Shown: piece after piece, positions 1 to 64,000 of the stretch
How positions within the stretch are numbered: the first letter of the stretch is position 1
Layout: each line of letters starts with the position of its first letter
Source: an uncultured Oscillospiraceae bacterium
GTDB lineage: Bacteria; Bacillota; Clostridia; Oscillospirales; Acutalibacteraceae
Direction: 5' to 3'
DNA: 64,000 nt
NCBI GenBank assembly: GCA_900552265.1
Contig: URZE01000003.1
Span: 23,336 to 87,335 of the forward strand
Made by a program: the position numbers and the translations under genes
Notes under the pieces: generated by a model
The model's input: the letters and a program-made list of their open reading frames with translations, nothing else
What the model was told of the DNA's origin: nothing
Databases searched by the model: none

Positions 1-510
1 TTCATTTACTCTCTGCAGACCTCGTGTTTCCTTGCCTCTGCGAATATCGAAAATCTTTTGTTCCGCAGAATTAAGCAGTTCCGAAGAATCTACATCTCCT
101 CCGGATGCATCATTAATTATTTCTCGTGCAGTGGTTACCAAGTTCCTTACGTTATACTTATCACGAACTATTTCTGCATAAAATTCAACATTTGAAACTG
201 TAGGCACAATCTGAGCAAGTTCCAAAAGATAAGACTTAAAATGATTATAATCGAGTTCGTCATTGGCCTTAATCTTGTCAAGAACCGTTACATAATCTAC
301 CGGTTGCCCAACTGTAAACATCTCTATCATTGCCGAATAAATTATTTTATGATTCGCAAGATAAAAATACTCCGGATTTATAAGTATTTCTGCAACTTTA
401 TTGAGACACGAGGAATCTATTAAAACAGACCCCAAAACCGACTGTTCGGCTTCAAGGCTGTACTGAAGTTTAAAACCATCAAAATCTGTTTTTACATTTT
501 CAAAATCCAA
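1..510 (-). CDS. dnaB: replicative DNA helicase DnaB, N-terminal part (gene continues beyond window start)
   Basis: Minus-strand translation from TTG at 510 (RBS GGAGGTGG 7 nt upstream) gives LDFENVKTDFDGFKLQYSLEAEQSVLGSVLIDSSCLNKVAEIL..., the conserved DnaB N-terminal domain motif (EAEQSVLG). No stop before the window edge. Not in the ORF track because it runs off the window. Confidence 0.6.
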   Translation of the reverse strand, partial: MDFENVKTDFDGFKLQYSLEAEQSVLGSVLIDSSCLNKVAEILINPEYFYLANHKIIYSAMIEMFTVGQPVDYVTVLDKIKANDELDYNHFKSYLLELAQIVPTVSNVEFYAEIVRDKYNVRNLVTTAREIINDASGGDVDSSELLNSAEQKIFDIRRGKETRGLQRVNE

Positions 511-530
511 ACCAGTCCACCTCCTCGGTG

Positions 531-1091
531 TTAAAGAGTACCTTTCATCCAACATCTATGGCACAAAGTGGTATATTTTTCTTCCCCGCCGATATCAATC
601 GTATTTCCTTCGTAAATTATCTTATCGCCGGAATACCGAGCGTTCATAATGGCTTTGGAACCGCATTTCGTACACATAGACTGTATTTCACGAATAGTGT
701 CACAAACTTCTATTATCCTCTTACTGCCTTCAAAAAGCCTACCGGAATAGTTGTCTTTTAAACCGTAACACATTACCATTACTCCGTTATCCGCCATATC
801 ACGCAACTCATCAACTTGAGACTCACTTAAAAACTGTGCTTCATCTACCATTATTATATCGTAAACAGCATTCTCTCCCAAAGTTTCTCTCACGGAAGCA
901 TCTCTGTCAAGAAAAAATGCTTCACTGGAAAGTCCTATTCTTGATTTTATAAGCGTTTTACCGTTTCTGGTATCTAAACTCGGTTTTAAAAAAGCAACCT
1001 TTCTGCCTTTTTCTTCAAAACTGAATTTTTTCATAAGAGCATTTGCTGTTTTACTTGAACCCATTACTCCATAATAAAAATACATCTTCAT
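531..1091 (-). CDS. tdk: thymidine kinase
   Basis: 186 aa. P-loop GVMGSSKT near the N-terminus, and C-terminal Zn-ribbon cysteines (CTKCGSKA...CHRC) typical of type II thymidine kinases. Confidence 0.88.
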   Translation of the reverse strand: MKMYFYYGVMGSSKTANALMKKFSFEEKGRKVAFLKPSLDTRNGKTLIKSRIGLSSEAFFLDRDASVRETLGENAVYDIIMVDEAQFLSESQVDELRDMADNGVMVMCYGLKDNYSGRLFEGSKRIIEVCDTIREIQSMCTKCGSKAIMNARYSGDKIIYEGNTIDIGGEEKYTTLCHRCWMKGTL

Positions 1092-1363
1092 TCGAAATAT
1101 CTCGCTTTCGCACTTTATGTGATATATTACGCAGTATAAAACAAAATCACTGCAAAACTTCTTTTTAAATAATTATAAATTTTTTTAAAGAAAATTGGAA
1201 GTAATTTTTTTCTGATTACAACATTCACACCAACGCATTTTATTCACAAACATTACGCTGGATTTCATTTAAAAAATACAGCATTCCATGTTCTTTAAAT
1301 ACACTTCAACACTCCACCATTTTACTTATACTAAATTTATTATTTTTCCTATGTAAAGTTTAT

Positions 1364-1822
1364 CTACTTCAGCATTCCCAGTTCAATACGTCTATTCAGT
1401 TCCCACATCGCAGTTCTATTGCTGTCATACTGTAACATTGTCCAGGCATTCTCATATGTTACCCAATCATACTCAATGTGTTCATGAGACAACCGCAAGG
1501 ACCTATTTCTCACTTCTACTGCAAATGCATATTCAGGAATTACAAAACATTCCTTTCCCCACATTGTTTCTGCATTCTTAAAGCAGTTAGCCGGTATGCT
1601 GCAACAGGTGTCAAGTTTAAAATAGTCACACATCGTAGAAATACCGGCTTCTTCGAAGGCTTCTCTTTTTGCCGATGCGATTATAGAAAAATCTTCATCC
1701 TCTCCGCCACCTGCTATGAATTGCCAAATGTTCATGTCCCTTCTTCTAAATAAACAAAATTGTATTTTATCACCCCTTATACAGTATGGAATAACCAAAA
1801 CCTGATATTTCATTCGTGCCAT
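1364..1822 (-). CDS. NUDIX hydrolase
   Basis: 152 aa. Nudix box GGGEDEDFSIIASAKREAFEEAGI (GX5EX7REUXEEXGU). AGGAG RBS 10 nt upstream of ATG. Confidence 0.75.
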   Translation of the reverse strand: MARMKYQVLVIPYCIRGDKIQFCLFRRRDMNIWQFIAGGGEDEDFSIIASAKREAFEEAGISTMCDYFKLDTCCSIPANCFKNAETMWGKECFVIPEYAFAVEVRNRSLRLSHEHIEYDWVTYENAWTMLQYDSNRTAMWELNRRIELGMLK

Positions 1823-1936
1823 GACTCGTTATCTCCTTAAATCCAAATTGTCTTATTCATTATATCATCAGACAAAGTACCGAGAAATAAATAACAAAAA
1901 GATCCACCGTAATTTATCAACATTACGATGGATTTA

Positions 1937-2026
1937 TGGCGGAGCGGGTGGGATTCGAACCCACGTGCGGTTGCCCGCAAACTGATTTCGAGTCAGCCCC
2001 GTTATGACCACTTCGATACCGCTCCA
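1937..2026 (-). tRNA. tRNA-Ser (anticodon CGA)
   Basis: 90-nt cloverleaf on the minus strand. Acceptor ggagcgg/ccgctcc, long variable arm, anticodon loop cuCGAaa, T-loop GGTTCGAATCC, encoded CCA. Confidence 0.8.
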
Positions 2027-2135
2027 TATATTACTTAAAACCATACGGCACTTTCTATTTTATTTATTAACTCAGCTTATGTCAATATTGAAAACCAAAA
2101 TTAATTTTAAGAAAATTTTTTTACATCACCTTATT

Positions 2136-2168
2136 TTGACAAAATAAACGCTATTTAAGTTTCATAAT
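2136..2168 (+). promoter_or_regulatory. spoIIG-type promoter: TTGACA (2136-2141), 21/22-bp spacer, CATAAT/ATAATA -10 (about 2163-2169); the -35 is embedded in TTTGACA (0A-box-like, one mismatch from TTCGACA)
   Basis: Read directly from the sequence upstream of spoIIGA. A consensus -35 with an over-long spacer is the architecture of Spo0A~P-activated spoIIG promoters in Bacillus. Confidence 0.4.
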
Positions 2169-2204
2169 AAAAAGTAAGACCTCATCATACAACGAAGGTG
2201 ACAT

Positions 2205-3065
2205 ATGAAACAAGTGTTATACGTTGATGTCCTTGCAGCCGTAAGCCTTTTCGTAAATTACTTTATCTTAGCGGCAACTTCAAGATTTCTGTGTATCAAA
2301 CCCAAAACTTCACGGCTGATAATAGGAGAAATATTAGGTGCAATATATTCATTATACATATTTTTTCCCGAACCTCATCCTTTGATTTCATTTACAATAA
2401 AGCTTTTTATGGCCGCTACAATAATTGGAGTGGTTTTCGGTATAAAAAATTTTAAACTCTTTATTAAAGCTCTTACTTGCTTCTATTTAATGAGTTTTGC
2501 TTTTTCAGGTGTTATGTTTTTTGTATGGTGTATCTGGAAACCAAACGGTATGACTATTAATAACGGAGTCGTATATTTTAATATTTCTCCGATAATTCTT
2601 ATTATCTCTACGCTAATTTCATACACCGCAATAGAAATAACGGGAAGAATAACAGGCAAAAAAGAAAACAAAAACAGGTGGTGCGAAGTAAATGTACAAT
2701 TAAACGGAAAAAAGACTTTGTTTAGGGCAAAGATAGACACATGTAATTCTTTGAGAGAACCATTTTCCAATCTGCCCGTAATAGTTACAAGACAAAACAC
2801 ATTGACTTCTCTGCTGCCTGAAGATATTTCACTTAAAATAACCTCAGATGACGAATCAGAAAAAAATATTTTTCGAAAAACAAATCTTAAAATACGTGTA
2901 ATTCCTTTCAGAACTGTTTCCGGCGAAGGTTTACTCCCTGCTTTTAAACCCGATTTTATTTGCACCTCAGACGGAACTAAAAAACAAGCTTATATTGCAG
3001 TTTGTCCGGATAAAATTCTTCCAAAAGAAACTCCGGCTCTGATGAATCCCGATCTTCTGGATTAA
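2205..3065 (+). CDS. spoIIGA: sporulation sigma-E processing peptidase SpoIIGA
   Basis: 286 aa. N-terminal polytopic membrane domain (about 5 TM). C-terminal domain has the aspartic-protease-like motif IDTCNSL (canonical DTGN). Immediately followed by a pro-sigma-E gene. RBS AAGGTGA. Confidence 0.75.
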
Positions 3066-3085
3066 AATTTAAAAGGAGAATCATC

Positions 3086-3820
3086 ATGAAAACATGTTTT
3101 AATGTGGTATCTGAAAAAATTAAAAAATTTCTTATTTTATTTAAAAAATTACTTTTCATAAGCAAAAAAGAAATTCATTACATAAACGGTCCCGAAACTC
3201 TTCCCCCACCTTTATCACGCAAAGAAGAAGCAGAAATAATGCAAAAAATATCCGAGGGAGCTCCCGAATCAGTCCGTGAACCGCTCATTACTCACAATCT
3301 TCGCCTTGTTGTTTATATAGCTAAAAAATTCGATTCTTCCGGAATTCCCATAGAAGATTTAATCTCCATCGGAACAATCGGGTTAATAAAAGCTGTAAAT
3401 ACTTTTTGTCCTTCCAAAAACATAAAATTGGCTACATACGCTTCAAGGTGCATAGAGAACGAAATACTTATGTACCTCAGAAAAACCGCTCAAATAAAAA
3501 ACGAAACCTCAATTGACGAACCTCTTAACGTAGATTGGGACGGAAATGAATTACTGCTTTCCGACATCCTCGGCAGTGACCAAAATATAGTTATGGCACG
3601 TTTAGAACAAGAAACCGAATGTTCACTGGTAAATGAAGCTGTTAAAAATCTCGCAGAACGAGATAAAATAATTATGGAACTCAGGTTTGGTCTTTCAGGT
3701 AAAAAAGAACACACTCAAAAAGAAGTCGCTGATTTAATGGGTATATCACAGTCTTATATTTCACGTTTAGAAAAAAGAATTATAGAAAAATTGAAAAAAG
3801 ATATAGAAAAAATATCTTAA
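3086..3820 (+). CDS. sigE: RNA polymerase sporulation sigma factor sigma-E (pro-sigma-E)
   Basis: 244 aa. N-terminal pro-sequence with [13 protein letters not shown]. Sigma-70 region 2 ([11 protein letters not shown]), region 3, and region 4 HTH ([21 protein letters not shown]). Placed directly downstream of spoIIGA. RBS AAGGAG. Confidence 0.85.
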
Positions 3821-3990
3821 CGTTAACACTACGTATAATTTTAAAAACTATACCAAAAAATAAAATCCCTGAGTATATAATAATTTTAAAATAATCTGAA
3901 AATGCATAATAAAATTTTTATACCCTTAAATCGATCGCATAAGATGAAAAACTAAAAGTGAAAAGTATTTAAAAAATTTGAAATTTCTTG

Positions 3991-4020
3991 TTGACAAACA
4001 AATCGAACGTGTGATACAAT
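3991..4020 (+). promoter_or_regulatory. sigma-A promoter of the tRNA operon: TTGACA, 18 bp, TGaTACAAT (extended -10)
   Basis: ttgttgacaaacaaatcgaacgtgtgatacaat lies about 20 nt upstream of the first tRNA. Confidence 0.5.
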
Positions 4021-4039
4021 ACGTTATGTCAATTGAGGT

Positions 4040-4113
4040 GCGGGTGTAGTTCAATGGTAGAACTTCAGCCTTCCAAGCTGATAGCGTGGGTTCGATTCCC
4101 ATCACCCGCTCCA
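4040..4113 (+). tRNA. tRNA-Gly (anticodon TCC)
   Basis: gcgggtgtagttcaatggtagaac...ccTTCCaag...gggttcgattccc...cacccgctcca. Cloverleaf with CCA. Confidence 0.85.
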
Positions 4114-4150
4114 ATTCGCCGGTCTGATTTGCGACGTGGTGCTGACATCT

Positions 4151-4227
4151 GCGCTAGTAGCTCAGCAGGATAGAGCAACTGCCTTCTAAGCAGTAGGTCA
4201 GGGGTTCGAATCCCTTCTGGCGCACCA
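4151..4227 (+). tRNA. tRNA-Arg (anticodon TCT)
   Basis: gcgctagtagctcagcaggatagagc...ctTCTaa...ggttcgaatccc...tggcgcacca. Confidence 0.85.
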
Positions 4228-4236
4228 TGAATATAT

Positions 4237-4314
4237 GGTGGATATAGCTCAGTTGGCTAGAGCGCCAGATTGTGGCTCTGGAGGCCATCGGTTCAACTCC
4301 GATTATCCACCCCA
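4237..4314 (+). tRNA. tRNA-His (anticodon GTG) with the extra 5' G(-1)
   Basis: g-gtggatatagctcagttggctagagc...ttGTGgc...ggttcaactccg...tatccac-c-cca. G-1 is present, as is typical of tRNA-His. Confidence 0.85.
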
Positions 4315-4338
4315 TTCAGTTTAATTTTAAATTTATAT

Positions 4339-4413
4339 TGGGGTGTCGCCAAGCGGTAAGGCAATGGACTTTGACTCCATCATTCGCTGGTTCGAATCCA
4401 GCCATCCCAGCCA
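4339..4413 (+). tRNA. tRNA-Gln (anticodon TTG)
   Basis: tggggtgtcgccaagcggtaaggc...cTTTGac...ggttcgaatccagc...catcccagcca. Confidence 0.85.
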
Positions 4414-4437
4414 TTTTTTATTTTGTATAATTTATAA

Positions 4438-4513
4438 GAGCCATTAGCTCAGTTGGTAGAGCACCTGACTTTTAATCCGGTTGTCCGGGGTTCGAGTCCC
4501 CGATGGCTCACCA
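4438..4513 (+). tRNA. tRNA-Lys (anticodon TTT)
   Basis: gagccattagctcagttggtagagc...ctTTTaa...ggttcgagtcccc...atggctcacca. One mismatch (T-C) in the anticodon stem. Confidence 0.8.
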
Positions 4514-4517
4514 GTTT

Positions 4518-4546
4518 AAACCACTTGAAACAAGTGGTTTTTTTAT
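4518..4546 (+). terminator. rho-independent terminator after the tRNA cluster
   Basis: Hairpin aaaccacttg-aaa-caagtggttt followed by a T7 run. Confidence 0.7.
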
Positions 4547-4981
4547 TATTTTCATTTATATAATTGACTTCAATATGTAAGATCACGTTTTCGGTTCGAC
4601 TTTCTATTACTTAACCGTAAACATAACCAAACTTATATTTTTATCTACACAAATACACACAAAAGTATCATATACATAATATTTAAAAGTTTGAATAATC
4701 AATTTTTTGAATTACATGCATGTGCTGTATTTAAATCACGCAATTCATACTCAAAGCCTAACACTATACTTCCATATTCAATAAAAAATAAAATTAAACA
4801 TGTTTAAATTCTCCGATATACACTGTCGAATAAATACGATAGATAAGACGTTTCTACAATTATTTGACCATTTAAGGTGCTTCAAATTCAGACGTATAAT
4901 ATAATACATTTTTTAATATAAAAAATATGAGCGATTTTTTATAAAAACACTCATACTTCTTAAATATATCTATTTAACTTA

Positions 4982-5950
4982 TTAGCTTCGACATTTTTTA
5001 CATAACTCATCTACTTTGTTAGATTTGTTAGTTTTTTCACACAGCTTACCAGGTTCGCTAACCTTTTTATGTAATGCACTCACTTCATTAGAATCGTTGG
5101 TATTTTCACACAGTTTTTCAGGTTCGCTGACTTTTTTATGTAATGCACTTACTTCATTAGAATCATTGGTCTTTTCACACAGTTTTTCAGGTTCGTTAAT
5201 TTTTTTATTTAATTCACTTGCTTTAATTGACTCTTTAATTTTTTCACATACCTTGTCAGTCTCTTTAATTTTTTTACCCAACTCATCTAATTTATTTGAT
5301 TCATCTTTCATCAACTTAGCTACACACTTACGGAAATCGTCCATATTTTTTCCCCAATGAATCCACCAGTGCTCAGGATCGAGGTGACGTGAGGTAATAC
5401 CTCTTTTACCTCCTTCGGCATGACTAATAACATCTTTCTCCGGATCTAATTTATAAATTTTACACAACGTCGCAGTTAAAAGAACCATATTATCCCAACG
5501 ACGTTTAAAATCTTCCTTGGCCTCTTCACTGGTAAAATCGCTCTTATCTTTTATTATTTCTGTCTTATCGGAATTATACACTATGTTTTTCGGCTCACAC
5601 ATTTCTATTCCAATACAATTATTGTTACAAGAACCTCCACAGTGCCAACCTCTTTGATCTGATGCTAAAGTCTGAACCATATCATAACGGCCCATAAAAA
5701 AATGAACACCCTTAAGTACACCACTTTTATTCCAACGTTCCTTCCAACCTTGTGGTTCAACACCCGGACACGCAGTTGAGTGTATAACTATTCCCTCGAC
5801 TGAAATTTTTCTTTCTTCAATAAAGCAGTCACTCTTATCAAATATACACCTCACATACTCACAATCACATGCAAGAAACGAATTCGTCGAAGAAACAGCA
5901 ACACCTGCCGCTAATAAAAAAGCCAAAAATCTTGAAACCTTTTTAATCAC
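4982..5950 (-). CDS. secreted/lipoprotein N-acetylmuramoyl-L-alanine amidase (Amidase_2/PGRP fold) with C-terminal 23-aa repeats
   Basis: 322 aa. Signal peptide with a possible lipobox (FLAC). Zn-amidase-like core (VIHSTA...WHCGG...ISHAEGG...HLDPEHW). C-terminus has three to four degenerate copies of KLCEKTNDSNEVSALHKKVSEPE. Confidence 0.6.
   Translation of the reverse strand: MIKKVSRFLAFLLAAGVAVSSTNSFLACDCEYVRCIFDKSDCFIEERKISVEGIVIHSTACPGVEPQGWKERWNKSGVLKGVHFFMGRYDMVQTLASDQRGWHCGGSCNNNCIGIEMCEPKNIVYNSDKTEIIKDKSDFTSEEAKEDFKRRWDNMVLLTATLCKIYKLDPEKDVISHAEGGKRGITSRHLDPEHWWIHWGKNMDDFRKCVAKLMKDESNKLDELGKKIKETDKVCEKIKESIKASELNKKINEPEKLCEKTNDSNEVSALHKKVSEPEKLCENTNDSNEVSALHKKVSEPGKLCEKTNKSNKVDELCKKCRS
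5016..5290. repeat. about 69-bp imperfect tandem repeats (4 copies, decaying), coding, inside the amidase 3' region
   Basis: Repeating unit cagtttttcaggttcgctgacttttttatgtaatgcacttacttcattagaatcattggtcttttcaca is visible in the DNA. Confidence 0.7.
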
Positions 5951-6082
5951 TTAAAATCACCTTTCTATAAAAATCCTAATATTATTTTAGTTCAAAGCCA
6001 TATTACTGTCAATATTCTTACAAAAAATCCCCGCTATACCAAACGTAAAGCGGAGAAAATTTTATACCTATTAAATTTTTAA

Positions 6083-8695
6083 TTATTTCGGAAATTCTAA
6101 TATTCTCGGTGGGCGGTTATCTATACTCAACTTAAAGCACAGAAGCATCTTGACTGTATTTTCTCTGATTGCGTCAATCATAGCATCAAACATATCAAAG
6201 CCTTCCACACGATACTCAACAACCGGATCTCTCTGACCGTAAGCACGAAGATTAATTCCTCTTTTAAGTTCTTCCATTGCGTCTATGTGATCCATCCACT
6301 GCTCATCAACATTGGAAAGAAGTATAACTCTTTCAAGTTCTCTTGTTGAGGATTTTCCAAGAATCTCTTCATGTTTGGAATAAATTTCGTGGCAACGATT
6401 AATTATAAAGTTTTCAACTTCTTCGGCAGTCATACCAAGAGAATCTACTGAAGTGCAAGACAAATCTTCAGGAGTAAGCACCCATCCCATGTAATAACTT
6501 TTAAGTCCTTCCAAATTCCAGTTTTCGAGCGGAATATCTTTCGAGATATATCTTGAAACAACTTTCTTAACTGTATCGTCAATCATACTTTGAATCTGTT
6601 CACTTAAATCTTCACCGTCGAGAACTTTATTGCGTTGATCGTAAATAATTTCACGTTGACGGTTAAGCACATCGTCGTATTGAAGAACGTTTTTACGAAT
6701 AGCAAAGTTTCTTCCTTCTATTTTGCGCTGTGCCGACTCAATCGAACGAGTTAACATTTTTGCTTCTAACGGAACATCTTCTTCAACATTAAGTCGTCCC
6801 ATCCATGCTTGAAGCCTATCTCCTCCGAAAAGTCTCATCAGATCGTCTTCCAAAGATAAATAAAACCTACTTTTTCCCGGATCTCCCTGACGTCCGGCAC
6901 GTCCTCTGAGCTGATTATCTATTCTACGTGTTTCCGCACGTTCGGTTCCAATTACATAAAGTCCGCCGCACTTCCTTACTTCTTCGGCTTCACCTTTTAT
7001 TTCCTCTTTGAATTTATCATAAAATTCATTATATTTCTTCCTGGCTTCAAGAATTTTTTCATCTTCTGTTTCAGAAAATCCTGTGGCTTCGGAAATAACG
7101 TCATCCGAATATCCCAGTTTTTTAAGCTCTGCGACAGCCATATACTCTGCATTACCACCAAGTTTTATATCGGTGCCACGTCCGGCCATGTTGGTCGCTA
7201 TTGTAATTGCACCTTTTTTACCTGCTTGTGCTATAATTTGAGCTTCTCTTTCATGGTATTTCGCATTAAGTACCTCATGCTTTATACCCTTCGCATCTAA
7301 CATCACACTCAAAAGTTCGGATTTTTCTATCGAAGTGGTTCCCACAAGAACAGGTTGACCTTTTTTATGGCTTTCTATGATATCTTCAACGATTGCCTTA
7401 TATTTTGCTTTTTGTGTTTTATAAACAACATCAGGAAGATCTTGTCTTATTACCGGTTTATTAGTCGGGACTTCCACTATATCAAGTTTGTAAATTTCAC
7501 GGAATTCTTCCTGCTCGGTCATGACTGTACCGCTCATTCCTGAAAGTTTTGTATAAAGCCTGAAATAGTTTTGGAAAGTTATTGACGCAAGAGTTTTTGA
7601 TTCTTTTTCGATTTTTACATTTTCTTTCGCTTCCAGAGCCTGGTGAAGTCCTTCATTATATCTTCTTCCATACATAATTCTTCCGGTAAACTCGTCTACT
7701 ATAAGGACTTCTCCGTCTCTTACAACGTAATCTATGTCACGCTGCATAACACCATTAGCTTTTATGGCTTGGTTTATATGATGTTGAATAGTTATATGTT
7801 CGGGATCGGTAAGATTTTCTATATTGAAATATTTTTCAGCTTTCTCCACCCCGGATTTTGTAAGAGATGCAGTTTTTGCCTTTTCATCAACTACATAATC
7901 ATAGTCATTAAACAGTTCTTCGTTATCTTCTTTAGCGTTTATCTCCGCTACTTTTAACATTTTTAGTGTTTTCGCAAAGTTATCCGCAATAGTATAAAGT
8001 TCAGTCGATTTATCGCCCTCACCCGAAATTATAAGAGGTGTTCTCGCTTCGTCGATCAAAATGGAATCCACTTCGTCAACTATCGCAAAATTATGCCCTC
8101 TTTGAACCCTTGAAGCTCTATTGGTTACCATGTTATCACGCAGATAATCAAATCCAAACTCGTTATTGGTTCCGTAAGTTATATCTGCGGCATAAGCTCT
8201 GGCTCTTTGTGCTTTTCCGTATTCATTTATTATAAGACCGGTCTCAAGACCTAAAAATCTGTAAAGCTTGCCCATTTGTTCGGAGTCACGCTTAGCAAGA
8301 TAGTCGTTTACCGTTACTACATGAACTCCTTTACCCGTAAGAGCGTTAAGATAAGCAGGCAAAGTTTCCACGAGAGTTTTTCCTTCTCCGGTAGCCATTT
8401 CGCTTATTCTTCCCTGATGAAGAATTATTCCACCTATAATCTGTACCGGGAAATGACGCATACCCAAAACTCTATCCGAAGCTTCTCTGCACACCGCAAA
8501 TGCATCAGGTAAAATATCATCGAGAGTTTCACCGTTTTTCAAACGCTCTTTCAGAACAATAGTTTGCGACGCAAGTTCTTCGTCAGACATATTAAGGTAC
8601 TTCTTTTCCAAATTCAAAACTGCATCACATATGGGTCTGATGCGTTTAAGTTCACGTTTGCTGTAGTTTCCGAATAATAAATTTAAAAAACTCAT
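6083..8695 (-). CDS. secA: preprotein translocase ATPase SecA
   Basis: 870 aa. N-terminus [13 protein letters not shown]...DEELASQT. Walker A GEGKT. DEVD box. Conserved over the full length. RBS AGAGGTGG. Confidence 0.95.
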
Positions 8696-8983
8696 ACAAC
8701 CACCTCTTATGGTATTAATTAAAATAATAAATTTCGAATCAGGTACAAATCTTAACGGCTAAAACCATTGTATTTCAAAATAATAAAAAAATCTACCAAA
8801 AACATTAAAATTTCCTGACATTTTAAATTCAAAACTTTTGTTTAAAGGATTATATCACATTCTTTGGTGAAAATCATCAAATTTTTCAAAAAATATTTAA
8901 ATTTTATAATTAAATTTTTGTTAAACAATAAACTATAATATTTGTATGACACTACTTAATAACAAACTAAAGGAGAATTTACT

Positions 8984-9487
8984 ATGAAAAATTTTGAAAA
9001 AATATTCGGTCTTATGCAAACCTCATTCCCTGAAAACGAATTCAGAACTTTCGAAAATCAAAAAAATTTGCTTAAAAATCCACACTACAAAATAATAACC
9101 AAAGAAAACGAAAAGAATGATATTATTGCATTTCTGGCTTTTTGGTCGTTTGAAAATTTCAATTTCATAGAACATCTTGCCGTAGACCCTTCTTGCAGAG
9201 GTAAAGGAACAGGGACAAAAATTGTATCTGATTTTATAAAGGAAAACTCATCAAAACCAATTATCCTTGAAATCGAGCCTCCAACAGACGAAATCAGCAT
9301 TAAAAGACTTAAATTTTACGAAAAACTTGGATTTAAACTGAATAATTATGAATATTTTCAGATTCCTCTCAGAGAAAATCAAACACCGTTCAAACTCAAC
9401 TTAATGAGTTATCCTGAAAAATTAACTCCTGAAGAATTTGAAAATATAAAAAATAAAATACACTCCAAAGCGTACAGGGCCAACTAA
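8984..9487 (+). CDS. GNAT family N-acetyltransferase
   Basis: 167 aa. Acetyl-CoA binding motif HLAVDPSCRGKGTGTKIV. RBS AAAGGAG. Confidence 0.7.
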   Translation: MKNFEKIFGLMQTSFPENEFRTFENQKNLLKNPHYKIITKENEKNDIIAFLAFWSFENFNFIEHLAVDPSCRGKGTGTKIVSDFIKENSSKPIILEIEPPTDEISIKRLKFYEKLGFKLNNYEYFQIPLRENQTPFKLNLMSYPEKLTPEEFENIKNKIHSKAYRAN

Positions 9488-9511
9488 CTCGATATTACTG
9501 CTATGTAATAT

Positions 9512-10477
9512 TTAAAACTCTTTCTTTATGCTTCTTAAAAATAATTCGGAAATGGCTTTTTGAGGTACAATCTTAGCTGTTACCGAGTTATATACCGCTC
9601 GACAAATCGGTAATTCTACTCCGTATTTTTCCCCGAGATTCACCATAGCATGAGATGTTGCCACACCTTCGGCCAATTTATCATAAGGTTTCCCGGTTAC
9701 AAGCAATTCACCGAATTTTCTGTTATTGCTGTGAGAAGAAAAAAGAGTTGCCTGATAATCTCCCAAATGCGCCAAACCATAAGCCGACATTTCACTGCCT
9801 CCCATGGCTTTAATAAGTCTTGCAACTTCACGTGTGCCTCTTGACATAAGAGCCCCTTTAAGCGACTCATAACTCATTCCATCGAGTATACCCGCAGCTA
9901 TTCCCATAACGTTTTTTGCTGCAGCACCTATCTCGCTTCCTATCATATCAACTCCGTAATAAAACCTTATAAGTGAACTTGAAAACTGTTCAACAAGAAA
10001 ATTTTTAACATCGTCACTTGAAGAATCAATTACCATGCAATTGGGAATTCCTCTTGCAAAATCCTGAACATGTCCCGGTCCTACCCAAACCGCCACCTGA
10101 GTACTTTCTCCCAAACACTCTTTAACCACTTCGGAGAGGCGTTTTCCGGTATTCTCTTCAATTCCTTTCATACATAAAACAAAAATTTTATCTTTTAAAT
10201 CCACTCCACAAAATTTTATGCTTTCAGCTAAATCACGCAGTGCTTGAGCACTTATCGACACAATTAAAATATTTGATGATTCTAAACAATCTTTCAAATC
10301 ATCCGTAATCGATATGCTTTCCGGAAAACTCAAATATGAATTGCGTCGAAAAGTCTTTATTTCGGTCAAATGAGTTGAACCTTTTCTTCCCCACATCTTT
10401 ACTCCATGACCGATTTTATCAAGATACCACGCTATAAAAGAACCCCATCTTCCACATCCCAAAACAGATATTTTCAA
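9512..10477 (-). CDS. gpsA: NAD(P)H-dependent glycerol-3-phosphate dehydrogenase-like protein
   Basis: 321 aa. N-terminal Rossmann motif ISVLGCGRWGSFIAWYL. GpsA-like C-terminal domain. TTG start with AGAGGGA RBS. Confidence 0.65.
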   Translation of the reverse strand: MKISVLGCGRWGSFIAWYLDKIGHGVKMWGRKGSTHLTEIKTFRRNSYLSFPESISITDDLKDCLESSNILIVSISAQALRDLAESIKFCGVDLKDKIFVLCMKGIEENTGKRLSEVVKECLGESTQVAVWVGPGHVQDFARGIPNCMVIDSSSDDVKNFLVEQFSSSLIRFYYGVDMIGSEIGAAAKNVMGIAAGILDGMSYESLKGALMSRGTREVARLIKAMGGSEMSAYGLAHLGDYQATLFSSHSNNRKFGELLVTGKPYDKLAEGVATSHAMVNLGEKYGVELPICRAVYNSVTAKIVPQKAISELFLRSIKKEF

Positions 10478-11049
10478 TTTAATCCCTCTTTCCGAATTAA
10501 ATACATTTTGAAATAATTATACTTAACACTTCAAAAACAGTAAATATACAAATCGAAGTACCCTATTTAATCCAAAATTATTACTTTCAAACACCAAATA
10601 AGGAATTATATTCCAAAATCTAAAAAATTTCATACTTTTTCTTACCTAAAATTGTAAATAAAACACTTTTAAATAATTTTATTCAATTATTAAAAACTTT
10701 TACAACAAAATATATTGTCATTTTAAACTTTAGCTTTTATGTTTGATTTAAATATATTTATTACATTATTTTATTTTTTTTATTAGTTTTATCACAACAT
10801 TATCGTAATATAAAATAATTTGTTGATTTTAAGTTGAATTAATCTTAAAATAGTTATTATTTAGACGATTATATATCGAAAATAATAAAAGTCTTTATAA
10901 ATGTTATCAACAATCGGTTTTTCGAAATTTTTATTGCGTTTGAAAACTTTACCGTGATGTGATATGATTAGGATATTATAAGAAGAATTTACATTTCCGG
11001 TTGTGACCTAACATACATACAAACGAATATATCAGGAGGAATTAGGTTT

Positions 11050-12141
11050 ATGAGTTTCGAGTTTGACAATGATGCCGAAGAAACAGTACAGATAAAAGTA
11101 ATAGGTGTTGGCGGAGGCGGAGGCAATGCCGTTAACCGTATGGTTGATTCAGGAGTAAAATGCGTTGAATTTATATGCATAAACACCGACAGACAAGCTC
11201 TGTTGCGCTCCAAAGCAACTCATAAAATTCAAATCGGAGAAAAAATTACGAGAGGAAAAGGTGCCGGCTCTAAACCTGAGATAGGTCAAAGAGCAGCGGA
11301 AGAAAGTCGTGACGAAATAATAGCAGCTATTAAAGGCGCCGATATGGTATTTATTACTGCCGGAATGGGCGGTGGAACCGGAACGGGTGCTGCTCCGGTA
11401 GTAGCTCAGATAGCAAGAGAAATGGGTATATTAACAATCGGAATCGTAACCAAGCCTTTCGCTTTTGAAGGTCAGAAAAGAATGGAACAAGCTGAAAATG
11501 GCGTAACTTTACTAAGAGAACAAGTCGATTCTTTGGTGGTTATACCTAATGAAAGACTCAAACTTGCAAGTCAACAGAGAATAACACTAATGAATGCATT
11601 TATAGTAGCTGACGATGTTCTAAGACAAGGTGTACAAAGTATCTCCGACCTTATTTTGTTACCGGGTCTTGTAAATCTTGACTTTGCAGACGTTACCTCA
11701 ATAATGAAAGATGCAGGGTATGCTCATATGGGTGTGGGTCGTGCTTCCGGAAAAGATAAAGCCGAAGTTGCCGCAAACATGGCTATATCCAGTCCGCTCC
11801 TCGAAACAGCAATAAACGGTGCAAAAGGTGTAATCATAAATGTAACTGCTTCACCGGACATTGGACTTGACGAAATTGAAACTGCTTCTTCACTGATTGC
11901 AAAACAAGCTGATAAGAATGCAAACATAATTTGGGGTGCTGCGTTTGATGAAACCATGGATGATGAAATCAGCGTAACGGTCATAGCAACCGGATTTTCA
12001 AAACGTGAATCTGAATTTCCTATTCCCAAATCTCACAAAATTCAAGAAAACGTAAAAAGTTTTTCTTCCGATGAATCTTCCAAAGACAGTAACGATGATG
12101 ACAGTTTTTATGATATAATGTCGATATTTAAAAACAGATAA
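11050..12141 (+). CDS. ftsZ: cell division GTPase FtsZ
   Basis: 363 aa. GGGTGTG tubulin signature, [18 protein letters not shown]-terminal conserved peptide [18 protein letters not shown]. No ftsA upstream (570-bp AT-rich spacer). Confidence 0.95.
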
Positions 12142-12156
12142 ATCTTTATGACAATT

Positions 12157-12186
12157 CTCCCATCCGATTTTTGGTGGGAGTTTTTG
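12157..12186 (+). terminator. rho-independent terminator downstream of ftsZ
   Basis: ctcccatc-cgattttt-ggtgggag followed by TTTTT. Confidence 0.65.
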
Positions 12187-12655
12187 TGGATTAAAAATAA
12201 AATTCAATGAAGTTTAGAATTATAAAAAAATTTGAACTAATAAGAGTATGAAATGGATTCAAATCAACTTTTTATAGAAGCCAACATACAAAAATCAAAG
12301 ATAAGTTATGATATATCGCTTCACTGAAAAGTATTACTAAGCAAATCAAGGTAACTGTACCTGTGTTTATAAAACACTATAAAATTAAAAAATCCGTTAG
12401 AAAAATCAAACTTAAACATGAAATTATTACAACATATAATAAACGATTGTTAATACAATTAAAATGTTTATACATATTTTATTTCTTATATACTTTTAAA
12501 CGTAAAACAATGCATTTAATCATAAAAATTTTATAAAACAAATTTGTACTCGTGTTCTTGTATTGACAGTTTTTTATTTTTTCTGTATTTACATTAACTT
12601 TCATAAAAATTAAAACTTTCACATATAGATTCTTAAAAGAATTTATATTTCGGGA

Positions 12656-12925
12656 GTGTATTATGTGAAAGAAATACTTGAATACAGAGCAATAAAGTTG
12701 GGAGAATATATAGTAAAAAATAAGTCTACGGTAAGAAGTGCGGCAAAAAAATTCGGTGTAAGTAAAAGTACTGTGCATAAAGATGTTTCGGAACGACTTA
12801 AAAATATAAATTTATCTCTTTATGAAGAAGTAAAAGATGTTCTTAAAATAAATAAAGCTCAGCGGCATATCCGTGGAGGATACGCTACAAAAAAGAAATA
12901 TGCTATGAAAAAAGTTAATCACTAA
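12656..12925 (+). CDS. spoIIID: stage III sporulation protein D (SpoIIID), mother-cell transcription regulator
   Basis: 89 aa. From memory this aligns with B. subtilis SpoIIID (IKLGEYIVKNKSTVRSAAKKFGVSKSTVHKDV...EEVKDVLKINKAQRHIRGGYATKKKY). GTG start at 12656 or 12665 (GGGAG RBS). Confidence 0.85.
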   Translation: MYYVKEILEYRAIKLGEYIVKNKSTVRSAAKKFGVSKSTVHKDVSERLKNINLSLYEEVKDVLKINKAQRHIRGGYATKKKYAMKKVNH

Positions 12926-13434
12926 AGCCAATCCTACATTTACATTACAATTATCGTAATCAGTATAAAATCTCCATTCAGTAAAAAATAAACTTAATAT
13001 TTTAAGTTATTAAATTTCATAGTTTTATAAAAATAAAATACGAGTAGATTATAAATTTTTATATCTTAATAATTCAATATTTTTAAAAAATGCGTTAGTA
13101 TTTAAAAATCTCCGTTATAATATCGAAATCAATTGAACAAACAAAAATCAAAAATTAATATTGGAAATTTAAGGACAAGCATTTAAAAAACATATTGAAC
13201 TTTAAAATATCAATCAACAACATTTTGTTTTGGAACAAATGATTGTAAAACTGTAGTTTCTACAGAAATTTTAAACTCGTTATAAAGTTAAATTACATTA
13301 TAAAAAAATAATTACTACATTTTTTAAAAAGTACATTATAAAATTATTTAAATATAAACTAACATTATACTTAAACTTGTTTTTGGATAAATTTTAGTGT
13401 TTTTGATATAATATTTTTCAGATCTAAAAGAGGA

Positions 13435-15231
13435 GTGATATTTATAAAAATAAAATATTTAAAAAAATCATTAAAATATCTTTCTACATATCGAAATATG
13501 TTGTTTTTAATTTTATTCAATTTGATTATATCGCAGATATGCGGATTTTTTTTGCCCTGTATAATGGCTGATATTGTAGATATAGGTATAAAACAACATG
13601 GATTTGTTGATATGGGAATTGTACGGGCGACTATGTCGGAATCTGAAATAATAAGGTGTCAAACTTCATACATACTGTCAAAGGGAGCAATTATGACGGG
13701 AATCACGCTGATTGTAGTGATTCTTGACGCTTTTACGGGGTATATAATTTCAAAAATTTCAGCGGATATGTCATTAAAGCTCAGGAGAGATGTGTTTTTA
13801 AAAATATCTGATTTTTCATATCGAGATTACGATAAATTTTCCGTCTCTTCGCTTATAACAAGAGCTACTTCCGATGTGGAAAGTGTAAAGATCATGGTTT
13901 TATCTTCCACAAAAATGGTAATTCTGCCTTTTATGATAGGCGGCGGAATTTTTATGGCAATACAAAAAAGTGCTTCAATGAGCAGTATAATGGCATGGGG
14001 ATCTGTTGGAGCCGTCGTGTGTGTTACAGCGTGTTTTTTGTTGGTAACTCCCAAAGTGAAAATTTTTCAAAAATTATTTGACAATTTCAATCAAATAATA
14101 AAGGAACGATTAAGCGGAGTACAGTTAATACGTGTTTTCGGTAAAGAAGAGTTTGAGCGTAAGAAATTTAAAAAATCAAATGAGAAATTAACTTCAACTT
14201 CGCTATTTATAAATAAGATTACAATTATGATGGTTCCGATTCTTACTGCTATAATAAATTTTATGACAGTTTTTATTGTTTGGGTCGGAGCTGAAAATAT
14301 AAGTAAAAGCAGTATGAATGTCGGAGATGTAATGGCTTTTTTGCAATACGCAACAATGGTAATAACGGCATTTGTAATGCTTTCGATAACGATTTCTTCT
14401 ATGCCGAAATTTTGGGTATCAGCAGAAAGAATTTTTGAAGTGCTGGACACAGAAACAGTTACTAAAAATGAGGGAAAAAAATTTATTGAAAATATAAATT
14501 TAATTGAATTCAAAGACGTTGAATTCAGATATCCGGGAGCAGAAGAAAACGTTTTAAGTAATTTAAATTTTACTATAAAAGCTGGAGACCGAATAGCAAT
14601 AACGGGAACTACGGGTTCAGGTAAATCCACATTGATTAAACTTTTGCTCGGATTTTATGCACCGTCAAACGGAAGTATACTTGTGAATGGTACTGACTTG
14701 AAAGATATCGATAAAAAAAATTTTTTAGAAAAAATCTCATATGTTCCGCAGGCCGGAACGCTGTTTTCGGGAAAACTTTCTTCTAATTTGCGTATAGGAA
14801 ATGAAAATGCAACAAAAGATGAAATGAAGCGTTCGTTGGAAATTGCTCAGATATCTGATTTTGTAAATGAAAACGGATTTGATTTTGAAATAATGAAAAA
14901 CGGTAACAATATTTCGGGAGGACAACGACAAAGAATAGCAATAGCTCGAGCTATTCTGAGAAATGCCGATATGTATGTGTTTGACGATAGTTTTTCTCGA
15001 TTAGATTTCAAAACTGATTCAAATTTAAGGAAAGCTCTTAATACACAAATTAAAGACGCTGTAAAAGTGACGGTTTCTCAAAGAATAGGTACGATAAAAC
15101 AATCTGATATGATAATTGTTTTAGATGAAGGAAAAATTTCCGGAATCGGAACTCATGAAAAACTCATGCTCGAATGTGAAATTTATAAAAATATGGCGGA
15201 ACTTCAGCTGGGAAAGGAGGAAGCAAAGTAA
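13435..15231 (+). CDS. ABC exporter, fused permease/ATPase (heterodimer subunit 1)
   Basis: 598 aa. Six TM segments then an NBD (Walker A GTTGSGKST, signature ISGGQRQRIAIARA, Walker B MYVFDDSFS). Exact start uncertain; the ATG at 13498 is possible. Confidence 0.85.
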   Translation: MIFIKIKYLKKSLKYLSTYRNMLFLILFNLIISQICGFFLPCIMADIVDIGIKQHGFVDMGIVRATMSESEIIRCQTSYILSKGAIMTGITLIVVILDAFTGYIISKISADMSLKLRRDVFLKISDFSYRDYDKFSVSSLITRATSDVESVKIMVLSSTKMVILPFMIGGGIFMAIQKSASMSSIMAWGSVGAVVCVTACFLLVTPKVKIFQKLFDNFNQIIKERLSGVQLIRVFGKEEFERKKFKKSNEKLTSTSLFINKITIMMVPILTAIINFMTVFIVWVGAENISKSSMNVGDVMAFLQYATMVITAFVMLSITISSMPKFWVSAERIFEVLDTETVTKNEGKKFIENINLIEFKDVEFRYPGAEENVLSNLNFTIKAGDRIAITGTTGSGKSTLIKLLLGFYAPSNGSILVNGTDLKDIDKKNFLEKISYVPQAGTLFSGKLSSNLRIGNENATKDEMKRSLEIAQISDFVNENGFDFEIMKNGNNISGGQRQRIAIARAILRNADMYVFDDSFSRLDFKTDSNLRKALNTQIKDAVKVTVSQRIGTIKQSDMIIVLDEGKISGIGTHEKLMLECEIYKNMAELQLGKEEAK

Positions 15232-17024
15232 TGAAGTCAAATGAGCAAACAAAAGATAAATCGCAAAATTCGGAAATAAAGAGAACAAGGTATAATATAA
15301 AGAAAGTTTGGAATTATGTTTCCGAATATAAGATATATATTTTTGTTATATTTATTTTTGCAATCCTTGAATCTTTGTCGATTGTTTTTGGTCCCAAACT
15401 TACCGGTAGTGCGATTACATTGCTGTCTGAAGAAAATATTGACTTTGATTATCTTTTTAAAATAATAATTAAAATGTTGTTGCTTTTTTCTGTTTATGCA
15501 TTGTCGTCATGTCTTGGTAGTTATTTCGTGTCACTTGTGACGATAAAAGTAACATACAGACTTCGCAATGAAATATCTCTCAAAATGGACAAGCTTTCTC
15601 TTGAATACATTAACAGCGTTAGTTATGGTGATGTCCTTTCTTGTGTTATGAACGATGTAGAAAGTCTTAGTTCAGCGTTTACACAAAGCATAAGTCGTAT
15701 TGCTTCATCTGTTGTAATGGCAATCGGAGTACTTTTTATGATGATATCAATAAGCTTTAAAATGACTCTTGCTTTTATAGCTGTTTTACCTGTGATAGGG
15801 ATTGTAGCGGTGATCATCTTAAAAAAATCACAAAAATATTTTGTTGAATATCAAAAACAACTCGGAGAAATAAATGGATTTATAGAAGAAACTTTTTCAG
15901 GTCACGAAGTTATAAGTATTTTTAATGCAAAAGATAAAATTAAAAACAATTTTGATGAAATAAATCATAGAATGTACGATTCTTCTCAAAAATCACAATT
16001 TTTATCAGGAATTACTCCTTGTGTGGTGGAAATGATTTCTAAAGCAAGTTACATAGTTTCATGCGTAATGGGAGGATATCTTGCGGTTATGAAATTACTG
16101 AGTATAGGTGATATAACAGCTTTCATTGCGTATTCTAATCAGTTTATGGAACCGGTCATTCAGGTAACTTCCATTTCGGGAATTCTACAGCAAATAGTCG
16201 CTTCTTCACAGAGAATTTTTGAATTTCTTGAAGCACCCGAAGAACCACAAAATGATAAAGAAGATTTGGATGTAAATATTAATTCTCTACAAACATATGA
16301 GATAGAATTTAAAAATGTAAGTTTTGGATATACTTCCGAAAAGAAAATAATAAAAGATTTTTCACTTAAAGTTAAATTAGGTCAAACTCTTGCAATAGTA
16401 GGAGAAACGGGTTCCGGTAAAACCACTCTTATAAATATTTTAATGAGATTTTTGGAAAATTTTGAGGGAGAAATATTGTTAGGTGGAAAAAATATAAAAA
16501 GTTTTTCTCTCAAAGAATACCGTAAACTATTTGGATTGGTAACTCAAGATTCCTGGTTATACGGCGGTACAATATATGAAAATATAGCTTACGGAAAAGA
16601 AAATTCTTCCGAAAATGAAATAAAATTTGCAGCTGAACATGTAGGAGCAAGTCATTTTATAGAGTCTTTACCTGCAGGATACAATACTGTAATTGCAGAA
16701 AATATGTATAACATATCCGAAGGTCAAAAACAGCTTTTATGTATTGCAAGAATGATATTGAAAAACGCTCCGATTTTTATCATGGATGAAGCCACATCTT
16801 CCGTCGACGTTTTTACGGAAAGCCGTATACAGAATACTCTAAAAAAAATTCTAAAGGATAAGACTTCCATTGTAATAGCGCACAGACTTAGTACTATAAA
16901 AAATGCTGATCTTGTGGCCGTTATGGAAAAAGGTAAACTTATGGAAATAGGTACGCATGATGAGCTTATGCATAAAGAGGGAATATATTTCAACATGTAT
17001 ATGAGTCAATTTGATAGAGTATAA
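15231..17024 (+). CDS. ABC exporter, fused permease/ATPase (heterodimer subunit 2)
   Basis: 597 aa. TMD then NBD (GETGSGKTT, ISEGQKQLLCIARM, IFIMDEATSS). Start overlaps the upstream stop (TAATG). Confidence 0.85.
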   Translation: MKSNEQTKDKSQNSEIKRTRYNIKKVWNYVSEYKIYIFVIFIFAILESLSIVFGPKLTGSAITLLSEENIDFDYLFKIIIKMLLLFSVYALSSCLGSYFVSLVTIKVTYRLRNEISLKMDKLSLEYINSVSYGDVLSCVMNDVESLSSAFTQSISRIASSVVMAIGVLFMMISISFKMTLAFIAVLPVIGIVAVIILKKSQKYFVEYQKQLGEINGFIEETFSGHEVISIFNAKDKIKNNFDEINHRMYDSSQKSQFLSGITPCVVEMISKASYIVSCVMGGYLAVMKLLSIGDITAFIAYSNQFMEPVIQVTSISGILQQIVASSQRIFEFLEAPEEPQNDKEDLDVNINSLQTYEIEFKNVSFGYTSEKKIIKDFSLKVKLGQTLAIVGETGSGKTTLINILMRFLENFEGEILLGGKNIKSFSLKEYRKLFGLVTQDSWLYGGTIYENIAYGKENSSENEIKFAAEHVGASHFIESLPAGYNTVIAENMYNISEGQKQLLCIARMILKNAPIFIMDEATSSVDVFTESRIQNTLKKILKDKTSIVIAHRLSTIKNADLVAVMEKGKLMEIGTHDELMHKEGIYFNMYMSQFDRV

Positions 17025-17235
17025 AACTAAGCCACCGAATATATCGGTGGCTGTTAATTTGTCTGTTAAAAGTATAAAATTTAAATTTTGATTTTTTACC
17101 TTTCATTGGGAAAGGAAAAATTACTTAGTCTTTTGGGTGGCATATAGGGTTGCTCTGGAGATTCACGGAAAGTAGTAGGTGTTCTAAGACTTTTTAATAT
17201 TTCCTTGTATTTTACCGTATTTTTTTTGACATCAC

Positions 17236-17547
17236 CTATGAGATTTTTTCACCGGTAGAAAGTTTATTCAATAATGTTACACGAGTAATGTCTCTAATGA
17301 CATTTTCATAATTTTCTTGTGTAAAGTTTTTTCCACCGCCGATACTTTCTAATTCTTCCTCAGAAATTTCTCCATTTTTTTCTTCGAATAATTCGAATAT
17401 TTTTTTCAATTCATTTGCTTTTTCAAGAGATATCTCTATTCCGTTGTCGTTAAGATATTTTTTAATTTCCTCCCCACTTGCAAGTGACTGGAGATATGGA
17501 ACGGTATCGGGTTTATCTAAAAATTCTATTATTTGCTCTTTTTCCAT
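17236..17547 (-). CDS. Nif11-like leader / double-glycine precursor peptide (about 73-aa leader, 30-aa Cys-free core)
   Basis: 103 aa. N-terminal Nif11-type domain (MEKEQIIEFLDK...SGEEIKKYLNDNGIEISLEKANEL). ISEEELESIGGG matches LSxxELxxIxGG. Core KNFTQENYENVIRDITRVTLLNKLSTGEKIS. RBS AGGAAG. Confidence 0.6.
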   Translation of the reverse strand: MEKEQIIEFLDKPDTVPYLQSLASGEEIKKYLNDNGIEISLEKANELKKIFELFEEKNGEISEEELESIGGGKNFTQENYENVIRDITRVTLLNKLSTGEKIS

Positions 17548-17829
17548 GGTTAACTTCCTTTCTATTAAAAAATTTGTTACTATTATATATTATTATTTAA
17601 TATAATACAATAAAAAAATTAAAAATATTAAAATAATATACTTTTTTTAAAAACATTTTAATATATAAAAATATTTTTTATTTAATATTAAGAAAATAAA
17701 AACACATAAAAACTGCAATATGTGTAGTTATATGGCATGTTATAAACCTTAACATATAACAATATTTGGTGGAAGTGTAACATATTGGTTAACGGATATA
17801 AAACCTTTTCGGTTCGGCTAAAAAATGAT

Positions 17830-17961
17830 ATGGTGGAGCAACTCGACCGTGTTGCATTTAATACGGGGAGAAGCAGAAATGAACTGATAGGGATGATGCT
17901 TCGTTTCGCTCTGGATAACTGCAAAATCGAAGGGAGTACCCCTTCAATAAGTGGGTTCTGA
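17830..17961 (+). CDS. possible ribbon-helix-helix (CopG/Arc-like) small protein, 43 aa (below ORF-track cutoff); maybe a remnant
   Basis: MVEQLDRVAFNTGRSRNELIGMMLRFALDNCKIEGSTPSISGF. Beta-strand plus helix pattern of RHH antitoxin/repressor N-termini. Lies in a GC-richer island inside a 0.9-kb AT-rich spacer. No clear SD. Confidence 0.3.
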   Translation: MVEQLDRVAFNTGRSRNELIGMMLRFALDNCKIEGSTPSISGF

Positions 17962-18163
17962 TTTATAAAGTCAGGCCCGGTTTTGCTACATAAATTACAG
18001 CAGATACAAAGTATAATTTGTACCTGCCGTAGTTTCGTATATATTTTTATGCTTCTTAGTTTTTTTCTTTTTTTATTCCGAATATTTTTCTCAAAATAAA
18101 TCCTAAAACACCGGGACTTTTTATTACAACAACTTTCATCCGTTAAACCCCCTATATTCAGAA

Positions 18164-18370
18164 TCAACATTTTATAAGAGCTATCGATAATATTACAAGT
18201 ATAATCGATATTATAATAATGATCAGAGATTCAGGAAATAAAAATGAAAGCGTAAGCCCCAGCCCGAAAGCAAGTGCCAGAATGCCTTGCTGTTTGTAGC
18301 CGCACATAAACTTCACCGCCGTTACTTTGAAAATTAATATGCGAATATAAGCCCGACTGAAACTTAACAT
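18164..18370 (-). CDS. hypothetical small membrane protein (2 predicted TM)
   Basis: 68 aa, very hydrophobic (ILALAFGLGLTLSFLF...IIIIISIILVILSIALI). Sits in an AT-rich region, so it may be spurious. Confidence 0.2.
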   Translation of the reverse strand: MLSFSRAYIRILIFKVTAVKFMCGYKQQGILALAFGLGLTLSFLFPESLIIIIISIILVILSIALIKC

Positions 18371-18437
18371 TTTAAAATTCTCTTTTTTTATATTATACTC
18401 ATTATTTCAAAAAATGTTATTTAAAGAAAACAAGAGT

Positions 18438-18797
18438 TTATATCTTAAGATTGATGTCAGATAAAGTAACGGCTGTTGCTACTTTGAGTGCAGAGGCAAT
18501 TTTTCTTTTTTCATTTGTATTTATGGGTTCACCGTTAAACATTAGTCCTTCTTGATTTTCCAGATCACTGATGAAATCTGAAATAATACTGTATATCTCG
18601 GATTTTTCGGGATTTATTTTATTTTTTTCATCCAAATTCAGTACATAATCACCGCTGGCATCAAGAATTCTGCAAATTTTTGCTAATGTAAAATTATCAG
18701 GTTCACGCCTCCCTTGTTCGTACATTCCGACGGTTGATGCGGAAATTCCTAATTTATCGGCCAACTGTGCCTGAGTGAGACCTGCTTTGATTCTCAA
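18438..18797 (-). CDS. XRE-family HTH transcriptional regulator
   Basis: 119 aa. N-terminal HTH LRIKAGLTQAQLADKLGISASTVGMYEQGRREP. TTG start. Confidence 0.7.
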   Translation of the reverse strand: MRIKAGLTQAQLADKLGISASTVGMYEQGRREPDNFTLAKICRILDASGDYVLNLDEKNKINPEKSEIYSIISDFISDLENQEGLMFNGEPINTNEKRKIASALKVATAVTLSDINLKI

Positions 18798-19240
18798 ATA
18801 TTTTAATTTGTGGGCTAAACTGTTGTTAATGGGTAATCACTCCCTGAAAAAGTATAGATACGGTGCTGTTGAATAAATTCGTGTTATAAAAACATTTAGA
18901 TTAGCACAAAATTCTAAAATAAATATTTATAAAGTATGATATAATATTTTTGAAAGTAAAAGTTAATAAAACTTTGTCGAAAGATGTTAAATTGTATAAT
19001 AATTATATCACTTACACATTTAGTGTGCAATAAATGTATAAGTAACCCACTTTTTGGAATTGTTATATTTTTTGTAAGATGATGTTAAAAATTAAATTAT
19101 TGTTGACTCGTTAATATACACATGATACCATAAATACGGAAGCCATGATTAAGGAATTTAAACAGGCAAAAAATTAAAGTATAACGGGAGCTTTTTATTT
19201 TTTATACTTAACTACACGAATCGTGTAAAGGAGAATTACT

Positions 19241-19456
19241 GTGTACTACAAAATTTTGTCTCAAAGATATTTGGAGGAAGCGGAAATCCTGAAAAAACAT
19301 ATTAAATCACTTAAAACACAATATGTGTTGAAAAACGAGGCTTCGGAAATTGATGAATTGCATTATCGTATTACGATTTTGTATGAAATGTATTTAGATT
19401 TAGTTCATGTGGGAAAATATTTACAAAGAAAGTATGAGGTGATGCAAAATGAGTAA
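19241..19456 (+). CDS. small helical protein, possible region-2-like partner of the downstream sigma-r4 protein
   Basis: 71 aa. GTG start with AAGGAG RBS. Overlaps the next ORF by 8 nt (translational coupling). Confidence 0.35.
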   Translation: MYYKILSQRYLEEAEILKKHIKSLKTQYVLKNEASEIDELHYRITILYEMYLDLVHVGKYLQRKYEVMQNE

Positions 19457-19748
19457 TCGTCCATTACTTTTGGACGGATTTACTGAGTCTTTAGTTAGTT
19501 TTTCCAACTATCGTAACGAAAAAAATGAAAAAGAAGATACTCACCATAAAAAGATGATATATTCGCTGAAAAAAATAATAGTTGGCGAACTTACACCTAA
19601 ACAACAAAGATGCGTTTGGCTTTATTACGGAGAGAGAAAAAAGATGAAAGATATAGCTTGTGAAATGGGTATAGGAGTTTCTTCGGTTTCCAGGCACTTA
19701 AAGAGGGCACGTATGCGCATAGAAAAAACAATGAATTATTATTTTTAA
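19449..19748 (+). CDS. sigma-70 region 4 (HTH) domain protein
   Basis: 99 aa. ELTPKQQRCVWLYYGERKKMKDIACEMGIGVSSVSRHLKRARMRIEK is a classic sigma region 4.2 / ECF-type HTH. No region 2 in this ORF. RBS GAGGTGA. Confidence 0.6.
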   Translation: MSNRPLLLDGFTESLVSFSNYRNEKNEKEDTHHKKMIYSLKKIIVGELTPKQQRCVWLYYGERKKMKDIACEMGIGVSSVSRHLKRARMRIEKTMNYYF

Positions 19749-19868
19749 AAAATACGACAAAAAACTAACAAAATATTACTTTTATTAACGTTTAATTTGC
19801 AGCAATCGTCAATATATGTGATTAAAAATTAAAATAATTCTAAAATATCAATATTATTCCAGCGTGGT

Positions 19869-19902
19869 TTGACAGTATTTTCCACACCTCGGTTTATATA
19901 AT
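19869..19902 (+). promoter_or_regulatory. spoIIE promoter: TTGACA (19869-19874), 22-bp spacer, TATAAT (19897-19902); the -35 is embedded in TTTGACA (0A-box-like)
   Basis: Read from the sequence. Same unusual architecture as the spoIIG promoter in this window. TTCGATA and TGTCAGG 0A-box-like heptamers lie downstream. Confidence 0.4.
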
Positions 19903-19959
19903 TAGTTTGTCAGGTATCGATGCGAAAGTATATTTCGATAAAACACAAATTATTTTGAG

Positions 19960-22296
19960 GTGACGAAGAAATTGAAAAACGAAGCTGTTAAAACTTATGG
20001 TAAAATTTTTGATTTTGCAAAAAATTGTTCGATGAAGTTGCTTTTTGTTAAAGCAATGTACTTTGTTTCAGGAATTTTAATTTCTCGAGGTAGTGTTTTG
20101 GGAAGTTATTATCCGTTCGGAATATCTTTATCGGCATCAGTTCCGGGAGCAGTAATAACACCGGCAGTTGTGGGAACGCTTTTGGGTTATCTTTTTCCGT
20201 TAAGACTTGCAGTAAGTGTGAGATACATATCTACAGTAATAGCAGTTGCAGCAATTCGCTGGGCACTAAGTGACCTTAATAAAATAAAAAAACATGCTTT
20301 ATACACGCCATCAATTGTGTTTATTTCGGTTTTTGTAACGGGATTCGCCATAAATTCAGCCGAAGGACTTGATGCTCGTGATGTTTCTTTAAGTGTCTTG
20401 GAAGCTTTTGTTGCGGCAGTTGCGGCTTATTTCTTTGATAGATCTTTTAGAATTTTGTCTGAGAGAAAAATTTATACATTAAATTCCAAAGAATTTATGT
20501 GTTTGTCTTTAAGTTTTAGTATGGTTTCTTTATCTCTTTCTGGATTGTGTATAGGAGGAATTTCCGTAGGAAGAATTTTGGCAACCGTGATGATTTTGAT
20601 TTCTTCATACATAATGGGAATTACCGGTGGAGCAATTTCAGGAATTTCCTGTGGAGTAATTTTCAGTTTACCATCGTTTGGTTTTACATATCTTTCGGGA
20701 GCATATGCTTTTGGAGGAATGGTTTCCGGATTTTGTTCATCATTTGGAAGAATTGGGATATGTATGGCGTTTTTATGCGCAAATACTCTAATGTCTTTTC
20801 AGGCAGGAAATACGGTAAAAATGGTAAGTGGCTTCTACGAAACTATAATTGCCGTAGGAATATTTTTGGCTTTACCGAATGCATTTTATAAAAAATTTAA
20901 AACACTTTCGCCGTCATTTTCAAAAATTTGTGATGCAGATGCTTTGAGAAAATCTGTAGTTCAAAAATTAAGATTTGCAAGTGCTTCACTCGGCTCTGTA
21001 CCGGAATGTATAGAAAAAGCTTCTTCTGAATTTTCAGCATCAAATAAAATTGATTCAAAGAGTATTTGTGTGGCAGGAGCGTATAAGATTTGTCGATCAT
21101 GTGGACTTTGCGGTTTATGCTGGTCTAAAAACAGTGATGATACTCACAGAAACTTCAATACGATGACAGATTTGATTTTGCAAAATCGTAATGTCACTTC
21201 CAAAGATTTTTCTTCTGGATTTTTAAGTAGGTGTCATAAAACCGATTTGCTTATAGAAAATTCTTTAAAATCCTATCATGATTTTTGTGTTCAAAATACC
21301 GCTCGCAGACAAATAAGTGAATTTAAAAAAATTATGACCGAACAAATGAGCGGAATAAGTTCACTTATAGAAAATATTTCAGACGATATTTCACATACGT
21401 GTACTTTTGATGAAACTTTGGCCATGAGCATAACAAATGAACTTGCAGATCGTGGCATAGGCGTTATCGGGACAGTTTGCAAAAAAGATGAAAACGGTAA
21501 GCTTTTCATAGATATTGAATGTGAGTCAATTATATACGATAAATTTGACTCAAAAGTTTTTGAACTAATTTCTAAAATTTGTAATAAAAAATTAAGTGAA
21601 CCCACAATGAATATTTTAGGTAATTTATGTAGAATTCAACTTTGCGAAAAGAAAGTTTTAGCTGTTGACTTTGGGTTTAGCCAGCACTCTTTCAATAACG
21701 GTAAATACTGCGGCGACAGTTGTACAAAATTCGAAGATGGAGAAGGTAATTTTAACGTAATAATCAGCGACGGAATGGGAACCGGAGGCTCAGCAGCAGC
21801 TCAAGGTGCAATGACTTCAGGTTTGATGAAAAGTTTTGTAAGATCGGGAATAGATTTTGATTCTTCCGTCAAATTTGTAAACTCAGCACTTCTTCTCAGA
21901 CCCGGTGAAGAAAATCTTTCTACTTTGGATGCATTTTCTGTAAATCTTTTTACCGGAGAAGCTAAATTTATGAAAGCCGGTTCACCGCTTACTTTCATTG
22001 TTCATAATGAAGAAATAAGTAAAATAGATTTTGAATCTCTACCGATAGGAATACTTAGTAATGTTTCTTTTTCTTCTCAAAAGTTAAAACTTTGTGAAGG
22101 AGACTGGATAATAATGATGTCAGATGGAGTAACGGATATAGGTGACGAATGGATAAAAGAGCTTATAAACTCCAAGAAATATGATACTGCTGAAGAGTTG
22201 GCTCGTATGATAGTGAAAAGTGCTGTCCTGATTCGCAGTAAAGTTCACGATGATGACATTACAGCTGCAGTAATTAAAATTTCGAAAAGAATTTGA
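19960..22296 (+). CDS. spoIIE: stage II sporulation protein E (SpoIIE), membrane-anchored PP2C phosphatase
   Basis: 778 aa. About 10 N-terminal TM helices, central regulatory region, C-terminal PP2C domain (ISDGMGTGGSAA...MMSDGVTD). Start is GTG at 19960 or TTG at 19972 (GAGGTG RBS). Confidence 0.85.
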   Translation: MTKKLKNEAVKTYGKIFDFAKNCSMKLLFVKAMYFVSGILISRGSVLGSYYPFGISLSASVPGAVITPAVVGTLLGYLFPLRLAVSVRYISTVIAVAAIRWALSDLNKIKKHALYTPSIVFISVFVTGFAINSAEGLDARDVSLSVLEAFVAAVAAYFFDRSFRILSERKIYTLNSKEFMCLSLSFSMVSLSLSGLCIGGISVGRILATVMILISSYIMGITGGAISGISCGVIFSLPSFGFTYLSGAYAFGGMVSGFCSSFGRIGICMAFLCANTLMSFQAGNTVKMVSGFYETIIAVGIFLALPNAFYKKFKTLSPSFSKICDADALRKSVVQKLRFASASLGSVPECIEKASSEFSASNKIDSKSICVAGAYKICRSCGLCGLCWSKNSDDTHRNFNTMTDLILQNRNVTSKDFSSGFLSRCHKTDLLIENSLKSYHDFCVQNTARRQISEFKKIMTEQMSGISSLIENISDDISHTCTFDETLAMSITNELADRGIGVIGTVCKKDENGKLFIDIECESIIYDKFDSKVFELISKICNKKLSEPTMNILGNLCRIQLCEKKVLAVDFGFSQHSFNNGKYCGDSCTKFEDGEGNFNVIISDGMGTGGSAAAQGAMTSGLMKSFVRSGIDFDSSVKFVNSALLLRPGEENLSTLDAFSVNLFTGEAKFMKAGSPLTFIVHNEEISKIDFESLPIGILSNVSFSSQKLKLCEGDWIIMMSDGVTDIGDEWIKELINSKKYDTAEELARMIVKSAVLIRSKVHDDDITAAVIKISKRI

Positions 22297-22594
22297 TATA
22301 TTTTACTTTTTAAAATGAAATTACGGAGTAAAATTTATGCTTGTATTTTTTGATTAGTTAAAAAGAAATTTAACATATTTATTTAGAGATTAACTGCTTT
22401 TATGTAGTTAGTCTTATTTTTTACTATAATTTTTAAATTTAATTTAAAAAATTAATTATGTATTAAAATTTAGATATGGTTTTATTTATAAAATTATGAT
22501 ACAATTAGGATATTAATTAAATTTGGTTTAAGACAGTGATTATTTTTATTAATAACTAGTATCACCATAATTTATAGAATCAGGAGAAATTAAA

Positions 22595-23056
22595 ATGAAT
22601 AAAAAATTATTAGAAAAATTAAAACAAACAGGTCTTATGGAAAAAATAGTTGATTGTAGTAACAAAAAGGAAATCAAAAAGATTAACAATGAAGAAATAA
22701 ACAACCAAATTAACAAAATTCCTTTCACAATATCTAAGATAGATGAAGAAGATATGGAAAATATTTCAGGAGGAATTGGAGAAATTCGAGATACACTTGC
22801 TCACCTTATCGACAACATCGGATATGGAATTTATAGATTCAATAACACAAATGAAAAAGCAATAGAAGACTATAATTTTAAAGACAAAATTATTGATAAT
22901 TTTCAATTGTTCACGCTTAAACATTCTGAAGATATAGCAAATGTAACACTAGGAGCAGTAATTATAACAGGATGGGTTATGTTGGGACGTTTTGTATATA
23001 AAAAGCTGGGTAATAAAAAGGATTGGTGGAAAAATAACACAATTAGTAAAAATTAA
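22595..23056 (+). CDS. double-glycine leader precursor protein (Nif11-like 59-aa leader; 94-aa core with one TM helix and a basic tail)
   Basis: 153 aa. Leader ends IDEEDMENISGG. Core contains VTLGAVIITGWVMLGRFVYKKL. The core is paralogous to the next ORF's core. RBS AGGAG. Confidence 0.55.
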   Translation: MNKKLLEKLKQTGLMEKIVDCSNKKEIKKINNEEINNQINKIPFTISKIDEEDMENISGGIGEIRDTLAHLIDNIGYGIYRFNNTNEKAIEDYNFKDKIIDNFQLFTLKHSEDIANVTLGAVIITGWVMLGRFVYKKLGNKKDWWKNNTISKN

Positions 23057-23231
23057 TTATAAATCTATATTAGCGATAAAATAAGTTTTTTATACAAAAA
23101 TTTCGTGCAAAACATAATTAAACTAGGTTTTGTTATGGTACGTATTAAAATTCATCAATTATTCAATCAGTTTAGTAGTTTATAATTAAATATTTATTAA
23201 AAATAATTTAAATTATTAATAAAAATTACTG

Positions 23232-23260
23232 TTGACAATTCTAGTAAAAAAGGTTATAAT
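23232..23260 (+). promoter_or_regulatory. consensus sigma-A promoter TTGACA-17 bp-TATAAT upstream of the second GG-leader gene
   Basis: gttgacaattctagtaaaaaaggttataat is a perfect match to both hexamers with optimal spacing. Confidence 0.55.
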
Positions 23261-23319
23261 TATAACTGTAACTTAATAAAATTAAAGATATTTTAAATTT
23301 AATTACAGTGGAGGTAAAA

Positions 23320-23691
23320 ATGAAAGAGATTAGAAAAAATTTGAACAATAATAAAATATCCAGAATAAGTGATGAAGATATGGAAAGTATTTTTGGTGGA
23401 AGTTCCACATTTGATAAGTTAAATACACTAAATAGGGATATGCGTGTTGCCCTGTTTAAACATGCCAACAGTAGAATTAGCGGGGTACCGGAATCAGACT
23501 ATGGTTATAAACATAAATTTTTACGTCAAGTTGGCATAAATTCTCAAGGTATAGTAGATACTGCCATGTTATCAACTCTAGTGATAGGGATAGTTTTCGC
23601 AGAACGATTATTCTGCAAACTTACTAATAAATTACTTACAAGAAATACTAATCATGTAAAAAATAATACTACTCCTAATCCAGTTGACTAA
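23320..23691 (+). CDS. double-glycine leader precursor protein (27-aa classic GG leader; 96-aa core with one TM helix)
   Basis: Likely ATG start at 23320 with GGAGG RBS (the ORF track starts at the GTG at 23308). Leader MKEIRKNLNNNKISRISDEDMESIFGG. Core has TM DTAMLSTLVIGIVFAERLFCKL. Confidence 0.55.
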   Translation: MKEIRKNLNNNKISRISDEDMESIFGGSSTFDKLNTLNRDMRVALFKHANSRISGVPESDYGYKHKFLRQVGINSQGIVDTAMLSTLVIGIVFAERLFCKLTNKLLTRNTNHVKNNTTPNPVD

Positions 23692-24228
23692 CACTCATTT
23701 TGTATGACGCTTGTGATCATTAAAAATTAATTGAACTTTTAAGTTGTGCTAGATACTATAATAAGTAAATTTTATCTCAATTTCATATTTTACACAATTC
23801 TTATAACCCTTTAATAACCCTTTACACACAGCATTTCTATTAAAAATCAAAGTCTTTACTCATACACTTAAGATTAACGCAGTTTCTGTCTACTTGTCTG
23901 GTTTTTATTATTGTTGACTGTTACAAAACTTTATTATCGCTGTGTGTTTGATTCTATTTTTAGATATAAATCTTGCTGTATTTGTACGATTCCGATTTTT
24001 GTTGTTAAATGTAGTAGTAAAAATTCATGTTACTCGTTTTTAGTTTGCTCTTTTTGATTTTTGGCAACTTGTGTGTTTTTGGTTGTTATATCAAAAAGAG
24101 CTTTTGTGTGCAAAAATTTGTAAAACACACTGTTATTTAAATAAATTTCAATAAAAATTGACACAAATAAAGTTTAAAAATAAGCTATATTCAAAAATAA
24201 GTATACTTGCAATACTAAACAATAAATG

Positions 24229-24251
24229 AGCCTCCTCTTTTTGAGGAGGCT
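24229..24251. terminator. bidirectional rho-independent terminator (agcctcctc-ttttt-gaggaggct)
   Basis: Perfect 9-bp GC-rich stem, 21 nt downstream of the ABC2 stop. Lies between the convergent precursor genes and the transporter operon. Confidence 0.7.
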
Positions 24252-24271
24252 TGAATTGCATTTTATAAAAA

Positions 24272-26434
24272 TTACTGAACTACTTGACGAACAGCTAATT
24301 CATAAAACTCACCTTTTTTATCCATAAGGTCATCATAAGTTCCTTCTTCTACTATTTTTCCTTTATCCATAACAAGGATTCTGTCACAATTTTTTATTGT
24401 AGAAAGTCTGTGAGCTATCACAATCCTTGTACTTTTAAGCTGAGATATACTGTTTACCACATGACTTTGAGTTATGTTATCAAGAGCAGATGTAGCTTCA
24501 TCCAAAAACAATATTGAAGGTCTATTTATAATCGCTCGAGCTATCATAAGTCTTTGTTTCTGTCCTCCGGAAAGTCCTCCCGAACCTTCGGAAATCAGCG
24601 TATGCATACCCATTGGCATTGCTTTTATATCATTATCTATTCCTGCCAAACGAGCTGCTTCCCATGCATCATCCATTGTTTTCCAGGGTGATGTTATTAT
24701 TATGTTGGAAAAAATGTCACTCGGGAACAACGAACCGTTTTGCATTACCACGCCTATTTTTTGACGAACACTTCTAAGATCAAGTCCGGAAAGATCATGG
24801 CCGTCATAATACACCGCTCCGGTGTCAGGATCCTCAAATCCGAGTAAAATTCTCATCAAAGTTGATTTTCCGCAACCTGTTTTTCCTACTATTGCAACAT
24901 ATTCTCCCTTTTTCACTTTAAGGTTTATGTTATCAAGAATTGTCGGACCGTCTTTATCATATTTAAAAGAAATATTATTAACTTCAATATTTCCGGAAAG
25001 AGATGTCGGAATTTTACGTCCGGCGCTGCTTTCGGGTTTTTGTTCCATAACAGGTTTAATCATCTTCAATATAGGACCGAGATTGGCAAATTTAAGAGCT
25101 ACCGCACTAAGTGACATTATTGCCCCCGTAACCGAACCGTAAGCGGTATTGAATCCCATATAATCCTCTAAGCTTACATGAGTTGTAACTGTACAATAAT
25201 ATAATACCATTTGTCCCACTGTAGATATTATCAGGCCTATAATACCGCTTATTTTTATGAGAAGTGGCGGAGAATAATCAAGTTTTTCTACCTCAGAATA
25301 ACTCTCAGCCCATTTTGCAAAGGCTCTTTTCTCGGAACCGGTAACTTTTATCTTCTGTATACCTCCGAAAAGAGCGTATGTCAGAGATTGTAATTTTGGA
25401 TCAAGGTCAAGTCTTTTTTTGTATATCTTTTGTCTGTAAAGAGTTATAAATACCTGATAAACAACTGTAACCACCACGATAATCATTCCCGGTACCACAA
25501 GTGATGGTCCGTATTGATACATCTGGAAGAAATATGCCAAAGAGAAAACAGCTGAAAGAGTAGCTGAAAATGATTCTCTGATTATCTGACAAAGAGTAGC
25601 TATATACCCCATTCGGCTTGCAAGTTCACCGGCAGTGTAACTTTTGAAAAACTTAGTCGGCAAAGTGAAAAAACGTATCATTATTGCACTGTTAACCGAA
25701 ATAGTCATCCTCGTGCTAAGGCGATTCGAAACTATACTGTTCGTAATCGACATAAGCGTTTCTCCTACAGTTTTTCCTATGAAGAATGCAGCCAACGGCC
25801 AAATAAGCGAAAGTGTACCTGAAGGAATTATGTTTTTATATATAATTTTCTGAATAATAGGACCCGTCATTCCAAGCAACTGAGCAACTGCATACGCTGA
25901 TAAAATAAATACGACATCTATAAAAGACAAGCTTTCTATCATAAATTTTATCAAATCACGTATTTTAAGGGACGTCAGAGGGAACGCACGATAAAAACAA
26001 AAAGCGTCTACATTTATATCCTTTGCAGTTTTGCTGTTTACTTTTATCTTATTTCCATCTGCATTTATATATTCGTATCCTCCCCACTTACGAGGGAAAA
26101 TCGCAACCACATTCCCATCTTTAGTTGAACCTAAAAGACATCCCATACTGTCTTTCCACCACTCACCGTTAAGCTCCACACGTCTTCTCATAGTGTTTGA
26201 CGGTTTGAGCATGTAATCAAGCTGAGCGTCTAAAGTAGCTACACTGTCAGGAACCGTTGGAATTTCTTTTCCGAGATATCTGAGTATCTGAGCAACAGCT
26301 CCCTTAGCTTGTTTATGCATTTTGGGTGTATCTATACCTACAATCGAAAGCAAATCCGAAAATGCTCCTTGAAACATCTCATCATCGCTTCTTCTTCTTC
26401 TTTGAACCTGACTTTCCAAAAAATTTGTTTCCAT
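24272..26434 (-). CDS. NHLM-type bacteriocin-system ABC transporter, ATP-binding/permease with degenerate N-terminal peptidase-like domain (ABC2)
   Basis: 720 aa. N-terminal ~170 aa resemble the C-terminal half of a C39 domain but lack the catalytic Cys/His. Then 6 TM and an NBD (GKTGCGKST, LSGGQKQRLMIARA, ILFLDEATSALD). Confidence 0.75.
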   Translation of the reverse strand: METNFLESQVQRRRRSDDEMFQGAFSDLLSIVGIDTPKMHKQAKGAVAQILRYLGKEIPTVPDSVATLDAQLDYMLKPSNTMRRRVELNGEWWKDSMGCLLGSTKDGNVVAIFPRKWGGYEYINADGNKIKVNSKTAKDINVDAFCFYRAFPLTSLKIRDLIKFMIESLSFIDVVFILSAYAVAQLLGMTGPIIQKIIYKNIIPSGTLSLIWPLAAFFIGKTVGETLMSITNSIVSNRLSTRMTISVNSAIMIRFFTLPTKFFKSYTAGELASRMGYIATLCQIIRESFSATLSAVFSLAYFFQMYQYGPSLVVPGMIIVVVTVVYQVFITLYRQKIYKKRLDLDPKLQSLTYALFGGIQKIKVTGSEKRAFAKWAESYSEVEKLDYSPPLLIKISGIIGLIISTVGQMVLYYCTVTTHVSLEDYMGFNTAYGSVTGAIMSLSAVALKFANLGPILKMIKPVMEQKPESSAGRKIPTSLSGNIEVNNISFKYDKDGPTILDNINLKVKKGEYVAIVGKTGCGKSTLMRILLGFEDPDTGAVYYDGHDLSGLDLRSVRQKIGVVMQNGSLFPSDIFSNIIITSPWKTMDDAWEAARLAGIDNDIKAMPMGMHTLISEGSGGLSGGQKQRLMIARAIINRPSILFLDEATSALDNITQSHVVNSISQLKSTRIVIAHRLSTIKNCDRILVMDKGKIVEEGTYDDLMDKKGEFYELAVRQVVQ

Positions 26435-26447
26435 GTCCGCTCACCTC

Positions 26448-28628
26448 CTATTCCGTTATTACGAGTTCTTTATATTTTCCGCCTTGAGCCATAAGTTCAT
26501 CGTGAGTACCACGCTCGGCAACCCTACCATGATCTAACACAATTATTTCATTACAGTCACGTATGGTTGAAAGCCTATGAGCAATGACTATACATGTGCA
26601 GCCTGATTTTCTTATATTGCTCATTACGATATTTTCGGTTTTAGCATCAAGCGCAGATGTTGCTTCGTCAAGAATGATAACCGTAGGTTCCTGAGCAAGA
26701 GCTCGAGCAATTTCAATACGCTGACACTGACCTCCTGAAAAATCTGTTCCGCCTTCGCTTATTACGTGGTCGTAACCATCAGGTCTCGAAATTATGGCGC
26801 TGTGTATGTCGGAATCTCTCGCAGCTAAAGTTACAGAGAAATCCTCTATAGACTCATCCCACATTCTTATGTTATTTTTAACGGTATCGTGAAACATTAT
26901 TTTGTCCTGGTCAACCATTACTACCGAACTGTGAAATTTATATGGATCTATTTGATCCTTTTTCATTCCATCGAAAGTTATTTCACCTTCCCATGGTTTG
27001 TAAAGACCCGTTATCAATTTTGCAACGGTTGATTTTCCGCTTCCGCTTCCTCCTACAACCGCAACCCACTGTCCCGGTTTAAGACTCATGTTAAAATCTT
27101 CAAGAATCGGTTTTGCAAGCCTTCCGTATCCAAATGTTATTCCTTTTACATTTACATAACCCTTTAATTTTGTGTCATCTTTGACACTTTCTTCACTTAC
27201 TTCCGGAACATCTACCGGATAATCCAAAACGTCTTCAACACGCTCCATTTCACAGCGCATTCCAATATAGTTTTGATATATGTCTATAATGCTTCCCACA
27301 GGGCTCAAAAACATCGACAAATATCCTTGAAATGCTCCCAGCATACCTACCGTGAAATGTCCCTGCATAATGATATAAATACCGCAGAGAACTAAAATAC
27401 ATCCAGAAATGCTATCGACAAATGACGGAATCGTTCCGATATACTGTGTAAACTTGGACATATTTGCAACAGCATTATTTTGCTTCGCAAAATATCCTGC
27501 CCATCTTTCAAAATATCCGCTTTCCGCTCCAGTGGATTTTATTGTTTCTATCATCTCAAATCCGGAATACGTTACACTCATGAGTTTTCCCTGATTAGGC
27601 ATTGAAGCTCTTTGAAAATCAAGCATCTTCTCTGACATATATCTTGCCAAAAACATATTTATGGCAGTTGCTCCGATTCCTATCAAAGTAAGAACCCAGC
27701 TATATTTAATCATAATGAAAAGGTAAAAGAAAAGAGAAACTATTCCACTGAACATAGGTGCTATTTTATGAATAAGAGTAAGCGCTATAGATGAGGTGGA
27801 ATCCTGACGTGAAACAACGTCTCCAACATTACGTTGAGAAAAGAAATCTAACGGTAACCGGAGAACATGCCACATGAATTCCGCACTGGAAGTAAGGGCA
27901 AATTTTCCTTCTATCTTAAGCCAGTAAATAGAATTTATAATACCTACCAAAACTTGTACAAGAAGTACAACTCCCATAATTCCTAAAAACGGCATCAGCC
28001 ATTCGGGATTTTTCCCTGTAAGTAGATTATCCGTAAATACACGTGTAAACATTGGTGAAGTGGTTGCAATAACGTCTCCCACTACGCTTATAATTACTGC
28101 CAATACAAACGGTACAAGCGCTCCTTTAAGACACCTCTTAGCAAATGAGAAAACACTCTTCGGCTTTCCCTCGGGTTTAAATTCTTCCGTTGGTTGCATA
28201 GTAAGTGCAATTCCCGTAAAAGCCTTATCAAATTCTTCCCCTGAAACCGTTACTTTTCCTCTTGCCGGATCGTTAATGTAATACTTATTCTTTTTTTCGT
28301 TTATACCGCACAGCACAACAAAGTGATTGAAATTCCAATGGATTATTACAGGTAAAGTCAAAGAACTCAAAGATGATGGCTCAAGTCTATACCCTCCCGA
28401 TTCAAATCCATAAGAACGTGCTGCAGCAAGCATATTCTTAGCTACACTACCGTCACGTGAAACTCCGCAATCTGCACGAACTTGAGTTAAAGGAATCCAT
28501 TTCTTGTAGTAAGCGGCTATCATACATACACACGCTGCTCCACATTCAAGAGCTTCCATCTGCATTACAATCGGCACTTTCAACCTTTTGCGTAACATCA
28601 GTACGCACCTCCTATCATTTATTTTCAA
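26448..28628 (-). CDS. peptidase-containing ABC transporter (C39 double-glycine peptidase + permease + ATPase), NHLM ABC1 / PCAT
   Basis: 726 aa. N-terminal C39 domain with intact catalytic triad context (QMEALECGAACVCMIAAYY; NHFVVLCGI; YINDP). TMD. NBD (GGSGSGKST, FSGGQCQRIEIARA, VIILDEATSALD). Overlaps the upstream HlyD-like gene by 14 nt. Confidence 0.85.
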   Translation of the reverse strand: MKINDRRCVLMLRKRLKVPIVMQMEALECGAACVCMIAAYYKKWIPLTQVRADCGVSRDGSVAKNMLAAARSYGFESGGYRLEPSSLSSLTLPVIIHWNFNHFVVLCGINEKKNKYYINDPARGKVTVSGEEFDKAFTGIALTMQPTEEFKPEGKPKSVFSFAKRCLKGALVPFVLAVIISVVGDVIATTSPMFTRVFTDNLLTGKNPEWLMPFLGIMGVVLLVQVLVGIINSIYWLKIEGKFALTSSAEFMWHVLRLPLDFFSQRNVGDVVSRQDSTSSIALTLIHKIAPMFSGIVSLFFYLFIMIKYSWVLTLIGIGATAINMFLARYMSEKMLDFQRASMPNQGKLMSVTYSGFEMIETIKSTGAESGYFERWAGYFAKQNNAVANMSKFTQYIGTIPSFVDSISGCILVLCGIYIIMQGHFTVGMLGAFQGYLSMFLSPVGSIIDIYQNYIGMRCEMERVEDVLDYPVDVPEVSEESVKDDTKLKGYVNVKGITFGYGRLAKPILEDFNMSLKPGQWVAVVGGSGSGKSTVAKLITGLYKPWEGEITFDGMKKDQIDPYKFHSSVVMVDQDKIMFHDTVKNNIRMWDESIEDFSVTLAARDSDIHSAIISRPDGYDHVISEGGTDFSGGQCQRIEIARALAQEPTVIILDEATSALDAKTENIVMSNIRKSGCTCIVIAHRLSTIRDCNEIIVLDHGRVAERGTHDELMAQGGKYKELVITE

Positions 28629-29202
28629 ATATCAACTCATAGAGCTTTGTTTCTCCTACAACTGCGGATACTTCACAATTGGTACCCTCAACAATTTCAA
28701 TTTCATTTCCTTTGTCGTTGGACCATTCTCCGAGAGCAATTTCAACCTCCATTACATTCCCATGTTGCATCGCAGAACTTACAAGAGGAACCACAACCTG
28801 AGGATTACCGAATTTTTCATTCAAATAATCACCGGTTACTATATCATCACTGATTCTAAGTATTGTTCCATTCATATAACCATATTCTGAACTTGGTGCG
28901 TCCTCAGGAGAAATCCTTGCAGACATTCCTTCTTTCAAACGTTTACTTGCCGAAATTGGAACATAACAATAAATTCTTTGTGAATTACTTACATCCTTAG
29001 CGATTACCCCTTGCATATCTACGGTTTTCGGAATTCCTCCTGAAAAAATCCATATCGCTCCTGCAGACAGAATAGTAAATATTCCGATAAGTATAGCTAT
29101 CAGGCTGGGATTGACTACTTTAATGTATTCGTTAAGCTGTTCCGGCGAAGAAACTCTCTCCAACGAACTTTTTCGAAATAAACTACTTTCATTTTCTGAC
29201 AT
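28615..29202 (-). CDS. short HlyD-family membrane fusion/secretion adaptor protein
   Basis: about 195 aa. N-terminus LERVSSPEQLNEYIKVVNPSLIAILIGIFTILSAGAIWIFSG is the HlyD-family signature region plus one TM. Short beta-rich periplasmic part with no long coiled coil. Probable ATG start at 29202 (RBS AAGGAAAGGTG). Confidence 0.6.
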   Translation of the reverse strand: MSENESSLFRKSSLERVSSPEQLNEYIKVVNPSLIAILIGIFTILSAGAIWIFSGGIPKTVDMQGVIAKDVSNSQRIYCYVPISASKRLKEGMSARISPEDAPSSEYGYMNGTILRISDDIVTGDYLNEKFGNPQVVVPLVSSAMQHGNVMEVEIALGEWSNDKGNEIEIVEGTNCEVSAVVGETKLYELIFENK

Positions 29203-29370
29203 ATTTCTCACCTTTCCTTAAATCTTTATTTTATTAAACACACTGTACTTTACTATTTAAAAATAATAATATAAAAATATTCTCAAGTCAATATATTTTT
29301 GGTGATTTATATATAAAACAACAACAAAATAACAGACCTTTCATATAAAAAATCTGTTATATATCATTTT

Positions 29371-29985
29371 TTATTCTTCTTTAAAACTTTTTATAACTTT
29401 AAGTCTGGAAAACTCTTCACGTTCTTTTTCTTCCAAAGCATCGGAAATAGATTTTATCTGGTTTTCAAACTTTGGTATCATAATATTTTTAAGAGCATTT
29501 GCTCTCTTTTGAGTCTTTTTTATCGCATTTGCCAACAGATACACACTTGTTTCGACTTCGGCAAGACTTGCAGTCATCTTACTTACCTCTCGAAAACAAG
29601 AATAAGCTTTATCAAGGTCAGAATTCGAATCATATAATCCAAAAGGAATTTCATCGACTTCTTTTTGCTTAAACTGAACTATCGGTATCTCGACACCCAT
29701 TACACTTCGAAAAGAAAGACTAAGTCCCGATTCTTCAGGTACTGCTTGAGACAACTCTTCACATACACCGAGCGCTATATTGGCTTTTCGCAAAGTCGTA
29801 AATGCTTTCGTATAAGTTTCATCTATACTGTTTTGAATTTCTTCAGCACGTTCGATAAGAGCCATCATTTCTCTGACTAAAATATTTCTTTTTCTATCCA
29901 AAAGTTCAAAACCGAGTTTGGAAAGCTCAAAAGATTTTTTTGCGGCTATTAAATTGCCTTTTGTGGGAGCTATTTGATTTGACAT
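29371..29985 (-). CDS. ntpD: V-type ATP synthase subunit D
   Basis: 204 aa. MSNQIAPTKGNLIAAKKSFELSKLGFELLDRKRNILVREM is typical of V/A-ATPase D. RBS GGGAGG. Confidence 0.85.
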   Translation of the reverse strand: MSNQIAPTKGNLIAAKKSFELSKLGFELLDRKRNILVREMMALIERAEEIQNSIDETYTKAFTTLRKANIALGVCEELSQAVPEESGLSLSFRSVMGVEIPIVQFKQKEVDEIPFGLYDSNSDLDKAYSCFREVSKMTASLAEVETSVYLLANAIKKTQKRANALKNIMIPKFENQIKSISDALEEKEREEFSRLKVIKSFKEE

Positions 29986-30004
29986 AACTTACCTCCCTTA
30001 TAAA

Positions 30005-31474
30005 CTAATTATCATCTGCGTCGTCGATGTCGTCATCCATTTCCTCAGAAGTTTCATCTTCAACAAAATCAATCTTATTTTTACGCTCGAGAAGTTCTTT
30101 ATCGTCGATATAATATTTGTCAAGAGTTTCACCGCTAACTCTGTCAAGTTCCTGTTTCGGAAGTGTGGAAAGAAGTCGCCATCCAAGTTCCAAGCTTCGT
30201 TCTATTGACCTGTTATCGTTAAATCCTTGATTAATAAATTGTTTTTCAAAGGCATTTCCGAAATTGATATACAATTTATCTATAGGTGATAAATCTTCTT
30301 CACCTATAACCGACGCCAGTGCTCTTGCATCCTGAACCTTTGCATATGATGCAAAAAGCTGATTGGCAAGTTCCGGATGATCTGCTCTGGTAAATCCCTC
30401 TCCTATTCCATCTTTCATAAGCCTTGAGAGAGATGGCAAAACTGAAATCGGAGGATAGTATCCTTTGCGGTCTATCGCTCTGTCAAGAACTATCTGACCT
30501 TCTGTAATGTATCCGGTAAGATCGGGCACCGGATGAGTTATATCGTCATTGGGCATGGTAAGAATCGGAATTTGTGTAACTGAACCTTTTTTACCTTTTA
30601 CTATACCGGCACGCTCATAAAGAGAAGCAAAATCCGAATAAAGATAGCCAGGATAACCCTTACGACCCGGAATCTCTCCCTTTGAAGAACTAAATTCTCT
30701 AAGAGCTTCAGCGTACGAAGTCATATCCGTCATAATTACAAGAACGTGCATTCCAAGTTCAAAAGCAAGATATTCGGCTGTAGTAAGCGCACATCTCGGA
30801 GTCAAAATTCTTTCTATTACTGGGTCATTGGAAAGGTTAAGATACATTACAACTCTTTCAATTACTCCCGATTCATCAAACTTACGTCTAAAATATTCCG
30901 CAACGTCATTCTTTACTCCCATGGCAGCAAAAACTATTGCAAGATTATCTTCTTCACCCTCTGCAAGTTTGGCCTGACGAGCAATCTGAACCGCAAGTTC
31001 ATTATGCTTCATTCCCGAACTTGAAAATATCGGAAGTTTTTGTCCTCTTATAAGAGTAGAAAGTGTATCTATCGAAGAAATTCCCGTATTTATATAATTT
31101 TGTGGATACTCCCTCGCAATAGGGTTTATTGGAGTTCCGTTAATATTCATTTTTTTATGCGGAAAAACTTTTCCCAGATTATCTATCGGCTCACCTGAAC
31201 CGTTAAAAACACGACCTAAAATCTCCGGAGAAAGAGAAATCTCCATTGGGTGACCTTTTAATTTAACTTTCGTATCGTCAAGAGCAATAGCTTGAGTTCC
31301 TTCAAAAACTTGCACTATAACTCTGTCACCCTCAATCTGGACTATACGACCTTTTCTATAATTCCCGTCTCCGAGTTTGATATCAACAACCTCTTCATAT
31401 GACGCACCCTCAACTCCGTCTATAACTATCAGAGAACCGCTTATTTCCTTTAATCCAACATAATTCAGTACCAA
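30005..31474 (-). CDS. ntpB: V-type ATP synthase subunit B (with an unusual acidic C-terminal tail)
   Basis: 489 aa. Conserved B-subunit core. C-terminal about 30 aa is highly acidic ([17 protein letters not shown]). TTG start with GAGGTGA RBS. Confidence 0.9.
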
Positions 31475-31493
31475 TTATCTCACCTCTTTTTCG

Positions 31494-33275
31494 CTACGGC
31501 CTATCGCCGATTATTTTATTTAATGTTTCATCTATCATATGTTTGTAATCATCAAGCAACTCAAGTTTATCATTCGGTACGTCGTATTTTATACGTGTAA
31601 GTTTATCAAAAATTCCCGTCTCGATAACTCTTGAAATGGGTATGGAAGCACTTATAAGCTGACGAACTCTTTTGTTTAAATACAGAATTACTTTCATCAT
31701 CTTTTTTTGTTTTTTCAGAGGCACAAAAGTATCGTCTTTATGGAATGCATTTTGTTGCAAAAAGCCTACTCTGATTACCTTTGCAATTTCTATTATAAGC
31801 TTTTGATCGTCGGGCAAAACATCAGCTCCAACGAGTTTCACTATTTCCATAAGTTTATCTTCTTCACTCAAAATAGAAGCTATCTTTTTACGATATCTTA
31901 TAAACGAATCTCCCGCATTTTTTGAATACCACGGATCAAGGTCTCCAAAATATTCACTATAGCTGTTTATCCAGTTAATAGCAGGATAATGTCTGGCATA
32001 TGCAAGTGCTTTATCAAGAGCCCAGAAACATCTGACAAAACGTTTAGTATTTTGAGTAACCGGTTCAGAAAAGTCCGAACCTTGCGGAGAAACCGCTCCT
32101 ATTATCGTAACTGAACCTTCACTTCCGCTCAAAGTTTCTGCTCTACCCGCCCTTTCATAGAACGCAGACAAACGAGAAGGCAAATATGGCGGAAATCCTT
32201 CTTCTGCAGGCATTTCTTCAAGTCGTCCCGAAATTTCTCTGAGCGCTTCCGCCCAACGAGACGTAGAATCTGCCATTATAGCAACGTCATATCCCATATC
32301 ACGGTAATATTCCGCAAGAGTTATACCGGTGTAAATAGATGCTTCACGTGCAGCCACAGGCATATTGGAAGTATTTGCTATTAAAATTGTTCTTTCCGTC
32401 ATGGGTTTGTTAGACTTCGGGTCGATAAGTTTTGAAAACTCGTCTACGACTTGACTCATTTCATTTCCACGTTCACCGCAGCCGACATAAACTATTATGT
32501 CTGCATCGCACCATTTCGCAAGTTGATGCTGAGTCATTGTTTTACCTGTTCCGAATCCTCCCGGAACTGCAGCTGCTCCACCTTTCGCAACAGGAAAAAG
32601 TGTATCTATTATTCTTTGCCCTGTTATGAGAGGAATATTAGAAGGTAACCTTTTTTTCATCGGTCTGGGAATACGTATCGGCCAATACTGACAAAGAGTC
32701 AATTCGTGAATTTTTCCATTTGACTCCTTAATCTTTACAATTACGTCATTAACCTTATATTCACCGCTTCGTACGGCTTCCAACACTTCTCCCTTAATGT
32801 TCGGTGGAACCAAGCATCTATGCTCTATAACGGAAGTCTCCGGACATCTTGCATATACCGTACCGCTTTCCAAAAAATCTCCGGCTTTTACGCAGACTTC
32901 TACATTCCACAGTTTTTCCGGATCAAGTGCAGGTACACTGCAGCCTCTTCCTATAAACGAACCACTTTCTTCTTGAATTGATTTAAGTGGACGCTCAATA
33001 CCATCAAAAATATTATTAAGCATACCCGGTCCCAAACACACTTTCATGGGACCTCCCGTTCCTGTTACGGGTTCACCGGGCTTAAGTCCGGTAGTTTCTT
33101 CGTAAACCTGAATTGTGGTCAATTCATCGGTAACGCCTATTATCTCGCCTATTAGACGTTCTTTTCCGACATACACCATTTCCATCATGGAAAATGATTT
33201 AGTTCCTTTAACGGTCACAACAGGACCGTTTATGCCATATATAACATTATTATCATTCATATCGGTAACAAGCAC
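31494..33275 (-). CDS. ntpA: V-type ATP synthase catalytic subunit A
   Basis: 593 aa. Walker A GGFGTGKT. N-terminal beta-barrel GINGPVVTVKG. Start is GTG at 33275 or ATG at 33260. Confidence 0.92.
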   Translation of the reverse strand: MLVTDMNDNNVIYGINGPVVTVKGTKSFSMMEMVYVGKERLIGEIIGVTDELTTIQVYEETTGLKPGEPVTGTGGPMKVCLGPGMLNNIFDGIERPLKSIQEESGSFIGRGCSVPALDPEKLWNVEVCVKAGDFLESGTVYARCPETSVIEHRCLVPPNIKGEVLEAVRSGEYKVNDVIVKIKESNGKIHELTLCQYWPIRIPRPMKKRLPSNIPLITGQRIIDTLFPVAKGGAAAVPGGFGTGKTMTQHQLAKWCDADIIVYVGCGERGNEMSQVVDEFSKLIDPKSNKPMTERTILIANTSNMPVAAREASIYTGITLAEYYRDMGYDVAIMADSTSRWAEALREISGRLEEMPAEEGFPPYLPSRLSAFYERAGRAETLSGSEGSVTIIGAVSPQGSDFSEPVTQNTKRFVRCFWALDKALAYARHYPAINWINSYSEYFGDLDPWYSKNAGDSFIRYRKKIASILSEEDKLMEIVKLVGADVLPDDQKLIIEIAKVIRVGFLQQNAFHKDDTFVPLKKQKKMMKVILYLNKRVRQLISASIPISRVIETGIFDKLTRIKYDVPNDKLELLDDYKHMIDETLNKIIGDRP

Positions 33276-33332
33276 ATACAGAAAACCTGCTGCGGGTGCT
33301 CACCCTCCTGACCTAAAAATTAAGTATTTTTA

Positions 33333-33926
33333 CTAAACCAAAAGTATTCCGAAATTTTCCGCTGCCCAATCTTCTTCATCTTTGAGCTTTGCATCAAGTG
33401 TTTCGTCGGCTATAAGTCCACGATTCTGACTATATCCCCTTATTCCACCTATAATTATATCATTGGCAACACTTATTTTGCATTTTCTTCCAAATGCTTT
33501 TTGAATCATATCAGCATACTTTAAATCGCTTTCTTTAACGAAAAGTATCGTATCGGATTCCGTAAGAACATTGGATATCTGCGTAGCGTACTCTTTAAGA
33601 GTTTCGGCGTATCGTTCCGAAAAAGTAAAATCAATAAGTTTATTCCTTGATTCTCTGAAAATTTCTTTCATCATTTCTCGACGTCTTTGGGAAACTTTCT
33701 TGCGTTCATCCAACTCTTTATGAGAAACTTCAACAACTATTTTATTCTTCATATTTATAAGTTCTTTTTGTATCATGCTGTTAACATCTTCCATAATCTC
33801 GGCTTCTGCTTTTTCGAGTTCACGCTTTTCTATTTCTTTAATTTCGTCTGTAATTTTTGATTTTTGTCGCTTTGCATATTTATCTATGGTGTTCAAAAAG
33901 TTACTGGATTTAAAGCTTTTATGCAC
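33333..33926 (-). CDS. ntpE: V-type ATP synthase subunit E
   Basis: Helical N-terminus KITDEIKEIEKRELEKAEAEI. Probable GTG start at 33926 with GGAGG RBS (the ORF track extends to 33953). Confidence 0.7.
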   Translation of the reverse strand: MHKSFKSSNFLNTIDKYAKRQKSKITDEIKEIEKRELEKAEAEIMEDVNSMIQKELINMKNKIVVEVSHKELDERKKVSQRRREMMKEIFRESRNKLIDFTFSERYAETLKEYATQISNVLTESDTILFVKESDLKYADMIQKAFGRKCKISVANDIIIGGIRGYSQNRGLIADETLDAKLKDEEDWAAENFGILLV

Positions 33927-33954
33927 TTGTTTCGCCTCCGTTCTTCGTTGCAAG

Positions 33955-34263
33955 CTAAATTTTAAGTCCGATTGCTTCCTTTATATAACCTGTTATGGCA
34001 TCTTTTTTATTGGTTTTTGATTTTCCGTCCGGAATCTCAACTATCAAAGGCTTTTTACAGGTATTCTTTAAGTTATAGACATAATCTTTACACATTTCCA
34101 CAAGCTTTTCGGTGATTAAAATTATCGCAACGTCATCCTTTTTCATAGCGCTGTTAATCGATTTTTCCACTTCTTCGGACGTCTTGGCAATAACTCCTGT
34201 TATACCAGCCAAACGCATTCCGACTAAGGTATCGGTATTATCACTTATAAGCTCAAAACGCAT
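33955..34263 (-). CDS. ntpF: V-type ATP synthase subunit F
   Basis: MRFELISDNTDTLVGMRLAGI...IILITEKL. Start ATG at 34263 with GGAG RBS (the ORF-track extension overlaps subunit K). Confidence 0.75.
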   Translation of the reverse strand: MRFELISDNTDTLVGMRLAGITGVIAKTSEEVEKSINSAMKKDDVAIILITEKLVEMCKDYVYNLKNTCKKPLIVEIPDGKSKTNKKDAITGYIKEAIGLKI

Positions 34264-34267
34264 ATCC

Positions 34268-34738
34268 TTATGCTCCCAATACCAAAGAATCAAGCTTACC
34301 GAACATCATTATTGAAACAACGAGTCCGAAAATTGCAATACCTTCACCAAGTGCAACAAGAATAAGAGCCTTACCAAATACTTGAGGATTTTCAGAAGTA
34401 GCGGCAATCGCAGCAGGTGCGGCTGAAGCAACGGCTATTCCTCCTCCGATTCCCGAAAGACCGGTAACCAAAGCAGCAGCTATAAGTCCTACTCCATAAG
34501 CACTTGCATTGGCTGCAGCAGTAGCTGAAGATACTGTCGAAGCAGCTTCTGCGCCTTCCGCATGAGCTGAAACAGCCGGCACTATAAGGCACATCAATGC
34601 TACGAATGCTGTGGAACATATTTGAAGAACTACAGCTTTCTTTTTATTTGCTCCTCTTTTTACCGCTTTAATGGCAAGCCATGTGCTGAGTGCGATTGAA
34701 AGTCCCGGAATAATAAAATACAAAAATGACATAGACAT
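34268..34738 (-). CDS. ntpK: V-type ATP synthase proteolipid subunit K (c-ring)
   Basis: Duplicated hairpin proteolipid with GLxxIGxGIAxG motifs. Likely ATG at 34738 with GGAGG RBS. Confidence 0.85.
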   Translation of the reverse strand: MSMSFLYFIIPGLSIALSTWLAIKAVKRGANKKKAVVLQICSTAFVALMCLIVPAVSAHAEGAEAASTVSSATAAANASAYGVGLIAAALVTGLSGIGGGIAVASAAPAAIAATSENPQVFGKALILVALGEGIAIFGLVVSIMMFGKLDSLVLGA

Positions 34739-34800
34739 AATAATAACCTCCAAAATTATTAATTTAATTTATTTTCAAATTTTTTAAATTGAAAAGCATT

Positions 34801-36753
34801 TTATGCGTCTTCTTTGACCGTAACGGGAGTAAATACTCTTCCCTGGCCTTCGAAGAATCTACTGAACATTTCATAAAATTCAAGCCTTAAAACCTGAATT
34901 CCTGCTAAAAGTGCTTCAAGCAAAATAACAACTGCATTCCCTATAACCACAGTTATGATATATCCTGCTCCACTGAACATATTTGCAAGAGTAAACACAA
35001 CCATCATCATTCCCGCATGACCCAAAACATATGCTCCCACACGAGAAAACGATACAGTATTCGTAACATAACTTAAAATCACTTCAAAAAGTTCTATTAC
35101 ACTTTGCATAATGTAATCCGCCCAATTGTCAGGCTTCCAGTTACGCTCGTGATTTGCAATTTTTATAAGTATTTCACTGAACATCAAAAGTATCATCGGT
35201 ATTACTATGAGAACAACCATATACACGGTATTAACTACTCCTGTATGAAGCATTACCATATCAACGAGCATAAACATTGCTGAAGAATAAAGAACAAGAC
35301 CACATATTCCATTCGGACCAAACAATGCTTCTCCTAAATGTTTTCTCTTGAACGCTGAATAAATACCCAACATCATAGCAATAATCAAAAGTACTACTCC
35401 GATTCCTACAGCAATATAAAGTATATAACTTGTAGTTGAAGAATTCATAACTTCAATGGGCTTTTCGGAAAGACCGAAAACATTTTTATAAAATCCATCT
35501 AAAGCATGCTCAAACCCAAATACCGAACCGAAAAGTGTTCCGAATATCGCCGAGAAAATTCCACAAGAAATAAGTATTCTTCCAAGTTTCATTTTCTTTA
35601 GCTTCCACATGAGGAATCCCACAAGTGAAACCACCAATCCCTGACCTAAATCCGCAAACATTATTCCAAACAAAATATTATAAGTAATTGCAACAAACGC
35701 TGTCGGATCAAGCTCATCATAAGAAGGCACTCCGTAAGTATCAACGAAAAACTCAAAAGGTTTAAAAATTTTATTGTTTCTGAGTTTTACCGGAGGCATA
35801 TGACTTAACATATCTTTTCCTTCTTCGGTAGAATACTCAATCCCTTTTACTTTACTTATTTTCGATTTAAAAAGTTCCAAACTTTCTTTCGGTACCCAAC
35901 CGACAAGTATAAAACTATTATTATACTGTGCAGCGTAAGATTTTATTTCGAAATAAGTATTAAGTTCTTTGAGCTTGGTGTAAAATTTCATACACCGACT
36001 CTTTTGCGACTCCCAAAATTCAGATATTTTTTTATCGATATTCTCAATTTTTCTGTATATTTCAGTTCTCAAACTCTGAAGTTCTGAAACTGCTTCGTAA
36101 GGAGTTTTTTCATAAGGTTTAAGTTTCACTTCTTCAAAATACAAAGATGAAAAAAGTCGATTTATTTCTTTTTCATTCTCAATATCTGTAAAATACATTC
36201 CCCATTGGTATTCGTCATCAAACGTCAGAGGAAAAAACAAAAGCTCTATACCTTTTTTTGAATTTTCTTCCGCAAGTTCTGAAAGCTTTGAATAATACGC
36301 ATTTGGTATTTTCCCAAAATGTGCTCTGCAATACTCACATTCAAGAACGTCGCTGATATTTTGATTAAGACCGTAAAAATGTTTTAAAAGTTCAATCTCT
36401 TCTTTATACTCCGCAAGATCTCTGTACAGCTTACGTTTACTTTCTACCGCTTGAGAAACATTTTCGGAAATATATTTTACATATCGTTCCACTTTTGGTT
36501 TATTTACTTTAAAATCTTCGATATCTGTAAAAACCGGTTTACCGCCGCAAGAATAAATGGCGTTTTGCAAATCTTGAAGTGGTTCGGAATACGGATTTTC
36601 TTCGGTTACCTGAGAAAAATTTTCCGTATCGGAATAAAATGAGAAAACATTATCCGGTTGAAAGACTCCCGATTCACCGCAAATATTAACAAGTTCGCCA
36701 AGCTTGTTTATCGGGCCTATCATACTTATAAAGTTCATTTCGGACACAGCCAT
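34801..36753 (-). CDS. ntpI: V-type ATP synthase subunit I (a-subunit)
   Basis: 650 aa. Soluble N-terminal half plus about 7 TM in the C-terminal half with a conserved Arg-containing helix. RBS GTGAGGTG. Confidence 0.85.
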   Translation of the reverse strand: MAVSEMNFISMIGPINKLGELVNICGESGVFQPDNVFSFYSDTENFSQVTEENPYSEPLQDLQNAIYSCGGKPVFTDIEDFKVNKPKVERYVKYISENVSQAVESKRKLYRDLAEYKEEIELLKHFYGLNQNISDVLECEYCRAHFGKIPNAYYSKLSELAEENSKKGIELLFFPLTFDDEYQWGMYFTDIENEKEINRLFSSLYFEEVKLKPYEKTPYEAVSELQSLRTEIYRKIENIDKKISEFWESQKSRCMKFYTKLKELNTYFEIKSYAAQYNNSFILVGWVPKESLELFKSKISKVKGIEYSTEEGKDMLSHMPPVKLRNNKIFKPFEFFVDTYGVPSYDELDPTAFVAITYNILFGIMFADLGQGLVVSLVGFLMWKLKKMKLGRILISCGIFSAIFGTLFGSVFGFEHALDGFYKNVFGLSEKPIEVMNSSTTSYILYIAVGIGVVLLIIAMMLGIYSAFKRKHLGEALFGPNGICGLVLYSSAMFMLVDMVMLHTGVVNTVYMVVLIVIPMILLMFSEILIKIANHERNWKPDNWADYIMQSVIELFEVILSYVTNTVSFSRVGAYVLGHAGMMMVVFTLANMFSGAGYIITVVIGNAVVILLEALLAGIQVLRLEFYEMFSRFFEGQGRVFTPVTVKEDA

Positions 36754-36781
36754 TTAAAATCAGCACCTCACTTTTTATTAA

Positions 36782-37840
36782 TCAATTTAATCCTATAAGC
36801 ATTTTCTTTATCTCATCTACGGGAAGTCTGTACTTTATTCCCTCGATTATCGTTATTATATTTAAAATTTCAATTTCTTTAAGGAATATATACGAAATTA
36901 AAACAACCGGCGGAGAAATAGAAAATCTTATATTATGTCGGCACCAATCGTACCTCATGTTAACCGGAACTTTATCTATTACGTCCAGCCCTCTTGAAAA
37001 CCACTTTCTACCCATTCGAGTATTCTTCATATCAGCCATCATCTGCTTATCTGTAGGAGCTTGTACAAATCCTTTAAGCTGTTCTTTCGAAAGCGTTCCC
37101 TGCTCCATAACTGCCGACATCATATATTCAAAACCCAAATTATAGAATTTGCGCATACGAACGATTCTGATAAGATTGCTAAGGTCTATATAAAGATTAA
37201 AAAAATCTTTAAGTTCTTTCTTGGCCTTTCCCTTTACATATTTATCTATAATTGCGAATACAGTCTTATAAAGATGGTTATAAAGAGCAGTTTCGATTGC
37301 CGTGAGATCCAAACGCTTCCCCTTAGACGGTTTGAACGGTAAAAGAACTTTGTAATATGGAGACTTTTTAACTATTTCAAGAAAATCATCATAATTTCTG
37401 ATATTTTTCAAAGCTTTAAGATCTACTTTTGCATGACTATAGAAAAATTCGGGAACCGTTCTTATGTATTCTCCGGATTTTCCCGCATTCAAAAGCATTA
37501 AACTATGCATAAATTGTTCTATTTCGGCTCGGGCTATTATATATTCAAAAAAGTGTTCCCCAACTGAAATATCATACCGTCCAAGTGCTTCAAAATCTAT
37601 AAAAAGCTTATATTTAAGCTTTTCTTCAAGTTCCGAACGATGAACGCTGTTCTCGTTTATATTCTTAAGCGCTGAAGAATAAGTAGTCTTTTTCTTCAAG
37701 TATGAAGCTATGTCCGGAATACTCTTACATGAAAGAAGTTCAGAATAATTTTTCGCATTCATGCTTTTTCCGTACATTGCCCTGGCTTTTGACAAAACTG
37801 CATTTGAGGCATATGAAATCATAACGAAAGCCGCATACAA
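36782..37840 (-). CDS. ntpC: V-type ATP synthase subunit C (d-subunit)
   Basis: 352 aa all-helical protein at the operon position of subunit C/d. The start is uncertain, between 37822 and 37840. Confidence 0.75.
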   Translation of the reverse strand: MYAAFVMISYASNAVLSKARAMYGKSMNAKNYSELLSCKSIPDIASYLKKKTTYSSALKNINENSVHRSELEEKLKYKLFIDFEALGRYDISVGEHFFEYIIARAEIEQFMHSLMLLNAGKSGEYIRTVPEFFYSHAKVDLKALKNIRNYDDFLEIVKKSPYYKVLLPFKPSKGKRLDLTAIETALYNHLYKTVFAIIDKYVKGKAKKELKDFFNLYIDLSNLIRIVRMRKFYNLGFEYMMSAVMEQGTLSKEQLKGFVQAPTDKQMMADMKNTRMGRKWFSRGLDVIDKVPVNMRYDWCRHNIRFSISPPVVLISYIFLKEIEILNIITIIEGIKYRLPVDEIKKMLIGLN

Positions 37841-37882
37841 ATCTCCGATTTCAAAGACTTAACGGCATTCACCACCTTTAAT

Positions 37883-38194
37883 TTATTTTTGAATAACTCT
37901 GTCAACTATAGCGTCTACCCATTTATCTTTATTTTCGTAATAGGTTTTTTCTATTCTGTCATATTTTTGTTCGTAAGAATTTTCTATTATTTTAAGCCTT
38001 ACCGCAGCTTTGATTTTTTCTTCTTTTTCGAGAACTTTTATATTCGTGCGGGCTCTGTCTATATACTCGTTTCTTCTTTGTTCCTTTATATCACTTATTT
38101 TTCGCTCGGAATCAATCTTAAGTTGATTCGCTTTAGTGAGGCTTTCACGAGCTTCTTTATCCATTTGTATTATTTTTCCTATCATATCTTCCAT
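37883..38194 (-). CDS. V-type ATP synthase subunit G/H (peripheral stalk)
   Basis: 103 aa, charged coiled-coil protein. First gene of the operon. RBS GTGAGGT. Confidence 0.65.
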   Translation of the reverse strand: MEDMIGKIIQMDKEARESLTKANQLKIDSERKISDIKEQRRNEYIDRARTNIKVLEKEEKIKAAVRLKIIENSYEQKYDRIEKTYYENKDKWVDAIVDRVIQK

Positions 38195-38486
38195 ATTTTA
38201 ATACCTCACTTCATAAAATGTTTCGTGTGCAAAAAATTACAGTCATTCACATAGAATTATGATACAAATATTTAAAATGTCAACAACTATTAAAAAATTT
38301 TATAATTTAATTTTTTATATTAATCGTATCAGCTACCGATAAAATGGCTAAAAATAAAAAACAAGGCTCTCTAAAAGTATTTACATAATTGATTTATTAA
38401 GTTAAAATATCATATGAATGAGAAAAATATACCGTTCATGCAAATGTATGGTAAAAAATAACAATAAATCGGGAGAGTGTCTGAAT

Positions 38487-39194
38487 TTGAAACCCAAGTA
38501 TAAGAGAATTTTACTCAAACTCAGCGGAGAAGCATTGGCCGGAACCAAAAAAACAGGAATAGATTTTGAAACAGTAAAACCAATAGCCGAAACAATTAAA
38601 AAATGCCACGATTCCGGCTGCGAAACAGCTGTAGTCGTAGGTGGAGGCAATTTTTGGAGAGGAAGAACAAGCGGAAATATGAACCGAGTCAGAGCTGATC
38701 ATATGGGAATGATGGCAACTGTTATGAATGCACTTGGTTTGGCAGACGTCTTGGAAGAAGTGGGACTGGAAGTAAGAATTATGACTGCGGTCGCATTCCC
38801 ACAGGTGGGTGAACAGTACTCGCCCGAAAAAGCTGTTCGTCATCTGAAAAAAGGCAGAGTTGTAGTCTTTGCATACGGAACCGGAAGTGCATTTTTTTCT
38901 ACAGATACCGCAGCAGCTCTGAGGGCTTCCGAAATTCAAGCCGAAGCAATATTCAAAGCTACAAACGTCGACGGAGTATACGACAGTGATCCAAAAATAA
39001 ACCCAAATGCAAAAAAATATACAGAAGTAACATTTGAAGAGGTACTTTCCAAAAATCTTAAAGTAATGGATTCAACTGCAGCTTCTCTTTGCCGTGACAA
39101 CAATATTTCTGTACTCGTTTTCAGCCTTCAAGATCCACAAAACATAATAAAAACACTTGAAGGAGAAAATTTGGGAACTATTGCAAGACCTTAA
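38487..39194 (+). CDS. pyrH: UMP kinase
   Basis: KRILLKLSGEALAG...AVVVGGGNFWRG. Likely TTG start at 38487 (GGGAGAG RBS). The ORF track's upstream extension from 38418 is unlikely. Confidence 0.9.
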   Translation: MKPKYKRILLKLSGEALAGTKKTGIDFETVKPIAETIKKCHDSGCETAVVVGGGNFWRGRTSGNMNRVRADHMGMMATVMNALGLADVLEEVGLEVRIMTAVAFPQVGEQYSPEKAVRHLKKGRVVVFAYGTGSAFFSTDTAAALRASEIQAEAIFKATNVDGVYDSDPKINPNAKKYTEVTFEEVLSKNLKVMDSTAASLCRDNNISVLVFSLQDPQNIIKTLEGENLGTIARP

Positions 39195-39281
39195 ATTATC
39201 CAAAACTCGCATGTAATTATATCAATCGGTAAAATTCATCCAAAAATTTAAAAATCTTTAATTAACTCGGAGGAAAATTTT

Positions 39282-39836
39282 ATGAATCAAATTCTAAACG
39301 ACGCAAAAAACCGTATGCAAACAACTTGTGACCGCCTTACTTCCGACTACGCTTCCATACAAGCCGGAAGAGCAAATGCTTCCATTTTGGATAAAGTAAC
39401 TGTTGACTATTACGGCACTCCCACTCCAATTAATCAAGTTGCTGCCGTTTCCGTATCCGAAGCAAGAGTTCTCGTAATACAACCTTGGGATATTTCTATA
39501 TTGAATGCTGTGGAAAAAGCTATCCAAAAATCAGATATCGGAATAAATCCTCAAAACGACGGAAAAGTAATACGTTTAATTTTTCCTCAACTCACAGAGG
39601 ATCGCAGAAAAGAAATATCCAAAGAAGTTTCGGCAATGGCTGAAGAATCTAAAATAGCAATAAGAAATATCAGACGTGACGTCATGGATAAAATCAAGAA
39701 TATGAAAAAATCTTCCGAAATTACCGAAGACGAACTGAAAACAGGAGAAAAGAAAATTCAAGATTTAACCGACAAATTCTGCAAACAAACAGAAGAAATA
39801 TGCAGTTCTAAAATTTCTCAGGTGATGTCACTTTAA
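39282..39836 (+). CDS. frr: ribosome recycling factor
   Basis: 184 aa. Conserved over the full length (…VLVIQPWD…). Confidence 0.92.
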   Translation: MNQILNDAKNRMQTTCDRLTSDYASIQAGRANASILDKVTVDYYGTPTPINQVAAVSVSEARVLVIQPWDISILNAVEKAIQKSDIGINPQNDGKVIRLIFPQLTEDRRKEISKEVSAMAEESKIAIRNIRRDVMDKIKNMKKSSEITEDELKTGEKKIQDLTDKFCKQTEEICSSKISQVMSL

Positions 39837-39859
39837 TCTTTAAGCTTGGAGAATGAATT

Positions 39860-40582
39860 ATGTTAAATTCAGATGCCGCAAAAAAGCTTCCTTTGCACGT
39901 GGGAATAATTATGGACGGAAATCGCAGGTGGGCCAAAAACCAAAGGCTTCCCGTGTCTTCCGGACATTCCCGTGGTGCGGAGGTTTTTAAAAATTTAGCT
40001 CTTTATTGCAACAAAATAGGTCTGAAAAATCTCACCGTATATGCTTTTTCCACCGAAAATTGGAAACGCTCGGCAACAGAAGTATCTGCTTTGATGTTTC
40101 TTTTTAAAAAATATTTAAAAAGTGTAATGCAGGATTTTAAAAATGAAAATATAAAACTTAAATTTATAGGTGATGTTTCTAAATTCTCAAGCGATATTCA
40201 AAAACTCATAAACACAATCGAAACCGAAACCAAAAGCAGAACAGGTATGCGTCTGAACATAGCCATGAATTACGGAAGTCGAGCCGAAATAATAAATGCC
40301 ATAAAAAATATGCAAAAAGATATAGACAGTCCATTAAACAAAAATATCTGTGATTTGACTGAAGGAAAATTTGGTTCTTATCTTTACACCGAAAATCAGC
40401 CTGATGTAGATTTTCTCATACGCACCGGCGGCGAAAAACGAATATCCAACTTTCTTTTGTGGCAATCTGCTTATGCTGAACTTTATTTTGCCGACGTACT
40501 TTGGCCGGATTTTTCGGAAAAAATTTTTGATGAAGCAATTCAAGAATATTATAACCGCAACAGGAGATTCGGAGGCGAGTAA
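39860..40582 (+). CDS. uppS: undecaprenyl diphosphate synthase
   Basis: HVGIIMDGNRRWAK and the C-terminal ...RRFGG motif. Confidence 0.92.
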   Translation: MLNSDAAKKLPLHVGIIMDGNRRWAKNQRLPVSSGHSRGAEVFKNLALYCNKIGLKNLTVYAFSTENWKRSATEVSALMFLFKKYLKSVMQDFKNENIKLKFIGDVSKFSSDIQKLINTIETETKSRTGMRLNIAMNYGSRAEIINAIKNMQKDIDSPLNKNICDLTEGKFGSYLYTENQPDVDFLIRTGGEKRISNFLLWQSAYAELYFADVLWPDFSEKIFDEAIQEYYNRNRRFGGE

Positions 40583-40584
40583 AA

Positions 40585-41403
40585 GTGGAAAAAAGAATTA
40601 TTTCGGGAATAACGGGAGCAATTTTTGTTTTGTTCGTTTTGTTTTTTAATCAAAACTGTATGATTCTTCTAAACATAATTACCTCCGTAATAGCGGTTTT
40701 AGCAATGCGAGAAATTTTTTCAGTATTGAATATTTTAAAGGCTTTTTATGTAACTATTCCGACATTTGCATTTGTAAGCTTTATACCCATTTTCGGATTC
40801 GGTACAATATCGGAAGCCGCATGGTACATATACACTCTATGGATGTTTTCGGTTATGCTCATAAAACCCACAACACGGCTCAAGCATATTGCTGTCACCT
40901 ATACCATGGCAATTTTAATTTCAGTTTCACTCGAAAAATTAATAGAACTTCGAAATTTCGGCGGAAAATACGGAAGTTTTTTTGTATTATTGGCTTTGGC
41001 AGTTGCTTGGATGTCTGACACTGGAGCATATTTCTGTGGGAAATTTTTCGGAAAAAATAAACTTTGTCCTGAAATAAGTCCCAAAAAAACAATAGAAGGA
41101 TTTATCGGAGGCGTAGTAATATGCGTCATTTCAATGATTTTTATTGCTTTTATATTCAATAATTTCGTATTTACCGAAAAACAAACTGTAAACTATATTT
41201 TGATAATAATTTTAGGTCTTATTGGATCACCGATTTCAGCTCTTGGAGATTTAAGTTTTTCAATAATAAAAAGAAAATGCAAAGTTAAAGATTTTGGAAC
41301 CATAATGCCCGGTCACGGAGGGGTTTTGGACAGATTTGACAGTGTTATTTTCACTGTTCCTTATGTATATTTATTCCTAAAATTTTTCCCCATAATAAAA
41401 TAG
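40585..41403 (+). CDS. cdsA: phosphatidate cytidylyltransferase
   Basis: 272 aa polytopic membrane protein with the CdsA C-terminal signature (…GHGGVLDRFDS…). Sits at the conserved uppS-cdsA position. Confidence 0.88.
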   Translation: MEKRIISGITGAIFVLFVLFFNQNCMILLNIITSVIAVLAMREIFSVLNILKAFYVTIPTFAFVSFIPIFGFGTISEAAWYIYTLWMFSVMLIKPTTRLKHIAVTYTMAILISVSLEKLIELRNFGGKYGSFFVLLALAVAWMSDTGAYFCGKFFGKNKLCPEISPKKTIEGFIGGVVICVISMIFIAFIFNNFVFTEKQTVNYILIIILGLIGSPISALGDLSFSIIKRKCKVKDFGTIMPGHGGVLDRFDSVIFTVPYVYLFLKFFPIIK

Positions 41404-41444
41404 TTTTAATTCCAACAAAAAACTTTATATTACTTATTAAAAGA

Positions 41445-42602
41445 GTGATTCATTTGAAAGAAAATTTATCCGTTTTGGGTTCAACCGGTTCCATAGGTAC
41501 TCAAACTCTCAGTGTTGCACGTGAGTTAGGTATAAAAATATCTTCACTCTCTGCAAACAAAAACATTTCTCTTTTAGAAGAGCAAATAAGAGAATTTAAA
41601 CCTGATGTCGCAGCTGTTTTTGATGAAAAATATGCCAAAGAACTTAAAGAAAAAGTAAAAGATACCCCTACAAAAATTTTATCGGGAACATACGGACTTT
41701 GCGAAGCAGCACGCTGTAAAACTGCAGATTGCGTGGTTACCGCTGTTTCGGGAATGATAGGGCTTGAACCTACCATAGCCGCCATATCTGCAAAAAAAGA
41801 TATTGCTCTGGCGAACAAGGAAACATTGGTTGCCGGAGGAAATTTAGTTATGAACCTTGCGTCGGAAAATAACGTAAAAATATTTCCGGTTGACAGTGAA
41901 CACAGTGCAATTTTTCAGTGCATGCAAGGTTGCAAAGATAAAAAAAATATATCCAAATTGATTTTAACAGCCTCTGGTGGACCTTTCTTCGGGAAATCGA
42001 AAAAAGAATTGCAATCGGTGAGCATAAAAGATGCTTTAAACCATCCAAGCTGGTCGATGGGTGCAAAAATAACCGTAGATAGTGCTACCATGATGAACAA
42101 AGGTTTAGAAATAATTGAAGCGGTTCACCTTTTCGATATATCCGAAAACAACATAGATGTAGTTATTCACCGTGAAAGCATTGTTCATTCCATGATTGAG
42201 TTAATGGACGGATCGATTATTGCTCAAATGGGAACTCCGAGCATGAAAACTCCAATACAATATGCTCTTACTTATCCTGAAAGATTCAAATCTTCGGTAC
42301 CGACTCTTAACTTCTCAAAAATAAAAAACTTATCGTTTTTCGAACCCGATTATTCTACTTTTGAAGCCATGAATATATGTCGAGAAGCAATACGTAAAAA
42401 TGCCGCTCAACCGATTATTTTAAATGCCGCAAATGAAGAAGCCGTTAAGTTATTTCTGAACGAAAAAATAACTTTCTGTGAAATTATTGATGCAGTTAAA
42501 GCTGCTTTGGATGAATTTAAAAATGAAAAAAAACCAAATTCTTTAAAGGAAATTTTAAATATTGATGAAGCTACACGGAATTTTATTAAAGAGCTCTTAT
42601 AA
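41445..42602 (+). CDS. dxr: 1-deoxy-D-xylulose 5-phosphate reductoisomerase
   Basis: LSVLGSTGSIGTQTL NADPH-binding motif. 385 aa. Confidence 0.92.
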   Translation: MIHLKENLSVLGSTGSIGTQTLSVARELGIKISSLSANKNISLLEEQIREFKPDVAAVFDEKYAKELKEKVKDTPTKILSGTYGLCEAARCKTADCVVTAVSGMIGLEPTIAAISAKKDIALANKETLVAGGNLVMNLASENNVKIFPVDSEHSAIFQCMQGCKDKKNISKLILTASGGPFFGKSKKELQSVSIKDALNHPSWSMGAKITVDSATMMNKGLEIIEAVHLFDISENNIDVVIHRESIVHSMIELMDGSIIAQMGTPSMKTPIQYALTYPERFKSSVPTLNFSKIKNLSFFEPDYSTFEAMNICREAIRKNAAQPIILNAANEEAVKLFLNEKITFCEIIDAVKAALDEFKNEKKPNSLKEILNIDEATRNFIKELL

Positions 42603-42709
42603 TTATTATTTTTAAGAAAAATATTTAAACAATATACAAAATAATCAACAAAAAATGTTGATATTAAATCAAAAGCATGTATAATTAAATAGAAGTGCTA
42701 TTTTAAGGA

Positions 42710-43777
42710 GTGAGCAATTTGGTAATATTATTGGTAATAATCGGAATAATTTTATTCAATCTTATAGTATTTATGCATGAATTGGGACATTTCTTTTGGG
42801 CAAAAAAATTCGGAGTAAAAGTAAATGAGTTTGCATTGGGAATGGGTCCAAAAATATTTAAAATTCAAAGAGGCGAAACCCTATTTTCTCTAAGAGCTTT
42901 ACCTATCGGGGGATTTTGCGAAATGGAAGGTGAAGATGCCGACAGCAACGACCCTCGTTCATTCGGACAAAAAAAAGCTTGGCAAAAATTTATTATAGTG
43001 TCTTTCGGCGCAATTATGAATCTTGTTTTGGGATTCATAATGACAATATTTCTACTTGCTCAAAGTCCGAAATTTATAACCACAACGATAGATTCTTTCG
43101 GAGAAAATTCTGTATCTTCTACTCATGGTCTCATGGTCGGTGACGAGATTTTAAGCGTTAACGGTGCTCCAATATTCACTTATAAAGATTTATATTTCGA
43201 TCTCTCTATAGATGAAAAAAATTCATTTGACATAAAAGTAAAACGAAATGGTCAGACTGTAGAACTCAAAGATGTTAATTTTGAAACAGTCAGTACAGAT
43301 AACGGTAAGCCTGCAACAAAAATTGATTTTAAACTCAAAACCACTGACAAAAACTTTATAAGTCTTATAACTCAAACGTGGTACGATACTCTTTCAACAG
43401 TAAAAATAGTTTGGGTAAGCTTGGTAGGAATTATAACTGGAAGATTCGCCGTATCAAACATGGCCGGCCCTATAGGAATGGCTTCCGCTATCGGAAAAGC
43501 TGCTTCAACGGGACTTGAAACAAGTGTAATTGATGCAATTAACAACATCGTATCTATAATGGCTATGATAACAATCAACCTTGGAATCGTGAATCTTCTC
43601 CCTCTACCGGCTCTCGACGGCGGACGTCTTATTTTCCTCTTAATTGAGATGATAACACGTAAAAAAATAAATCCGAAATACGAAGGCTTAATTCATGCAC
43701 TGGGATTTTTCCTTTTCATTGCTCTTATGATTTATATTTCCTACAGCGATATACTGCGTCTATTAGGAAAAATTTAA
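42710..43777 (+). CDS. rseP: RIP site-2 zinc metalloprotease RseP/RasP
   Basis: HELGHFFWAKKFGV (HExxH) in TM1. PDZ-like middle region. C-terminal LDGG motif. Confidence 0.88.
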   Translation: MSNLVILLVIIGIILFNLIVFMHELGHFFWAKKFGVKVNEFALGMGPKIFKIQRGETLFSLRALPIGGFCEMEGEDADSNDPRSFGQKKAWQKFIIVSFGAIMNLVLGFIMTIFLLAQSPKFITTTIDSFGENSVSSTHGLMVGDEILSVNGAPIFTYKDLYFDLSIDEKNSFDIKVKRNGQTVELKDVNFETVSTDNGKPATKIDFKLKTTDKNFISLITQTWYDTLSTVKIVWVSLVGIITGRFAVSNMAGPIGMASAIGKAASTGLETSVIDAINNIVSIMAMITINLGIVNLLPLPALDGGRLIFLLIEMITRKKINPKYEGLIHALGFFLFIALMIYISYSDILRLLGKI

Positions 43778-43841
43778 AATCATAAGAATTTTAAGAACAT
43801 ATTCACAATAAAAAAACATTTATAACATCAGGTAAAATATT

Positions 43842-44906
43842 ATGAGAAGAAATTCCAATGAAGTTAAAATAGGAAATTTAAAAATAGGCGGAAACAATCC
43901 GATTTTAGTTCAGTCAATGTTGAGTATTCCTTCATATGACATCGAAAACAGCGTAAAACAGGCACTAAATCTAAAAAAAGCTGGGTGCGAAATTTTAAGA
44001 ATTGCAATTCCTGACATGGAATCCGTAAAACTTATAGACGCTATAAAGAGTCGTGTTGATATACCTCTTGTAGCTGATATTCATTTCGATTACAAATTAG
44101 CACTGGAGTCCGTAGCAGCCGGTATTGACAAAATAAGAATTAATCCCGGAAATATCGGAAGTGAAGATAAAATAAATGAAGTTGCAAAAGCATGTAAAAG
44201 TAAAAATATTCCTATCAGAATAGGAGTAAATTCGGGTTCAGTAGAGAAAAAAATTCTGGCCAAATATTCCGGTCCAACTCCGGAAGCAATGTGTGAAAGC
44301 GCTATTTACAACGCAAAATTATTAGAAAAATTTGATTTTAACGACATAGTTATTTCAATTAAATCTTCGTCTGTCAATAATATGGTTAAAGGTTACAGGT
44401 TGATTGCAGAAAAATGTTCATATCCTCTGCACCTCGGTGTTACCGAAGCCGGTACATTAACCATGGGTACCATAAAATCAGCTATAGGAATAGGCTCTTT
44501 GTTACTCGACGGAATCGGAGATACAATACGTGTAACTCTTACCGACGAACCAACGGAAGAAGTAAAAGCCGGATTTAACATATTAAAAGCTTTAGAACTT
44601 CGCAACAATGGAATAACTTTTATTTCATGTCCTACTTGCGGAAGAACAAGGATTGACATTATAAAAATTGCCAAAGAAACTCAACATTTACTTCGCAACA
44701 ACAAAAGCAATATTAAAGTGGCAATAATGGGGTGTGTTGTCAACGGTCCGGGAGAAGCCAAAGAAGCGGATATCGGTATTGCAGGCGGTGACGGTTATGG
44801 AATAATATTTAAAAAAGGAAAAATTTTTAAAAAAGTTGAAGAAGAAAACCTTGTAACCGAACTCATAAGTGAAATAAATAAAATGACGTCCGAAAATCAA
44901 CTATAA
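43842..44906 (+). CDS. ispG: 4-hydroxy-3-methylbut-2-enyl diphosphate synthase (GcpE)
   Basis: 354 aa. GcpE fold. C-terminal 4Fe-4S cysteines (SCPTCGR...MGCVVNGPGE). Confidence 0.92.
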   Translation: MRRNSNEVKIGNLKIGGNNPILVQSMLSIPSYDIENSVKQALNLKKAGCEILRIAIPDMESVKLIDAIKSRVDIPLVADIHFDYKLALESVAAGIDKIRINPGNIGSEDKINEVAKACKSKNIPIRIGVNSGSVEKKILAKYSGPTPEAMCESAIYNAKLLEKFDFNDIVISIKSSSVNNMVKGYRLIAEKCSYPLHLGVTEAGTLTMGTIKSAIGIGSLLLDGIGDTIRVTLTDEPTEEVKAGFNILKALELRNNGITFISCPTCGRTRIDIIKIAKETQHLLRNNKSNIKVAIMGCVVNGPGEAKEADIGIAGGDGYGIIFKKGKIFKKVEEENLVTELISEINKMTSENQL

Positions 44907-45015
44907 ATACGACCAAATTTCACCGATAATACTTAGAATCGCAGACAATATTTATCAAAGCGAAAAACAAATTTACAAATAAAGTTTAAACTAAACACCA
45001 AGGAGCAACTTACAG

Positions 45016-48000
45016 TTGAAAAAATTTAAAGATATTTTTAAGATAAATTCCGCAAAAAAATCAATTTCAGATTCTTTTATAGATTCTTTGGATATAGATA
45101 AAAAATCTCGAAGCATTACCATAAATTTAATATCAAACAAAACGGTTTCGCAGGAGGATATATCTTCCTGTGAAGCCTTATTACTTGACTGTGATCTTGA
45201 GCTTTCGAATGTAAAAATAAACGTTATGCAATCTTGCGAAAAATCCAATGGAAACACCGAAAGCGTTATAACTGAAACCATAAAAGAATTATCGAAAAAT
45301 TCACGCTCTGTTTCTAAAATTTTAATGAACTCATCTTTCAACATCTCTGAAAATTTAGTTGAAATAAATCTCATTCACGGCGGAAAAAATTTTCTAATTC
45401 AGAAAAATATCGACAAAGAAATTTCCAAATCAATATCTCAAAAATTAAATCACTCCATTCAAGTGAAATTTACTGAAACCGAAACAAAAGAATTTTCCGA
45501 ACCTCAACCTGAAATTACAGAGAAAATTACAGTGTCATCCAATACAACCGAACCTGAAGAAAAAGTTGAAGAAACTCCCATTCCAGAAATTGAAGTAAGA
45601 ACCAAAGACACACTTTATCCCCGTCCCGTGATTTCTTCGGCTAAGCTTCTCTACGGCAATTTGATAAAAAAAGAACCCATATCTATTCGTGAAATTGACG
45701 CACAAATGTCAAATGCAGTCGTTTGGGGGAAAATATTTTTTACTGATTCTCACGAAACACGTGATGGTACCAAAATTATCTTCAGTTTTTATATAACCGA
45801 TTACACCGGTTCTTTGATTCTCAAAATAATAGAAAATAAAAAACAAAGTTCGTATCTCGAAAAACTCAAAAAAGGTACTCATATCTTAGTGTACGGAGAT
45901 TTATCAGAAGATACTTACGAAAAAGAAACTGTAATGCGTCCAAAGTCAATAAATATTATACAAACTACAAAAATTTCTGATAACGCTCCAAAAAAACGTG
46001 TTGAACTCCACCTTCACACAAATATGTCAGCTATGGACGGAATCAATCCCGCTTCGGAACTCATTAACAGAGCTAACGAATGGGGTCACACCGCTATAGC
46101 CATAACTGACCACGGCGTTGCGCAAGCTTATCCTGAAGCAATGAATACCGCAAATTCCATAAATAAAAACGGCGGAAATATGAAAATTATATACGGTGTG
46201 GAAGCCTATTTTGTAAACGATATGCTACCAATTGTAACCGGTGATACCGAAAGAAATTTCGATGAAGAATATATTTGTTTTGACCTGGAAACCACAGGTC
46301 TTAATGCAAATTCAGATAAAATAATAGAAATAGGAGCAGTAAGAGTAAAAAACCGACAAATTGTAGAAGAATTCGGAACATTTGCAGACCCCGGAATGTC
46401 ACTTGAAGAAAAAACAACAGAACTTACCGGAATTACCGACAAAATGCTTGAAGGTGCTCCCAGTCAAAAAGAAGCTTTACAAAAATTTATAGATTTTTGC
46501 GGTGACTCACCGGTACTTATAGCTCACAACGCCAATTTCGATGTATCTTTTGTAAAAGCAACCGCCAAACGTGAAAATATCAAATTCGAATTTACCTATG
46601 CCGATACCGTGCCTATGAGTCGAGCACTTATAATGAGTATCAAAAATCACAAACTCGATACCGTGGCAAAATATTTGAAAATTCCAAGCTTTAATCACCA
46701 CAGAGCTTGTGATGATGCAAGAGCTTTAGCTTATATCTTTATTGAACTTTTGAATATGTCGGAAAAGACTAAAAATATTTCTTCACTTCAAAAAATAAAT
46801 ACCTCTCTTTCCGGAAACGATCCTAAAAAAACCGTTTCTCATCACATGACTATACTTGTAAAAAATCAAACCGGTCTTAAAAATCTTTATCGCTTAATCT
46901 CTATGGCTCATCTTGATTATTTTTACAAAAAACCACGTATACCAAAAAGTATGCTTCAAAAATACCGAGAAGGATTAATCATAGGAAGTGCATGTGAAGC
47001 AGGAGAACTTTTCAGAGCCGTTACGGGCGGAAGACCTTGGGCAGATTTATTGGAAATTGCAAAAATTTACGATTATCTTGAAATTCAACCTATCGGAAAC
47101 AATTCTTTTATGCTAAGAGAAGGTATCGCAAAAACAATCATACAACTTCAAGACTTTAACCGAACAATAATAAAAATAGGAGAAACACTCAATATTCCCG
47201 TAGTAGCAACAGGAGACGTACATTTCCTTGACCCACAAGACTCAGAATACCGAAAAATACTCATGGCAGGTCAGGGATACAGTGATGCAGATAATCAAGC
47301 TCCGCTCTACTTCCACACAACAGCGGAAATGCTCGAAGAATTTGCATATCTCGGAAAAGAAAAAGCTTATGAAGTTGTAGTTGAAAATACGAATAAAATA
47401 GCTGATTCAGTAGATTCCCTCTCTCCAATCCCACCGGGAATTTTTCCTCCGTTTATACCCGGGGCAGAAAAAGAACTTGTGGAAATTACGTGGGAAAGAG
47501 CTAAAAAAATATACGGTGATCCTTTACCTGAAATAGTTCAAAAAAGACTTGAAAAAGAACTCGGTTCCATAACGAAACACGGATTTTCAGTGCTTTATAT
47601 GGTAGCTCAAAAACTAGTCGCAGACTCAGAAAAACACGGTTATCTCGTAGGTTCAAGAGGTTCAGTCGGTTCGTCGTTCGTAGCTACTATGTCAGGAATT
47701 TCAGAAGTAAATCCTTTGGTACCGCACTATCTATGTCCGAAATGTCAGTACAGTGAGTTTATAACCGACGGCAGTTATGGATCAGGATTTGACTTACCTC
47801 ATAAAAAATGTCCGAAATGCGGTGAAGATTTAAAACAAGACGGACATGATATACCTTTTGAAACATTCTTGGGTTTCGATGGCGACAAAACACCTGACAT
47901 AGACCTCAACTTCTCGGGGGAATATCAAAACGATGCACACAGATACACTGAAACGCTTTTCGGAAAAGACAACGTATTTAAAGCAGGAACTATCGGCACC

Positions 48001-49323
48001 ATAGCCACAAAAACAGGTATAGGATTTACAAAAAAATATGCCGAAGAAAGAGGTTTTTCACTCGGAAAAGCCGAAACTATCCGTTTGGCTGAAGGATGCA
48101 CAGGAGTTAAGCGTACCACCGGTCAACATCCCGGAGGAATGGTTGTTGTACCTCAAGGAAAAGAAATATATGATTTTTGTCCTGTTCAACACCCTGCAAA
48201 CGACCAAAACTCCGATAATATCACAACTCATTTTGATTTCCATGCAATACATGACACCATATGTAAACTCGACGAGCTTGGACACGACGTTCCGTCAATT
48301 TATAAATATTTGGAAGACTATACCGGTATTAAAGTTACCGACGTTTCAATGAGCGATCCCAAAGTTATGTCACTTTTTACGTCTACCAAAGCTCTCGGAG
48401 TAACTCCTCAAGATATTGATTCTCGTACAGGAACATTTTCTATGCCCGAAGTAGGTACATCTTTCGTTCGTCAAATGTTAATTGAATGTAAACCCAAAAC
48501 TTTCGCAGATTTACTCCAAGTATCAGGTCTTTCCCACGGTACCGACGTTTGGCACGGAAATGCTCATGAGTTGATACAAAAAGGAATTTGCACAATCTCA
48601 GAAGTCATCGGAACACGTGATAACATTATGGTATATCTGATGCACAAAGGAATGGAACCAAAAACCGCATTTAAAATTATGGAAATTGTTAGAAAAGGTA
48701 AAGCTACCAAACTTCTAACTCCTGAACATTTAGACGAAATGCGTTCTCACGGAGTCCCGGAATGGTATATAAAATCGTGCATGAAAATCAAATACATGTT
48801 CCCAAAAGCTCACGCTGCCGCATATATGATTTCGACTTTGAGACTCGGATGGTACAAAGTTTATTATCCGACTGAATACTATGCTGCATATTTCACCGTA
48901 CGAGGAGAAGATTTTGACGGTCTTACAGTAATGAAAGGCAGAGACGCTGTAAGAAAAAAAATGTCAGAAATAGCACTTAAAGGGAAAACCGCAAGTGCAA
49001 AAGAAAACGCTGCATATGCTACTTTTCAAATAATAAACGAAATGCTTGCACGTGGAATCGAAGTACTTCCGGTTGATTTATACAAATCTGATTCTTACAA
49101 ATACATCGTTGAAAACGGTAAAATAAGGCTACCCTTTGCCTCTCTTTCCGGAGTAGGAGTGTCTGCAGCTCAAAGCCTTCAGGATGCAGCCAAAGATGGA
49201 GAGTACCTTTCTATTGATGATGTTCAAATACGCTCAAAAGTTACTAAAGCTGTAATTGAAACCCTTGAAGAGGCCGGAATTTTAAAAAATCTTCCTCAAA
49301 GTAATCAAATGTCATTTTTTTAA
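45016..49323 (+). CDS. polC: DNA polymerase III, PolC type
   Basis: 1435 aa. OB domain, PHP domain, inserted DnaQ-like 3'-5' exonuclease (FDLETTGL...), polymerase core. TTG start with AGGAG RBS. Confidence 0.95.
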   Translation: MKKFKDIFKINSAKKSISDSFIDSLDIDKKSRSITINLISNKTVSQEDISSCEALLLDCDLELSNVKINVMQSCEKSNGNTESVITETIKELSKNSRSVSKILMNSSFNISENLVEINLIHGGKNFLIQKNIDKEISKSISQKLNHSIQVKFTETETKEFSEPQPEITEKITVSSNTTEPEEKVEETPIPEIEVRTKDTLYPRPVISSAKLLYGNLIKKEPISIREIDAQMSNAVVWGKIFFTDSHETRDGTKIIFSFYITDYTGSLILKIIENKKQSSYLEKLKKGTHILVYGDLSEDTYEKETVMRPKSINIIQTTKISDNAPKKRVELHLHTNMSAMDGINPASELINRANEWGHTAIAITDHGVAQAYPEAMNTANSINKNGGNMKIIYGVEAYFVNDMLPIVTGDTERNFDEEYICFDLETTGLNANSDKIIEIGAVRVKNRQIVEEFGTFADPGMSLEEKTTELTGITDKMLEGAPSQKEALQKFIDFCGDSPVLIAHNANFDVSFVKATAKRENIKFEFTYADTVPMSRALIMSIKNHKLDTVAKYLKIPSFNHHRACDDARALAYIFIELLNMSEKTKNISSLQKINTSLSGNDPKKTVSHHMTILVKNQTGLKNLYRLISMAHLDYFYKKPRIPKSMLQKYREGLIIGSACEAGELFRAVTGGRPWADLLEIAKIYDYLEIQPIGNNSFMLREGIAKTIIQLQDFNRTIIKIGETLNIPVVATGDVHFLDPQDSEYRKILMAGQGYSDADNQAPLYFHTTAEMLEEFAYLGKEKAYEVVVENTNKIADSVDSLSPIPPGIFPPFIPGAEKELVEITWERAKKIYGDPLPEIVQKRLEKELGSITKHGFSVLYMVAQKLVADSEKHGYLVGSRGSVGSSFVATMSGISEVNPLVPHYLCPKCQYSEFITDGSYGSGFDLPHKKCPKCGEDLKQDGHDIPFETFLGFDGDKTPDIDLNFSGEYQNDAHRYTETLFGKDNVFKAGTIGTIATKTGIGFTKKYAEERGFSLGKAETIRLAEGCTGVKRTTGQHPGGMVVVPQGKEIYDFCPVQHPANDQNSDNITTHFDFHAIHDTICKLDELGHDVPSIYKYLEDYTGIKVTDVSMSDPKVMSLFTSTKALGVTPQDIDSRTGTFSMPEVGTSFVRQMLIECKPKTFADLLQVSGLSHGTDVWHGNAHELIQKGICTISEVIGTRDNIMVYLMHKGMEPKTAFKIMEIVRKGKATKLLTPEHLDEMRSHGVPEWYIKSCMKIKYMFPKAHAAAYMISTLRLGWYKVYYPTEYYAAYFTVRGEDFDGLTVMKGRDAVRKKMSEIALKGKTASAKENAAYATFQIINEMLARGIEVLPVDLYKSDSYKYIVENGKIRLPFASLSGVGVSAAQSLQDAAKDGEYLSIDDVQIRSKVTKAVIETLEEAGILKNLPQSNQMSFF

Positions 49324-49692
49324 AAATATATTGAAACTTAATTATTTTTATAATACATTAATATTAAAATATTTAGTAAAAGTATGAAAAACTAAAGGCA
49401 GTTTAGTTAAACATCTTTTAAGAATAACATTTAAGTTGAAACTACAGTTTAATAATATATGTCTTGGTATCAGATATTTTTTTAAAATTATCCTGTTTTA
49501 ATGCAATTTTATCATTAACATATGTGATGAGTGTCAAAACTCACATATGCCAGATTTAATTAATTTAATCATAGAGTATTTTAAACTACATTTATATTTG
49601 ATAAAAAAAGTATAAACTCTATACTTTAGCAACAAGTACATCCGTCCCAATAATTTCAATGGGACGGAATCTTTATATTCACGTATAAGTGA

Positions 49693-51180
49693 TTATCTTT
49701 CTATGAGACTGTGACCTGTCATCTCTTCAGGTTTTTTTAAATTTAAAATTTCTAAAACAGTTGGCGAAATATCGCATAATGAACCAAATCTTTTTAAATT
49801 ACACGAATAATTGTCTATAGCAAAAATTACAGGATTCGATGTGTGAGCCGTAAAAACCGAACCAAAATCATCCAGCATTTTTTCTGCATTTCCATGATCT
49901 GCAGTAACTATTGTGACTCCTCCGTAATTTTTATTTTCATTAAGTAACAATCCCACGCACCTGTCAACTTCTTCAACAGCTTTTACAGTTGCTTCAAAAT
50001 TTCCTGTATGTCCTACCATATCAGGATTTGCAAAATTTAAAACAATTACGTCATAAATTTTTTTTCTTATATTTTCAATTGCACATTCTGTAATTTCCCA
50101 AGCGCTCATTTCCGGTTTTATATCGTAGGTACTAACATTCGAAGAATTAATTATTATTCTGTCCTCATTCTTGTAAGGCTTTTCTTTTCCTCCGTTAAAA
50201 AAGAATGTAACATGTGCATATTTTTCAGTTTCGGCTATTCGTAATTGTTTTAAACCTTTTGAAGATATGTATTCACCCAATGTATTTTTTATTTCACGAG
50301 GTTTAAATGCAATTGAAACATTTTTAAACGTTTCATCATATTGTGTGAAACAGCAGTATCGGGACTTAAAATCAATTTTATCAATAAATTTTCGGATTAT
50401 TTGCCGTGCTCTGTCTGGTCTAAAATTCAAACATATCACAGCGTCACCATTTTTAAATCCCTTATATCCCTCTCTAACGCAAGGAACTATGAACTCATCT
50501 GTAATATTATCTTTATAAGAGAATTCTATGGCTTTTTCCGGCAAATCAAATTTTTCTCCTACAGCATCAAATATGGCATCAAAAGCTTTCTGAGTTCTGT
50601 CTAAGTGATTATCTCTATCCATAGCATAAAATCTTCCCGAAATCGTTTCTATTTTTCCTACTTCTATTTTATTTGCAAATTTTTCAAGATCTTTAATATA
50701 TTTCGTACTGGATAAAGGTAAAGTATCTCTTCCGTCAGTCCACGCATGAATGCGAGTTTCTTTGATTCCACATTTATGAGCCAATTTCAAAACAGCGTAA
50801 AAATGATTTATATGACTGTGAATCCCTCCATCGGAAACAAGCCCCATTATATGCAAATGAGATCCCTTCGATTTTACATGTTCCATAATGCTCAATAATT
50901 CTCTATTTTCAAAAAAACTTCCGTCATCTATACTTTTATTAATATAAGTTAAGTCTTGGTATACAATTCTTCCGGCACCAATATTTGTATGCCCTACTTC
51001 AGAATTTCCCATTTGACCTTCGGGAAGCCCAACGCTTAACCCTGAAGCTTGTAAAATAGATACCGGATCATTATTTAACATATTATCTATATTGGGTGTA
51101 TTCGCCATATAAACAGCATTGGATTTTACTTTTTCACCTATTCCGAAACCATCTAAAATCAAAAGAAGTATATTCTTCAT
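49693..51180 (-). CDS. gpmI: 2,3-bisphosphoglycerate-independent phosphoglycerate mutase
   Basis: 495 aa. N-terminus ILLLILDGFGIG. Metal-binding motifs of iPGM. Confidence 0.92.
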   Translation of the reverse strand: MKNILLLILDGFGIGEKVKSNAVYMANTPNIDNMLNNDPVSILQASGLSVGLPEGQMGNSEVGHTNIGAGRIVYQDLTYINKSIDDGSFFENRELLSIMEHVKSKGSHLHIMGLVSDGGIHSHINHFYAVLKLAHKCGIKETRIHAWTDGRDTLPLSSTKYIKDLEKFANKIEVGKIETISGRFYAMDRDNHLDRTQKAFDAIFDAVGEKFDLPEKAIEFSYKDNITDEFIVPCVREGYKGFKNGDAVICLNFRPDRARQIIRKFIDKIDFKSRYCCFTQYDETFKNVSIAFKPREIKNTLGEYISSKGLKQLRIAETEKYAHVTFFFNGGKEKPYKNEDRIIINSSNVSTYDIKPEMSAWEITECAIENIRKKIYDVIVLNFANPDMVGHTGNFEATVKAVEEVDRCVGLLLNENKNYGGVTIVTADHGNAEKMLDDFGSVFTAHTSNPVIFAIDNYSCNLKRFGSLCDISPTVLEILNLKKPEEMTGHSLIER

Positions 51181-51225
51181 ATAAAAAATTTCTCCTGTTA
51201 TCTTGTATCCGTTTGTTTAAAATAA

Positions 51226-51990
51226 TTAATTTGATAAACTTTCGGATATATTTATTATTTTTAAAAACTCGTCTGATTTAAGTGAAGCTCCTCCTATTAA
51301 TCCACCGTCAATTTCAGAAAATTTAAGAAATTCTTCAGCATTGGAAGCATTCATAGAACCTCCATATAAAACCGGACAAGTATGATTGGTTTTAAATTCA
51401 GAAGAAATAAAATTCTTAATTTCTAAATTCATTTTTACAGCGTCAGATTCCGTTACCGCCTTTCCGGTACCTATAGCCCAGATAGGTTCATAAGCTACAA
51501 TTATATCATTAATTTTTTCTGAATCTATACCGTAAAGTGCTTCACGTAGTTGATTTTTTACCGTATAAAACTCCATATTACAGCTTCTTTGTTCACGATT
51601 CTCTCCTACACACAAAATTACTTTCAATCCACTATGCAAAGCTGATTTAATTTTTTTATTTATAATTTCACCTGTTTCTCCAAAATATTCACGTCTTTCA
51701 CTATGACCTATAATGACATATTCCGCCCCTACATCAACAAGCATTTCAGAAGAAATTTCACCCGTAAAAGCTCCGAATTTTTCAAAATGGCAGTTTTGAG
51801 CTCCTATTTTTATTCCACTTTGAAAACAAAGTTCTTTTATTGAAGATATTGATAAAAAAGAAGGACAAATTATTACTTCAGTAGATTTAAAATTTTTTAG
51901 CTTTTTTGATAATTCTTTCATAAACAACGTAGATTCAGAAGGAGTTTTATTCATCTTCCAATTGGCAATTATATACTTTTTTTCATTCAT
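51226..51990 (-). CDS. tpiA: triosephosphate isomerase
   Basis: IIANWKMNKT...catalytic motifs AYEPIWAIGTGK. Confidence 0.92.
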   Translation of the reverse strand: MNEKKYIIANWKMNKTPSESTLFMKELSKKLKNFKSTEVIICPSFLSISSIKELCFQSGIKIGAQNCHFEKFGAFTGEISSEMLVDVGAEYVIIGHSERREYFGETGEIINKKIKSALHSGLKVILCVGENREQRSCNMEFYTVKNQLREALYGIDSEKINDIIVAYEPIWAIGTGKAVTESDAVKMNLEIKNFISSEFKTNHTCPVLYGGSMNASNAEEFLKFSEIDGGLIGGASLKSDEFLKIINISESLSN

Positions 51991-52258
51991 AAAAATTTCA
52001 CCTTTTCAATAAATTATGTATTTTATTATAAAATAAAACCTTAAAATAATAAATATATACTAATCAATATATGATTTTTAATTATGATTATTTAATTTAT
52101 TTTTAAACAAAAAAATTGTACCATATAAGGTACATTAAAACTCATATCACAAAAATAAACATTATATGAAAAATTTCACAATTTTCTTCCTTATATTTGA
52201 AAATATAACAATAAAAATAATTTTGAAACTCTCACTGACAAATCTCACTAAAACAAAA

Positions 52259-52334
52259 TGGAGCTACCGGGCGGACTCGAACCGCCGACCTGCTGATTAC
52301 GAATCAGCTGCTCTACCAACTGAGCCACGGTAGC
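52259..52334 (-). tRNA. tRNA-Thr (anticodon CGT)
   Basis: Minus-strand gctaccgtggctcagttggtagagc...ttCGTaa...ggttcgagtccgcc...ggtagctcca. Confidence 0.85.
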
Positions 52335-52458
52335 ACTCACGCGGTGTTATTATACACTATGCTAAAATGCTAGTCAATAATATCAAAAATAAAAGCAACA
52401 CATCCATACCCACAAATGAACATGTTGCTTAAAATATATTAAAATTAACTAAATATCA

Positions 52459-53439
52459 TTACATAATAGGACAACCACAACACTGATTGGCAAATACACG
52501 AGCATAATAGTCCGCAGAACTACTCGGATAACCACGTGATATCACACTATAATCATCTTCACTATTAGAGTATTCCAATATTTTCACACCTCCAGAAGGG
52601 AATGTTATATTCTGTCCACGTTGCGACGAACCAAACGGACTATACCCATAAGTAACCCAAACCTTACTTTCCGACAAATCAACACTCTCTACATCATACG
52701 TAGGACAACCGCGCCCACAAAATCTATCCCCACTAAAGGCATCTCGGCCAATTTTATAAACATTCCCCCTGACTATTACCTTCTTTATATTTTTAAATAA
52801 CTTACCACCAGTTTCTTTTTCCAAAACTTCTATAGCTTCCTGCCTAGCTTCCCAACGAGCATTTACATCATCAAGATTAGTTCTAGCACGGCGATAATCT
52901 TCTCTGTACTCTCCCTCGCTTTTAGGATTTCTTTCCAATGCTTGATCAACTAACATACCATCTTCCACAGCGGTTACCTTTTCAAGCATTTCAGAATTAC
53001 CAGGAGCAAGCGCATTCACACAAAAACCATACACAGTGCCGTATTTGGTTCCTTCTCTACCTGTAACAATAAAAGTTTCCGAACTTTCATCATATTCATA
53101 CACAATATTGTCGAACACCACCACATTAGCATGATAGTGATTGCAAATATTATACACAAAACTCTGAACGTAACTGCATTCTTGTAATACTTTCGGATGA
53201 CCAGTAGACATAAGACCTATCCTGTATTCCGAAGTTTTCTCACCAAACTCCACAACAATTTTTCCTTCATCGGTTCTCTTAACAGTATATTCAATAGGAA
53301 CCATTTCGGAACTTTCACCCTTATCCTTCTTCCAATCACTAATAACAGTATCCTGTGCACAAACTATCGATTGCGGTAAAAAGACACATTCAAGTGACAG
53401 TACGGCTGCCAATGACAACATTTTAACTCCAATTTTCAT
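52459..53439 (-). CDS. hypothetical secreted protein (signal peptide; Cys-rich C-terminus)
   Basis: Start probably the ATG at 53439 (MKIGVKMLSLAAVLSLECVFLPQSIVCA-QDT signal peptide, RBS AAAGGA). No recognisable catalytic motif. C-terminus ...ANQCCGCPIM. Confidence 0.45.
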   Translation of the reverse strand: MKIGVKMLSLAAVLSLECVFLPQSIVCAQDTVISDWKKDKGESSEMVPIEYTVKRTDEGKIVVEFGEKTSEYRIGLMSTGHPKVLQECSYVQSFVYNICNHYHANVVVFDNIVYEYDESSETFIVTGREGTKYGTVYGFCVNALAPGNSEMLEKVTAVEDGMLVDQALERNPKSEGEYREDYRRARTNLDDVNARWEARQEAIEVLEKETGGKLFKNIKKVIVRGNVYKIGRDAFSGDRFCGRGCPTYDVESVDLSESKVWVTYGYSPFGSSQRGQNITFPSGGVKILEYSNSEDDYSVISRGYPSSSADYYARVFANQCCGCPIM

Positions 53440-53762
53440 AAACAAAACAATCCTTTCTTTTAATTTATTTATAATTATATTATAATATTTATTGTAACAA
53501 ATTGGAATACAAAACAAATTTTAGTATTTATGTATTTTTTTGTAAATTTAAAATAAAAATAATACAGTAACACAAAAGTATACCATTTACATAATAATAT
53601 AATCTTTTATTTTATTCATTACACACTAATATTTTTTATAACAGAATAAAGTTAACCGGTACAAAATTAATAAATTCCGTCATCGTCATATTTTTTTGAC
53701 ATTCACTGTATTATGATATATGTTTTTAAATATAAATATAAATTTATGTGGGAGTTGTATCT

Positions 53763-54698
53763 ATGAGTTTGGTAAACACTAAAAACATGCTAAGCAAGGC
53801 TTATAAAGAGGGATATGCCGTAGGAGCTTTTAATGTAAACAATATGGAAATAATTCAGGGAATTATGAATGCCGTAAACGAACTTTCTTCACCGGTTATT
53901 CTCCAGGCTTCTGCGGGAGCCAGGAAATACGCAGGAGCCACATATATGAAAAAACTTGTGGAAGCAGCCGAACATGAAAGTAACGTTCCGATAGCTTTAC
54001 ATCTGGACCATGGAGATTCTTTTGAAATATGCAAAAACTGTATCGACAGCGGTTTCACATCTGTTATGATAGACGGTTCTTCACTGAGCTATGATGAAAA
54101 TATTGAAATTACAGCAAAAGTAAGCGAATATGCTCACAAATACGGCGTTACGGTTGAAGGAGAACTTGGAAGTTTATCCGGCATAGAAGATAACATAAAT
54201 GTAATCGAAAACAAATCTTTTTACACAAATCCTGACCAAGTTGAAGATTTTGTACGAAAAACAAATGTCGATTCTCTTGCCGTCGCTATAGGAACAAGCC
54301 ACGGAGCATACAAATTCAAACCCGGTCAAAAAGCCGAACTTAGGTTCGACATTTTAAAGGAAATAGAAAAAAAATTACCTGAATTTCCTATCGTATTACA
54401 CGGAGCGTCAAGCGTAATTCCCGAATTCGTGGAAGAAATAAATAAATTCGGAGGAAACTTAGGAAAAGCCATGGGTATACCTGAATCAATGTTGAAAGAA
54501 GCTGCAAAAATGGCAGTTTGCAAAATAAACGTAGATTCTGACTTAAGACTTGCAATGACTGCTAAAATAAGAAAAAGTCTTTTTGAAAATCCTGAAAATT
54601 TTGATCCGAGAAAATATCTCTCTCCGGCGAGAGAAGCCATTGAATTAATAGTAAAACACAAAATAATAAACGTACTGGGTTGTGCCGGAAAAGCATAA
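53763..54698 (+). CDS. fba: fructose-bisphosphate aldolase, class II
   Basis: MSLVNTKNMLSKAYKEGYAVGAFNVNNME...LHLDHG. ATG at 53763 with GGGAG RBS (the ORF track starts at an upstream GTG). Confidence 0.9.
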   Translation: MSLVNTKNMLSKAYKEGYAVGAFNVNNMEIIQGIMNAVNELSSPVILQASAGARKYAGATYMKKLVEAAEHESNVPIALHLDHGDSFEICKNCIDSGFTSVMIDGSSLSYDENIEITAKVSEYAHKYGVTVEGELGSLSGIEDNINVIENKSFYTNPDQVEDFVRKTNVDSLAVAIGTSHGAYKFKPGQKAELRFDILKEIEKKLPEFPIVLHGASSVIPEFVEEINKFGGNLGKAMGIPESMLKEAAKMAVCKINVDSDLRLAMTAKIRKSLFENPENFDPRKYLSPAREAIELIVKHKIINVLGCAGKA

Positions 54699-54793
54699 AA
54701 ATAAGTATTTAGGCGATTTTTGATATAAAATCTTAATTAGAAATAAAAAACTATCCGTCGAATCTTTTTAAGAAACGACGGACTTTCTGATTT

Positions 54794-54869
<76 letters not shown>

Positions 54870-55054
54870 AACTGATGTTTGCATTATATCATGTTTTGGT
54901 TTGATTATCAAGAAAATTTTTAATTAAATTTATATTATTCACGTTATAAATATTTTTTAGTACAATTCCAAATATTTATAAAATATATCTTGATTTTTTT
55001 GCTATCATTTCATAAAATATTTATATAAAAATAAGATAATCAGGAGATGATAGT

Positions 55055-55324
55055 GTGAATTCAGAAAGATATAACGGCAGAAAATTTGAAAGATATGCTC
55101 TAACTGATGCAGAACTAAGAAATGTTTTCGGAGGTATGGAAATTAAAAACGAATCCACTTATAAACTTACTCTTGAAGAAGCATTCAGATTGAAAAATTC
55201 AGGCTATGAACTCGCTCAAACAAGTACCGGGGACTATGTAATCAAAAATAAAGACGGTACATCTCCGGATTCATCGGAAATAAAAAATATATTGGAAAAA
55301 TTTTATAATAAAACTTCATCTTAA
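55055..55324 (+). CDS. double-glycine leader precursor peptide (27-aa leader, 62-aa soluble Cys-free core)
   Basis: GTG start with AGGAG RBS. Leader MNSERYNGRKFERYALTDAELRNVFGG matches LSxxELxxIxGG. Core MEIKNESTYKLTLEEAFRLKNSGYELAQTSTGDYVIKNKDG.... Confidence 0.5.
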   Translation: MNSERYNGRKFERYALTDAELRNVFGGMEIKNESTYKLTLEEAFRLKNSGYELAQTSTGDYVIKNKDGTSPDSSEIKNILEKFYNKTSS

Positions 55325-55435
55325 ATTTTTAAAATGTTTAAAAAAATAGTGAATCACCTTTTTAATCATTCGTCATAAAAACGATTTTTTAAGAAGGTGA
55401 TATTTTAATGTCTTTTAATATGAAAGCTAAAAACT

Positions 55436-56731
55436 TTATTTTTTTGAAGATTCAATAAATTCTTTCGCTTCCTTCATTATCGAAAAAGAGCCATACACAA
55501 TTATTCCATCGTAATCCTTACCTGTCTTAAACGTATTTTTTAAAGCTTCCGAAACACTTTTAAAACTCTTTGCATTACTGTTGTAAAATTTAACGATTTC
55601 GGTAATTTTTTCAAGCGACAAAGCTCTGTCATTATTCGGCTCAACGGTACAAACCATACTAAAAAGTGGTGCTGTTTGCTTTATTACACTCCTATAATCT
55701 TTATCCTTAAACATACCTACTATTGCCAAAAGTTTTTTACCTTTTAAGTTAACCTTTATAAAATCACTTAAAGATTTCGCTCCGTCAGGATTATGCGCTC
55801 CATCCAAAATTATAAGAGGTTCAGTTTCCACTTTCTCCAATCGGCACGGCATATATGCTTTCAGTACTCCATTTAATAAAGCTTCTTTATCTATAGAAAA
55901 CCTTTTTTTTATGCATTCCAAAGCAGTTAATGCCGTACAAATATTTTTTAACTGATGAGTTCCCAAAAGATGAGTTTTTAATTTAAAATTTTTCCACTCA
56001 AATGAAGTCCCATCATCAATTGAAAAAATAGGATTTTTTATATCTGACAAATCTGCAACTATAACAGGACTGCTTAAATCTCGGGCTTTTTTTAATATTT
56101 CTTGATGTGCTTCAAACGGCATCTCAGGGCCCAATACTACAGGACAATATTTTTTAATAATTCCTGCTTTTTCTCTTGCTATTTCAGACAATGAGTTACC
56201 TAAAACAGCAGTATGGTCAGTTGAAATTGACGTAATTACGGAACATATTGAATTTTCTATTATATTTGTGGCATCAAGTCTACCTCCAAGCCCGGTTTCA
56301 AGAACTACCACATCACATTTTTCATCATAAAAATACTTAAACGCCATTGCAGTTGTAAATTCAAATTCTGTTATGGGATCTTTTTTAAATATTTCTTCTT
56401 CGGCAAAAGGTTCTAAAAATTCCGTCAATTCACAAATTTTATCTTCAGATATTGACTCGGAACAAATCTTTATTCTCTCTGAAAAATCAATCACGGATGG
56501 AGAAGTATAAATTCCAACTTTGTATCCCGCTTCAGACAATATTGATGATATAACAGCACATGTAGAACCCTTTCCATTTGTACCGGCAACATGTATATAT
56601 TTTAATTTGTTTTGTGGATTACCAATCATATCCATAAATACTTTAAATCGTTCAAGTCCGAGTTTTGACCCAAATCTGAGTCTGTTTTCTATTTTTTTCA
56701 AAGCTTCTCTGTATCTTAGCAAAATATTCAC
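55436..56731 (-). CDS. folC: bifunctional folylpolyglutamate synthase / dihydrofolate synthase
   Basis: HVAGTNGKGST P-loop. Mur-ligase fold. 431 aa. Confidence 0.88.
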   Translation of the reverse strand: MNILLRYREALKKIENRLRFGSKLGLERFKVFMDMIGNPQNKLKYIHVAGTNGKGSTCAVISSILSEAGYKVGIYTSPSVIDFSERIKICSESISEDKICELTEFLEPFAEEEIFKKDPITEFEFTTAMAFKYFYDEKCDVVVLETGLGGRLDATNIIENSICSVITSISTDHTAVLGNSLSEIAREKAGIIKKYCPVVLGPEMPFEAHQEILKKARDLSSPVIVADLSDIKNPIFSIDDGTSFEWKNFKLKTHLLGTHQLKNICTALTALECIKKRFSIDKEALLNGVLKAYMPCRLEKVETEPLIILDGAHNPDGAKSLSDFIKVNLKGKKLLAIVGMFKDKDYRSVIKQTAPLFSMVCTVEPNNDRALSLEKITEIVKFYNSNAKSFKSVSEALKNTFKTGKDYDGIIVYGSFSIMKEAKEFIESSKK

Positions 56732-56790
56732 CTATCATAATCTTTAGTATTTATATTTTATTTTTTAGATTTAACTCGGTATTATATACT

Positions 56791-57972
56791 TTAAGAAGTT
56801 ATGATTTTAAAGGATTCCTCACAACCACACGACTTTATTTCAGACGAGAACAAACTGTACAAGTCAGAAGCTCTACATTCAGTCTTAAAAACTTCTTTTG
56901 ACTTTTCAGATAACTTCTTTACTCCGGAATAATTACACACAATCGGTAAAGACGCCGTTTTTTTTGCTATTTTGAGTATTTCATGACCTTTCTCGTTCAC
57001 TCCTAAAACTCTAATATACGGAACTGAAGTATCTTGAATATCCTTGTTTATCCCTAAAAAATTACACATCAAAATCCTTTTTATCCTCGACATAGTATAT
57101 CTCTTGGTTTTAACAGAACAAAGAAAATCAGTCAGACAAATACTTTTTTTTGCTGCTTTTATAATTCTGTTTTCAAGACCTTCGCTTATGTCTGAAAGTT
57201 TAATAATATCATTTATCGACGTAGTTCTGAGATTATACATAATTGATTGATTCGCATATTCCAAACAATGAACTATGTTTCCTTTTGACAATTCTTTCGA
57301 TATGGCTTCACAGGAAGATTTCGGAATATATTTTTTAAATTCATTATCAGAAGCTTTTATCATTTGACGTATTTCGGAAGCAGAACGATATGTATGCAGA
57401 GTATCTCTACATAACCTTTTTACTGTAACTGGTTCAATATCAAGTCCTAATTTATTTATCCCTTTAATATACTCCACTCCGAGAATATTGTTTGGATCAC
57501 GAAGATATTCACTTAAATTTTTATTCTCCGAAACTGAATTTACAGCCATTTCTCTGGCTTTGGCAAACGTTACTCCCGTACTCAAGTTCTTTTTAAGAAA
57601 ATAAAAAAATTTATCAGATTCCAAAATTTTAGCTGTCTTACGCAAACAATTTATATCTCCGCACTCGCTACCGAATGCCAAAGCATCAACACATCCCAAC
57701 CCACCAGCTATTTCTACTCCGGACAAAGCATACTTTTCCGCTGAAGTTAACGTCCACACTACAGGCATTTCCAATACAGCATCTGCTCCGTTTAAAAGAG
57801 CTGCTTTTACTCTTAACCGTTTTGAAATTATCGCAGGTTCTCCACGCTGTACAAAGTTTCCGCTCATTATCACTACAATATGCGTAAATCCAAGTTTTCT
57901 TATCTCGTCCATGAGGTACTTGTGACCGTTATGAAAAGGATTAAACTCGGCTATTACTGCACATATTTTCAT
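56791..57972 (-). CDS. tmcAL: tRNA(Met) cytidine acetate ligase (TmcAL, UPF0348 nucleotidyltransferase family)
   Basis: MKICAVIAEFNPFHNGH (HxGH nucleotidyltransferase motif). Likely ATG at 57972 with GAGGAA RBS. Confidence 0.7.
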   Translation of the reverse strand: MKICAVIAEFNPFHNGHKYLMDEIRKLGFTHIVVIMSGNFVQRGEPAIISKRLRVKAALLNGADAVLEMPVVWTLTSAEKYALSGVEIAGGLGCVDALAFGSECGDINCLRKTAKILESDKFFYFLKKNLSTGVTFAKAREMAVNSVSENKNLSEYLRDPNNILGVEYIKGINKLGLDIEPVTVKRLCRDTLHTYRSASEIRQMIKASDNEFKKYIPKSSCEAISKELSKGNIVHCLEYANQSIMYNLRTTSINDIIKLSDISEGLENRIIKAAKKSICLTDFLCSVKTKRYTMSRIKRILMCNFLGINKDIQDTSVPYIRVLGVNEKGHEILKIAKKTASLPIVCNYSGVKKLSEKSKEVFKTECRASDLYSLFSSEIKSCGCEESFKIITS

Positions 57973-58363
57973 ATTTTCCTCATTTACAAATAGCAAATTA
58001 TTGAACCTATAAGTCCGCTGATCATCAAAAAAGAACCTACAATAGCTAAAATTTTAATAATTCTTTTTCTTCGATACCCATGAGTTTTTTTATAATTTTT
58101 AAATTCTTTTTTTATTACATTATTGTTTTTCACAAATATTTCTCCTTTGGTTTTGATAATATAACCATTATAGTACGAATTTTTTTCATTGGCAAACGAA
58201 TATAGCTAATTTTCGTACCAAAAAATTCTTTGAATTGTACATACGAAAAAATATTTTAATAAAAATCAAAAATATACAGTTCTAAAACCGTTATTAAACA
58301 AATATCTATATTTCGGACGGGCTTTTAACCCCATTATCTTCATTTGGAAAGGAAAACCGTACT

Positions 58364-58657
58364 ATGGATGAAATTACAGAACTTGAGTATACAACCGATA
58401 CAAATACCGTAAAAAAATCCAAAACTATAAATTTACTTGCAGTAAGATTTGTCGTATGCATTACAGTACTACTGGGAATTACTTTTATCAGACTCAATAA
58501 CATATATTACTTTGACAGTTTTAAATATCTATATCTCGAAAAATTTTGCGAAGAAAAGTATGATTCCCAAGAAATAAAATTACGAATCAAAAAAATTTTA
58601 TCAAAAGCTAAAAACAAAGCAGATCAATTTCTAAAAAATTCTCATTCTAATCCATAA
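58364..58657 (+). CDS. hypothetical small bitopic membrane protein
   Basis: 97 aa. One TM (LLAVRFVVCITVLLGITFI) then a charged helical tail. 3' end overlaps the convergent PBP gene by 11 nt. Confidence 0.35.
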   Translation: MDEITELEYTTDTNTVKKSKTINLLAVRFVVCITVLLGITFIRLNNIYYFDSFKYLYLEKFCEEKYDSQEIKLRIKKILSKAKNKADQFLKNSHSNP

Positions 58658-60263
58658 AAAGTTCAGGAATTTCAGAAATCATTCTATCTGTAATTTCTTT
58701 AAAAACCGGACCACAGCTTTCTCCACCACCGGATCCTGCTTCAGACAAAACAACTATTGAATATTTTGGGTTTTCATACGGAAAAAATCCCGCAAACCAG
58801 GACTGTTCTATTTTTTTACCATCTTCTATTATTCCTGTCTGAGCAGTTGATGTTTTTGCAGCTGCTTCTGTTTTTTCCGGCTTTCCTTTTTCACTGGTAC
58901 CGTAATCTATAGATGCTTTCATATGAGATTTGAGCTTTTTTGCGGTTACTTCCGATATGATTCTCTCTTTTTTGGATTCAATGATATTTTTTTTGATTAT
59001 TTTCATATTTTCATCTGTAAGACCTTTAACAAGTTTCGGATTACTGTACACTCCACCTGATGCAATAGTATTTATTATACCCGTTATCTGAAGCGGAGTC
59101 GCCATAAGTTTACCCTGTCCAAACGAAAAGTTGGCAAGTGTTTTTATATTTTTTAAACTCTCTTCACACGGTAAAATTCCCGCATTTGAATTCATTGACG
59201 GTGCAAGCGAAACGGATTCACCGAGTTTAAATTTCTTAGCCATACACAGCAAAGCATCAAATGGCATTTTTTTAATAAGTTCTATAAAATATCCATTGCA
59301 CGAATGTGCCAAAGCTTGTTCCATATTTACAATTCCATGCTTTTTTCCATTAAAGCATTTAAAAGAGGCATCTTCGACTTTATTAACTCCTTCGCACTCA
59401 TAAATCGTATCTTCGCTTATTCCTCTTTCAAGCGCTGTCGCAGAAGTCACAAGCTTAAATATTGAACCTAAATTAAAAGAACACATTACCCGATTTAAAA
59501 GCGGAGAATTTTTATCATTAAGATACGGTGCTACATTACCCGGTAAAAATCCCGGAAAACTCGAACAAGCCCTTATTTCACATCTCGGTACTTCGCTTAC
59601 TATAACAGCTCCTCTCGAAATGTATTTATTCGCAGCTTCTTCAGCAATGGCTTGAATTCGGCTGTCAATGTTAAGCACTACACCTTTCGACACAAGATAT
59701 GATTTGTCTTCAATAAATTCTTCTTTACCAGGTAAAATTTTCCCCGATGCATCCACACTGTAATTTACACGTATATCATGATTATTCCCGAAAAGATAGT
59801 CGTCATATACTTTCTCTATACCGGATACACCCTTCTTATCTCCCGATATATATCCTATTATATGAGATGCAAGAGTAACTCCGCTGTATCTTACCGGTAC
59901 TTCAAATACTCTTACATAAGGCGAATTTACTTTCTTACTGACTTCTATAGTAAACGGAGTATTTTTTGAACATTTCTTGTATAACTCTTCTTTCTTATCA
60001 TCTGAAACAACAGGAGTAAGTACTGAAAGCGATTCCGTACACGGTACTGCCGCAGCTATAAGTTTCTTTTTTGTATTAACAAGAGGAATATTTCTACAAT
60101 CATATATGGTCCCTCTTATGTCCGCTATTTTTAAATTATACGTCTGCTGATTCAAAGCTGCGTCATAAAGAGTTTCTTTATCAGAAAGATAATCCAAACA
60201 AAAAAACGCCATACAAAACATAAACATAAACAATCCATATAGTATCAGACATCTTTTATACAT
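58647..60263 (-). CDS. class B penicillin-binding protein (transpeptidase; SpoVD/PBP2-like)
   Basis: N-terminal TM anchor, dimerisation domain, transpeptidase motifs SIFK (SxxK), SCN (SxN) and a KTST variant of KTG(T/S). Likely ATG at 60263 with GAGAGG RBS. Confidence 0.75.
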   Translation of the reverse strand: MYKRCLILYGLFMFMFCMAFFCLDYLSDKETLYDAALNQQTYNLKIADIRGTIYDCRNIPLVNTKKKLIAAAVPCTESLSVLTPVVSDDKKEELYKKCSKNTPFTIEVSKKVNSPYVRVFEVPVRYSGVTLASHIIGYISGDKKGVSGIEKVYDDYLFGNNHDIRVNYSVDASGKILPGKEEFIEDKSYLVSKGVVLNIDSRIQAIAEEAANKYISRGAVIVSEVPRCEIRACSSFPGFLPGNVAPYLNDKNSPLLNRVMCSFNLGSIFKLVTSATALERGISEDTIYECEGVNKVEDASFKCFNGKKHGIVNMEQALAHSCNGYFIELIKKMPFDALLCMAKKFKLGESVSLAPSMNSNAGILPCEESLKNIKTLANFSFGQGKLMATPLQITGIINTIASGGVYSNPKLVKGLTDENMKIIKKNIIESKKERIISEVTAKKLKSHMKASIDYGTSEKGKPEKTEAAAKTSTAQTGIIEDGKKIEQSWFAGFFPYENPKYSIVVLSEAGSGGGESCGPVFKEITDRMISEIPELFMD

Positions 60264-60330
60264 ACAAAAAACCAACCTCTCTTAGGTAAATGCTTACCTA
60301 ATTAAGTATTGGCTTTTTTTTATCAACTAT

Positions 60331-60888
60331 TTAAAATTTAAGAATCCATCTTAAAACCCCACATGGTTCAGCACTATTAACCTTACCAGTGACTGCATTA
60401 GCTGCCATGGTCACTCCTTCTACAGCACCTGTAGTTGCATGAAGCGTACCCGTAGCTGCACTGGTTAATCCTTTCACAGCACCCGTAGTTGCATGAAGCG
60501 TATCCCTAGCTTCACTGGTTAATCCTTCCACGGCACCTGTGGTTGCACGAAGCGTATCCTTAGCTGCATCAATAGCTTCTCCACTTTTTTTAGCAAAATA
60601 TACGATACTTCCGGCTACAGCAATATAAAGGGCACATTTTGCTGCATCTTTTATTCTCCCAGAGACAGATCTACCATTTCCACCATTGATATTTTCCAAA
60701 TCACATTCCTTTATAGAACTTTTCATTCCAAGACGGACTAAATTAGTTATTTCTTTAATATCCTCGTCGGACAAATCCACTCCCTTACTCTTAAATAAAA
60801 TTTTAAACTCTTCAGGTGAATTCGCATTTAAAACTTCTTTCATAAAACTTTCATTTTTTAAAATATCATTTAATTTTTCACTGTTCAC
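60331..60888 (-). CDS. Nif11-like leader / double-glycine precursor protein with TM helix and three 18-aa repeats
   Basis: 185 aa. Nif11-type N-terminal domain (EKLNDILKNESFMKEVLNANSPEEFKILFKSKGVDLSDEDIKEI), leader end CDLENINGG, then a hydrophobic helix CALYIAVAGSIVYFA, then TL(R/H)ATTGAV(E/K)GLTS... ×3. GTG start with GGAGG RBS. 55 bp upstream of the PBP and 59 bp downstream of mltG. Confidence 0.55.
   Translation of the reverse strand: MNSEKLNDILKNESFMKEVLNANSPEEFKILFKSKGVDLSDEDIKEITNLVRLGMKSSIKECDLENINGGNGRSVSGRIKDAAKCALYIAVAGSIVYFAKKSGEAIDAAKDTLRATTGAVEGLTSEARDTLHATTGAVKGLTSAATGTLHATTGAVEGVTMAANAVTGKVNSAEPCGVLRWILKF
60405..60566. repeat. 54-bp tandem repeat ×3 (coding) inside the Nif11-repeat gene
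   Basis: gcacctgtagttgcatgaagcgtacccgtagctgcactggttaatcctttcaca-like units are visible in the DNA. Confidence 0.7.
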
Positions 60889-60947
60889 AATTCAATCCTC
60901 CAATTTTTTAATATATTTTCGAATATTATTATAATATTTTATCAAAA

Positions 60948-62096
60948 TTATTTCAACCCTGCTTTTTTCAAGTTTGCAATGTGAGAATCATTTGTTTTAG
61001 CGTAAAAAGCTTCTCCGCTCGCACTGTGACAGTAGTAATAATACTGAGTATCAGCCGGATTCAAGGCAGCAAGAATCGCATCGATACCGGGATTACATAT
61101 GGGTCCGGGAGGTAAACCCTCGATCTTATAGGTATCATAGTCACTTTGGAAGGTTTTTGCAATATTTTTCGGAATTGCCGACTTTGTTTTATAAGGATAG
61201 TACACTGTAGAATCGATTCGGAGAACGCTTATCGAAAATTCTCCAAATGGATTTTGTCCTTTATTTTGAAGCGTTTTGAGTCGATTATGGATTACCGATG
61301 AAACAAGATACATATCGTCTCTGTTCGCAGCTTCCGCCTGAATAAGTGAAGCTATATTCATAAGTTTATCCAACGTCATTGACTTTGATTGAGCTAATTC
61401 TTTTATACTTACTTTTTCTTTATAGTCTTCCAAATTGGTTTTTTTGATTACTTTTTTATTATAGTTGTTCAATATTTTTACAATTACGTCTGAAGCGTTT
61501 TCACCCTGATAAAATTTATAGGTATCGGGAAAAAGATAACCTTCAAGTTTATAAACTCGTTTTTTGGAATTGTCAACGTCTTTCAGGAACGTATACTTTT
61601 CATCAAATTTATTTGATTTACAAAGTTTAAGAAAATCATCCTTTTTACACACTTTACTACTCTCAAGAATTTGTGCATAATCCAAGATATTCATTCCCTC
61701 GGTGAAAGTTATTTCCGAAACCTCATTAATATTTGTCTGATTTTTAAGACGATTTATTATAGCTTGATAGTCCATACTTGTATCGAGTTCGTAAATTCCA
61801 CCTGAAAATGCTCCCGAAAACTTTGTTACACGAGCATAAATTTTAAAAAATTCTTTTTCTGAAATAATCCCGTTTTCTTTCAGACTCTCGGCTATTTCCT
61901 CCAGTGAAGCTTCATCCGGAATTTCTACCATTGCAACGCTTGAAGGTTTTCCGACAGCTAACATGTCATTTATTCCGACAAGAATATATCTTGAAAGCAA
62001 AACGGAAATTAAAACAAGAAATACAATCCATGACATTCTGAAAAAAAGACCATTTTTCTGATATCTATCTGTGTTTTCTTTTTTTACTGATTTCAT
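60948..62096 (-). CDS. mltG: endolytic murein transglycosylase MltG (YceG family)
   Basis: 382 aa. N-terminal TM. YceG-like domain with conserved …LVSSVIHNRL… motif. Confidence 0.85.
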   Translation of the reverse strand: MKSVKKENTDRYQKNGLFFRMSWIVFLVLISVLLSRYILVGINDMLAVGKPSSVAMVEIPDEASLEEIAESLKENGIISEKEFFKIYARVTKFSGAFSGGIYELDTSMDYQAIINRLKNQTNINEVSEITFTEGMNILDYAQILESSKVCKKDDFLKLCKSNKFDEKYTFLKDVDNSKKRVYKLEGYLFPDTYKFYQGENASDVIVKILNNYNKKVIKKTNLEDYKEKVSIKELAQSKSMTLDKLMNIASLIQAEAANRDDMYLVSSVIHNRLKTLQNKGQNPFGEFSISVLRIDSTVYYPYKTKSAIPKNIAKTFQSDYDTYKIEGLPPGPICNPGIDAILAALNPADTQYYYYCHSASGEAFYAKTNDSHIANLKKAGLK

Positions 62097-62688
62097 AATT
62101 TCTCTCTCTTTTTATTTCTTTTATATATTTGTCATTTAAAAGTATATCCACATGTTTGTCGAATTTCCCATGAGGAAGTTGCGGAATTATGCAATTACTG
62201 TAACAAATTCCGAGAGTAATTCCTCCGAAATTTTGCAAAAATCTGTCATAATACCCGTACCCGTAACCAAGTCTGTACCCTTTATAATCAAAGCAAAAAC
62301 CCGGTACAACGCACAAACCTTGCGAAAAATTCGTTACAAGCTCACATTTATCACGTATCGGTTCCAAAAGCCCAAACGTAGCTTTTTCCAAATCATCAAA
62401 AGAATTTATAAAGTAAAAATTCATACTCCTGTTTTCACTGTTACATGCCGGTACGGCAACTTTTTTTCCGTCTTTCCAACATTTTTCAATAAAGTGGAAC
62501 GTATTCACTTCTATCTCTTTTGATACATAAGTAAATACCGTTTTATTATTTCGATAAGCGTTTAGTATGGTAATTTTGTTGAGTATTTTTTCATCCATTT
62601 CCGCTTTTTTATCTTTATCCATTTTTTCTCGAATAAGACGATATTTTTGTCTCAATTTCATTTTATATAATTTGATATTCCTAATCAT
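62065..62688 (-). CDS. 5-formyltetrahydrofolate cyclo-ligase
   Basis: MTHFS family motifs (…VAVP…; GYGYGYYDRFL). Overlaps mltG by 32 nt. True start may be the internal Met at 62661. Confidence 0.8.
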   Translation of the reverse strand: MIRNIKLYKMKLRQKYRLIREKMDKDKKAEMDEKILNKITILNAYRNNKTVFTYVSKEIEVNTFHFIEKCWKDGKKVAVPACNSENRSMNFYFINSFDDLEKATFGLLEPIRDKCELVTNFSQGLCVVPGFCFDYKGYRLGYGYGYYDRFLQNFGGITLGICYSNCIIPQLPHGKFDKHVDILLNDKYIKEIKRERNYEISKKRKHR

Positions 62689-62710
62689 AAAAATTTTCCT
62701 CTGTATGTTC

Positions 62711-63595
62711 TTAATCTAATGCCAGTCCCAAATAAGCAGGTTTTTTCAAATTCTTTATTATGTCTTTGGTATCTCTCCTCAGAGGCTTTATCATACCATA
62801 GAATTTATCGGATTTGCAACGGTTAAAATAGGTGTTTGCGGGATTGGTTTTTATTATAAATCTTTTGTAATTCGGAAATTTAAGAAGTATTTCAGACACA
62901 AGTTCCGGTACGTTGAAATCAGCGCACGTAAAATCTTTTATCTCCAAAACAGAGTCGGTAACCGGAACGCATATTGCGTATCCTCTTTTTGAAAAGACTG
63001 CCTCTCCTCCGAATTTTTTATATAGATTAAAAGCATAATCAATATCTTTTTGCGTGTATATCATTCCGTTGAAATCCTTGTAAGCACAATATCTTAATTC
63101 TTCCACGGAATATTTTAAAATATTACAGTCCATTTGATATAGAACTTTACTTTTGGATATTTCCTTCATTGTTTTCTTTGTTAAAAATACTGTCTTGGTC
63201 TTAAAAAAATTTCTGTATCCCAAATGTCCGTAAAACCCTTCCAGTTTTTTATTTTCGGGTACCAAAACCGTAAAATCTGCTCCTCGAACTTTAAGTACTG
63301 CTTCGGTATATTTCAAAAGCTTACTCATATACCCTCGACTTCTAAATTGGGGCAGAGTACATGCTCCGTATACATAGTATGAACGGTAAAACGATCCTGA
63401 AACAGCAAGTGTTTGAGGCAAAGCATGAAGTACTGCTGCTACGACACCGTCTTTTACACAAACAAAACAATTTTCTTTATTGAACTTATTTTCAAAGAAA
63501 AATTGCACTGTTTCCACAGGTTCATTAAAACATTCACACATTGCCGAAATCAACTCTGATTTCATTTTTTCATTGGCATTCTTAAAAAATATCAT
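62711..63595 (-). CDS. GNAT-family acetyltransferase domain protein
   Basis: Central GNAT motif (…RSRGYMSKLLKYTEAVLKVRGADFTVLV…GFYGHLGY). Probable ATG at 63595. Confidence 0.55.
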   Translation of the reverse strand: MIFFKNANEKMKSELISAMCECFNEPVETVQFFFENKFNKENCFVCVKDGVVAAVLHALPQTLAVSGSFYRSYYVYGACTLPQFRSRGYMSKLLKYTEAVLKVRGADFTVLVPENKKLEGFYGHLGYRNFFKTKTVFLTKKTMKEISKSKVLYQMDCNILKYSVEELRYCAYKDFNGMIYTQKDIDYAFNLYKKFGGEAVFSKRGYAICVPVTDSVLEIKDFTCADFNVPELVSEILLKFPNYKRFIIKTNPANTYFNRCKSDKFYGMIKPLRRDTKDIIKNLKKPAYLGLALD

Positions 63596-63989
63596 TCTCA
63601 AAATCCTTTAAAACAGCTTCATACTTGGGAATAAGAAACACAGGTTTATACGAAAGTTTTGATTTTCTAAGTCCGGGAATTCCCATATCTTCTTCTCGAT
63701 TTATAAATTGATACTCTTTAGAAAGTGTTTTTGCAAATTCATTGTTTATGACGCTGTAAGCGCCGTCATACTCAGGAAGAGCTTTTTCAAAATGAACAAG
63801 GAAAATCTTTTCGTTTATTTTTTCTCCGAGTGTACATGCCACAATTTCACCGTTTATCTCTATTTTTCCGCCGGTTAATTTCAACTCTGAATAGTTTTCC
63901 ACTGCTCGTTTTACCGCTTGATATTCCGGGATTTCTCCATAACTTTTTTTCGGACATCTTGTCTTGAACCATTTTTCGAAAAATTTCAT
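63582..63989 (-). CDS. hypothetical protein, possibly 5'-partial (no in-frame stop upstream before the window end)
   Basis: 135 aa from the ATG at 63989. The reading frame stays open to the window edge, so the gene may be N-terminally truncated by the window. Confidence 0.35.
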   Translation of the reverse strand: MKFFEKWFKTRCPKKSYGEIPEYQAVKRAVENYSELKLTGGKIEINGEIVACTLGEKINEKIFLVHFEKALPEYDGAYSVINNEFAKTLSKEYQFINREEDMGIPGLRKSKLSYKPVFLIPKYEAVLKDFENDIF

Positions 63990-64000
63990 ATATTTTTCAG

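Follow-up and report, generated by a model that had tools for sequence, protein, structure and literature searches.

The window, by which we mean the whole 64-kb stretch of DNA analysed, carries on its minus strand a small gene (17236..17547) for a putative double-glycine precursor peptide. It encodes 103 amino acids between an ATG start and a TAG stop at 17236-17238, and its translation exactly matches the protein quoted in an earlier sequence-only reading of this DNA. A Shine-Dalgarno-like AAGGAAG (17554..17560, minus strand), read from the sequence, lies 6 nt 5′ of the ATG, and promoter-like hexamers are present in the very AT-rich spacer 5′ of the gene. A bidirectional intrinsic terminator with a 9-bp stem (17030..17052) is common to the peptide gene and the ABC operon convergent with it. 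Identical copies of the protein occur in at least 31 public contigs, and comparison of the leader between the window and a sister species gave dN 0.068, dS 1.479 and dN/dS ~0.05, indicative of strong purifying selection. Because a ribosome-binding site, a terminator, this number of contigs with an identical protein and such a dN and dS (1.48 when rounded) come together, the 103-codon ORF is a genuine gene, beyond a chance ORF.

The host DNA has 33.9% GC and contains spoIIE and spoIIID, which mark the organism as a spore-former, and contigs with relatives of the host come from gut metagenomes. The sizeable ORFs at ~5-37 kb, all accounted for, include secA, gpsA, a RimI-like GNAT gene, ftsZ, spoIIID, an ABC pair, an XRE gene, a sigma fragment, spoIIE, an export cassette and a V-ATPase. 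The V-type ATPase operon, recognized from reading translations, follows the export cassette at ~29.4-36.8 kb. Eight tRNA genes lie in the window (1940-2025, 4040-4510, 52262-52334 and 54797-54869), five of them clustered at 4040-4510.

The genes on either side of the precursor gene are a transporter pair and a candidate regulator. The ABC pair is a heterodimeric MsbA-like exporter encoded on the plus strand at 13435..17024 (13435-15231 and 15231-17024), convergent with the precursor gene. Its subunits hold ABC_membrane and ABC_tran domains only, which agrees with the earlier description of a convergent pair devoid of a peptidase domain. A divergent CopG-type ribbon-helix-helix (RHH) gene lies on the plus strand at 17785..17961 (RHH_1 22.8 bits). 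A 160-aa ORF at 17688-18170 on the minus strand, called as a 159-aa gene in public assemblies, runs antisense across the RHH gene; its translation is of low complexity and Cys/Lys-rich, and it is probably a spurious call.

The export cassette lies further along the minus strand. Its central gene (26448..28628) encodes an ABC exporter with a C39 peptidase domain (PCAT), predicted to act as leader peptidase and exporter, with 873.6 bits to TIGR03796 (cut-off 853.3) and 123 bits to Peptidase_C39. The adjoining gene (24272..26434, minus strand) encodes a second ABC subunit without a peptidase domain (TIGR03797 724.5 bits, cut-off 709.4). A short HlyD-like accessory protein of 198 aa (28615..29211, minus strand) gave a partial TIGR03794 match of 95.7 bits, below the cut-off of 156.2; it matches only positions 294-416 of the 421-position model and has no Pfam match. 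The distance of ~7 kb to the PCAT operon proposed at the outset is accurate, with the precursor gene 6.7 kb from the operon end and 8.9 kb from the C39 gene. In the one species checked, an NHLP/N11P export cassette and the precursor co-occur in the same window, 7-9 kb apart and not adjacent. Phylogenetic profiling has shown that the TIGR03794, TIGR03796 and TIGR03797 families accompany NHLP and N11P precursors, and that precursors may sit away from the processing genes (Haft, Basu & Mitchell 2010). Work on LahT150 from a Lachnospiraceae bacterium found that the last 13 residues of a Nif11-type leader are enough for C39 cleavage at GG, and that Nif11-type leaders are present in gut Clostridia.

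A GG-leader motif occurs in just three ORFs of the 64-kb window, namely the precursor and two located directly beside the C39 transporter. The latter two, at 22595-23056 and 23308/23320-23691 on the plus strand, have the motifs EDMENISGG and EDMESIFGG and cores of ~93-96 aa with one hydrophobic helix each near the C-terminus. Neither gave a family match, and both are 95-99% conserved between strains, unlike the precursor locus. Of the two, the 127-aa ORF is probably translated from its fifth codon on, giving 123 aa. For the 153-aa protein, a shared Nif11-like leader was ruled out by an hhalign probability of 0.3%.

None of the sizeable ORFs at ~5-37 kb encodes a RiPP-modifying enzyme (LanM, YcaO, rSAM etc.). 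Because no such enzyme lies within ~10 kb on either side, the gene content does not support the label "RiPP" in the strict sense for this precursor. A GNAT acyltransferase (8984-9487) was considered for this role and rejected, as its RimI-like match is weak and it lies 8 kb off with housekeeping genes between.

Relatives of the precursor were difficult to find by simple means. A word-indexed protein search returned three clusters only. A pattern scan of one-genome-per-species contigs with the precursor peptide gave no relatives, and a scan of the same contigs with the neighbouring ABC protein gave best matches of only ≤41% identity. An exhaustive HMMER search of 1.84 billion representatives with a profile of two long homologues (E≤1e-3) yielded 70 proteins. 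When 69 of these relatives were aligned, the only near-invariant columns were G71 and G72 (window numbering), each kept in at least 90%, so the GG position is conserved in homologues.

These two residues close the leader (codons 1-72; 17332..17547, minus strand), which consists of a Nif11-like four-helix domain (residues 1-56) and the motif EISEEELESIGGG (residues 60-72), with predicted cleavage after G72. The motif is of the ELSDEELEAVAGG type with the conserved Gly-Gly at G71-G72, and the LSxxELxxIxGG-like cleavage signal proposed earlier is in this way upheld by the relatives. An AF2 model based on the 69-sequence alignment has leader helices at residues 3-10, 15-21, 25-34 and 41-56 (pLDDT 88-95 at residues 11-50), a short helix at 63-69 before the GG, and a core of low confidence. 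Neither a PDB sequence search with the leader profile (nothing significant) nor a Foldseek search of the PDB with the AF2 model (nothing at E≤0.001) added a structural relative.

A Nif11-type leader had been proposed from the sequence, and the two domain models suggested for checking it did not identify it in the 103-aa protein by itself. Pfam Nif11 (PF07862) gave no match even at E≤10, and TIGR03798 (leader_Nif11) gave 17.4 bits (E 0.004), below its curated cut-off of 32.3. The immediate clade of the precursor scores 14-24 bits throughout, all sub-threshold. The identification is borne out via homologues: 49 of the 69 relatives match TIGR03798 (E≤0.01; best 2.9e-15), seven match PF07862 (best E 1.1e-8), and seven more distant relatives pass the curated TIGR03798 cut-off (33.7-56.3 bits). 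An hhalign comparison of the clade N-terminal profile with these seven cut-off-passing relatives gave a probability of 98.1% (E 7.7e-14) over 52 columns. Only clade residues 1-57 were used, and the last ~15 leader residues including the GG motif were left out, because a shared acidic GG motif alone might drive the link. Since relatives that pass the cut-off bridge the sub-threshold match of the precursor itself, we conclude that the leader is, on profile evidence, a genuine but diverged Nif11-like (N11P) leader. Weak, sub-cut-off EF-hand and Cas9_PI Pfam matches of the 103-aa protein were treated as noise from an acidic helical leader.

The relatives also resemble bacteriocins after the GG, with 23 of the 69 matching TIGR03949, a class IIb bacteriocin model, and 13 matching Pfam Bacteriocin_IIc (PF10439). 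Six of them (P0022, P0025, P0027, P0029, P0033 and P0039) form a subfamily of ~100 aa with a Nif11-like leader, one hydrophobic helix and, at the C-terminus, a basic-Trp end (...RRW) that is strikingly conserved, and several of these pass the TIGR03798 cut-off. P0028 (556 aa) begins like a signal peptide and contains ~12 repeats in tandem, each of ~45 residues (ANGKWTKVLENVNNAMGAAAGAANIGATIYGATKMRR...), and six stretches of it match the profile of long cores (E 4.7e-5). The match may be due to composition, or P0028 may be a precursor of repeated peptides whose helix is similarly rich in Gly/Ala.

In the window the part after the GG, KNFTQENYENVIRDITRVTLLNKLSTGEKIS, spans 31 codons (KNFTQ...GEKIS; 17239..17331, minus strand). 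It is hydrophilic and lacks the hydrophobic helix of the family. It is indeed Cys-free, as the sequence-only reading stated, and its length is 31 aa, not the 30 given there. The common form of this gene is longer. Where the window has the short form, between the ABC pair and the small RHH gene, other contigs of the same species carry long forms of 158 and 159 aa, which belong to two homologous clusters. By cluster membership, the short form is present in ~34 contigs (P0001, P0072, P0073) and the 158/159-aa forms of the same species in ~64 (P0002, P0074-P0079). The sister species has the long form as well, and so do distant relatives, whose proteins measure 141-166 aa. The leader of one 158-aa form (P0074) is 100% identical to that of the window, and the 158-aa-allele contigs are ~99% identical to the window over 20 kb with the same synteny.

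The long core is the conserved one. Core length is ~69-89 aa in conspecific strains and in all more distant clade relatives (~86 aa in the 158-aa allele), always with a hydrophobic helix. The long-core clade at this locus comprises P0002-P0013, P0023 and P0034. These 14 cores, from conspecific strains, the sister species and relatives down to ~25% identity, are alignable over ~80 columns and have in common a Gly-rich hydrophobic helix, a GGGKFxYDV motif and a SPYxKxVxxTA motif. The best 17-residue Kyte-Doolittle window scores 1.64-2.28 in all 14 (core positions ~3-31), as against 0.33 in the short core. An HMM built from the 14 cores gave the short core 2.8 bits, or 5.7 bits with one A restored to its A run, and the hydrophobic helix and both motifs are all lost from it. 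TIGR03949 and PF10439 gave no match to the 103-aa protein; the Gly-rich GxxxG-type helix after the GG, which is present in the long allele and relatives, is absent from it. In an AF2 model of the long allele the core has a pLDDT of 35-65, too uncertain for a fold search.

Substitution rates follow the same division between leader and core. The long core compared between species gave dN 0.46, dS 0.63 and dN/dS 0.73, as against ~0.05 for the leader, and divergence between alleles is limited to the core; the locus therefore displays the post-GG hypervariability typical of the precursor family. Between the short and the long allele, the in-frame codons 73-98 gave dN 0.36, dS 0.25 and dN/dS ~1.4. 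Conservation across related genomes, suggested earlier as a check on the core, holds for the leader and the GG and fails for the core. The idea of a Cys-free short core as the designed product is not borne out, since this core is conserved only in one near-clonal lineage. By these alignments, it is what remains, truncated and specific to one lineage, of a conserved ~86-residue cargo with a predicted membrane helix.

Divergence between the alleles is confined to a sharply bounded segment. Sliding-window comparison with L004 and L023-L025 placed an allele-specific variable segment of ~270 nt at 17084..17350 (minus strand). Identity is 98-100% outside it, with flanks at 99-100%, and 32-66% inside (50- and 100-nt windows). 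Apart from a 58-nt indel at ~17796, no other stretch of the 20 kb comes close to it in divergence. Its first ~110 nt are ~65% identical to the long allele and its last ~120 nt are unalignable, and the alleles are identical again from ~17083 onward. DNA alignments place a 1-nt gap relative to the long allele in an A6 run (T6 on the plus strand; 17244..17249), just before the premature TAG. An open -1 frame of 50 codons (KNLIGDVKK...FPNER, then a stop; 17096..17248, minus strand) overlaps the short ORF and runs past its stop, as a possible remnant of a longer core. By a rough estimate, its 47 open codons past the stop would arise by chance with a probability of ~0.02-0.03 at this composition, which hints that the segment was full-length coding until a recent frameshift.

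The short-allele contigs are 99.9% identical and near-clonal, which suggests a single origin for the allele. In-situ neutral decay cannot explain a divergence of ~50% between flanks of 99-100% identity. The indels and a substitution spectrum without adenine bias make a diversity-generating retroelement an unlikely cause. The simplest idea for the variable segment is that recombination brought in a divergent core. No donor was found in the window or in any locus fetched for comparison, and the clustered public proteins include no intact full-length version of the short allele. Elsewhere in the clade, P0017 (118 aa) has a leader as in P0007 up to ...SEEELD, followed by an unrelated sequence without a GG; on comparison of the two proteins, the clade thus has another case in which the core was lost or replaced.

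The 58-bp deletion near 17796 affects the RHH gene. Relative to L005 and L023-L025, it takes away the start codon, the ribosome-binding site and the first 13 codons, and the 58 bp are present in all other contigs, short and long allele alike. The RHH protein has 71 aa elsewhere, and the window keeps only a 58-aa TTG-initiated ORF. The putative regulator may be inactivated in the window genome.

Relatives whose peptides are only 30-47% identical still keep the peptide gene in synteny with the RHH gene and orthologues of the ABC pair (62-73% identical). We conjecture from this conserved synteny, the only link between pair and peptide, that the ABC pair may serve the peptide in immunity or export. 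In L026, the organism with P0004, whose FtsZ is 93.5% identical to that of the window, the peptide gene is directly convergent with ftsZ, and the segment with spoIIID and the ABC pair (window 12.6-17.0 kb) is absent or elsewhere.

Taken together, the reading we favour, with a probability of roughly 60%, is that the gene joins a diverged N11P leader to an ancestral ~86-residue cargo exported via the C39 cassette and that the window allele is a disarmed derivative. The ancestral and common form would be the 158-aa protein, made of the 72-residue leader and an unmodified cargo of ~86 residues with one Gly-rich hydrophobic helix, resembling class IIb bacteriocins, and a conserved C-terminal region. 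The C39 domain of the 26448-28628 transporter would recognize the last ~13 leader residues (EISEEELESIGGG) and cut after G72, and the cargo would leave the cell through this transporter and its partner ABC subunit with no modifying enzyme involved. The window allele would be derived and lineage-specific, its ~270-nt segment over the core having been replaced or scrambled and its frame ending early beside the A-run gap. Its product would be an intact, cleavable leader with a 31-residue hydrophilic tail, the helix and both motifs gone. Because this tail has none of the conserved family features, the short allele is most likely a loss-of-function allele segregating in the species. From the features above we infer that the C39 transporter cleaves the precursor and exports its cargo, that the long form acts like a bacteriocin and that the short form is non-functional. 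No immunity gene or partner peptide for the long form was identified.

The short allele could be functional after all: it is found in at least 34 contigs with ORF, ribosome-binding site and leader intact, which speaks against the disarmed reading. GG cleavage would then free a linear, unmodified, Cys-free hydrophilic 31-residue signal or a new soluble bacteriocin. The GG site and the terminator are also intact, the allele is frequent in metagenomes, the same genome has an intact export cassette, and cores of this precursor class are hypervariable by nature, as the long cores with their dN/dS of 0.73 illustrate. We nevertheless regard this as unlikely. The core is limited to one near-clonal lineage (99.9% identical), its DNA still shows some homology to the long core, together with a 1-nt gap and a premature stop, every feature conserved in the 14 long cores is gone, and the in-frame part compared with the long allele has a dN/dS of ~1.4. 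Neither a sensor kinase nor a response regulator lies nearby. A related reading would rescue the long product by -1 ribosomal or transcriptional slippage at the A6 run, so that part of the product is a protein of ~150 aa. The shift point is a homopolymer and the -1 frame is open well beyond the stop, yet a canonical in-frame X XXY YYZ heptamer is missing, a TGA stands in the -1 frame immediately before the run, and the frame-repaired protein has no hydrophobic helix and reaches only 5.7 bits with the HMM of the core family. As no full-length version of the short allele is found among the clustered public proteins either, slippage seems highly improbable to us.

Two further explanations concern where the peptide goes. 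The adjacent ABC pair (13435-17024) might be its exporter or immunity pump, leaving the C39 transporter to serve only the two neighbouring GG-motif proteins. This would account for the location of those two ORFs directly beside the C39 operon and for a peptide gene that stays convergent with the orthologous ABC gene down to 30-47% peptide identity. We consider it very unlikely, because a conserved GG leader needs a C39-type protease, which the pair does not contain; moreover, the peptide gene of the P0004 organism adjoins ftsZ without an ABC pair, and the C39 transporter belongs to precisely the type that goes with N11P leaders. The favoured reading leaves room for the pair in immunity too. 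The protein might instead be a small intracellular Nif11-domain protein that is not exported and in which the GG motif is incidental, since Nif11-domain proteins of unknown function exist outside RiPP contexts and this locus is vertically inherited among sporulation and division genes. A GG that is at least 90% conserved and preceded by a full ELSxEELExIxGG-like motif, bacteriocin-like hydrophobic cores in the relatives and a matching export cassette make this idea hard to credit.

A bolder proposal, which we hold to be rather doubtful, is that the locus represents an unannotated family in which a large (~86-aa) unmodified cargo rides on folded Nif11-like leaders, with armed (158-aa) and disarmed (103-aa, leader-only) alleles kept as a standing polymorphism. 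The family would be passed on vertically, next to a CopG-type regulator and a heterodimeric ABC exporter, within a low-GC clade of spore-forming gut bacteria. If the standing polymorphism is true, the strongly conserved leader that is kept, or else the new 31-mer, would serve a purpose in its own right, such as occupying the transporter or acting as a signal.

The locus shows that a clade of gut Firmicutes also has Nif11-type leaders, scoring under the present curated cut-offs, and that these are fused to long unmodified membrane-helix cargo and not to short modifiable cores. Genome mining by leader only can flag alleles with decayed cargo. The predicted 31-residue peptide should not be taken for a designed natural product, and the conserved long allele of sister strains is the better functional target.

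Among the closest known systems is PCAT1 of Clostridium thermocellum, with regard to transporter and cargo. PCAT1 is a C39-ABC exporter with the cargo CtA, whose leader is short and whose gene is adjacent to the transporter. The likeness lies in a clostridial C39-ABC exporter that processes a relatively large unmodified GG-leader cargo (as cited in PMC6363468). The present system differs in its Nif11-like leader, its two-ABC NHLP-type cassette and a gene 7-9 kb away.

The class IIb and other unmodified GG-leader bacteriocins (TIGR03949 lactobin A/cerein 7B; Bacteriocin_IIc) share with the long allele and many relatives a GG leader followed by an unmodified Gly-rich hydrophobic helix. Their leaders, however, are ~15-30 residues long, as compared with a folded domain of 72 residues here, and the long core has an extra hydrophilic tail of ~55 residues with conserved motifs. 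The window allele differs further in having neither the hydrophobic helix nor a TIGR03949 or PF10439 match.

With the N11P family (TIGR03798; Haft, Basu & Mitchell 2010), exemplified by prochlorosin ProcA and by LahA of Lachnospiraceae C6A11, the precursor shares a homologous helical leader of ~70 residues, an ELSxEELExIxGG-type end with a conserved Gly-Gly and a hypervariable sequence after it. The TIGR03794/03796/03797 cassette co-occurs in both cases, and in both the precursor gene may sit away from the transporter. The differences are a sub-cut-off score (17.4 vs 32.3 bits) with no Pfam Nif11 match, a Cys-free core, and no nearby LanM, cyclodehydratase or radical-SAM enzyme. In addition, the ancestral core, at ~86 aa, is long and contains a membrane-type helix; N11P cores are typically short and Cys/Gly/Ser-rich, and the average suffix of the TIGR03798 model is 23 residues. 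Judged by its leader homology, the precursor belongs to the known N11P/double-glycine class at a sub-threshold score.

Follow-up and report, generated by a model that had tools for sequence, protein, structure and literature searches.

The window, that is, the whole 64-kb stretch of DNA that was analysed, contains two small genes, here called P1 and P2, which lie on the + strand and face, in convergent orientation, a complete export operon of the NHLP type; this operon encodes a C39 peptidase ABC transporter, a second ABC subunit and a short HlyD-like protein. The features of this locus are as follows.

22595..23056, + strand: P1 precursor gene, an open reading frame of 153 aa; leader residues 1-60 (22595-22774), core of 93 aa (22775-23053)
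22934..23053, + strand: P1 C-terminal module; hydrophobic segment IANVTLGAVIITGWVMLG (residues 114-131), then the basic tail RFVYKKLGNKKDWWKNNTISKN
23232..23260, + strand: P2 sigma-70-type promoter, TTGACA-17-TATAAT, matching the consensus at 12/12 positions
23320..23691, + strand: P2 precursor gene, 123 aa from the ATG; leader residues 1-27 (23320-23400), core of 96 aa (23401-23688)
23560..23688, + strand: P2 C-terminal module; hydrophobic segment TAMLSTLVIGIVFA (residues 81-94), then a basic Asn-rich tail
24227..24253, no strand assigned: GC-rich hairpin with a terminator score on both strands; 11 pairs, 6 GC
24272..26434, - strand: ABC2, NHLP-type export ABC subunit without peptidase; TIGR03797, 724.5 bits (cut-off 709.4)
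26448..28598, - strand: ABC1, the PCAT, presumed processing and export enzyme of P1 and P2; TIGR03796, 873.6 bits (cut-off 853.3)
28615..29202, - strand: HlyD-like accessory protein, 195 aa; TIGR03794, 95.7 bits, below the 156.2 cut-off

Both open reading frames, their convergence on the C39 ABC export operon and the P2 promoter were found as the initial annotation of this DNA had described them. P1 is preceded by a ribosome-binding site (AGGAGA, 22582-22587) 7 nt 5' of its ATG, and its orthologues have 153-154 aa with 97-98% identity. For P2, translation most likely starts at the ATG at 23320 rather than the GTG at 23308, because GGAGG is located at 23310-23314 and every orthologue (95-97% identity) is called as 123 aa. 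The two genes are 263 nt apart and have separate promoters instead of a common operon. A bidirectional terminator had been proposed as the only element separating the pair from the transporter genes; the hairpin does score on both strands, but it abuts the transporter operon, 19 nt past the ABC2 stop codon, whereas 535 nt of ORF-free spacer lie between it and the P2 stop codon. Rfam returned no RNA family for 22250-24350, which includes this spacer.

The export operon is complete. ABC1, whose gene starts 2.8 kb from P2 and whose orthologues are called at 716 aa, carries a Peptidase_C39 domain (E=8e-36, profile positions 1-132 of 133), and its translation shows the motifs Q..ECGAAC, NHFVV and NDP (Cys, His, Asp). 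In ABC2, Pfam identifies ABC_membrane and ABC_tran but not a C39 domain. The HlyD-like protein, with 195 aa instead of about 420, aligns to the C-terminal portion of the TIGR03794 profile alone, possesses one strong N-terminal membrane anchor, LIAILIGIFTILSAGAIWI (score -2.7), and is encoded beside ABC1 in most related loci. The operon was therefore assigned to the three-gene NHLP/N11P export systems, with an HlyD-like partner of half length that scores below the family cut-off. At least 11 related species that lack P1 and P2 have the same transporter in the same place, beside the V-ATPase operon. It looks like a vertically inherited core component of the clade, and a housekeeping role would be compatible with this as well.

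Double-glycine leaders, which had been recognised in both proteins, were verified in detail. The P1 leader comprises 60 aa including the GG, not 59, and ends in ...ISKIDEEDMENISGG (last residues EDMENISGG), and that of P2 comprises 27 aa and ends in ...ISRISDEDMESIFGG (last residues EDMESIFGG); of the core lengths given previously, 94 and 96 aa, the second was correct and the first becomes 93 aa. Both leaders have hydrophobic residues at -4, -7, -12 and -15, an acidic residue at -8, and GG. With I(-12), D(-8), M(-7) and I(-4) in each, they represent conservative substitutions of the double-glycine leader consensus L(-12)xxxE(-8)L(-7)xxxxG(-2)G(-1) (PMC6959990). As to membership among the double-glycine PCAT substrates, both the leader motif and an intact nearby C39 transporter were found, and P1 and P2 look like genuine GG-leader cargo of the adjoining PCAT. 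A BLASTP comparison of the two proteins gave 28% identity (E=7e-8) from the leader end through the C-terminus, with the hydrophobic segments aligned, and their leader-coding DNA forms a 47-nt direct repeat of 79% identity; judged by this similarity, P1 and P2 are weak but genuine paralogues, as had been claimed.

The leaders are less easily assigned to a named family. The first leader had been called Nif11-like, and this description could not be upheld, in that TIGR03798 (Nif11 leader, cut-off 32.3 bits) gave no match to P1, either with the whole protein at E<=0.1 or with the leader alone at E<=1, and a profile derived from 65 long leaders at related loci aligned P1 residues 3-60 only weakly (15 bits). 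The short P2 leader resembles TIGR04149 (rSAM-modified RiPP leader) weakly (E=0.0056, below cut-off), and neither protein reaches the curated Nif11 or NHLP leader models. The cores had been presented as unlike described classes, and no known family was found for them: Pfam and NCBIfam contain none for P1 or P2, and PDB sequences (by sequence profile) and PADLOC gave nothing meaningful for the cores. A core-only profile run against 1.84e9 representative proteins retrieved only P1, P2 and one 559-aa tandem-repeat protein (P0008), which was rejected as spurious. Word-index searches with P1 and P2 returned nothing but copies of >=81% identity, P1 had no tblastn match among plasmids, and P1/P2 HMMs matched none of the six-frame ORFs of 80 related transporter loci. 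The cores thus seem to constitute an orphan family, found in no other species in the searched databases.

The predicted P1 core begins with IGEIRD..., has a calculated unmodified mass of about 10,837 Da and contains no Cys; that of P2 begins with SSTFDK..., has a calculated unmodified mass of about 10,793 Da and contains one. Neither core is rich in Cys, Ser or Thr, and both are cationic (net charges of +2 and +6). Low-confidence AlphaFold2 models (pLDDT 53.6 and 51.2), from which the secondary-structure layout alone was used and for which fold matches are meaningless, predict both cores to be all-helical, with one long helix at P1 core residues 54-92. The basic tail that had been noted behind the hydrophobic segments is present: in P1, the last 18 residues have 6 K/R vs 1 D/E and the region before the helix is net acidic, and in P2, where D80 stands in front of the segment and E96-R97 behind it, the charge bias is in the same direction. 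GxxxG occurs in neither core, and the only small-xxx-small motif within a hydrophobic segment is GIVFA in P2, with none in P1.

The hydrophobic segments had been interpreted as transmembrane helices. Hydrophobic segments do exist, with KD19 values of 1.61 (P1) and 1.67 (P2), but their uncharged stretches amount to 18 and 15 aa. The Hessa scale summed over 19 residues, a crude measure that has no position or length terms, gave +2.97 for P1 and +3.76 for P2, whereas bona fide single-pass anchors encoded in the window scored -2.7 and -1.5, and helices of multi-pass proteins +0.1 to +4.4. The segments are marginal, and seem too short and weak for confident stand-alone anchors. On the same crude scale they nevertheless appear more hydrophobic than those of the classical GG bacteriocins compared. 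Among 76 unique candidate GG cargo peptides encoded no more than 10 kb from related NHLP-type transporters, cores had a median length of 44 aa, only 3 had 80 aa or more, and none contained a 19-residue segment as hydrophobic as those of P1 and P2. In a published survey, the cores of GG bacteriocins had a median length of 47 aa (IQR 34-69; PMC12648112), about half the length of the P1 and P2 cores. The claim that such cargo is atypical was accordingly sustained with respect to length and hydrophobicity, but a hydrophobic helix followed by a cationic tail has already been described for lactococcin G (PMC2850506). Precursors with GG leaders that range from 28 to 164 aa and differ widely in their cores are likewise on record (PMC3140520).

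Strain comparison separated the parts of these proteins. The P1/P2 pair is present in every strain of the species with readable flanks, so that no presence/absence polymorphism was seen. Analysis of dN/dS with the first four loci was uninformative because they are about 99% identical, and informative data, with small counts, came from one strain alone (L085, about 99% nucleotide identity). Its P2 variant has 137 aa, with a 14-aa insertion right after the GG, and this insertion and 10 changes lie in the core upstream of the C-terminal module; the leader is identical at 27/27 positions, the hydrophobic segment is unchanged, and the tail has one substitution (L to F). The pN/pS ratio of P2 was 0.57, calculated from 19 substitutions only, vs 0.02-0.1 for the two ABC genes and spoIIE. 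Conservation is seen in the leader and in the hydrophobic helix with its basic tail, and the N-terminal part of the core varies between strains that are about 99% identical. In a related species (L015), the same convergent position is taken by a hydrophobic GG protein that is unrelated to P1 and P2 and has a core of 91 aa.

P1 and P2 would be best explained as secreted proteins of about 10.8 kDa that are processed by the PCAT, remain unmodified and act on membranes, and that form a bacteriocin-like orphan family distinguished by the unusual length of its cores, a reading to which we assign a probability of roughly 0.5. They appear unmodified because no tailoring genes are present: cyclodehydratase, LanM, radical SAM and other tailoring enzymes were all missing within about 10 kb either side. 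Cleavage, export, membrane activity and antagonistic function, as we infer them from sequence, would proceed as follows. The precursors would be synthesised in the cytoplasm, each with a double-glycine leader at its N-terminus. The C39 domain of the PCAT (26448-28598) would bind the leader helix by its hydrophobic positions -4, -7 and -12 and cut after the GG; the unfolded core would then be expelled via the ABC1/ABC2 transporter, with the short HlyD-like protein assisting. Outside, the largely helical cores may bind and penetrate membranes, most likely those of competing bacteria, by the C-terminal hydrophobic helix and the cationic tail, and P1 and P2 may act together. Counted in favour of this reading were the leader motifs, the paralogy, the complete cognate export system, the missing modification enzymes, the orphan, cationic and predicted helical cores, their fast turnover, which is typical of antagonism cargo, the core swap in a neighbouring GG gene, the GG protein of L015 in the same convergent position, and the helix-and-tail layout shared with lactococcin G. 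Counted against it were the lack of a neighbouring immunity gene (there is no candidate beside P1 or P2, and the flanking spacers contain no convincing ORF), cores about twice the median length, separate promoters, the missing GxxxG, the high hydrophobicity of the segments, the core-like transporter, and the presence of the pair in all readable strains.

Of the known systems, the NHLP/Nif11 (N11P) system (TIGR03794/03796/03797; Haft et al. 2010, PMC2887384) is similar in that the same transporter families adjoin P1 and P2, several GG precursors with hypervariable cores are dispersed in one genome, and the leader is conserved by the transporter, not by tailoring enzymes; it differs in that P1 and P2 fall below the curated leader models, lack modification enzymes, are accompanied by a half-length HlyD-like protein, and have long, helical, hydrophobic cores that are not Cys/Ser/Thr-rich. 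PCAT1 of Clostridium thermocellum and its cargo CtA (24-aa leader plus 66-aa cargo; PMC6959990) likewise combine a Clostridia PCAT, small unmodified cargo and the same leader consensus, and by analogy may serve as a structural model for recognition and cleavage of P1 and P2. However, the cargo sequences are not similar, the P1/P2 cores are about 30 aa longer, and the P1/P2 locus adds a peptidase-less second ABC subunit and an accessory protein.

Class IIb bacteriocins such as lactococcin G (PMC2850506) share the adjacent GG-leader gene pair and the hydrophobic helix followed by a cationic C-terminal tail; in the model for lactococcin G, the membrane potential drives this tail across the membrane of the target cell (PMC2850506). 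These peptides are helical and membrane-penetrating, are encoded in one operon with an immunity gene, and all contain GxxxG-type motifs, with mature lengths of 39/35 aa for lactococcin G and 33/34 aa for plantaricin E/F (PMC2850506). In contrast, P1 and P2 have cores of 93-96 aa, separate promoters and no nearby immunity gene, and they do not show GxxxG (or AxxxA/SxxxS) in both peptides; of their leaders, that of P2 (27 aa) falls within the class IIb range of 15-30 residues and that of P1 (60 aa) does not. Class II microcins such as colicin V (MccV) are unmodified antibacterial GG-leader proteins exported by a PCAT, and colicin V, with an 88-aa core that has a hydrophobic segment, is close to P1 and P2 in size (PMC12219008, PMC10233263), but these microcins belong to Gram-negative systems, have Gly/Ala-rich cores behind leaders of 15-18 aa, are encoded next to a membrane immunity protein, and have no sequence similarity to P1 or P2. 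Read as bacteriocin-like, P1 and P2 would be an orphan and unusually long-cored kind of class II or microcin-like bacteriocin. If antagonistic, they would represent an additional gut-Clostridia bacteriocin family that current pipelines would miss, because homologues of the cores are lacking, the P1 precursor is too long for the usual <150 aa filter, and the locus is not flagged by an immunity gene.

The transporter is probably shared with other cargo. At least five GG-leader genes, including P1 and P2, are dispersed over the 64 kb and would have this one transporter in common; the others are the following.

17236..17547, - strand: third GG-leader gene, with a long Nif11-like leader; core truncated or replaced in this strain
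55055..55324, + strand: fifth candidate GG-leader gene, 89 aa; short leader ...AELRNVFGG, hydrophilic 62-aa core
60331..60888, - strand: fourth GG-leader gene, 185 aa; long Nif11-like leader, 115-aa orphan core with a short hydrophobic helix

The products of 17236..17547 and 60331..60888 are probable further substrates. A word-index search with the core of the 185-aa protein returned near-identical copies only, and 55055..55324, identified by its motif only, is the weakest of the five candidates. One neighbouring GG gene kept its leader and had its core swapped between strains. The NHLP-type exporter would thus be a stable, vertically inherited fixture of the clade, the cargo of which is replaced between species and even between strains.

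A secreted, non-antibiotic function of P1 and P2, as signals, matrix or biofilm components, or producer surface proteins, is rather unlikely in our judgement. It has a precedent in EbfG1-4 of Synechococcus elongatus, where, according to the available part of the report (PMC4997328), several small GG-motif proteins share one PCAT (PteB) and GG-motif cargo need not be antibiotic; that system is cyanobacterial and co-transcribed, functions in biofilm, and has no sequence similarity to P1 or P2, and the same part of the report describes no hydrophobic helix or basic tail. The missing immunity gene, the transporter conserved and syntenic in the clade, the dispersed GG-leader genes with their shared transporter, and the fixation of the pair in all sampled strains would agree with such a function. 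However, orphan cores that are restricted to one species and change fast are typically associated with antagonism, less so with a receptor-matched signal or a structural part, no receptor or two-component system was found nearby, and the hydrophobic helix with its cationic tail suggests membrane interaction.

The initial annotation favoured tail-anchored membrane proteins of the producer, in which the PCAT would translocate the N-terminal 55 or so core residues, the helix would exit laterally and the basic tail would stay cytoplasmic, giving N-out/C-in single-pass proteins. The charge bias around the helix obeys the positive-inside rule, the helix and tail are best conserved among paralogues and strains with the presumed outside part being variable, and the segments top all 76 related-locus cargo peptides in hydrophobicity; the core-like transporter and the missing immunity gene would fit as well. 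We nonetheless consider this model improbable and found no positive support for it. The short uncharged stretches and scores of +3.0/+3.8 compare poorly with -2.7/-1.5 for real anchors. PCAT1 cargo is unfolded in the cavity and released outside, lateral release not being described (PMC6959990), and a full-text literature search combining double-glycine or C39 with 'tail-anchored' gave no precedent. The other long GG proteins of the genome, which have a short hydrophobic helix near the core N-terminus, are also a poor fit. A PCAT acting as an insertase, cutting the leader first, would offer gut Clostridia a route to N-out/C-in single-pass membrane proteins independent of Sec/YidC and, if real, might be used by the other long-cored GG proteins encoded in this genome as well, a prospect that we regard as decidedly doubtful. 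The long hydrophobic cores of P1 and P2 are in any case convenient for asking how hydrophobic PCAT cargo can be before it is retained in the membrane.

RiPP precursors, the cores of which are modified before export as in many NHLP/Nif11 systems, might be expected from the NHLP/N11P-associated transporter families (PMC2887384) and from the sub-threshold TIGR04149 likeness of the P2 leader, but with tailoring enzymes absent from the surroundings and cores that are poor in Cys/Ser/Thr, long and predicted to be helical, this is very unlikely. Equally remote is an incidental origin of the GG motifs, in cytoplasmic or Sec/YidC-inserted small proteins or in decaying genes, which would suit the lack of a family assignment and the fairly high pN/pS of P2 but not leaders that fit the consensus at all diagnostic positions and are the best conserved part of both genes, the directly adjoining cognate PCAT, the good ribosome-binding sites of both genes and the consensus promoter of P2, or uninterrupted frames of 123-153 codons, which are improbable by chance in DNA of 34% GC.

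The neighbours of P1 and P2 are spoIIE, the transporter genes and the V-type ATPase operon. The location of spoIIE directly upstream raised a link to sporulation, which was rejected: in no related species does spoIIE adjoin the transporter, and the adjacency is therefore treated as incidental. A perfect palindrome, GTTATAATTATAAC (23253-23266), overlaps the -10 box of P2; as a candidate shared operator it was set aside, since it occurs in a single copy in the window and thus gives no evidence of a regulon. The nearest regulators, an Xre-type HTH protein and a small sigma-70 region-4 protein, are encoded several kb away.

P1 and P2, two adjacent genes for double-glycine (GG)-leader precursors, were found on the same strand and convergent with a three-gene export system, as the initial annotation had read them. 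This system was tied to NHLP and Nif11-type precursors by Haft et al. (PMC2887384). Upstream of P1 lies spoIIE, and beyond the transporter lies a V-type ATPase operon; no tailoring enzyme was found near P1/P2, and no immunity gene was found for them.

22595-23056, + strand: P1, 153-aa ORF, ribosome-binding site AGGAGA
23320 (ATG; ORF listing from GTG 23308), + strand: P2, 123 aa
23232-23260, + strand: P2 promoter, TTGACA-17-TATAAT, 12/12 consensus match, as first noticed
24227-24253, both strands: hairpin, scoring as a terminator either way
24272-26434, - strand: ABC2, ABC subunit without peptidase (TIGR03797, 724.5 bits; cut-off 709.4)
26448-28598, - strand: ABC1, peptidase-containing ABC transporter (PCAT; TIGR03796, 873.6 bits, cut-off 853.3; Peptidase_C39, E=8e-36)
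Convergent strand: HlyD-like protein, 195 aa, matching TIGR03794 in its C-terminal part only

GGAGG precedes P2 at 23310-23314 and all P2 orthologues are called at 123 aa, which points to ATG 23320, rather than GTG 23308, as almost certainly the real start. The cores, i.e., the parts after GG, are 93 aa in P1 (not 94, as claimed) and 96 aa in P2 (as claimed). Only a bidirectional terminator was said to separate the pair from the transporter operon; the hairpin does score on both strands and abuts the transporter stop codon, but it lies 535 nt past the P2 stop. This spacer (23692-24226) is long for such a gene-dense region, and other strains conserve it at about 95-99%; neither strand holds a convincing ORF, and Rfam gave no match. 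At 23253-23266, a perfect 14-bp palindrome, GTTATAATTATAAC, overlaps the -10 box of the P2 promoter, has no second copy within the window, and could be an operator. Upstream of P1, which is directly downstream of spoIIE, TGATACAAT at 22496-22504 can be read as an extended -10 element and is also similar to the sigma-E -10 consensus CATACAnT; in such AT-rich DNA, it could be a chance match.

The leaders end in ...ISKIDEEDMENISGG in P1 (GG at residues 59-60) and ...ISRISDEDMESIFGG in P2 (GG at 26-27), and share I -4, M -7, D -8, I -12, and I -15. They follow, with conservative substitutions, the consensus L(-12)xxxE(-8)L(-7)xxxxGG, which was explained by the PCAT1-CtA structure (PMC6959990). The proposed paralogy was also upheld: BLASTP aligned the two proteins from the leader end to the C-terminus, hydrophobic segments included (E=7e-8, 28% identity), and a MAFFT alignment with orthologues contained 30 invariant columns, including a DY.xK.K motif, G/V/R within the hydrophobic stretch, and the K..NK of the tail. 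In the DNA, the leader ends of P1 and P2 make up a direct repeat of 47 nt that is 79% identical. The P1 leader, described at first as Nif11-like, did not match the curated Nif11 model and aligned end to end, at 15 bits only, with a profile derived from 65 long leaders at related loci; on these grounds we call it a degenerate long leader rather than a Nif11 family member.

A transmembrane helix had been claimed for both cores. In P1, D113 and R132 enclose 18 uncharged residues (IANVTLGAVIITGWVMLG); in P2, D80 and E96 enclose 15 (T81-A95). Their best 19-residue windows reach a KD hydropathy of 1.61 and 1.67, respectively, and sum to +2.97 and +3.76 on a crude Hessa scale, on which lower values are more hydrophobic. 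For comparison, this scale gives -2.7 (HlyD-like protein) and -1.5 (ORF 58364-58657) for single-pass anchors in the window, and values between -4 and +4.4 for helices of the multi-pass proteins. The 76 unique candidate GG cargo peptides from around related transporters all score +4.3 or more, and classical GG bacteriocins range from +4.4 (colicin V) to +14.7, the latter values being approximate. By this crude measure, the segments are thus unusually hydrophobic among PCAT cargo and below standard for a stand-alone membrane anchor. The basic tail is present, with six K/R against one D/E in the last 18 residues of P1 and the same trend in P2. In the AlphaFold2 predictions, both cores share one layout of three helices, of which the C-terminal one is long and spans hydrophobic segment and tail; because pLDDT was low (53.6 and 51.2), the models serve as a secondary-structure hint only.

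The cargo is atypical, as had been stated, in the hydrophobicity of its C-terminal helix and in its length: the cores are unusually long against a published survey median of 47 aa (IQR 34-69; PMC12648112), and the 76 candidate peptides have a median core of 44 aa, with 80 aa or more in 3. However, the literature already contains GG precursors whose lengths span 28-164 aa and whose cores are very diverse (PMC3140520), functionally uncharacterized PCAT cargo from Clostridia (CtA; PMC6959990), and several scattered cargo genes per transporter. P1 and P2 are new orphan cargo of an already described kind, GG-leader PCAT substrates, and their significance is modest unless the membrane-insertion reading is true.

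Judged by sequence, the cores are orphans. Word-index searches with P1 and P2 returned only copies at 81-98% identity, and a core-only profile run against 1.84 billion representative proteins recovered only P1 and P2 themselves and one tandem-repeat protein, dismissed as spurious; Pfam, NCBIfam, PADLOC, and PDB sequences gave nothing. All P1/P2-bearing contigs belong to the same species (about 98-99.5% nucleotide identity, same gene order). An ABC2 scan of the genome collection yielded 80 loci in Bacillota of gut, rumen, and environmental origin (best 89% identical), none of which encodes a P1 or P2 relative. At least 11 species-level genomes share the order V-ATPase/HlyD-like/ABC1/ABC2 (ABC2 66-89% and V-ATPase B 85-99% identical), and in them spoIIE does not adjoin the transporter.

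24272-33275 in the window, and loci L005-L007, L010-L013, L015, L016, L042, L053: export operon directly downstream of the V-type ATPase operon

This conserved order suggests that the transporter has long been established in the clade and passed on vertically, with P1/P2 a species-specific addition at its 3' flank, and that the presumed bacteriocin exporter acts like a core-genome locus in this clade. Locus L015 (ABC2 69% identical) encodes an unrelated 110-aa GG-leader protein (13466-13798, - strand), convergent and 1.3 kb downstream of ABC2; its 19-aa leader precedes a 91-aa Ala/Gly-rich, hydrophobic core with the C-terminus ...NFLNKK, and it is a positional analogue of P1/P2. At six other loci (L064-L068, L076; about 12150-18300, + strand; ABC2 identity 42-44%), a more distant relative of the transporter is followed by an array of about 6-12 GG-leader genes in tandem; their leaders are long and Nif11-like, and their cores are short, highly diverse, and for the most part hydrophilic.

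In L085, a strain variant of the same species, flanking genes show 99% nucleotide identity (pN/pS about 0.02-0.1 for spoIIE and both ABC genes), whereas P2 (L085 8001-8414, P0007) is only 85% identical, with a pN/pS of 0.57 (13 non-synonymous and 6 synonymous changes). A 14-aa Cys-rich insertion, DECVEYTFCESCSI, immediately after GG brings three cysteines to a core otherwise holding one, and 9 of 10 substitutions fall in the part of the core that follows the cleavage site and precedes the hydrophobic segment. No change is seen in that segment or in the 27 leader residues, and the tail carries a single L-to-F.

We regard it as well supported (about 0.85) that the adjacent PCAT takes P1 and P2 as substrates, which it cuts after GG and exports unmodified. 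Outside the cell, they may act as membrane-active antagonistic proteins; we infer that this role fits best because of the helical, net cationic core, the hydrophobic helix with its cationic tail, the paralogous pair, the restriction to one species, and the rapid change of the exposed part. The helix-plus-cationic-tail layout is shared with lactococcin G, for which a model has the membrane potential pull the cationic tail through the target membrane (PMC2850506), and colicin V, with a core of about 88 aa, is handled by exporters of this kind. The pair differs from class IIb bacteriocins in four features tested (operon structure, immunity gene, GxxxG motif, and size), and we therefore classify it no further than as bacteriocin-like GG-leader cargo of a PCAT. 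Weighing against a toxin role are the missing immunity gene, the core-genome-like transporter, and the fixation of the pair in all sampled strains, and two rivals were kept on these three points. Secretion in a non-antibiotic role, for which EbfG1-4/PteB offer an analogy and precedent (PMC4997328), would agree with all three and seems rather unlikely. PCAT-dependent tail anchoring in the producer's own membrane, proposed in the initial annotation, gains circumstantially from the charge bias and the conserved helix and tail, but no precedent was found in the literature, and we regard it as improbable.

A constant leader with replaceable cargo is the pattern of bacteriocin loci in general. Besides P1/P2, the window contains three further GG-leader candidates, two of them with clear long Nif11-like leaders.

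17236-17547, - strand: 72-aa Nif11-like leader, 31-aa core
55055-55324, + strand: 89-aa ORF, short leader ...LTDAELRNVFGG, hydrophilic 62-aa core
60331-60888, - strand: 185 aa, clear long Nif11-like leader ending DLENINGG, 115-aa core

The second is, by its motif only, a possible fifth PCAT substrate in the window. The core of the third is without homologues except a 93% identical copy; repeats of the TTGAV(E/K)GLTS type come after the short hydrophobic helix (CALYIAVAGSIVYFA) at its start. P2 and the neighbouring GG gene at 17236-17547 appear to combine a conserved leader with replaceable cargo, the pattern of the NHLP/N11P families (PMC2887384). Between strains at 99% ANI, the leader of 17236-17547 is identical at 71 of 72 positions to that of L001 3694-4170, whereas the core is 31 aa here and 86 aa, including a hydrophobic helix, in L001; this core has been replaced or truncated between strains.

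Follow-up and report, generated by a model that had tools for sequence, protein, structure and literature searches.

What does a protein with a Nif11-type double-glycine leader do when its gene is lodged between mltG and the gene for a class B penicillin-binding protein (PBP)? The question is raised by ORF X, which lies in a 64,000-nt stretch of DNA from an uncultured Oscillospiraceae bacterium (hereafter the window). An earlier note on this DNA had described a 185-aa ORF with a Gly-Gly site, a hydrophobic helix and three 18-aa repeats, and the ORF listing and Tandem Repeats Finder agree with that description. The sequence CDLENINGG named there is found at aa 62-70, with the Gly-Gly at residues 69-70. 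Of the two spacings given, the 59 bp separating X from mltG is correct, and the 55 bp to the PBP gene holds only for a TTG start; the likelier ATG gives 67 bp. The features of the X gene are as follows.

60331..60888, minus strand: ORF X, a 185-aa precursor with a GTG start and its stop codon at 60331..60333
60896..60901, minus strand: ribosome-binding site of X (GGAGGA), read from the sequence 7 nt upstream of the GTG
60679..60888, minus strand: predicted Nif11-type double-glycine leader (aa 1-70), from the TIGR03798 match, homologues and AlphaFold
60679..60714, minus strand: cleavage-site motif IKECDLENINGG (aa 59-70), with a predicted cut after G70; it fits the family consensus
60592..60636, minus strand: hydrophobic helix CALYIAVAGSIVYFA (aa 85-99), preceded by the basic tail NGRSVSGRIKDAAK
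60394..60555, minus strand: three tandem 18-aa repeats (aa 112-165) in the helical spacer, encoded by a 54-bp DNA repeat
60334..60360, minus strand: C-terminal amphipathic Trp/Phe motif GVLRWILKF (aa 177-185), conserved in the subfamily

Homologues of X with a strongly conserved N-terminal domain occur in many assemblies, and the identical sequence is present in public assemblies on contigs of up to 501 kb. A scan of species-representative genomes with the X alignment returned one leader-only relative (L012). We considered whether X might be a chance ORF or a pseudogene and rejected this, as the leader is conserved. Judged from the alignments, X is a real gene encoding a precursor that consists of a Nif11-type Gly-Gly leader and a predicted protein with a membrane anchor, a helical rod and an amphipathic tail. 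Searching solved structures with the X sequence gave nothing meaningful, and Foldseek found no match for the X model in the PDB at E < 1. The AlphaFold model from a six-sequence alignment was unusable (mean pLDDT 41.8). With a 33-sequence alignment the prediction is confident in the leader alone, where aa 1-50 form four helices (pLDDT 81-92) and aa 61-73 are disordered.

The assignment of the leader depends on the TIGR03798 profile and on intermediate sequences. TIGR03798 aligns aa 11-70 of X to profile positions 15-68 of 68, ending exactly at the Gly-Gly, with a score of 17.8 bits (E 0.0029) that is below the curated cutoff of 32.3. Close homologues score 17.7-20 bits with the same alignment, and the matched stretch reported for X and its four closest homologues reaches the end of the profile at the Gly-Gly. 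The profile also matches 15 of the 31 subfamily members at E <= 0.01. Because a profile built from X and five homologues retrieves 517 representative proteins, and 92 of 146 wider relatives match TIGR03798 at E <= 1e-3 (best 1e-9), we accept the homology of the leader through these intermediates. Class IIb bacteriocin cores follow the leader in 14 of the 146 wider relatives.

The consensus drawn from 149 relatives with a detectable leader is L/I(-12), acidic(-8), L(-7), V/I(-4), G(-2), G(-1). The glycine at -2 is invariant (149/149), the one at -1 is present in 146 and the leucine at -7 in 139. The corresponding region of X reads I(-12) K E C D(-8) L(-7) E N I(-4) N G G. In the homologue alignments conservation stops at the Gly-Gly, and the core beyond it is hypervariable. 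The Nif11-like N-terminus with a double-glycine site proposed in the earlier note is thus borne out by TIGR03798, by the 517-protein profile and by the conserved Gly-Gly; on this evidence the N-terminal 70 residues of X are a genuine Nif11-type double-glycine leader.

The same note had linked X to a C39 exporter. This exporter is present as part of a three-gene NHLM export system 32 kb from X in the window.

26448..28628, minus strand: NHLM ABC subunit with a C39 peptidase domain (TIGR03796, 873.6 bits against a cutoff of 853.3; Peptidase_C39, 8e-36)
24272..26434, minus strand: NHLM ABC subunit 2, without a peptidase domain (TIGR03797, 724.5 bits against a cutoff of 709.4)
28615..29211, minus strand: short HlyD-like NHLM secretion protein of 198 aa (TIGR03794, 95.7 bits, below the cutoff of 156)

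Both ABC subunits score above their cutoffs, and the catalytic residues of the C39 domain are intact: Cys (ECGAAC), His (NHFVVL) and Asp (NDP). The TIGR03794 match of the HlyD-like protein covers just the C-terminal third of the profile. Three other ORFs in the window have Gly-Gly leaders, and the product of 26448..28628 is the presumed processing and export enzyme for X.

An alternative is that the leader is never cleaved, the Nif11-like domain being a permanent cytoplasmic part of an N-in, C-out bitopic protein and the Gly-Gly a relic or a hinge. The segment between Gly-Gly and helix is basic (mean +2.7/-0.8 over about 9.5 residues), the 15 residues that follow the helix average +3.0/-2.1, and this charge balance mildly favours an N-in orientation. 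The predicted fold, a four-helix N-domain followed by a disordered linker, would suit such a protein, which could insert without an ABC exporter. However, conservation of the Gly-Gly and of positions -4, -7 and -12 is no less strict than in relatives that are bona fide export substrates, the same leader family precedes short bacteriocin-like cores in hundreds of proteins, and an intact cognate C39 exporter is present. Leaderless paralogues, moreover, show that the core works without the Nif11-like domain. We regard an uncleaved leader as very improbable.

The core that would be released by cleavage after G70 is 115 aa long, with a net charge of +4, two cysteines and a long hydrophilic rod. Core length in the X family ranges from 54 to 132 aa; all the cores are cationic, and each has a hydrophobic helix within 4-14 residues of the Gly-Gly. 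The hydrophobic stretch of X, 15 residues between lysines, is short for a transmembrane (TM) helix, compared with 19-25 residues in relatives. The TM motif of the subfamily is (K)IKNIAxAIxAxxxAGSxxY. The repeats are far above chance expectation (Tandem Repeats Finder, 60399..60568: period 54, 3.1 copies, 85% matches, score 242), and 18 residues correspond to five helical turns. Repeat copy number across strains, a comparison suggested in the earlier note, does vary (three units versus two): 167-aa alleles, shorter by exactly one repeat unit, are found in two different backgrounds. In three family members the spacer has acquired tandem repeats independently.

The C-terminal motif has the variants GWLAKQFLGG, SWLMKLFGG and GLLGRLFLGG in the subfamily. 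It looks like the membrane-targeting sequence of E. coli MinD, KGFLKRLFGG (PMC5471200). This likeness stays a resemblance only, because a hydrophobic-moment test found the spacer equally amphipathic and cannot tell the motif from it.

A Pfam scan of X at E <= 1 gave DUF948 and Bacteriocin_IIc only. DUF948 (PF06103) scores 21.6 bits against a gathering score of 37.2 (E 2.5e-4), and weak matches to it are seen in 5 of the 31 members (E <= 0.01, best 2e-6), all below the Pfam cutoff. For Bacteriocin_IIc the score is 13.9 bits (cutoff 27.1), and 4 of the 31 members match it weakly. A core-only profile search for DUF948 proteins retrieved X-family members only, a result whose sensitivity is limited by the word prefilter. 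None of the Pfam or NCBIfam models reaches its cutoff on the core module, and no source gives this module a name in a collection of 5.8 billion proteins. The 115-aa core defines an unnamed family, predicted to consist of a basic tail, a TM helix, a variable helical spacer and a Trp/Phe amphipathic C-terminus.

The surroundings of X include genes of the cell envelope and two putative expression signals.

60948..62096, minus strand: MltG/YceG endolytic transglycosylase (Pfam 3e-72; TIGR00247, 146 bits against a cutoff of 103.4)
58647..60263, minus strand: class B PBP of the PBP3/SpoVD type, without a PASTA domain (Transpeptidase 1.7e-41; 7RD0 5.8e-54)
60928..60956, minus strand: sigma-70-like promoter match TTGAAA-17-TATAAT (11/12), with the -35 hexamer overlapping the mltG stop codon
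60266..60318, minus strand: A-tract, long hairpin and U6, conserved and ending 2 nt before the PBP ATG

Upstream of X are genes for a GNAT acetyltransferase and MTHFS in addition to mltG, and a HIGH-motif nucleotidyltransferase (Pfam HIGH_NTase1) is also among the neighbours. No modification enzyme was found among them, and no mraZ/rsmH cluster was seen among the window ORFs scanned. The PBP ORF as listed (58647..60275) uses a TTG abutting the ribosome-binding site, and the ATG at 60263 (MYKRC...) is the likelier start. The best solved relative of the PBP is C. difficile PBP3 (7RD0, 5.8e-54). The window protein aligns with the Cys-Cys-His-SCN Zn tetrad, and its third active-site motif is KTS. 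C. difficile PBP3 likewise has no PASTA domain and is induced in sporulation (PMC12713402).

Only 11 sites in the 64-kb window, both strands included, are as good as the promoter match before X, and the element is also present in L005, L009 and L010. The hairpin after X has a fold energy of -21.8 kcal/mol (z -4.6) and holds the PBP ribosome-binding site (GAGAGG) in its 3' arm. It was detected by folding; the stem and loop limits of the terminator scan missed it. Its architecture recurs in other lineages with outer-stem pairs changed on both sides, and it is also found in loci that do not contain X. A search of Rfam with 60100..61100 gave no match. The hairpin occludes the PBP ribosome-binding site and probably controls expression of this PBP3-type PBP. 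The earlier note had set independent transcription of X, and homologues without Gly-Gly, against its own view. Both apply in part: a promoter-like site precedes X and a terminator-like hairpin follows it, and leaderless paralogues exist.

That view placed X in an FtsL-like slot, where, as a small bitopic protein, it would partner a divisome PBP in the stead of FtsL or DivIC. The gross layout does agree, a small one-helix protein with a helical tail being encoded just upstream of a class B PBP. However, Pfam at E <= 1 gives X no FtsL or DivIC match. The typical order in a dcw cluster is mraZ-rsmH-ftsL-ftsI/pbpB; the PBP here belongs to the PBP3/SpoVD type, is not encoded in any dcw cluster and is not the dcw FtsI. 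In addition, seven loci with the same PBP do not have X, and the hypervariable X is unlike FtsL, which belongs to the conserved core genes. The FtsL assignment does not hold, and a role of this kind is scarcely credible.

A comparison of gene order among relatives, another of the checks proposed at the outset, shows that the pairing of X with the PBP recurs. One to three X-family genes lie directly upstream of an orthologous PBP (47-100% identical across the X-bearing lineages) in about nine lineages and in two gene orders. In the rearranged order B, mltG is 4.5 kb away and the X-family gene still adjoins the PBP; here TTGACT-17-TATAAT upstream of X is apparently the sole visible promoter of the PBP. 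A metagenome scan with the PBP alignment identified seven related loci in which mltG abuts the same PBP orthologue (65-86% identical) and X is absent. The slot is optional, because these loci interleave with X-bearing ones on the PBP tree.

Exchange at this site is also seen within one species. MltG and the PBP of strain L009 are 100% identical to those of the window, whereas X is only 41% identical. The DNA sequences begin to lose identity at about codon 22 of X and match again from the stop codon. Between the two proteins, identity is 65% in leader residues 23-70, drops to 28% in the 32 aa that follow and is 19% in the remainder. The window carries a B-type X and L009 an A-type. For the L009 allele, the sorting of two ancient paralogue types is a better fit than diversifying selection, which we considered and do not favour; the two explanations are not mutually exclusive. 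The flanks are identical between strains with different alleles, and no immunity-like gene co-varying with X was found in single-copy loci. Other lineages have one to three tandem copies, truncated remnants and leaderless paralogues. A leaderless paralogue of 74-79 aa is conserved in L013 and L022, and could serve as an immunity protein there. These comparisons show X as a fast-changing cassette that is optional at its site between mltG and the gene of a sporulation-type PBP. The mltG-PBP site appears as a long-lived insertion point just upstream of the PBP leader hairpin, and the X gene as one that is multi-copy in some lineages, lost in others and swapped between A and B types within one species.

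The persistence of X beside one PBP raises the possibility that it acts in cis as an envelope factor, a mature bitopic protein in the producer's membrane that serves the downstream PBP3-type PBP, or MltG, as scaffold or modulator. In the boldest version the exporter would be the device that inserts the TM helix after the Gly-Gly. X would then parallel YrrS/RagB, which serves PBP4b and RodA in B. subtilis, or the DUF948 protein FacZ of S. aureus. Its place beside the orthologous PBP in about nine lineages, the rearranged order included, is consistent with this, as are the absence of an immunity gene and, in order B, a site upstream of X that is the only visible PBP promoter. The TM and C-terminal motifs are conserved with a spacer free to vary in length, the leaderless paralogue is conserved in both L013 and L022, and DUF948 matches weakly in X (2.5e-4) and in 5 of the 31 members overall. 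There is also a precedent in yrrS and pbpI, which form a conserved bicistronic operon (PMC6335420).

However, the seven X-less loci with the same PBP imply at least about four independent losses, and conspecific strains swap 41%-identical alleles with the PBP unchanged. That two neighbouring genes stay adjacent through a single rearrangement is a weak sign of a functional link. The core-only profile retrieved no DUF948 proteins, and the DUF948 scores are all below the Pfam cutoff. No Nif11 leader is known to us from a membrane protein that acts in its producing cell, and this want of precedent also weighs against the idea. A PBP-linked role for X is a minority possibility, and a cis-acting envelope factor is conceivable but unlikely. 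We consider it distinctly unlikely that the NHLM exporter, beyond its use for toxins or signals, processes and inserts small membrane-anchored proteins that act with the PBP3-type PBP or MltG in the producer's envelope, with the spacer as a length-adjustable rod and with Gly-Gly export tied to peptidoglycan synthesis in sporulation.

Our best explanation, adopted tentatively and at rather less than an even chance, is that X is made as a precursor, that the peptidase-containing ABC exporter cleaves it and exports the resulting accessory protein, and that this protein then inserts into a membrane. Transcription of X would start from a promoter of its own, the sigma-70-like pattern match between mltG and X, and the translation product would be the 185 aa read from the sequence. 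If X behaves like other members of its family, the 70-aa helical leader would dock on the C39 domain of the 26448..28628 exporter, working with 24272..26434 and 28615..29211, and would be cut after G70. The 115-aa cationic core (net +4) would then be exported. More speculatively, it might attach to a membrane by the hydrophobic helix near its N-terminus and the amphipathic Trp/Phe tail at its C-terminus, the two membrane elements being linked by an alpha-helical spacer built of two or three 18-aa units depending on the strain. The target may be the membrane of a competitor, by the logic of class II bacteriocins, or the outer leaflet of the producer itself, in which case the protein would be a surface factor. 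The conserved TM and C-terminal motifs and the persistent leaderless paralogue (L013, L022) suggest a role in the producer's own membrane.

That suggestion counts against X as an exported accessory protein, as do several further observations. Single-copy loci have no co-varying immunity-like gene, the core is much larger than typical Nif11 cores or class II bacteriocins, and the TIGR03798 score of X is under the curated cutoff. In addition, X-family genes stay upstream of the same PBP in two gene orders, and DUF948 matches weakly in 5 of the 31 members.

Nif11-type leaders and their ABC exporters are known for delivering short modified peptides and bacteriocins. Here such a leader is joined to a module of 54-132 aa with a predicted TM helix, a length-variable helical rod and an amphipathic tail, and this cassette of leader and cargo has kept to one site across long evolutionary distances even as it was duplicated, truncated, swapped between strains and lost. 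An antagonistic X product would be a bacteriocin of a new kind, made by uncultured gut Clostridia; should the product instead act in the cell that makes it, X would be the first protein with a Nif11 leader to have a housekeeping role in the envelope. The analysis also removes a tempting but wrong 'FtsL-like' annotation and identifies a conserved hairpin over the PBP ribosome-binding site.

Among known systems, YrrS/RagB is a nearer precedent than FtsL for the position of X, to which it is not homologous. In B. subtilis gene naming, yrrL is mltG and yrrR is pbpI, which places the yrrS-yrrR/pbpI operon near mltG as well. YrrS/RagB is a small bitopic protein encoded upstream of PBP4b in B. subtilis (PMC6335420, PMC12457691). 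As with X, the gene immediately downstream encodes a non-essential class B PBP of the sporulation type, a short stretch of basic residues leads into the TM helix, and what follows the helix is poorly conserved. However, X has no DUF1510 match in the Pfam scan and no sequence homology to YrrS, which is leaderless. The SRxxR(R/K) GpsB-binding motif is not evident in X, whose N-tail is NGRSVSGRIKDAAK, and X is optional among close relatives.

FacZ, a division-site factor of S. aureus, belongs to the DUF948 proteins and combines a TM helix with a coiled coil (PMC10914604). X resembles it in the order of a TM helix, a coiled-coil-like helix and a positively charged C-terminal region, and the weak PF06103 matches span the TM helix and spacer in X and four other members. 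However, these scores are below the cutoff and the core-only profile retrieves no DUF948 proteins. The TM helix of FacZ is at the very N-terminus with no leader, and its tail is cytoplasmic.

X shares with class II bacteriocins a predicted Gly-Gly leader of the type processed by a C39 ABC exporter, a mature part that is cationic and hydrophobic, and tandem paralogues, remnants, presence or absence and allele swapping at a conserved position. It differs in a leader three times longer, in a larger mature part with a long hydrophilic helical rod and in a Bacteriocin_IIc score (13.9 bits) well short of the 27.1 cutoff. X has no adjacent immunity gene.

Another close comparison is with Nif11-derived peptides and their NHLM exporters, of which the prochlorosin precursors are the best-studied members. 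Nif11-derived precursors (N11P, TIGR03798) have their Gly-Gly at average position 70 and a core averaging about 26 aa, and are often encoded far from the export genes (PMC2887384). The NHLM export system consists of three genes (TIGR03794, TIGR03796 and TIGR03797; Haft et al. 2010, PMC2887384). The core of X, in contrast, is 115 aa long (54-132 in the subfamily), is not rich in Cys, Ser or Gly and has a conserved TM helix, a helical spacer and an amphipathic tail. No modification enzyme is encoded nearby, X occupies a fixed chromosomal site beside a PBP gene, and it scores below the TIGR03798 cutoff. Common to both are the long helical leader of about 70 aa that ends in Gly-Gly with the same -4, -7, -12 pattern, the conservation of this leader against a hypervariable region past the Gly-Gly, the several paralogues per genome located far from the exporter, and the C39 ABC exporter, second ABC subunit and HlyD-like gene, which for X are found in its own window.

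The gene X lies on the minus strand between mltG and the gene for a class B penicillin-binding protein (PBP):

60948..62096, minus strand: MltG/YceG gene, ending 59 bp upstream of X
60331..60888, minus strand: X, an ORF of 185 aa with a GTG start and the RBS GGAGGA 7 nt upstream
58647..60263, minus strand: class B PBP gene (from the ATG)

The features that the earlier note described in X were all found: CDLENINGG at aa 62-70, the hydrophobic stretch CALYIAVAGSIVYFA at aa 85-99, and three 18-aa units at aa 112-165 encoded by a 54-bp tandem DNA repeat (Tandem Repeats Finder, 3.1 copies, 85% matches, score 242). The 59-bp gap to mltG is also as claimed. The claimed 55-bp gap to the PBP gene holds with a TTG start, which abuts the RBS GAGAGG. 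However, an ATG at 60263 (MYKRC...) is the likelier start, and the gap is then 67 bp.

Profile homology and the Gly-Gly motif identify the first 70 aa of X as a Nif11-type leader, in agreement with the earlier proposal of a Nif11-like N-terminus. X matches TIGR03798, the model for such leaders, with 17.8 bits, under the curated cutoff of 32.3, in an alignment (aa 11-70) that reaches the last profile position at Gly-Gly; the picture is the same for the four closest homologues scanned. A profile of X and five homologues retrieved 517 representative proteins (E <= 1e-3) among 1.84 billion, and the majority of these hits have only profile positions 1-75 in common. TIGR03798 is matched by 92 of 146 relatives at E <= 1e-3 (best 1e-9) and by 15 of the 31 members of X's own subfamily at E <= 0.01, and class IIb bacteriocin cores occur in 14 of the 146 relatives. 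Among those of the listed relatives whose leader is detectable (149), the consensus of the leader tail is L/I(-12) S E E D L(-7) E N V/I(-4) S/A G G, the first Gly (position -2) being invariant in all 149; the tail of X is I K E C D L E N I N G G. AlphaFold, run with a 33-sequence alignment, predicts four helices in aa 1-50 (pLDDT 81-92) and disorder in aa 61-73, around Gly-Gly. The mean Gly-Gly position of Nif11-derived precursors is 70, and they are frequently encoded distant from their export genes (Haft et al., PMC2887384).

The presumed cognate exporter for the X leader, an NHLM system, is encoded in the window. In its C39 domain all three catalytic residues are intact: Cys (ECGAAC), His (NHFVVL) and Asp (NDP). 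With a leader HMM made from the relatives, three further ORFs with Gly-Gly leaders were found in the window:

26448..28628, minus strand: NHLM ABC subunit with C39 peptidase (TIGR03796, 873.6 bits, cutoff 853.3)
24272..26434, minus strand: second NHLM ABC subunit (TIGR03797, 724.5 bits, cutoff 709.4)
28615..29211, minus strand: short HlyD-like protein (TIGR03794, 95.7 bits, cutoff 156.2)
22595..23056, plus strand: Gly-Gly-leader ORF, 153 aa, DEEDMENISGG (leader HMM E 2.9e-5), adjoining the exporter genes
23308..23691, plus strand: Gly-Gly-leader ORF, 127 aa, SDEDMESIFGG (leader HMM E 1.2e-3), adjoining the exporter genes
17236..17547, minus strand: Nif11-like-leader gene, 103 aa, with a 31-aa hydrophilic core after GGG (leader HMM E 2.8e-16)

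The two ORFs adjoining the exporter genes are probably its local cargo. In both products a hydrophilic middle is followed by a hydrophobic helix towards the C-terminus and a basic tail, and from sequence they look tail-anchored, unlike small peptides. The gene at 17236..17547 is directly downstream of an ABC transporter gene pair (13435..17024, plus strand). Another lone leader gene amid housekeeping genes, of 106 aa, directly follows a 1443-aa PolC-like ORF in an uncultured Eubacteriales MAG (L012, 7986..8306).

The part of X after Gly-Gly is shared by about 33 sequences and defines a subfamily without a name. The cores start with a short basic tail, often (K)IKN. Next come a TM helix (motif NIAxAIxAxxxAGSxxY), an alpha-helical spacer that is hydrophilic and about 25-95 aa long, and a C-terminal amphipathic basic motif with Trp/Phe (e.g. 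GWLAKQFLGG, SWLMKLFGG or GLLGRLFLGG; GVLRWILKF in X). Almost all have a net cationic charge. The C-terminal motif resembles the membrane-targeting sequence of E. coli MinD, KGFLKRLFGG (PMC5471200), a likeness of sequence alone, since its hydrophobic moment did not set the motif apart. Spacer repeats were acquired independently within the subfamily: 18 aa three times in X, the 7-aa repeat GHADQIV in P0030, and SVNSAAS three times in P0172 compared with one copy in P0047. Copy number apparently also varies among strains, as two 167-aa alleles from different backgrounds in X's own 90% cluster have exactly one 18-aa unit fewer; assembly collapse is a less probable cause. Five of 31 members match Pfam DUF948 below threshold across the TM helix and spacer (X 2.5e-4, best 2e-6), and sub-threshold matches to Bacteriocin_IIc occur in 4 of 31. 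A core-only profile search retrieved nothing beyond members of the X family. In many relatives with the same kind of leader, the core is short and consists of one hydrophobic helix with a conserved ...RRW C-terminus (including P0020, P0038, P0081, P0084, P0085, P0099, P0107, P0109, P0111, P0115, P0129 and P0140), and these look like a distinct, apparently widespread subfamily. The charges flanking the TM helix mildly favour an N-in topology, as would suit an N-terminus that is a cytoplasmic domain never cleaved off, a reading we consider improbable.

Within the species X is far more variable than its neighbours. The window and L009, a second locus, encode identical MltG and PBP proteins (100%) in flanking DNA that is about 99% identical, but their X proteins are merely 41% identical. 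The DNA is nearly identical up to X codon 22, decays over the remaining leader, loses identity past Gly-Gly and regains it at the X stop codon. The window allele is like the B-type paralogue of a sister species (P0002, P0004), whereas that of L009 is like the A type (P0005, P0006). The simplest account would be that two old paralogue types were sorted or recombined. No adjacent gene co-varies with the X allele between the two loci. Nor does a 97-aa ORF with one hydrophobic helix (58364..58657, plus strand), which is convergent to the PBP gene and shares 11 bp with the PBP 3' end. This ORF occurs in most related loci that are long enough (27-98% identity where detected) and went undetected in L018, L023, L028 and L030; it matches no Pfam family. 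Downstream of the PBP gene, a gene for a HIGH-motif nucleotidyltransferase (Pfam HIGH_NTase1) is intact in the window (56791..57996, 401 aa), and some strains have it split in two ORFs (279+100 aa and 203+190 aa; L001 8917..10097, L002 8151..9331), through either frameshifts or assembly errors.

Genes of the X family directly precede the orthologous PBP gene in about nine lineages and two gene orders; the member P0030, in L017, has no PBP following. The first order is MTHFS, mltG, one to three copies of X, and PBP (window, L001-L005, L009, L010, L013, L015, L016 and L022; PBP identity to the window 50%-100%). The second is a divergent SpoIIID gene, a truncated X remnant, X, PBP, thyX, tmk, a DJ-1 gene, MTHFS and mltG (L018-L021, L030 and L032). 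The remnant, of 70 aa, has a partial leader, Gly-Gly and the start of the TM helix before a stop (L019 6744..6956), and, just upstream of intact X, it is conserved in three assemblies (L019, L030, L032). L013 and L022 have a conserved leaderless X paralogue of 74-79 aa that begins right at the TM motif.

Scanning metagenome contigs with the PBP alignment revealed seven loci in which mltG is directly followed by the same PBP gene after 78-350 bp, and the leader HMM has no match anywhere in them. Their PBPs are 86% (L023), 83% (L031), 73% (L024), 67% (L025, L026 and L028) and 65% (L027) identical to that of the window. On a neighbour-joining PBP tree these loci interleave with X-bearing ones, L023 being sister to the window clade and L024 nested with L013 and L022, which implies that X was lost about four times or was gained repeatedly at one site. 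This makes X dispensable for the PBP3-type PBP downstream. In L023, the nearest X-less lineage, the gap (3163..3500) contains a duplicated mltG 3'-end fragment (59% identity over 74 aa), and the unique sequence downstream of it recurs at L031 223..346; this may be the scar of cassette loss or rearrangement.

The earlier note had placed X in a cell-wall operon and regarded a promoter or terminator pattern as a sign of independent transcription. Candidates for both were found:

60956..60928, minus strand: promoter-like TTGAAA-17-TATAAT (11/12 pattern match) in the mltG-X gap
60266..60318, minus strand: A-tract, hairpin of about 50 nt and U6 run after X (folding -21.8 kcal/mol, z -4.6)

Counting both strands, the 64-kb window has only 11 sites of the same quality as the promoter match. 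It is conserved in L005, L009 and L010, and in other lineages its place is taken by different promoter-like motifs (e.g. TTGACT-17-TATAAT in L019). The hairpin stops 2 nt short of the PBP ATG and has the PBP RBS inside its 3' arm. Its architecture recurs in every lineage (L005, L013, L015, L016, L018, L019 and L022-L028), with two-sided changes that keep the outer stem paired (GCCAA/UUGGU, GCCAACA/UGUUGG, AGACC/GGUCU, GCGGGC/GCCUGC). The X cassettes are located between the mltG stop codon and the hairpin, and tandem X paralogues have no equivalent hairpin between copies. Since it is kept in X-less loci, the hairpin is part of the PBP leader or a terminator of the upstream gene. It is likely a terminator/attenuator or a translational control element of the PBP; the region has no match in Rfam. 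Taken as patterns, these signals suggest largely separate expression of X, with the PBP dependent on read-through.

In its evolution X keeps the leader and varies the core; it occurs in tandem copies and as remnants, its alleles are swapped, and it has been lost repeatedly. Because this behaviour, the leader and the exporter match Nif11/double-glycine cargo, we rank first, tentatively, the reading that X is an accessory protein. Its leader would be cleaved and its core exported by the C39 ABC exporter, and the core would then insert into a membrane; we infer cleavage, export, topology and activity alike. Four features leave room for a role in the producer's own envelope, which we hold to be possible but rather doubtful: the layout of the core is conserved, a leaderless paralogue exists, an immunity gene is missing, and the adjacency to the PBP is lasting.

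The best solved relative of the PBP is C. difficile PBP3 (7RD0, 5.8e-54, aa 42-526), followed by SpoVD (7RCZ). The Cys-Cys-His-SCN zinc tetrad described for both (PMC9334274) is aligned in the window PBP, which is without a PASTA domain. In C. difficile, PBP3 is non-essential, depends on Spo0A and is found at the polar septum (PMC12713402). The third active-site motif of the window PBP (residues ~470-472) is KTS, invariant in six orthologues aligned, compared with KTG in C. difficile PBP3. The window, which encodes SpoIIGA, SpoIIE, FtsZ, SecA, a V-type ATPase and a 1435-aa ORF similar in size to the PolC-like protein of L012, comes from the chromosome of a spore-former. The window ORFs scanned included no mraZ-rsmH-ftsL cluster. 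The earlier note had suggested that X occupies an FtsL-like slot; that X substitutes for FtsL is, in our judgment, very improbable. YrrS has no homology to X. In gene position, however, B. subtilis yrrS (ragB) comes closest as a precedent: it codes for a small bitopic protein and precedes the gene of a PBP of this kind, yrrR (pbpI, PBP4b), in a conserved bicistronic operon (PMC6335420, PMC12457691).
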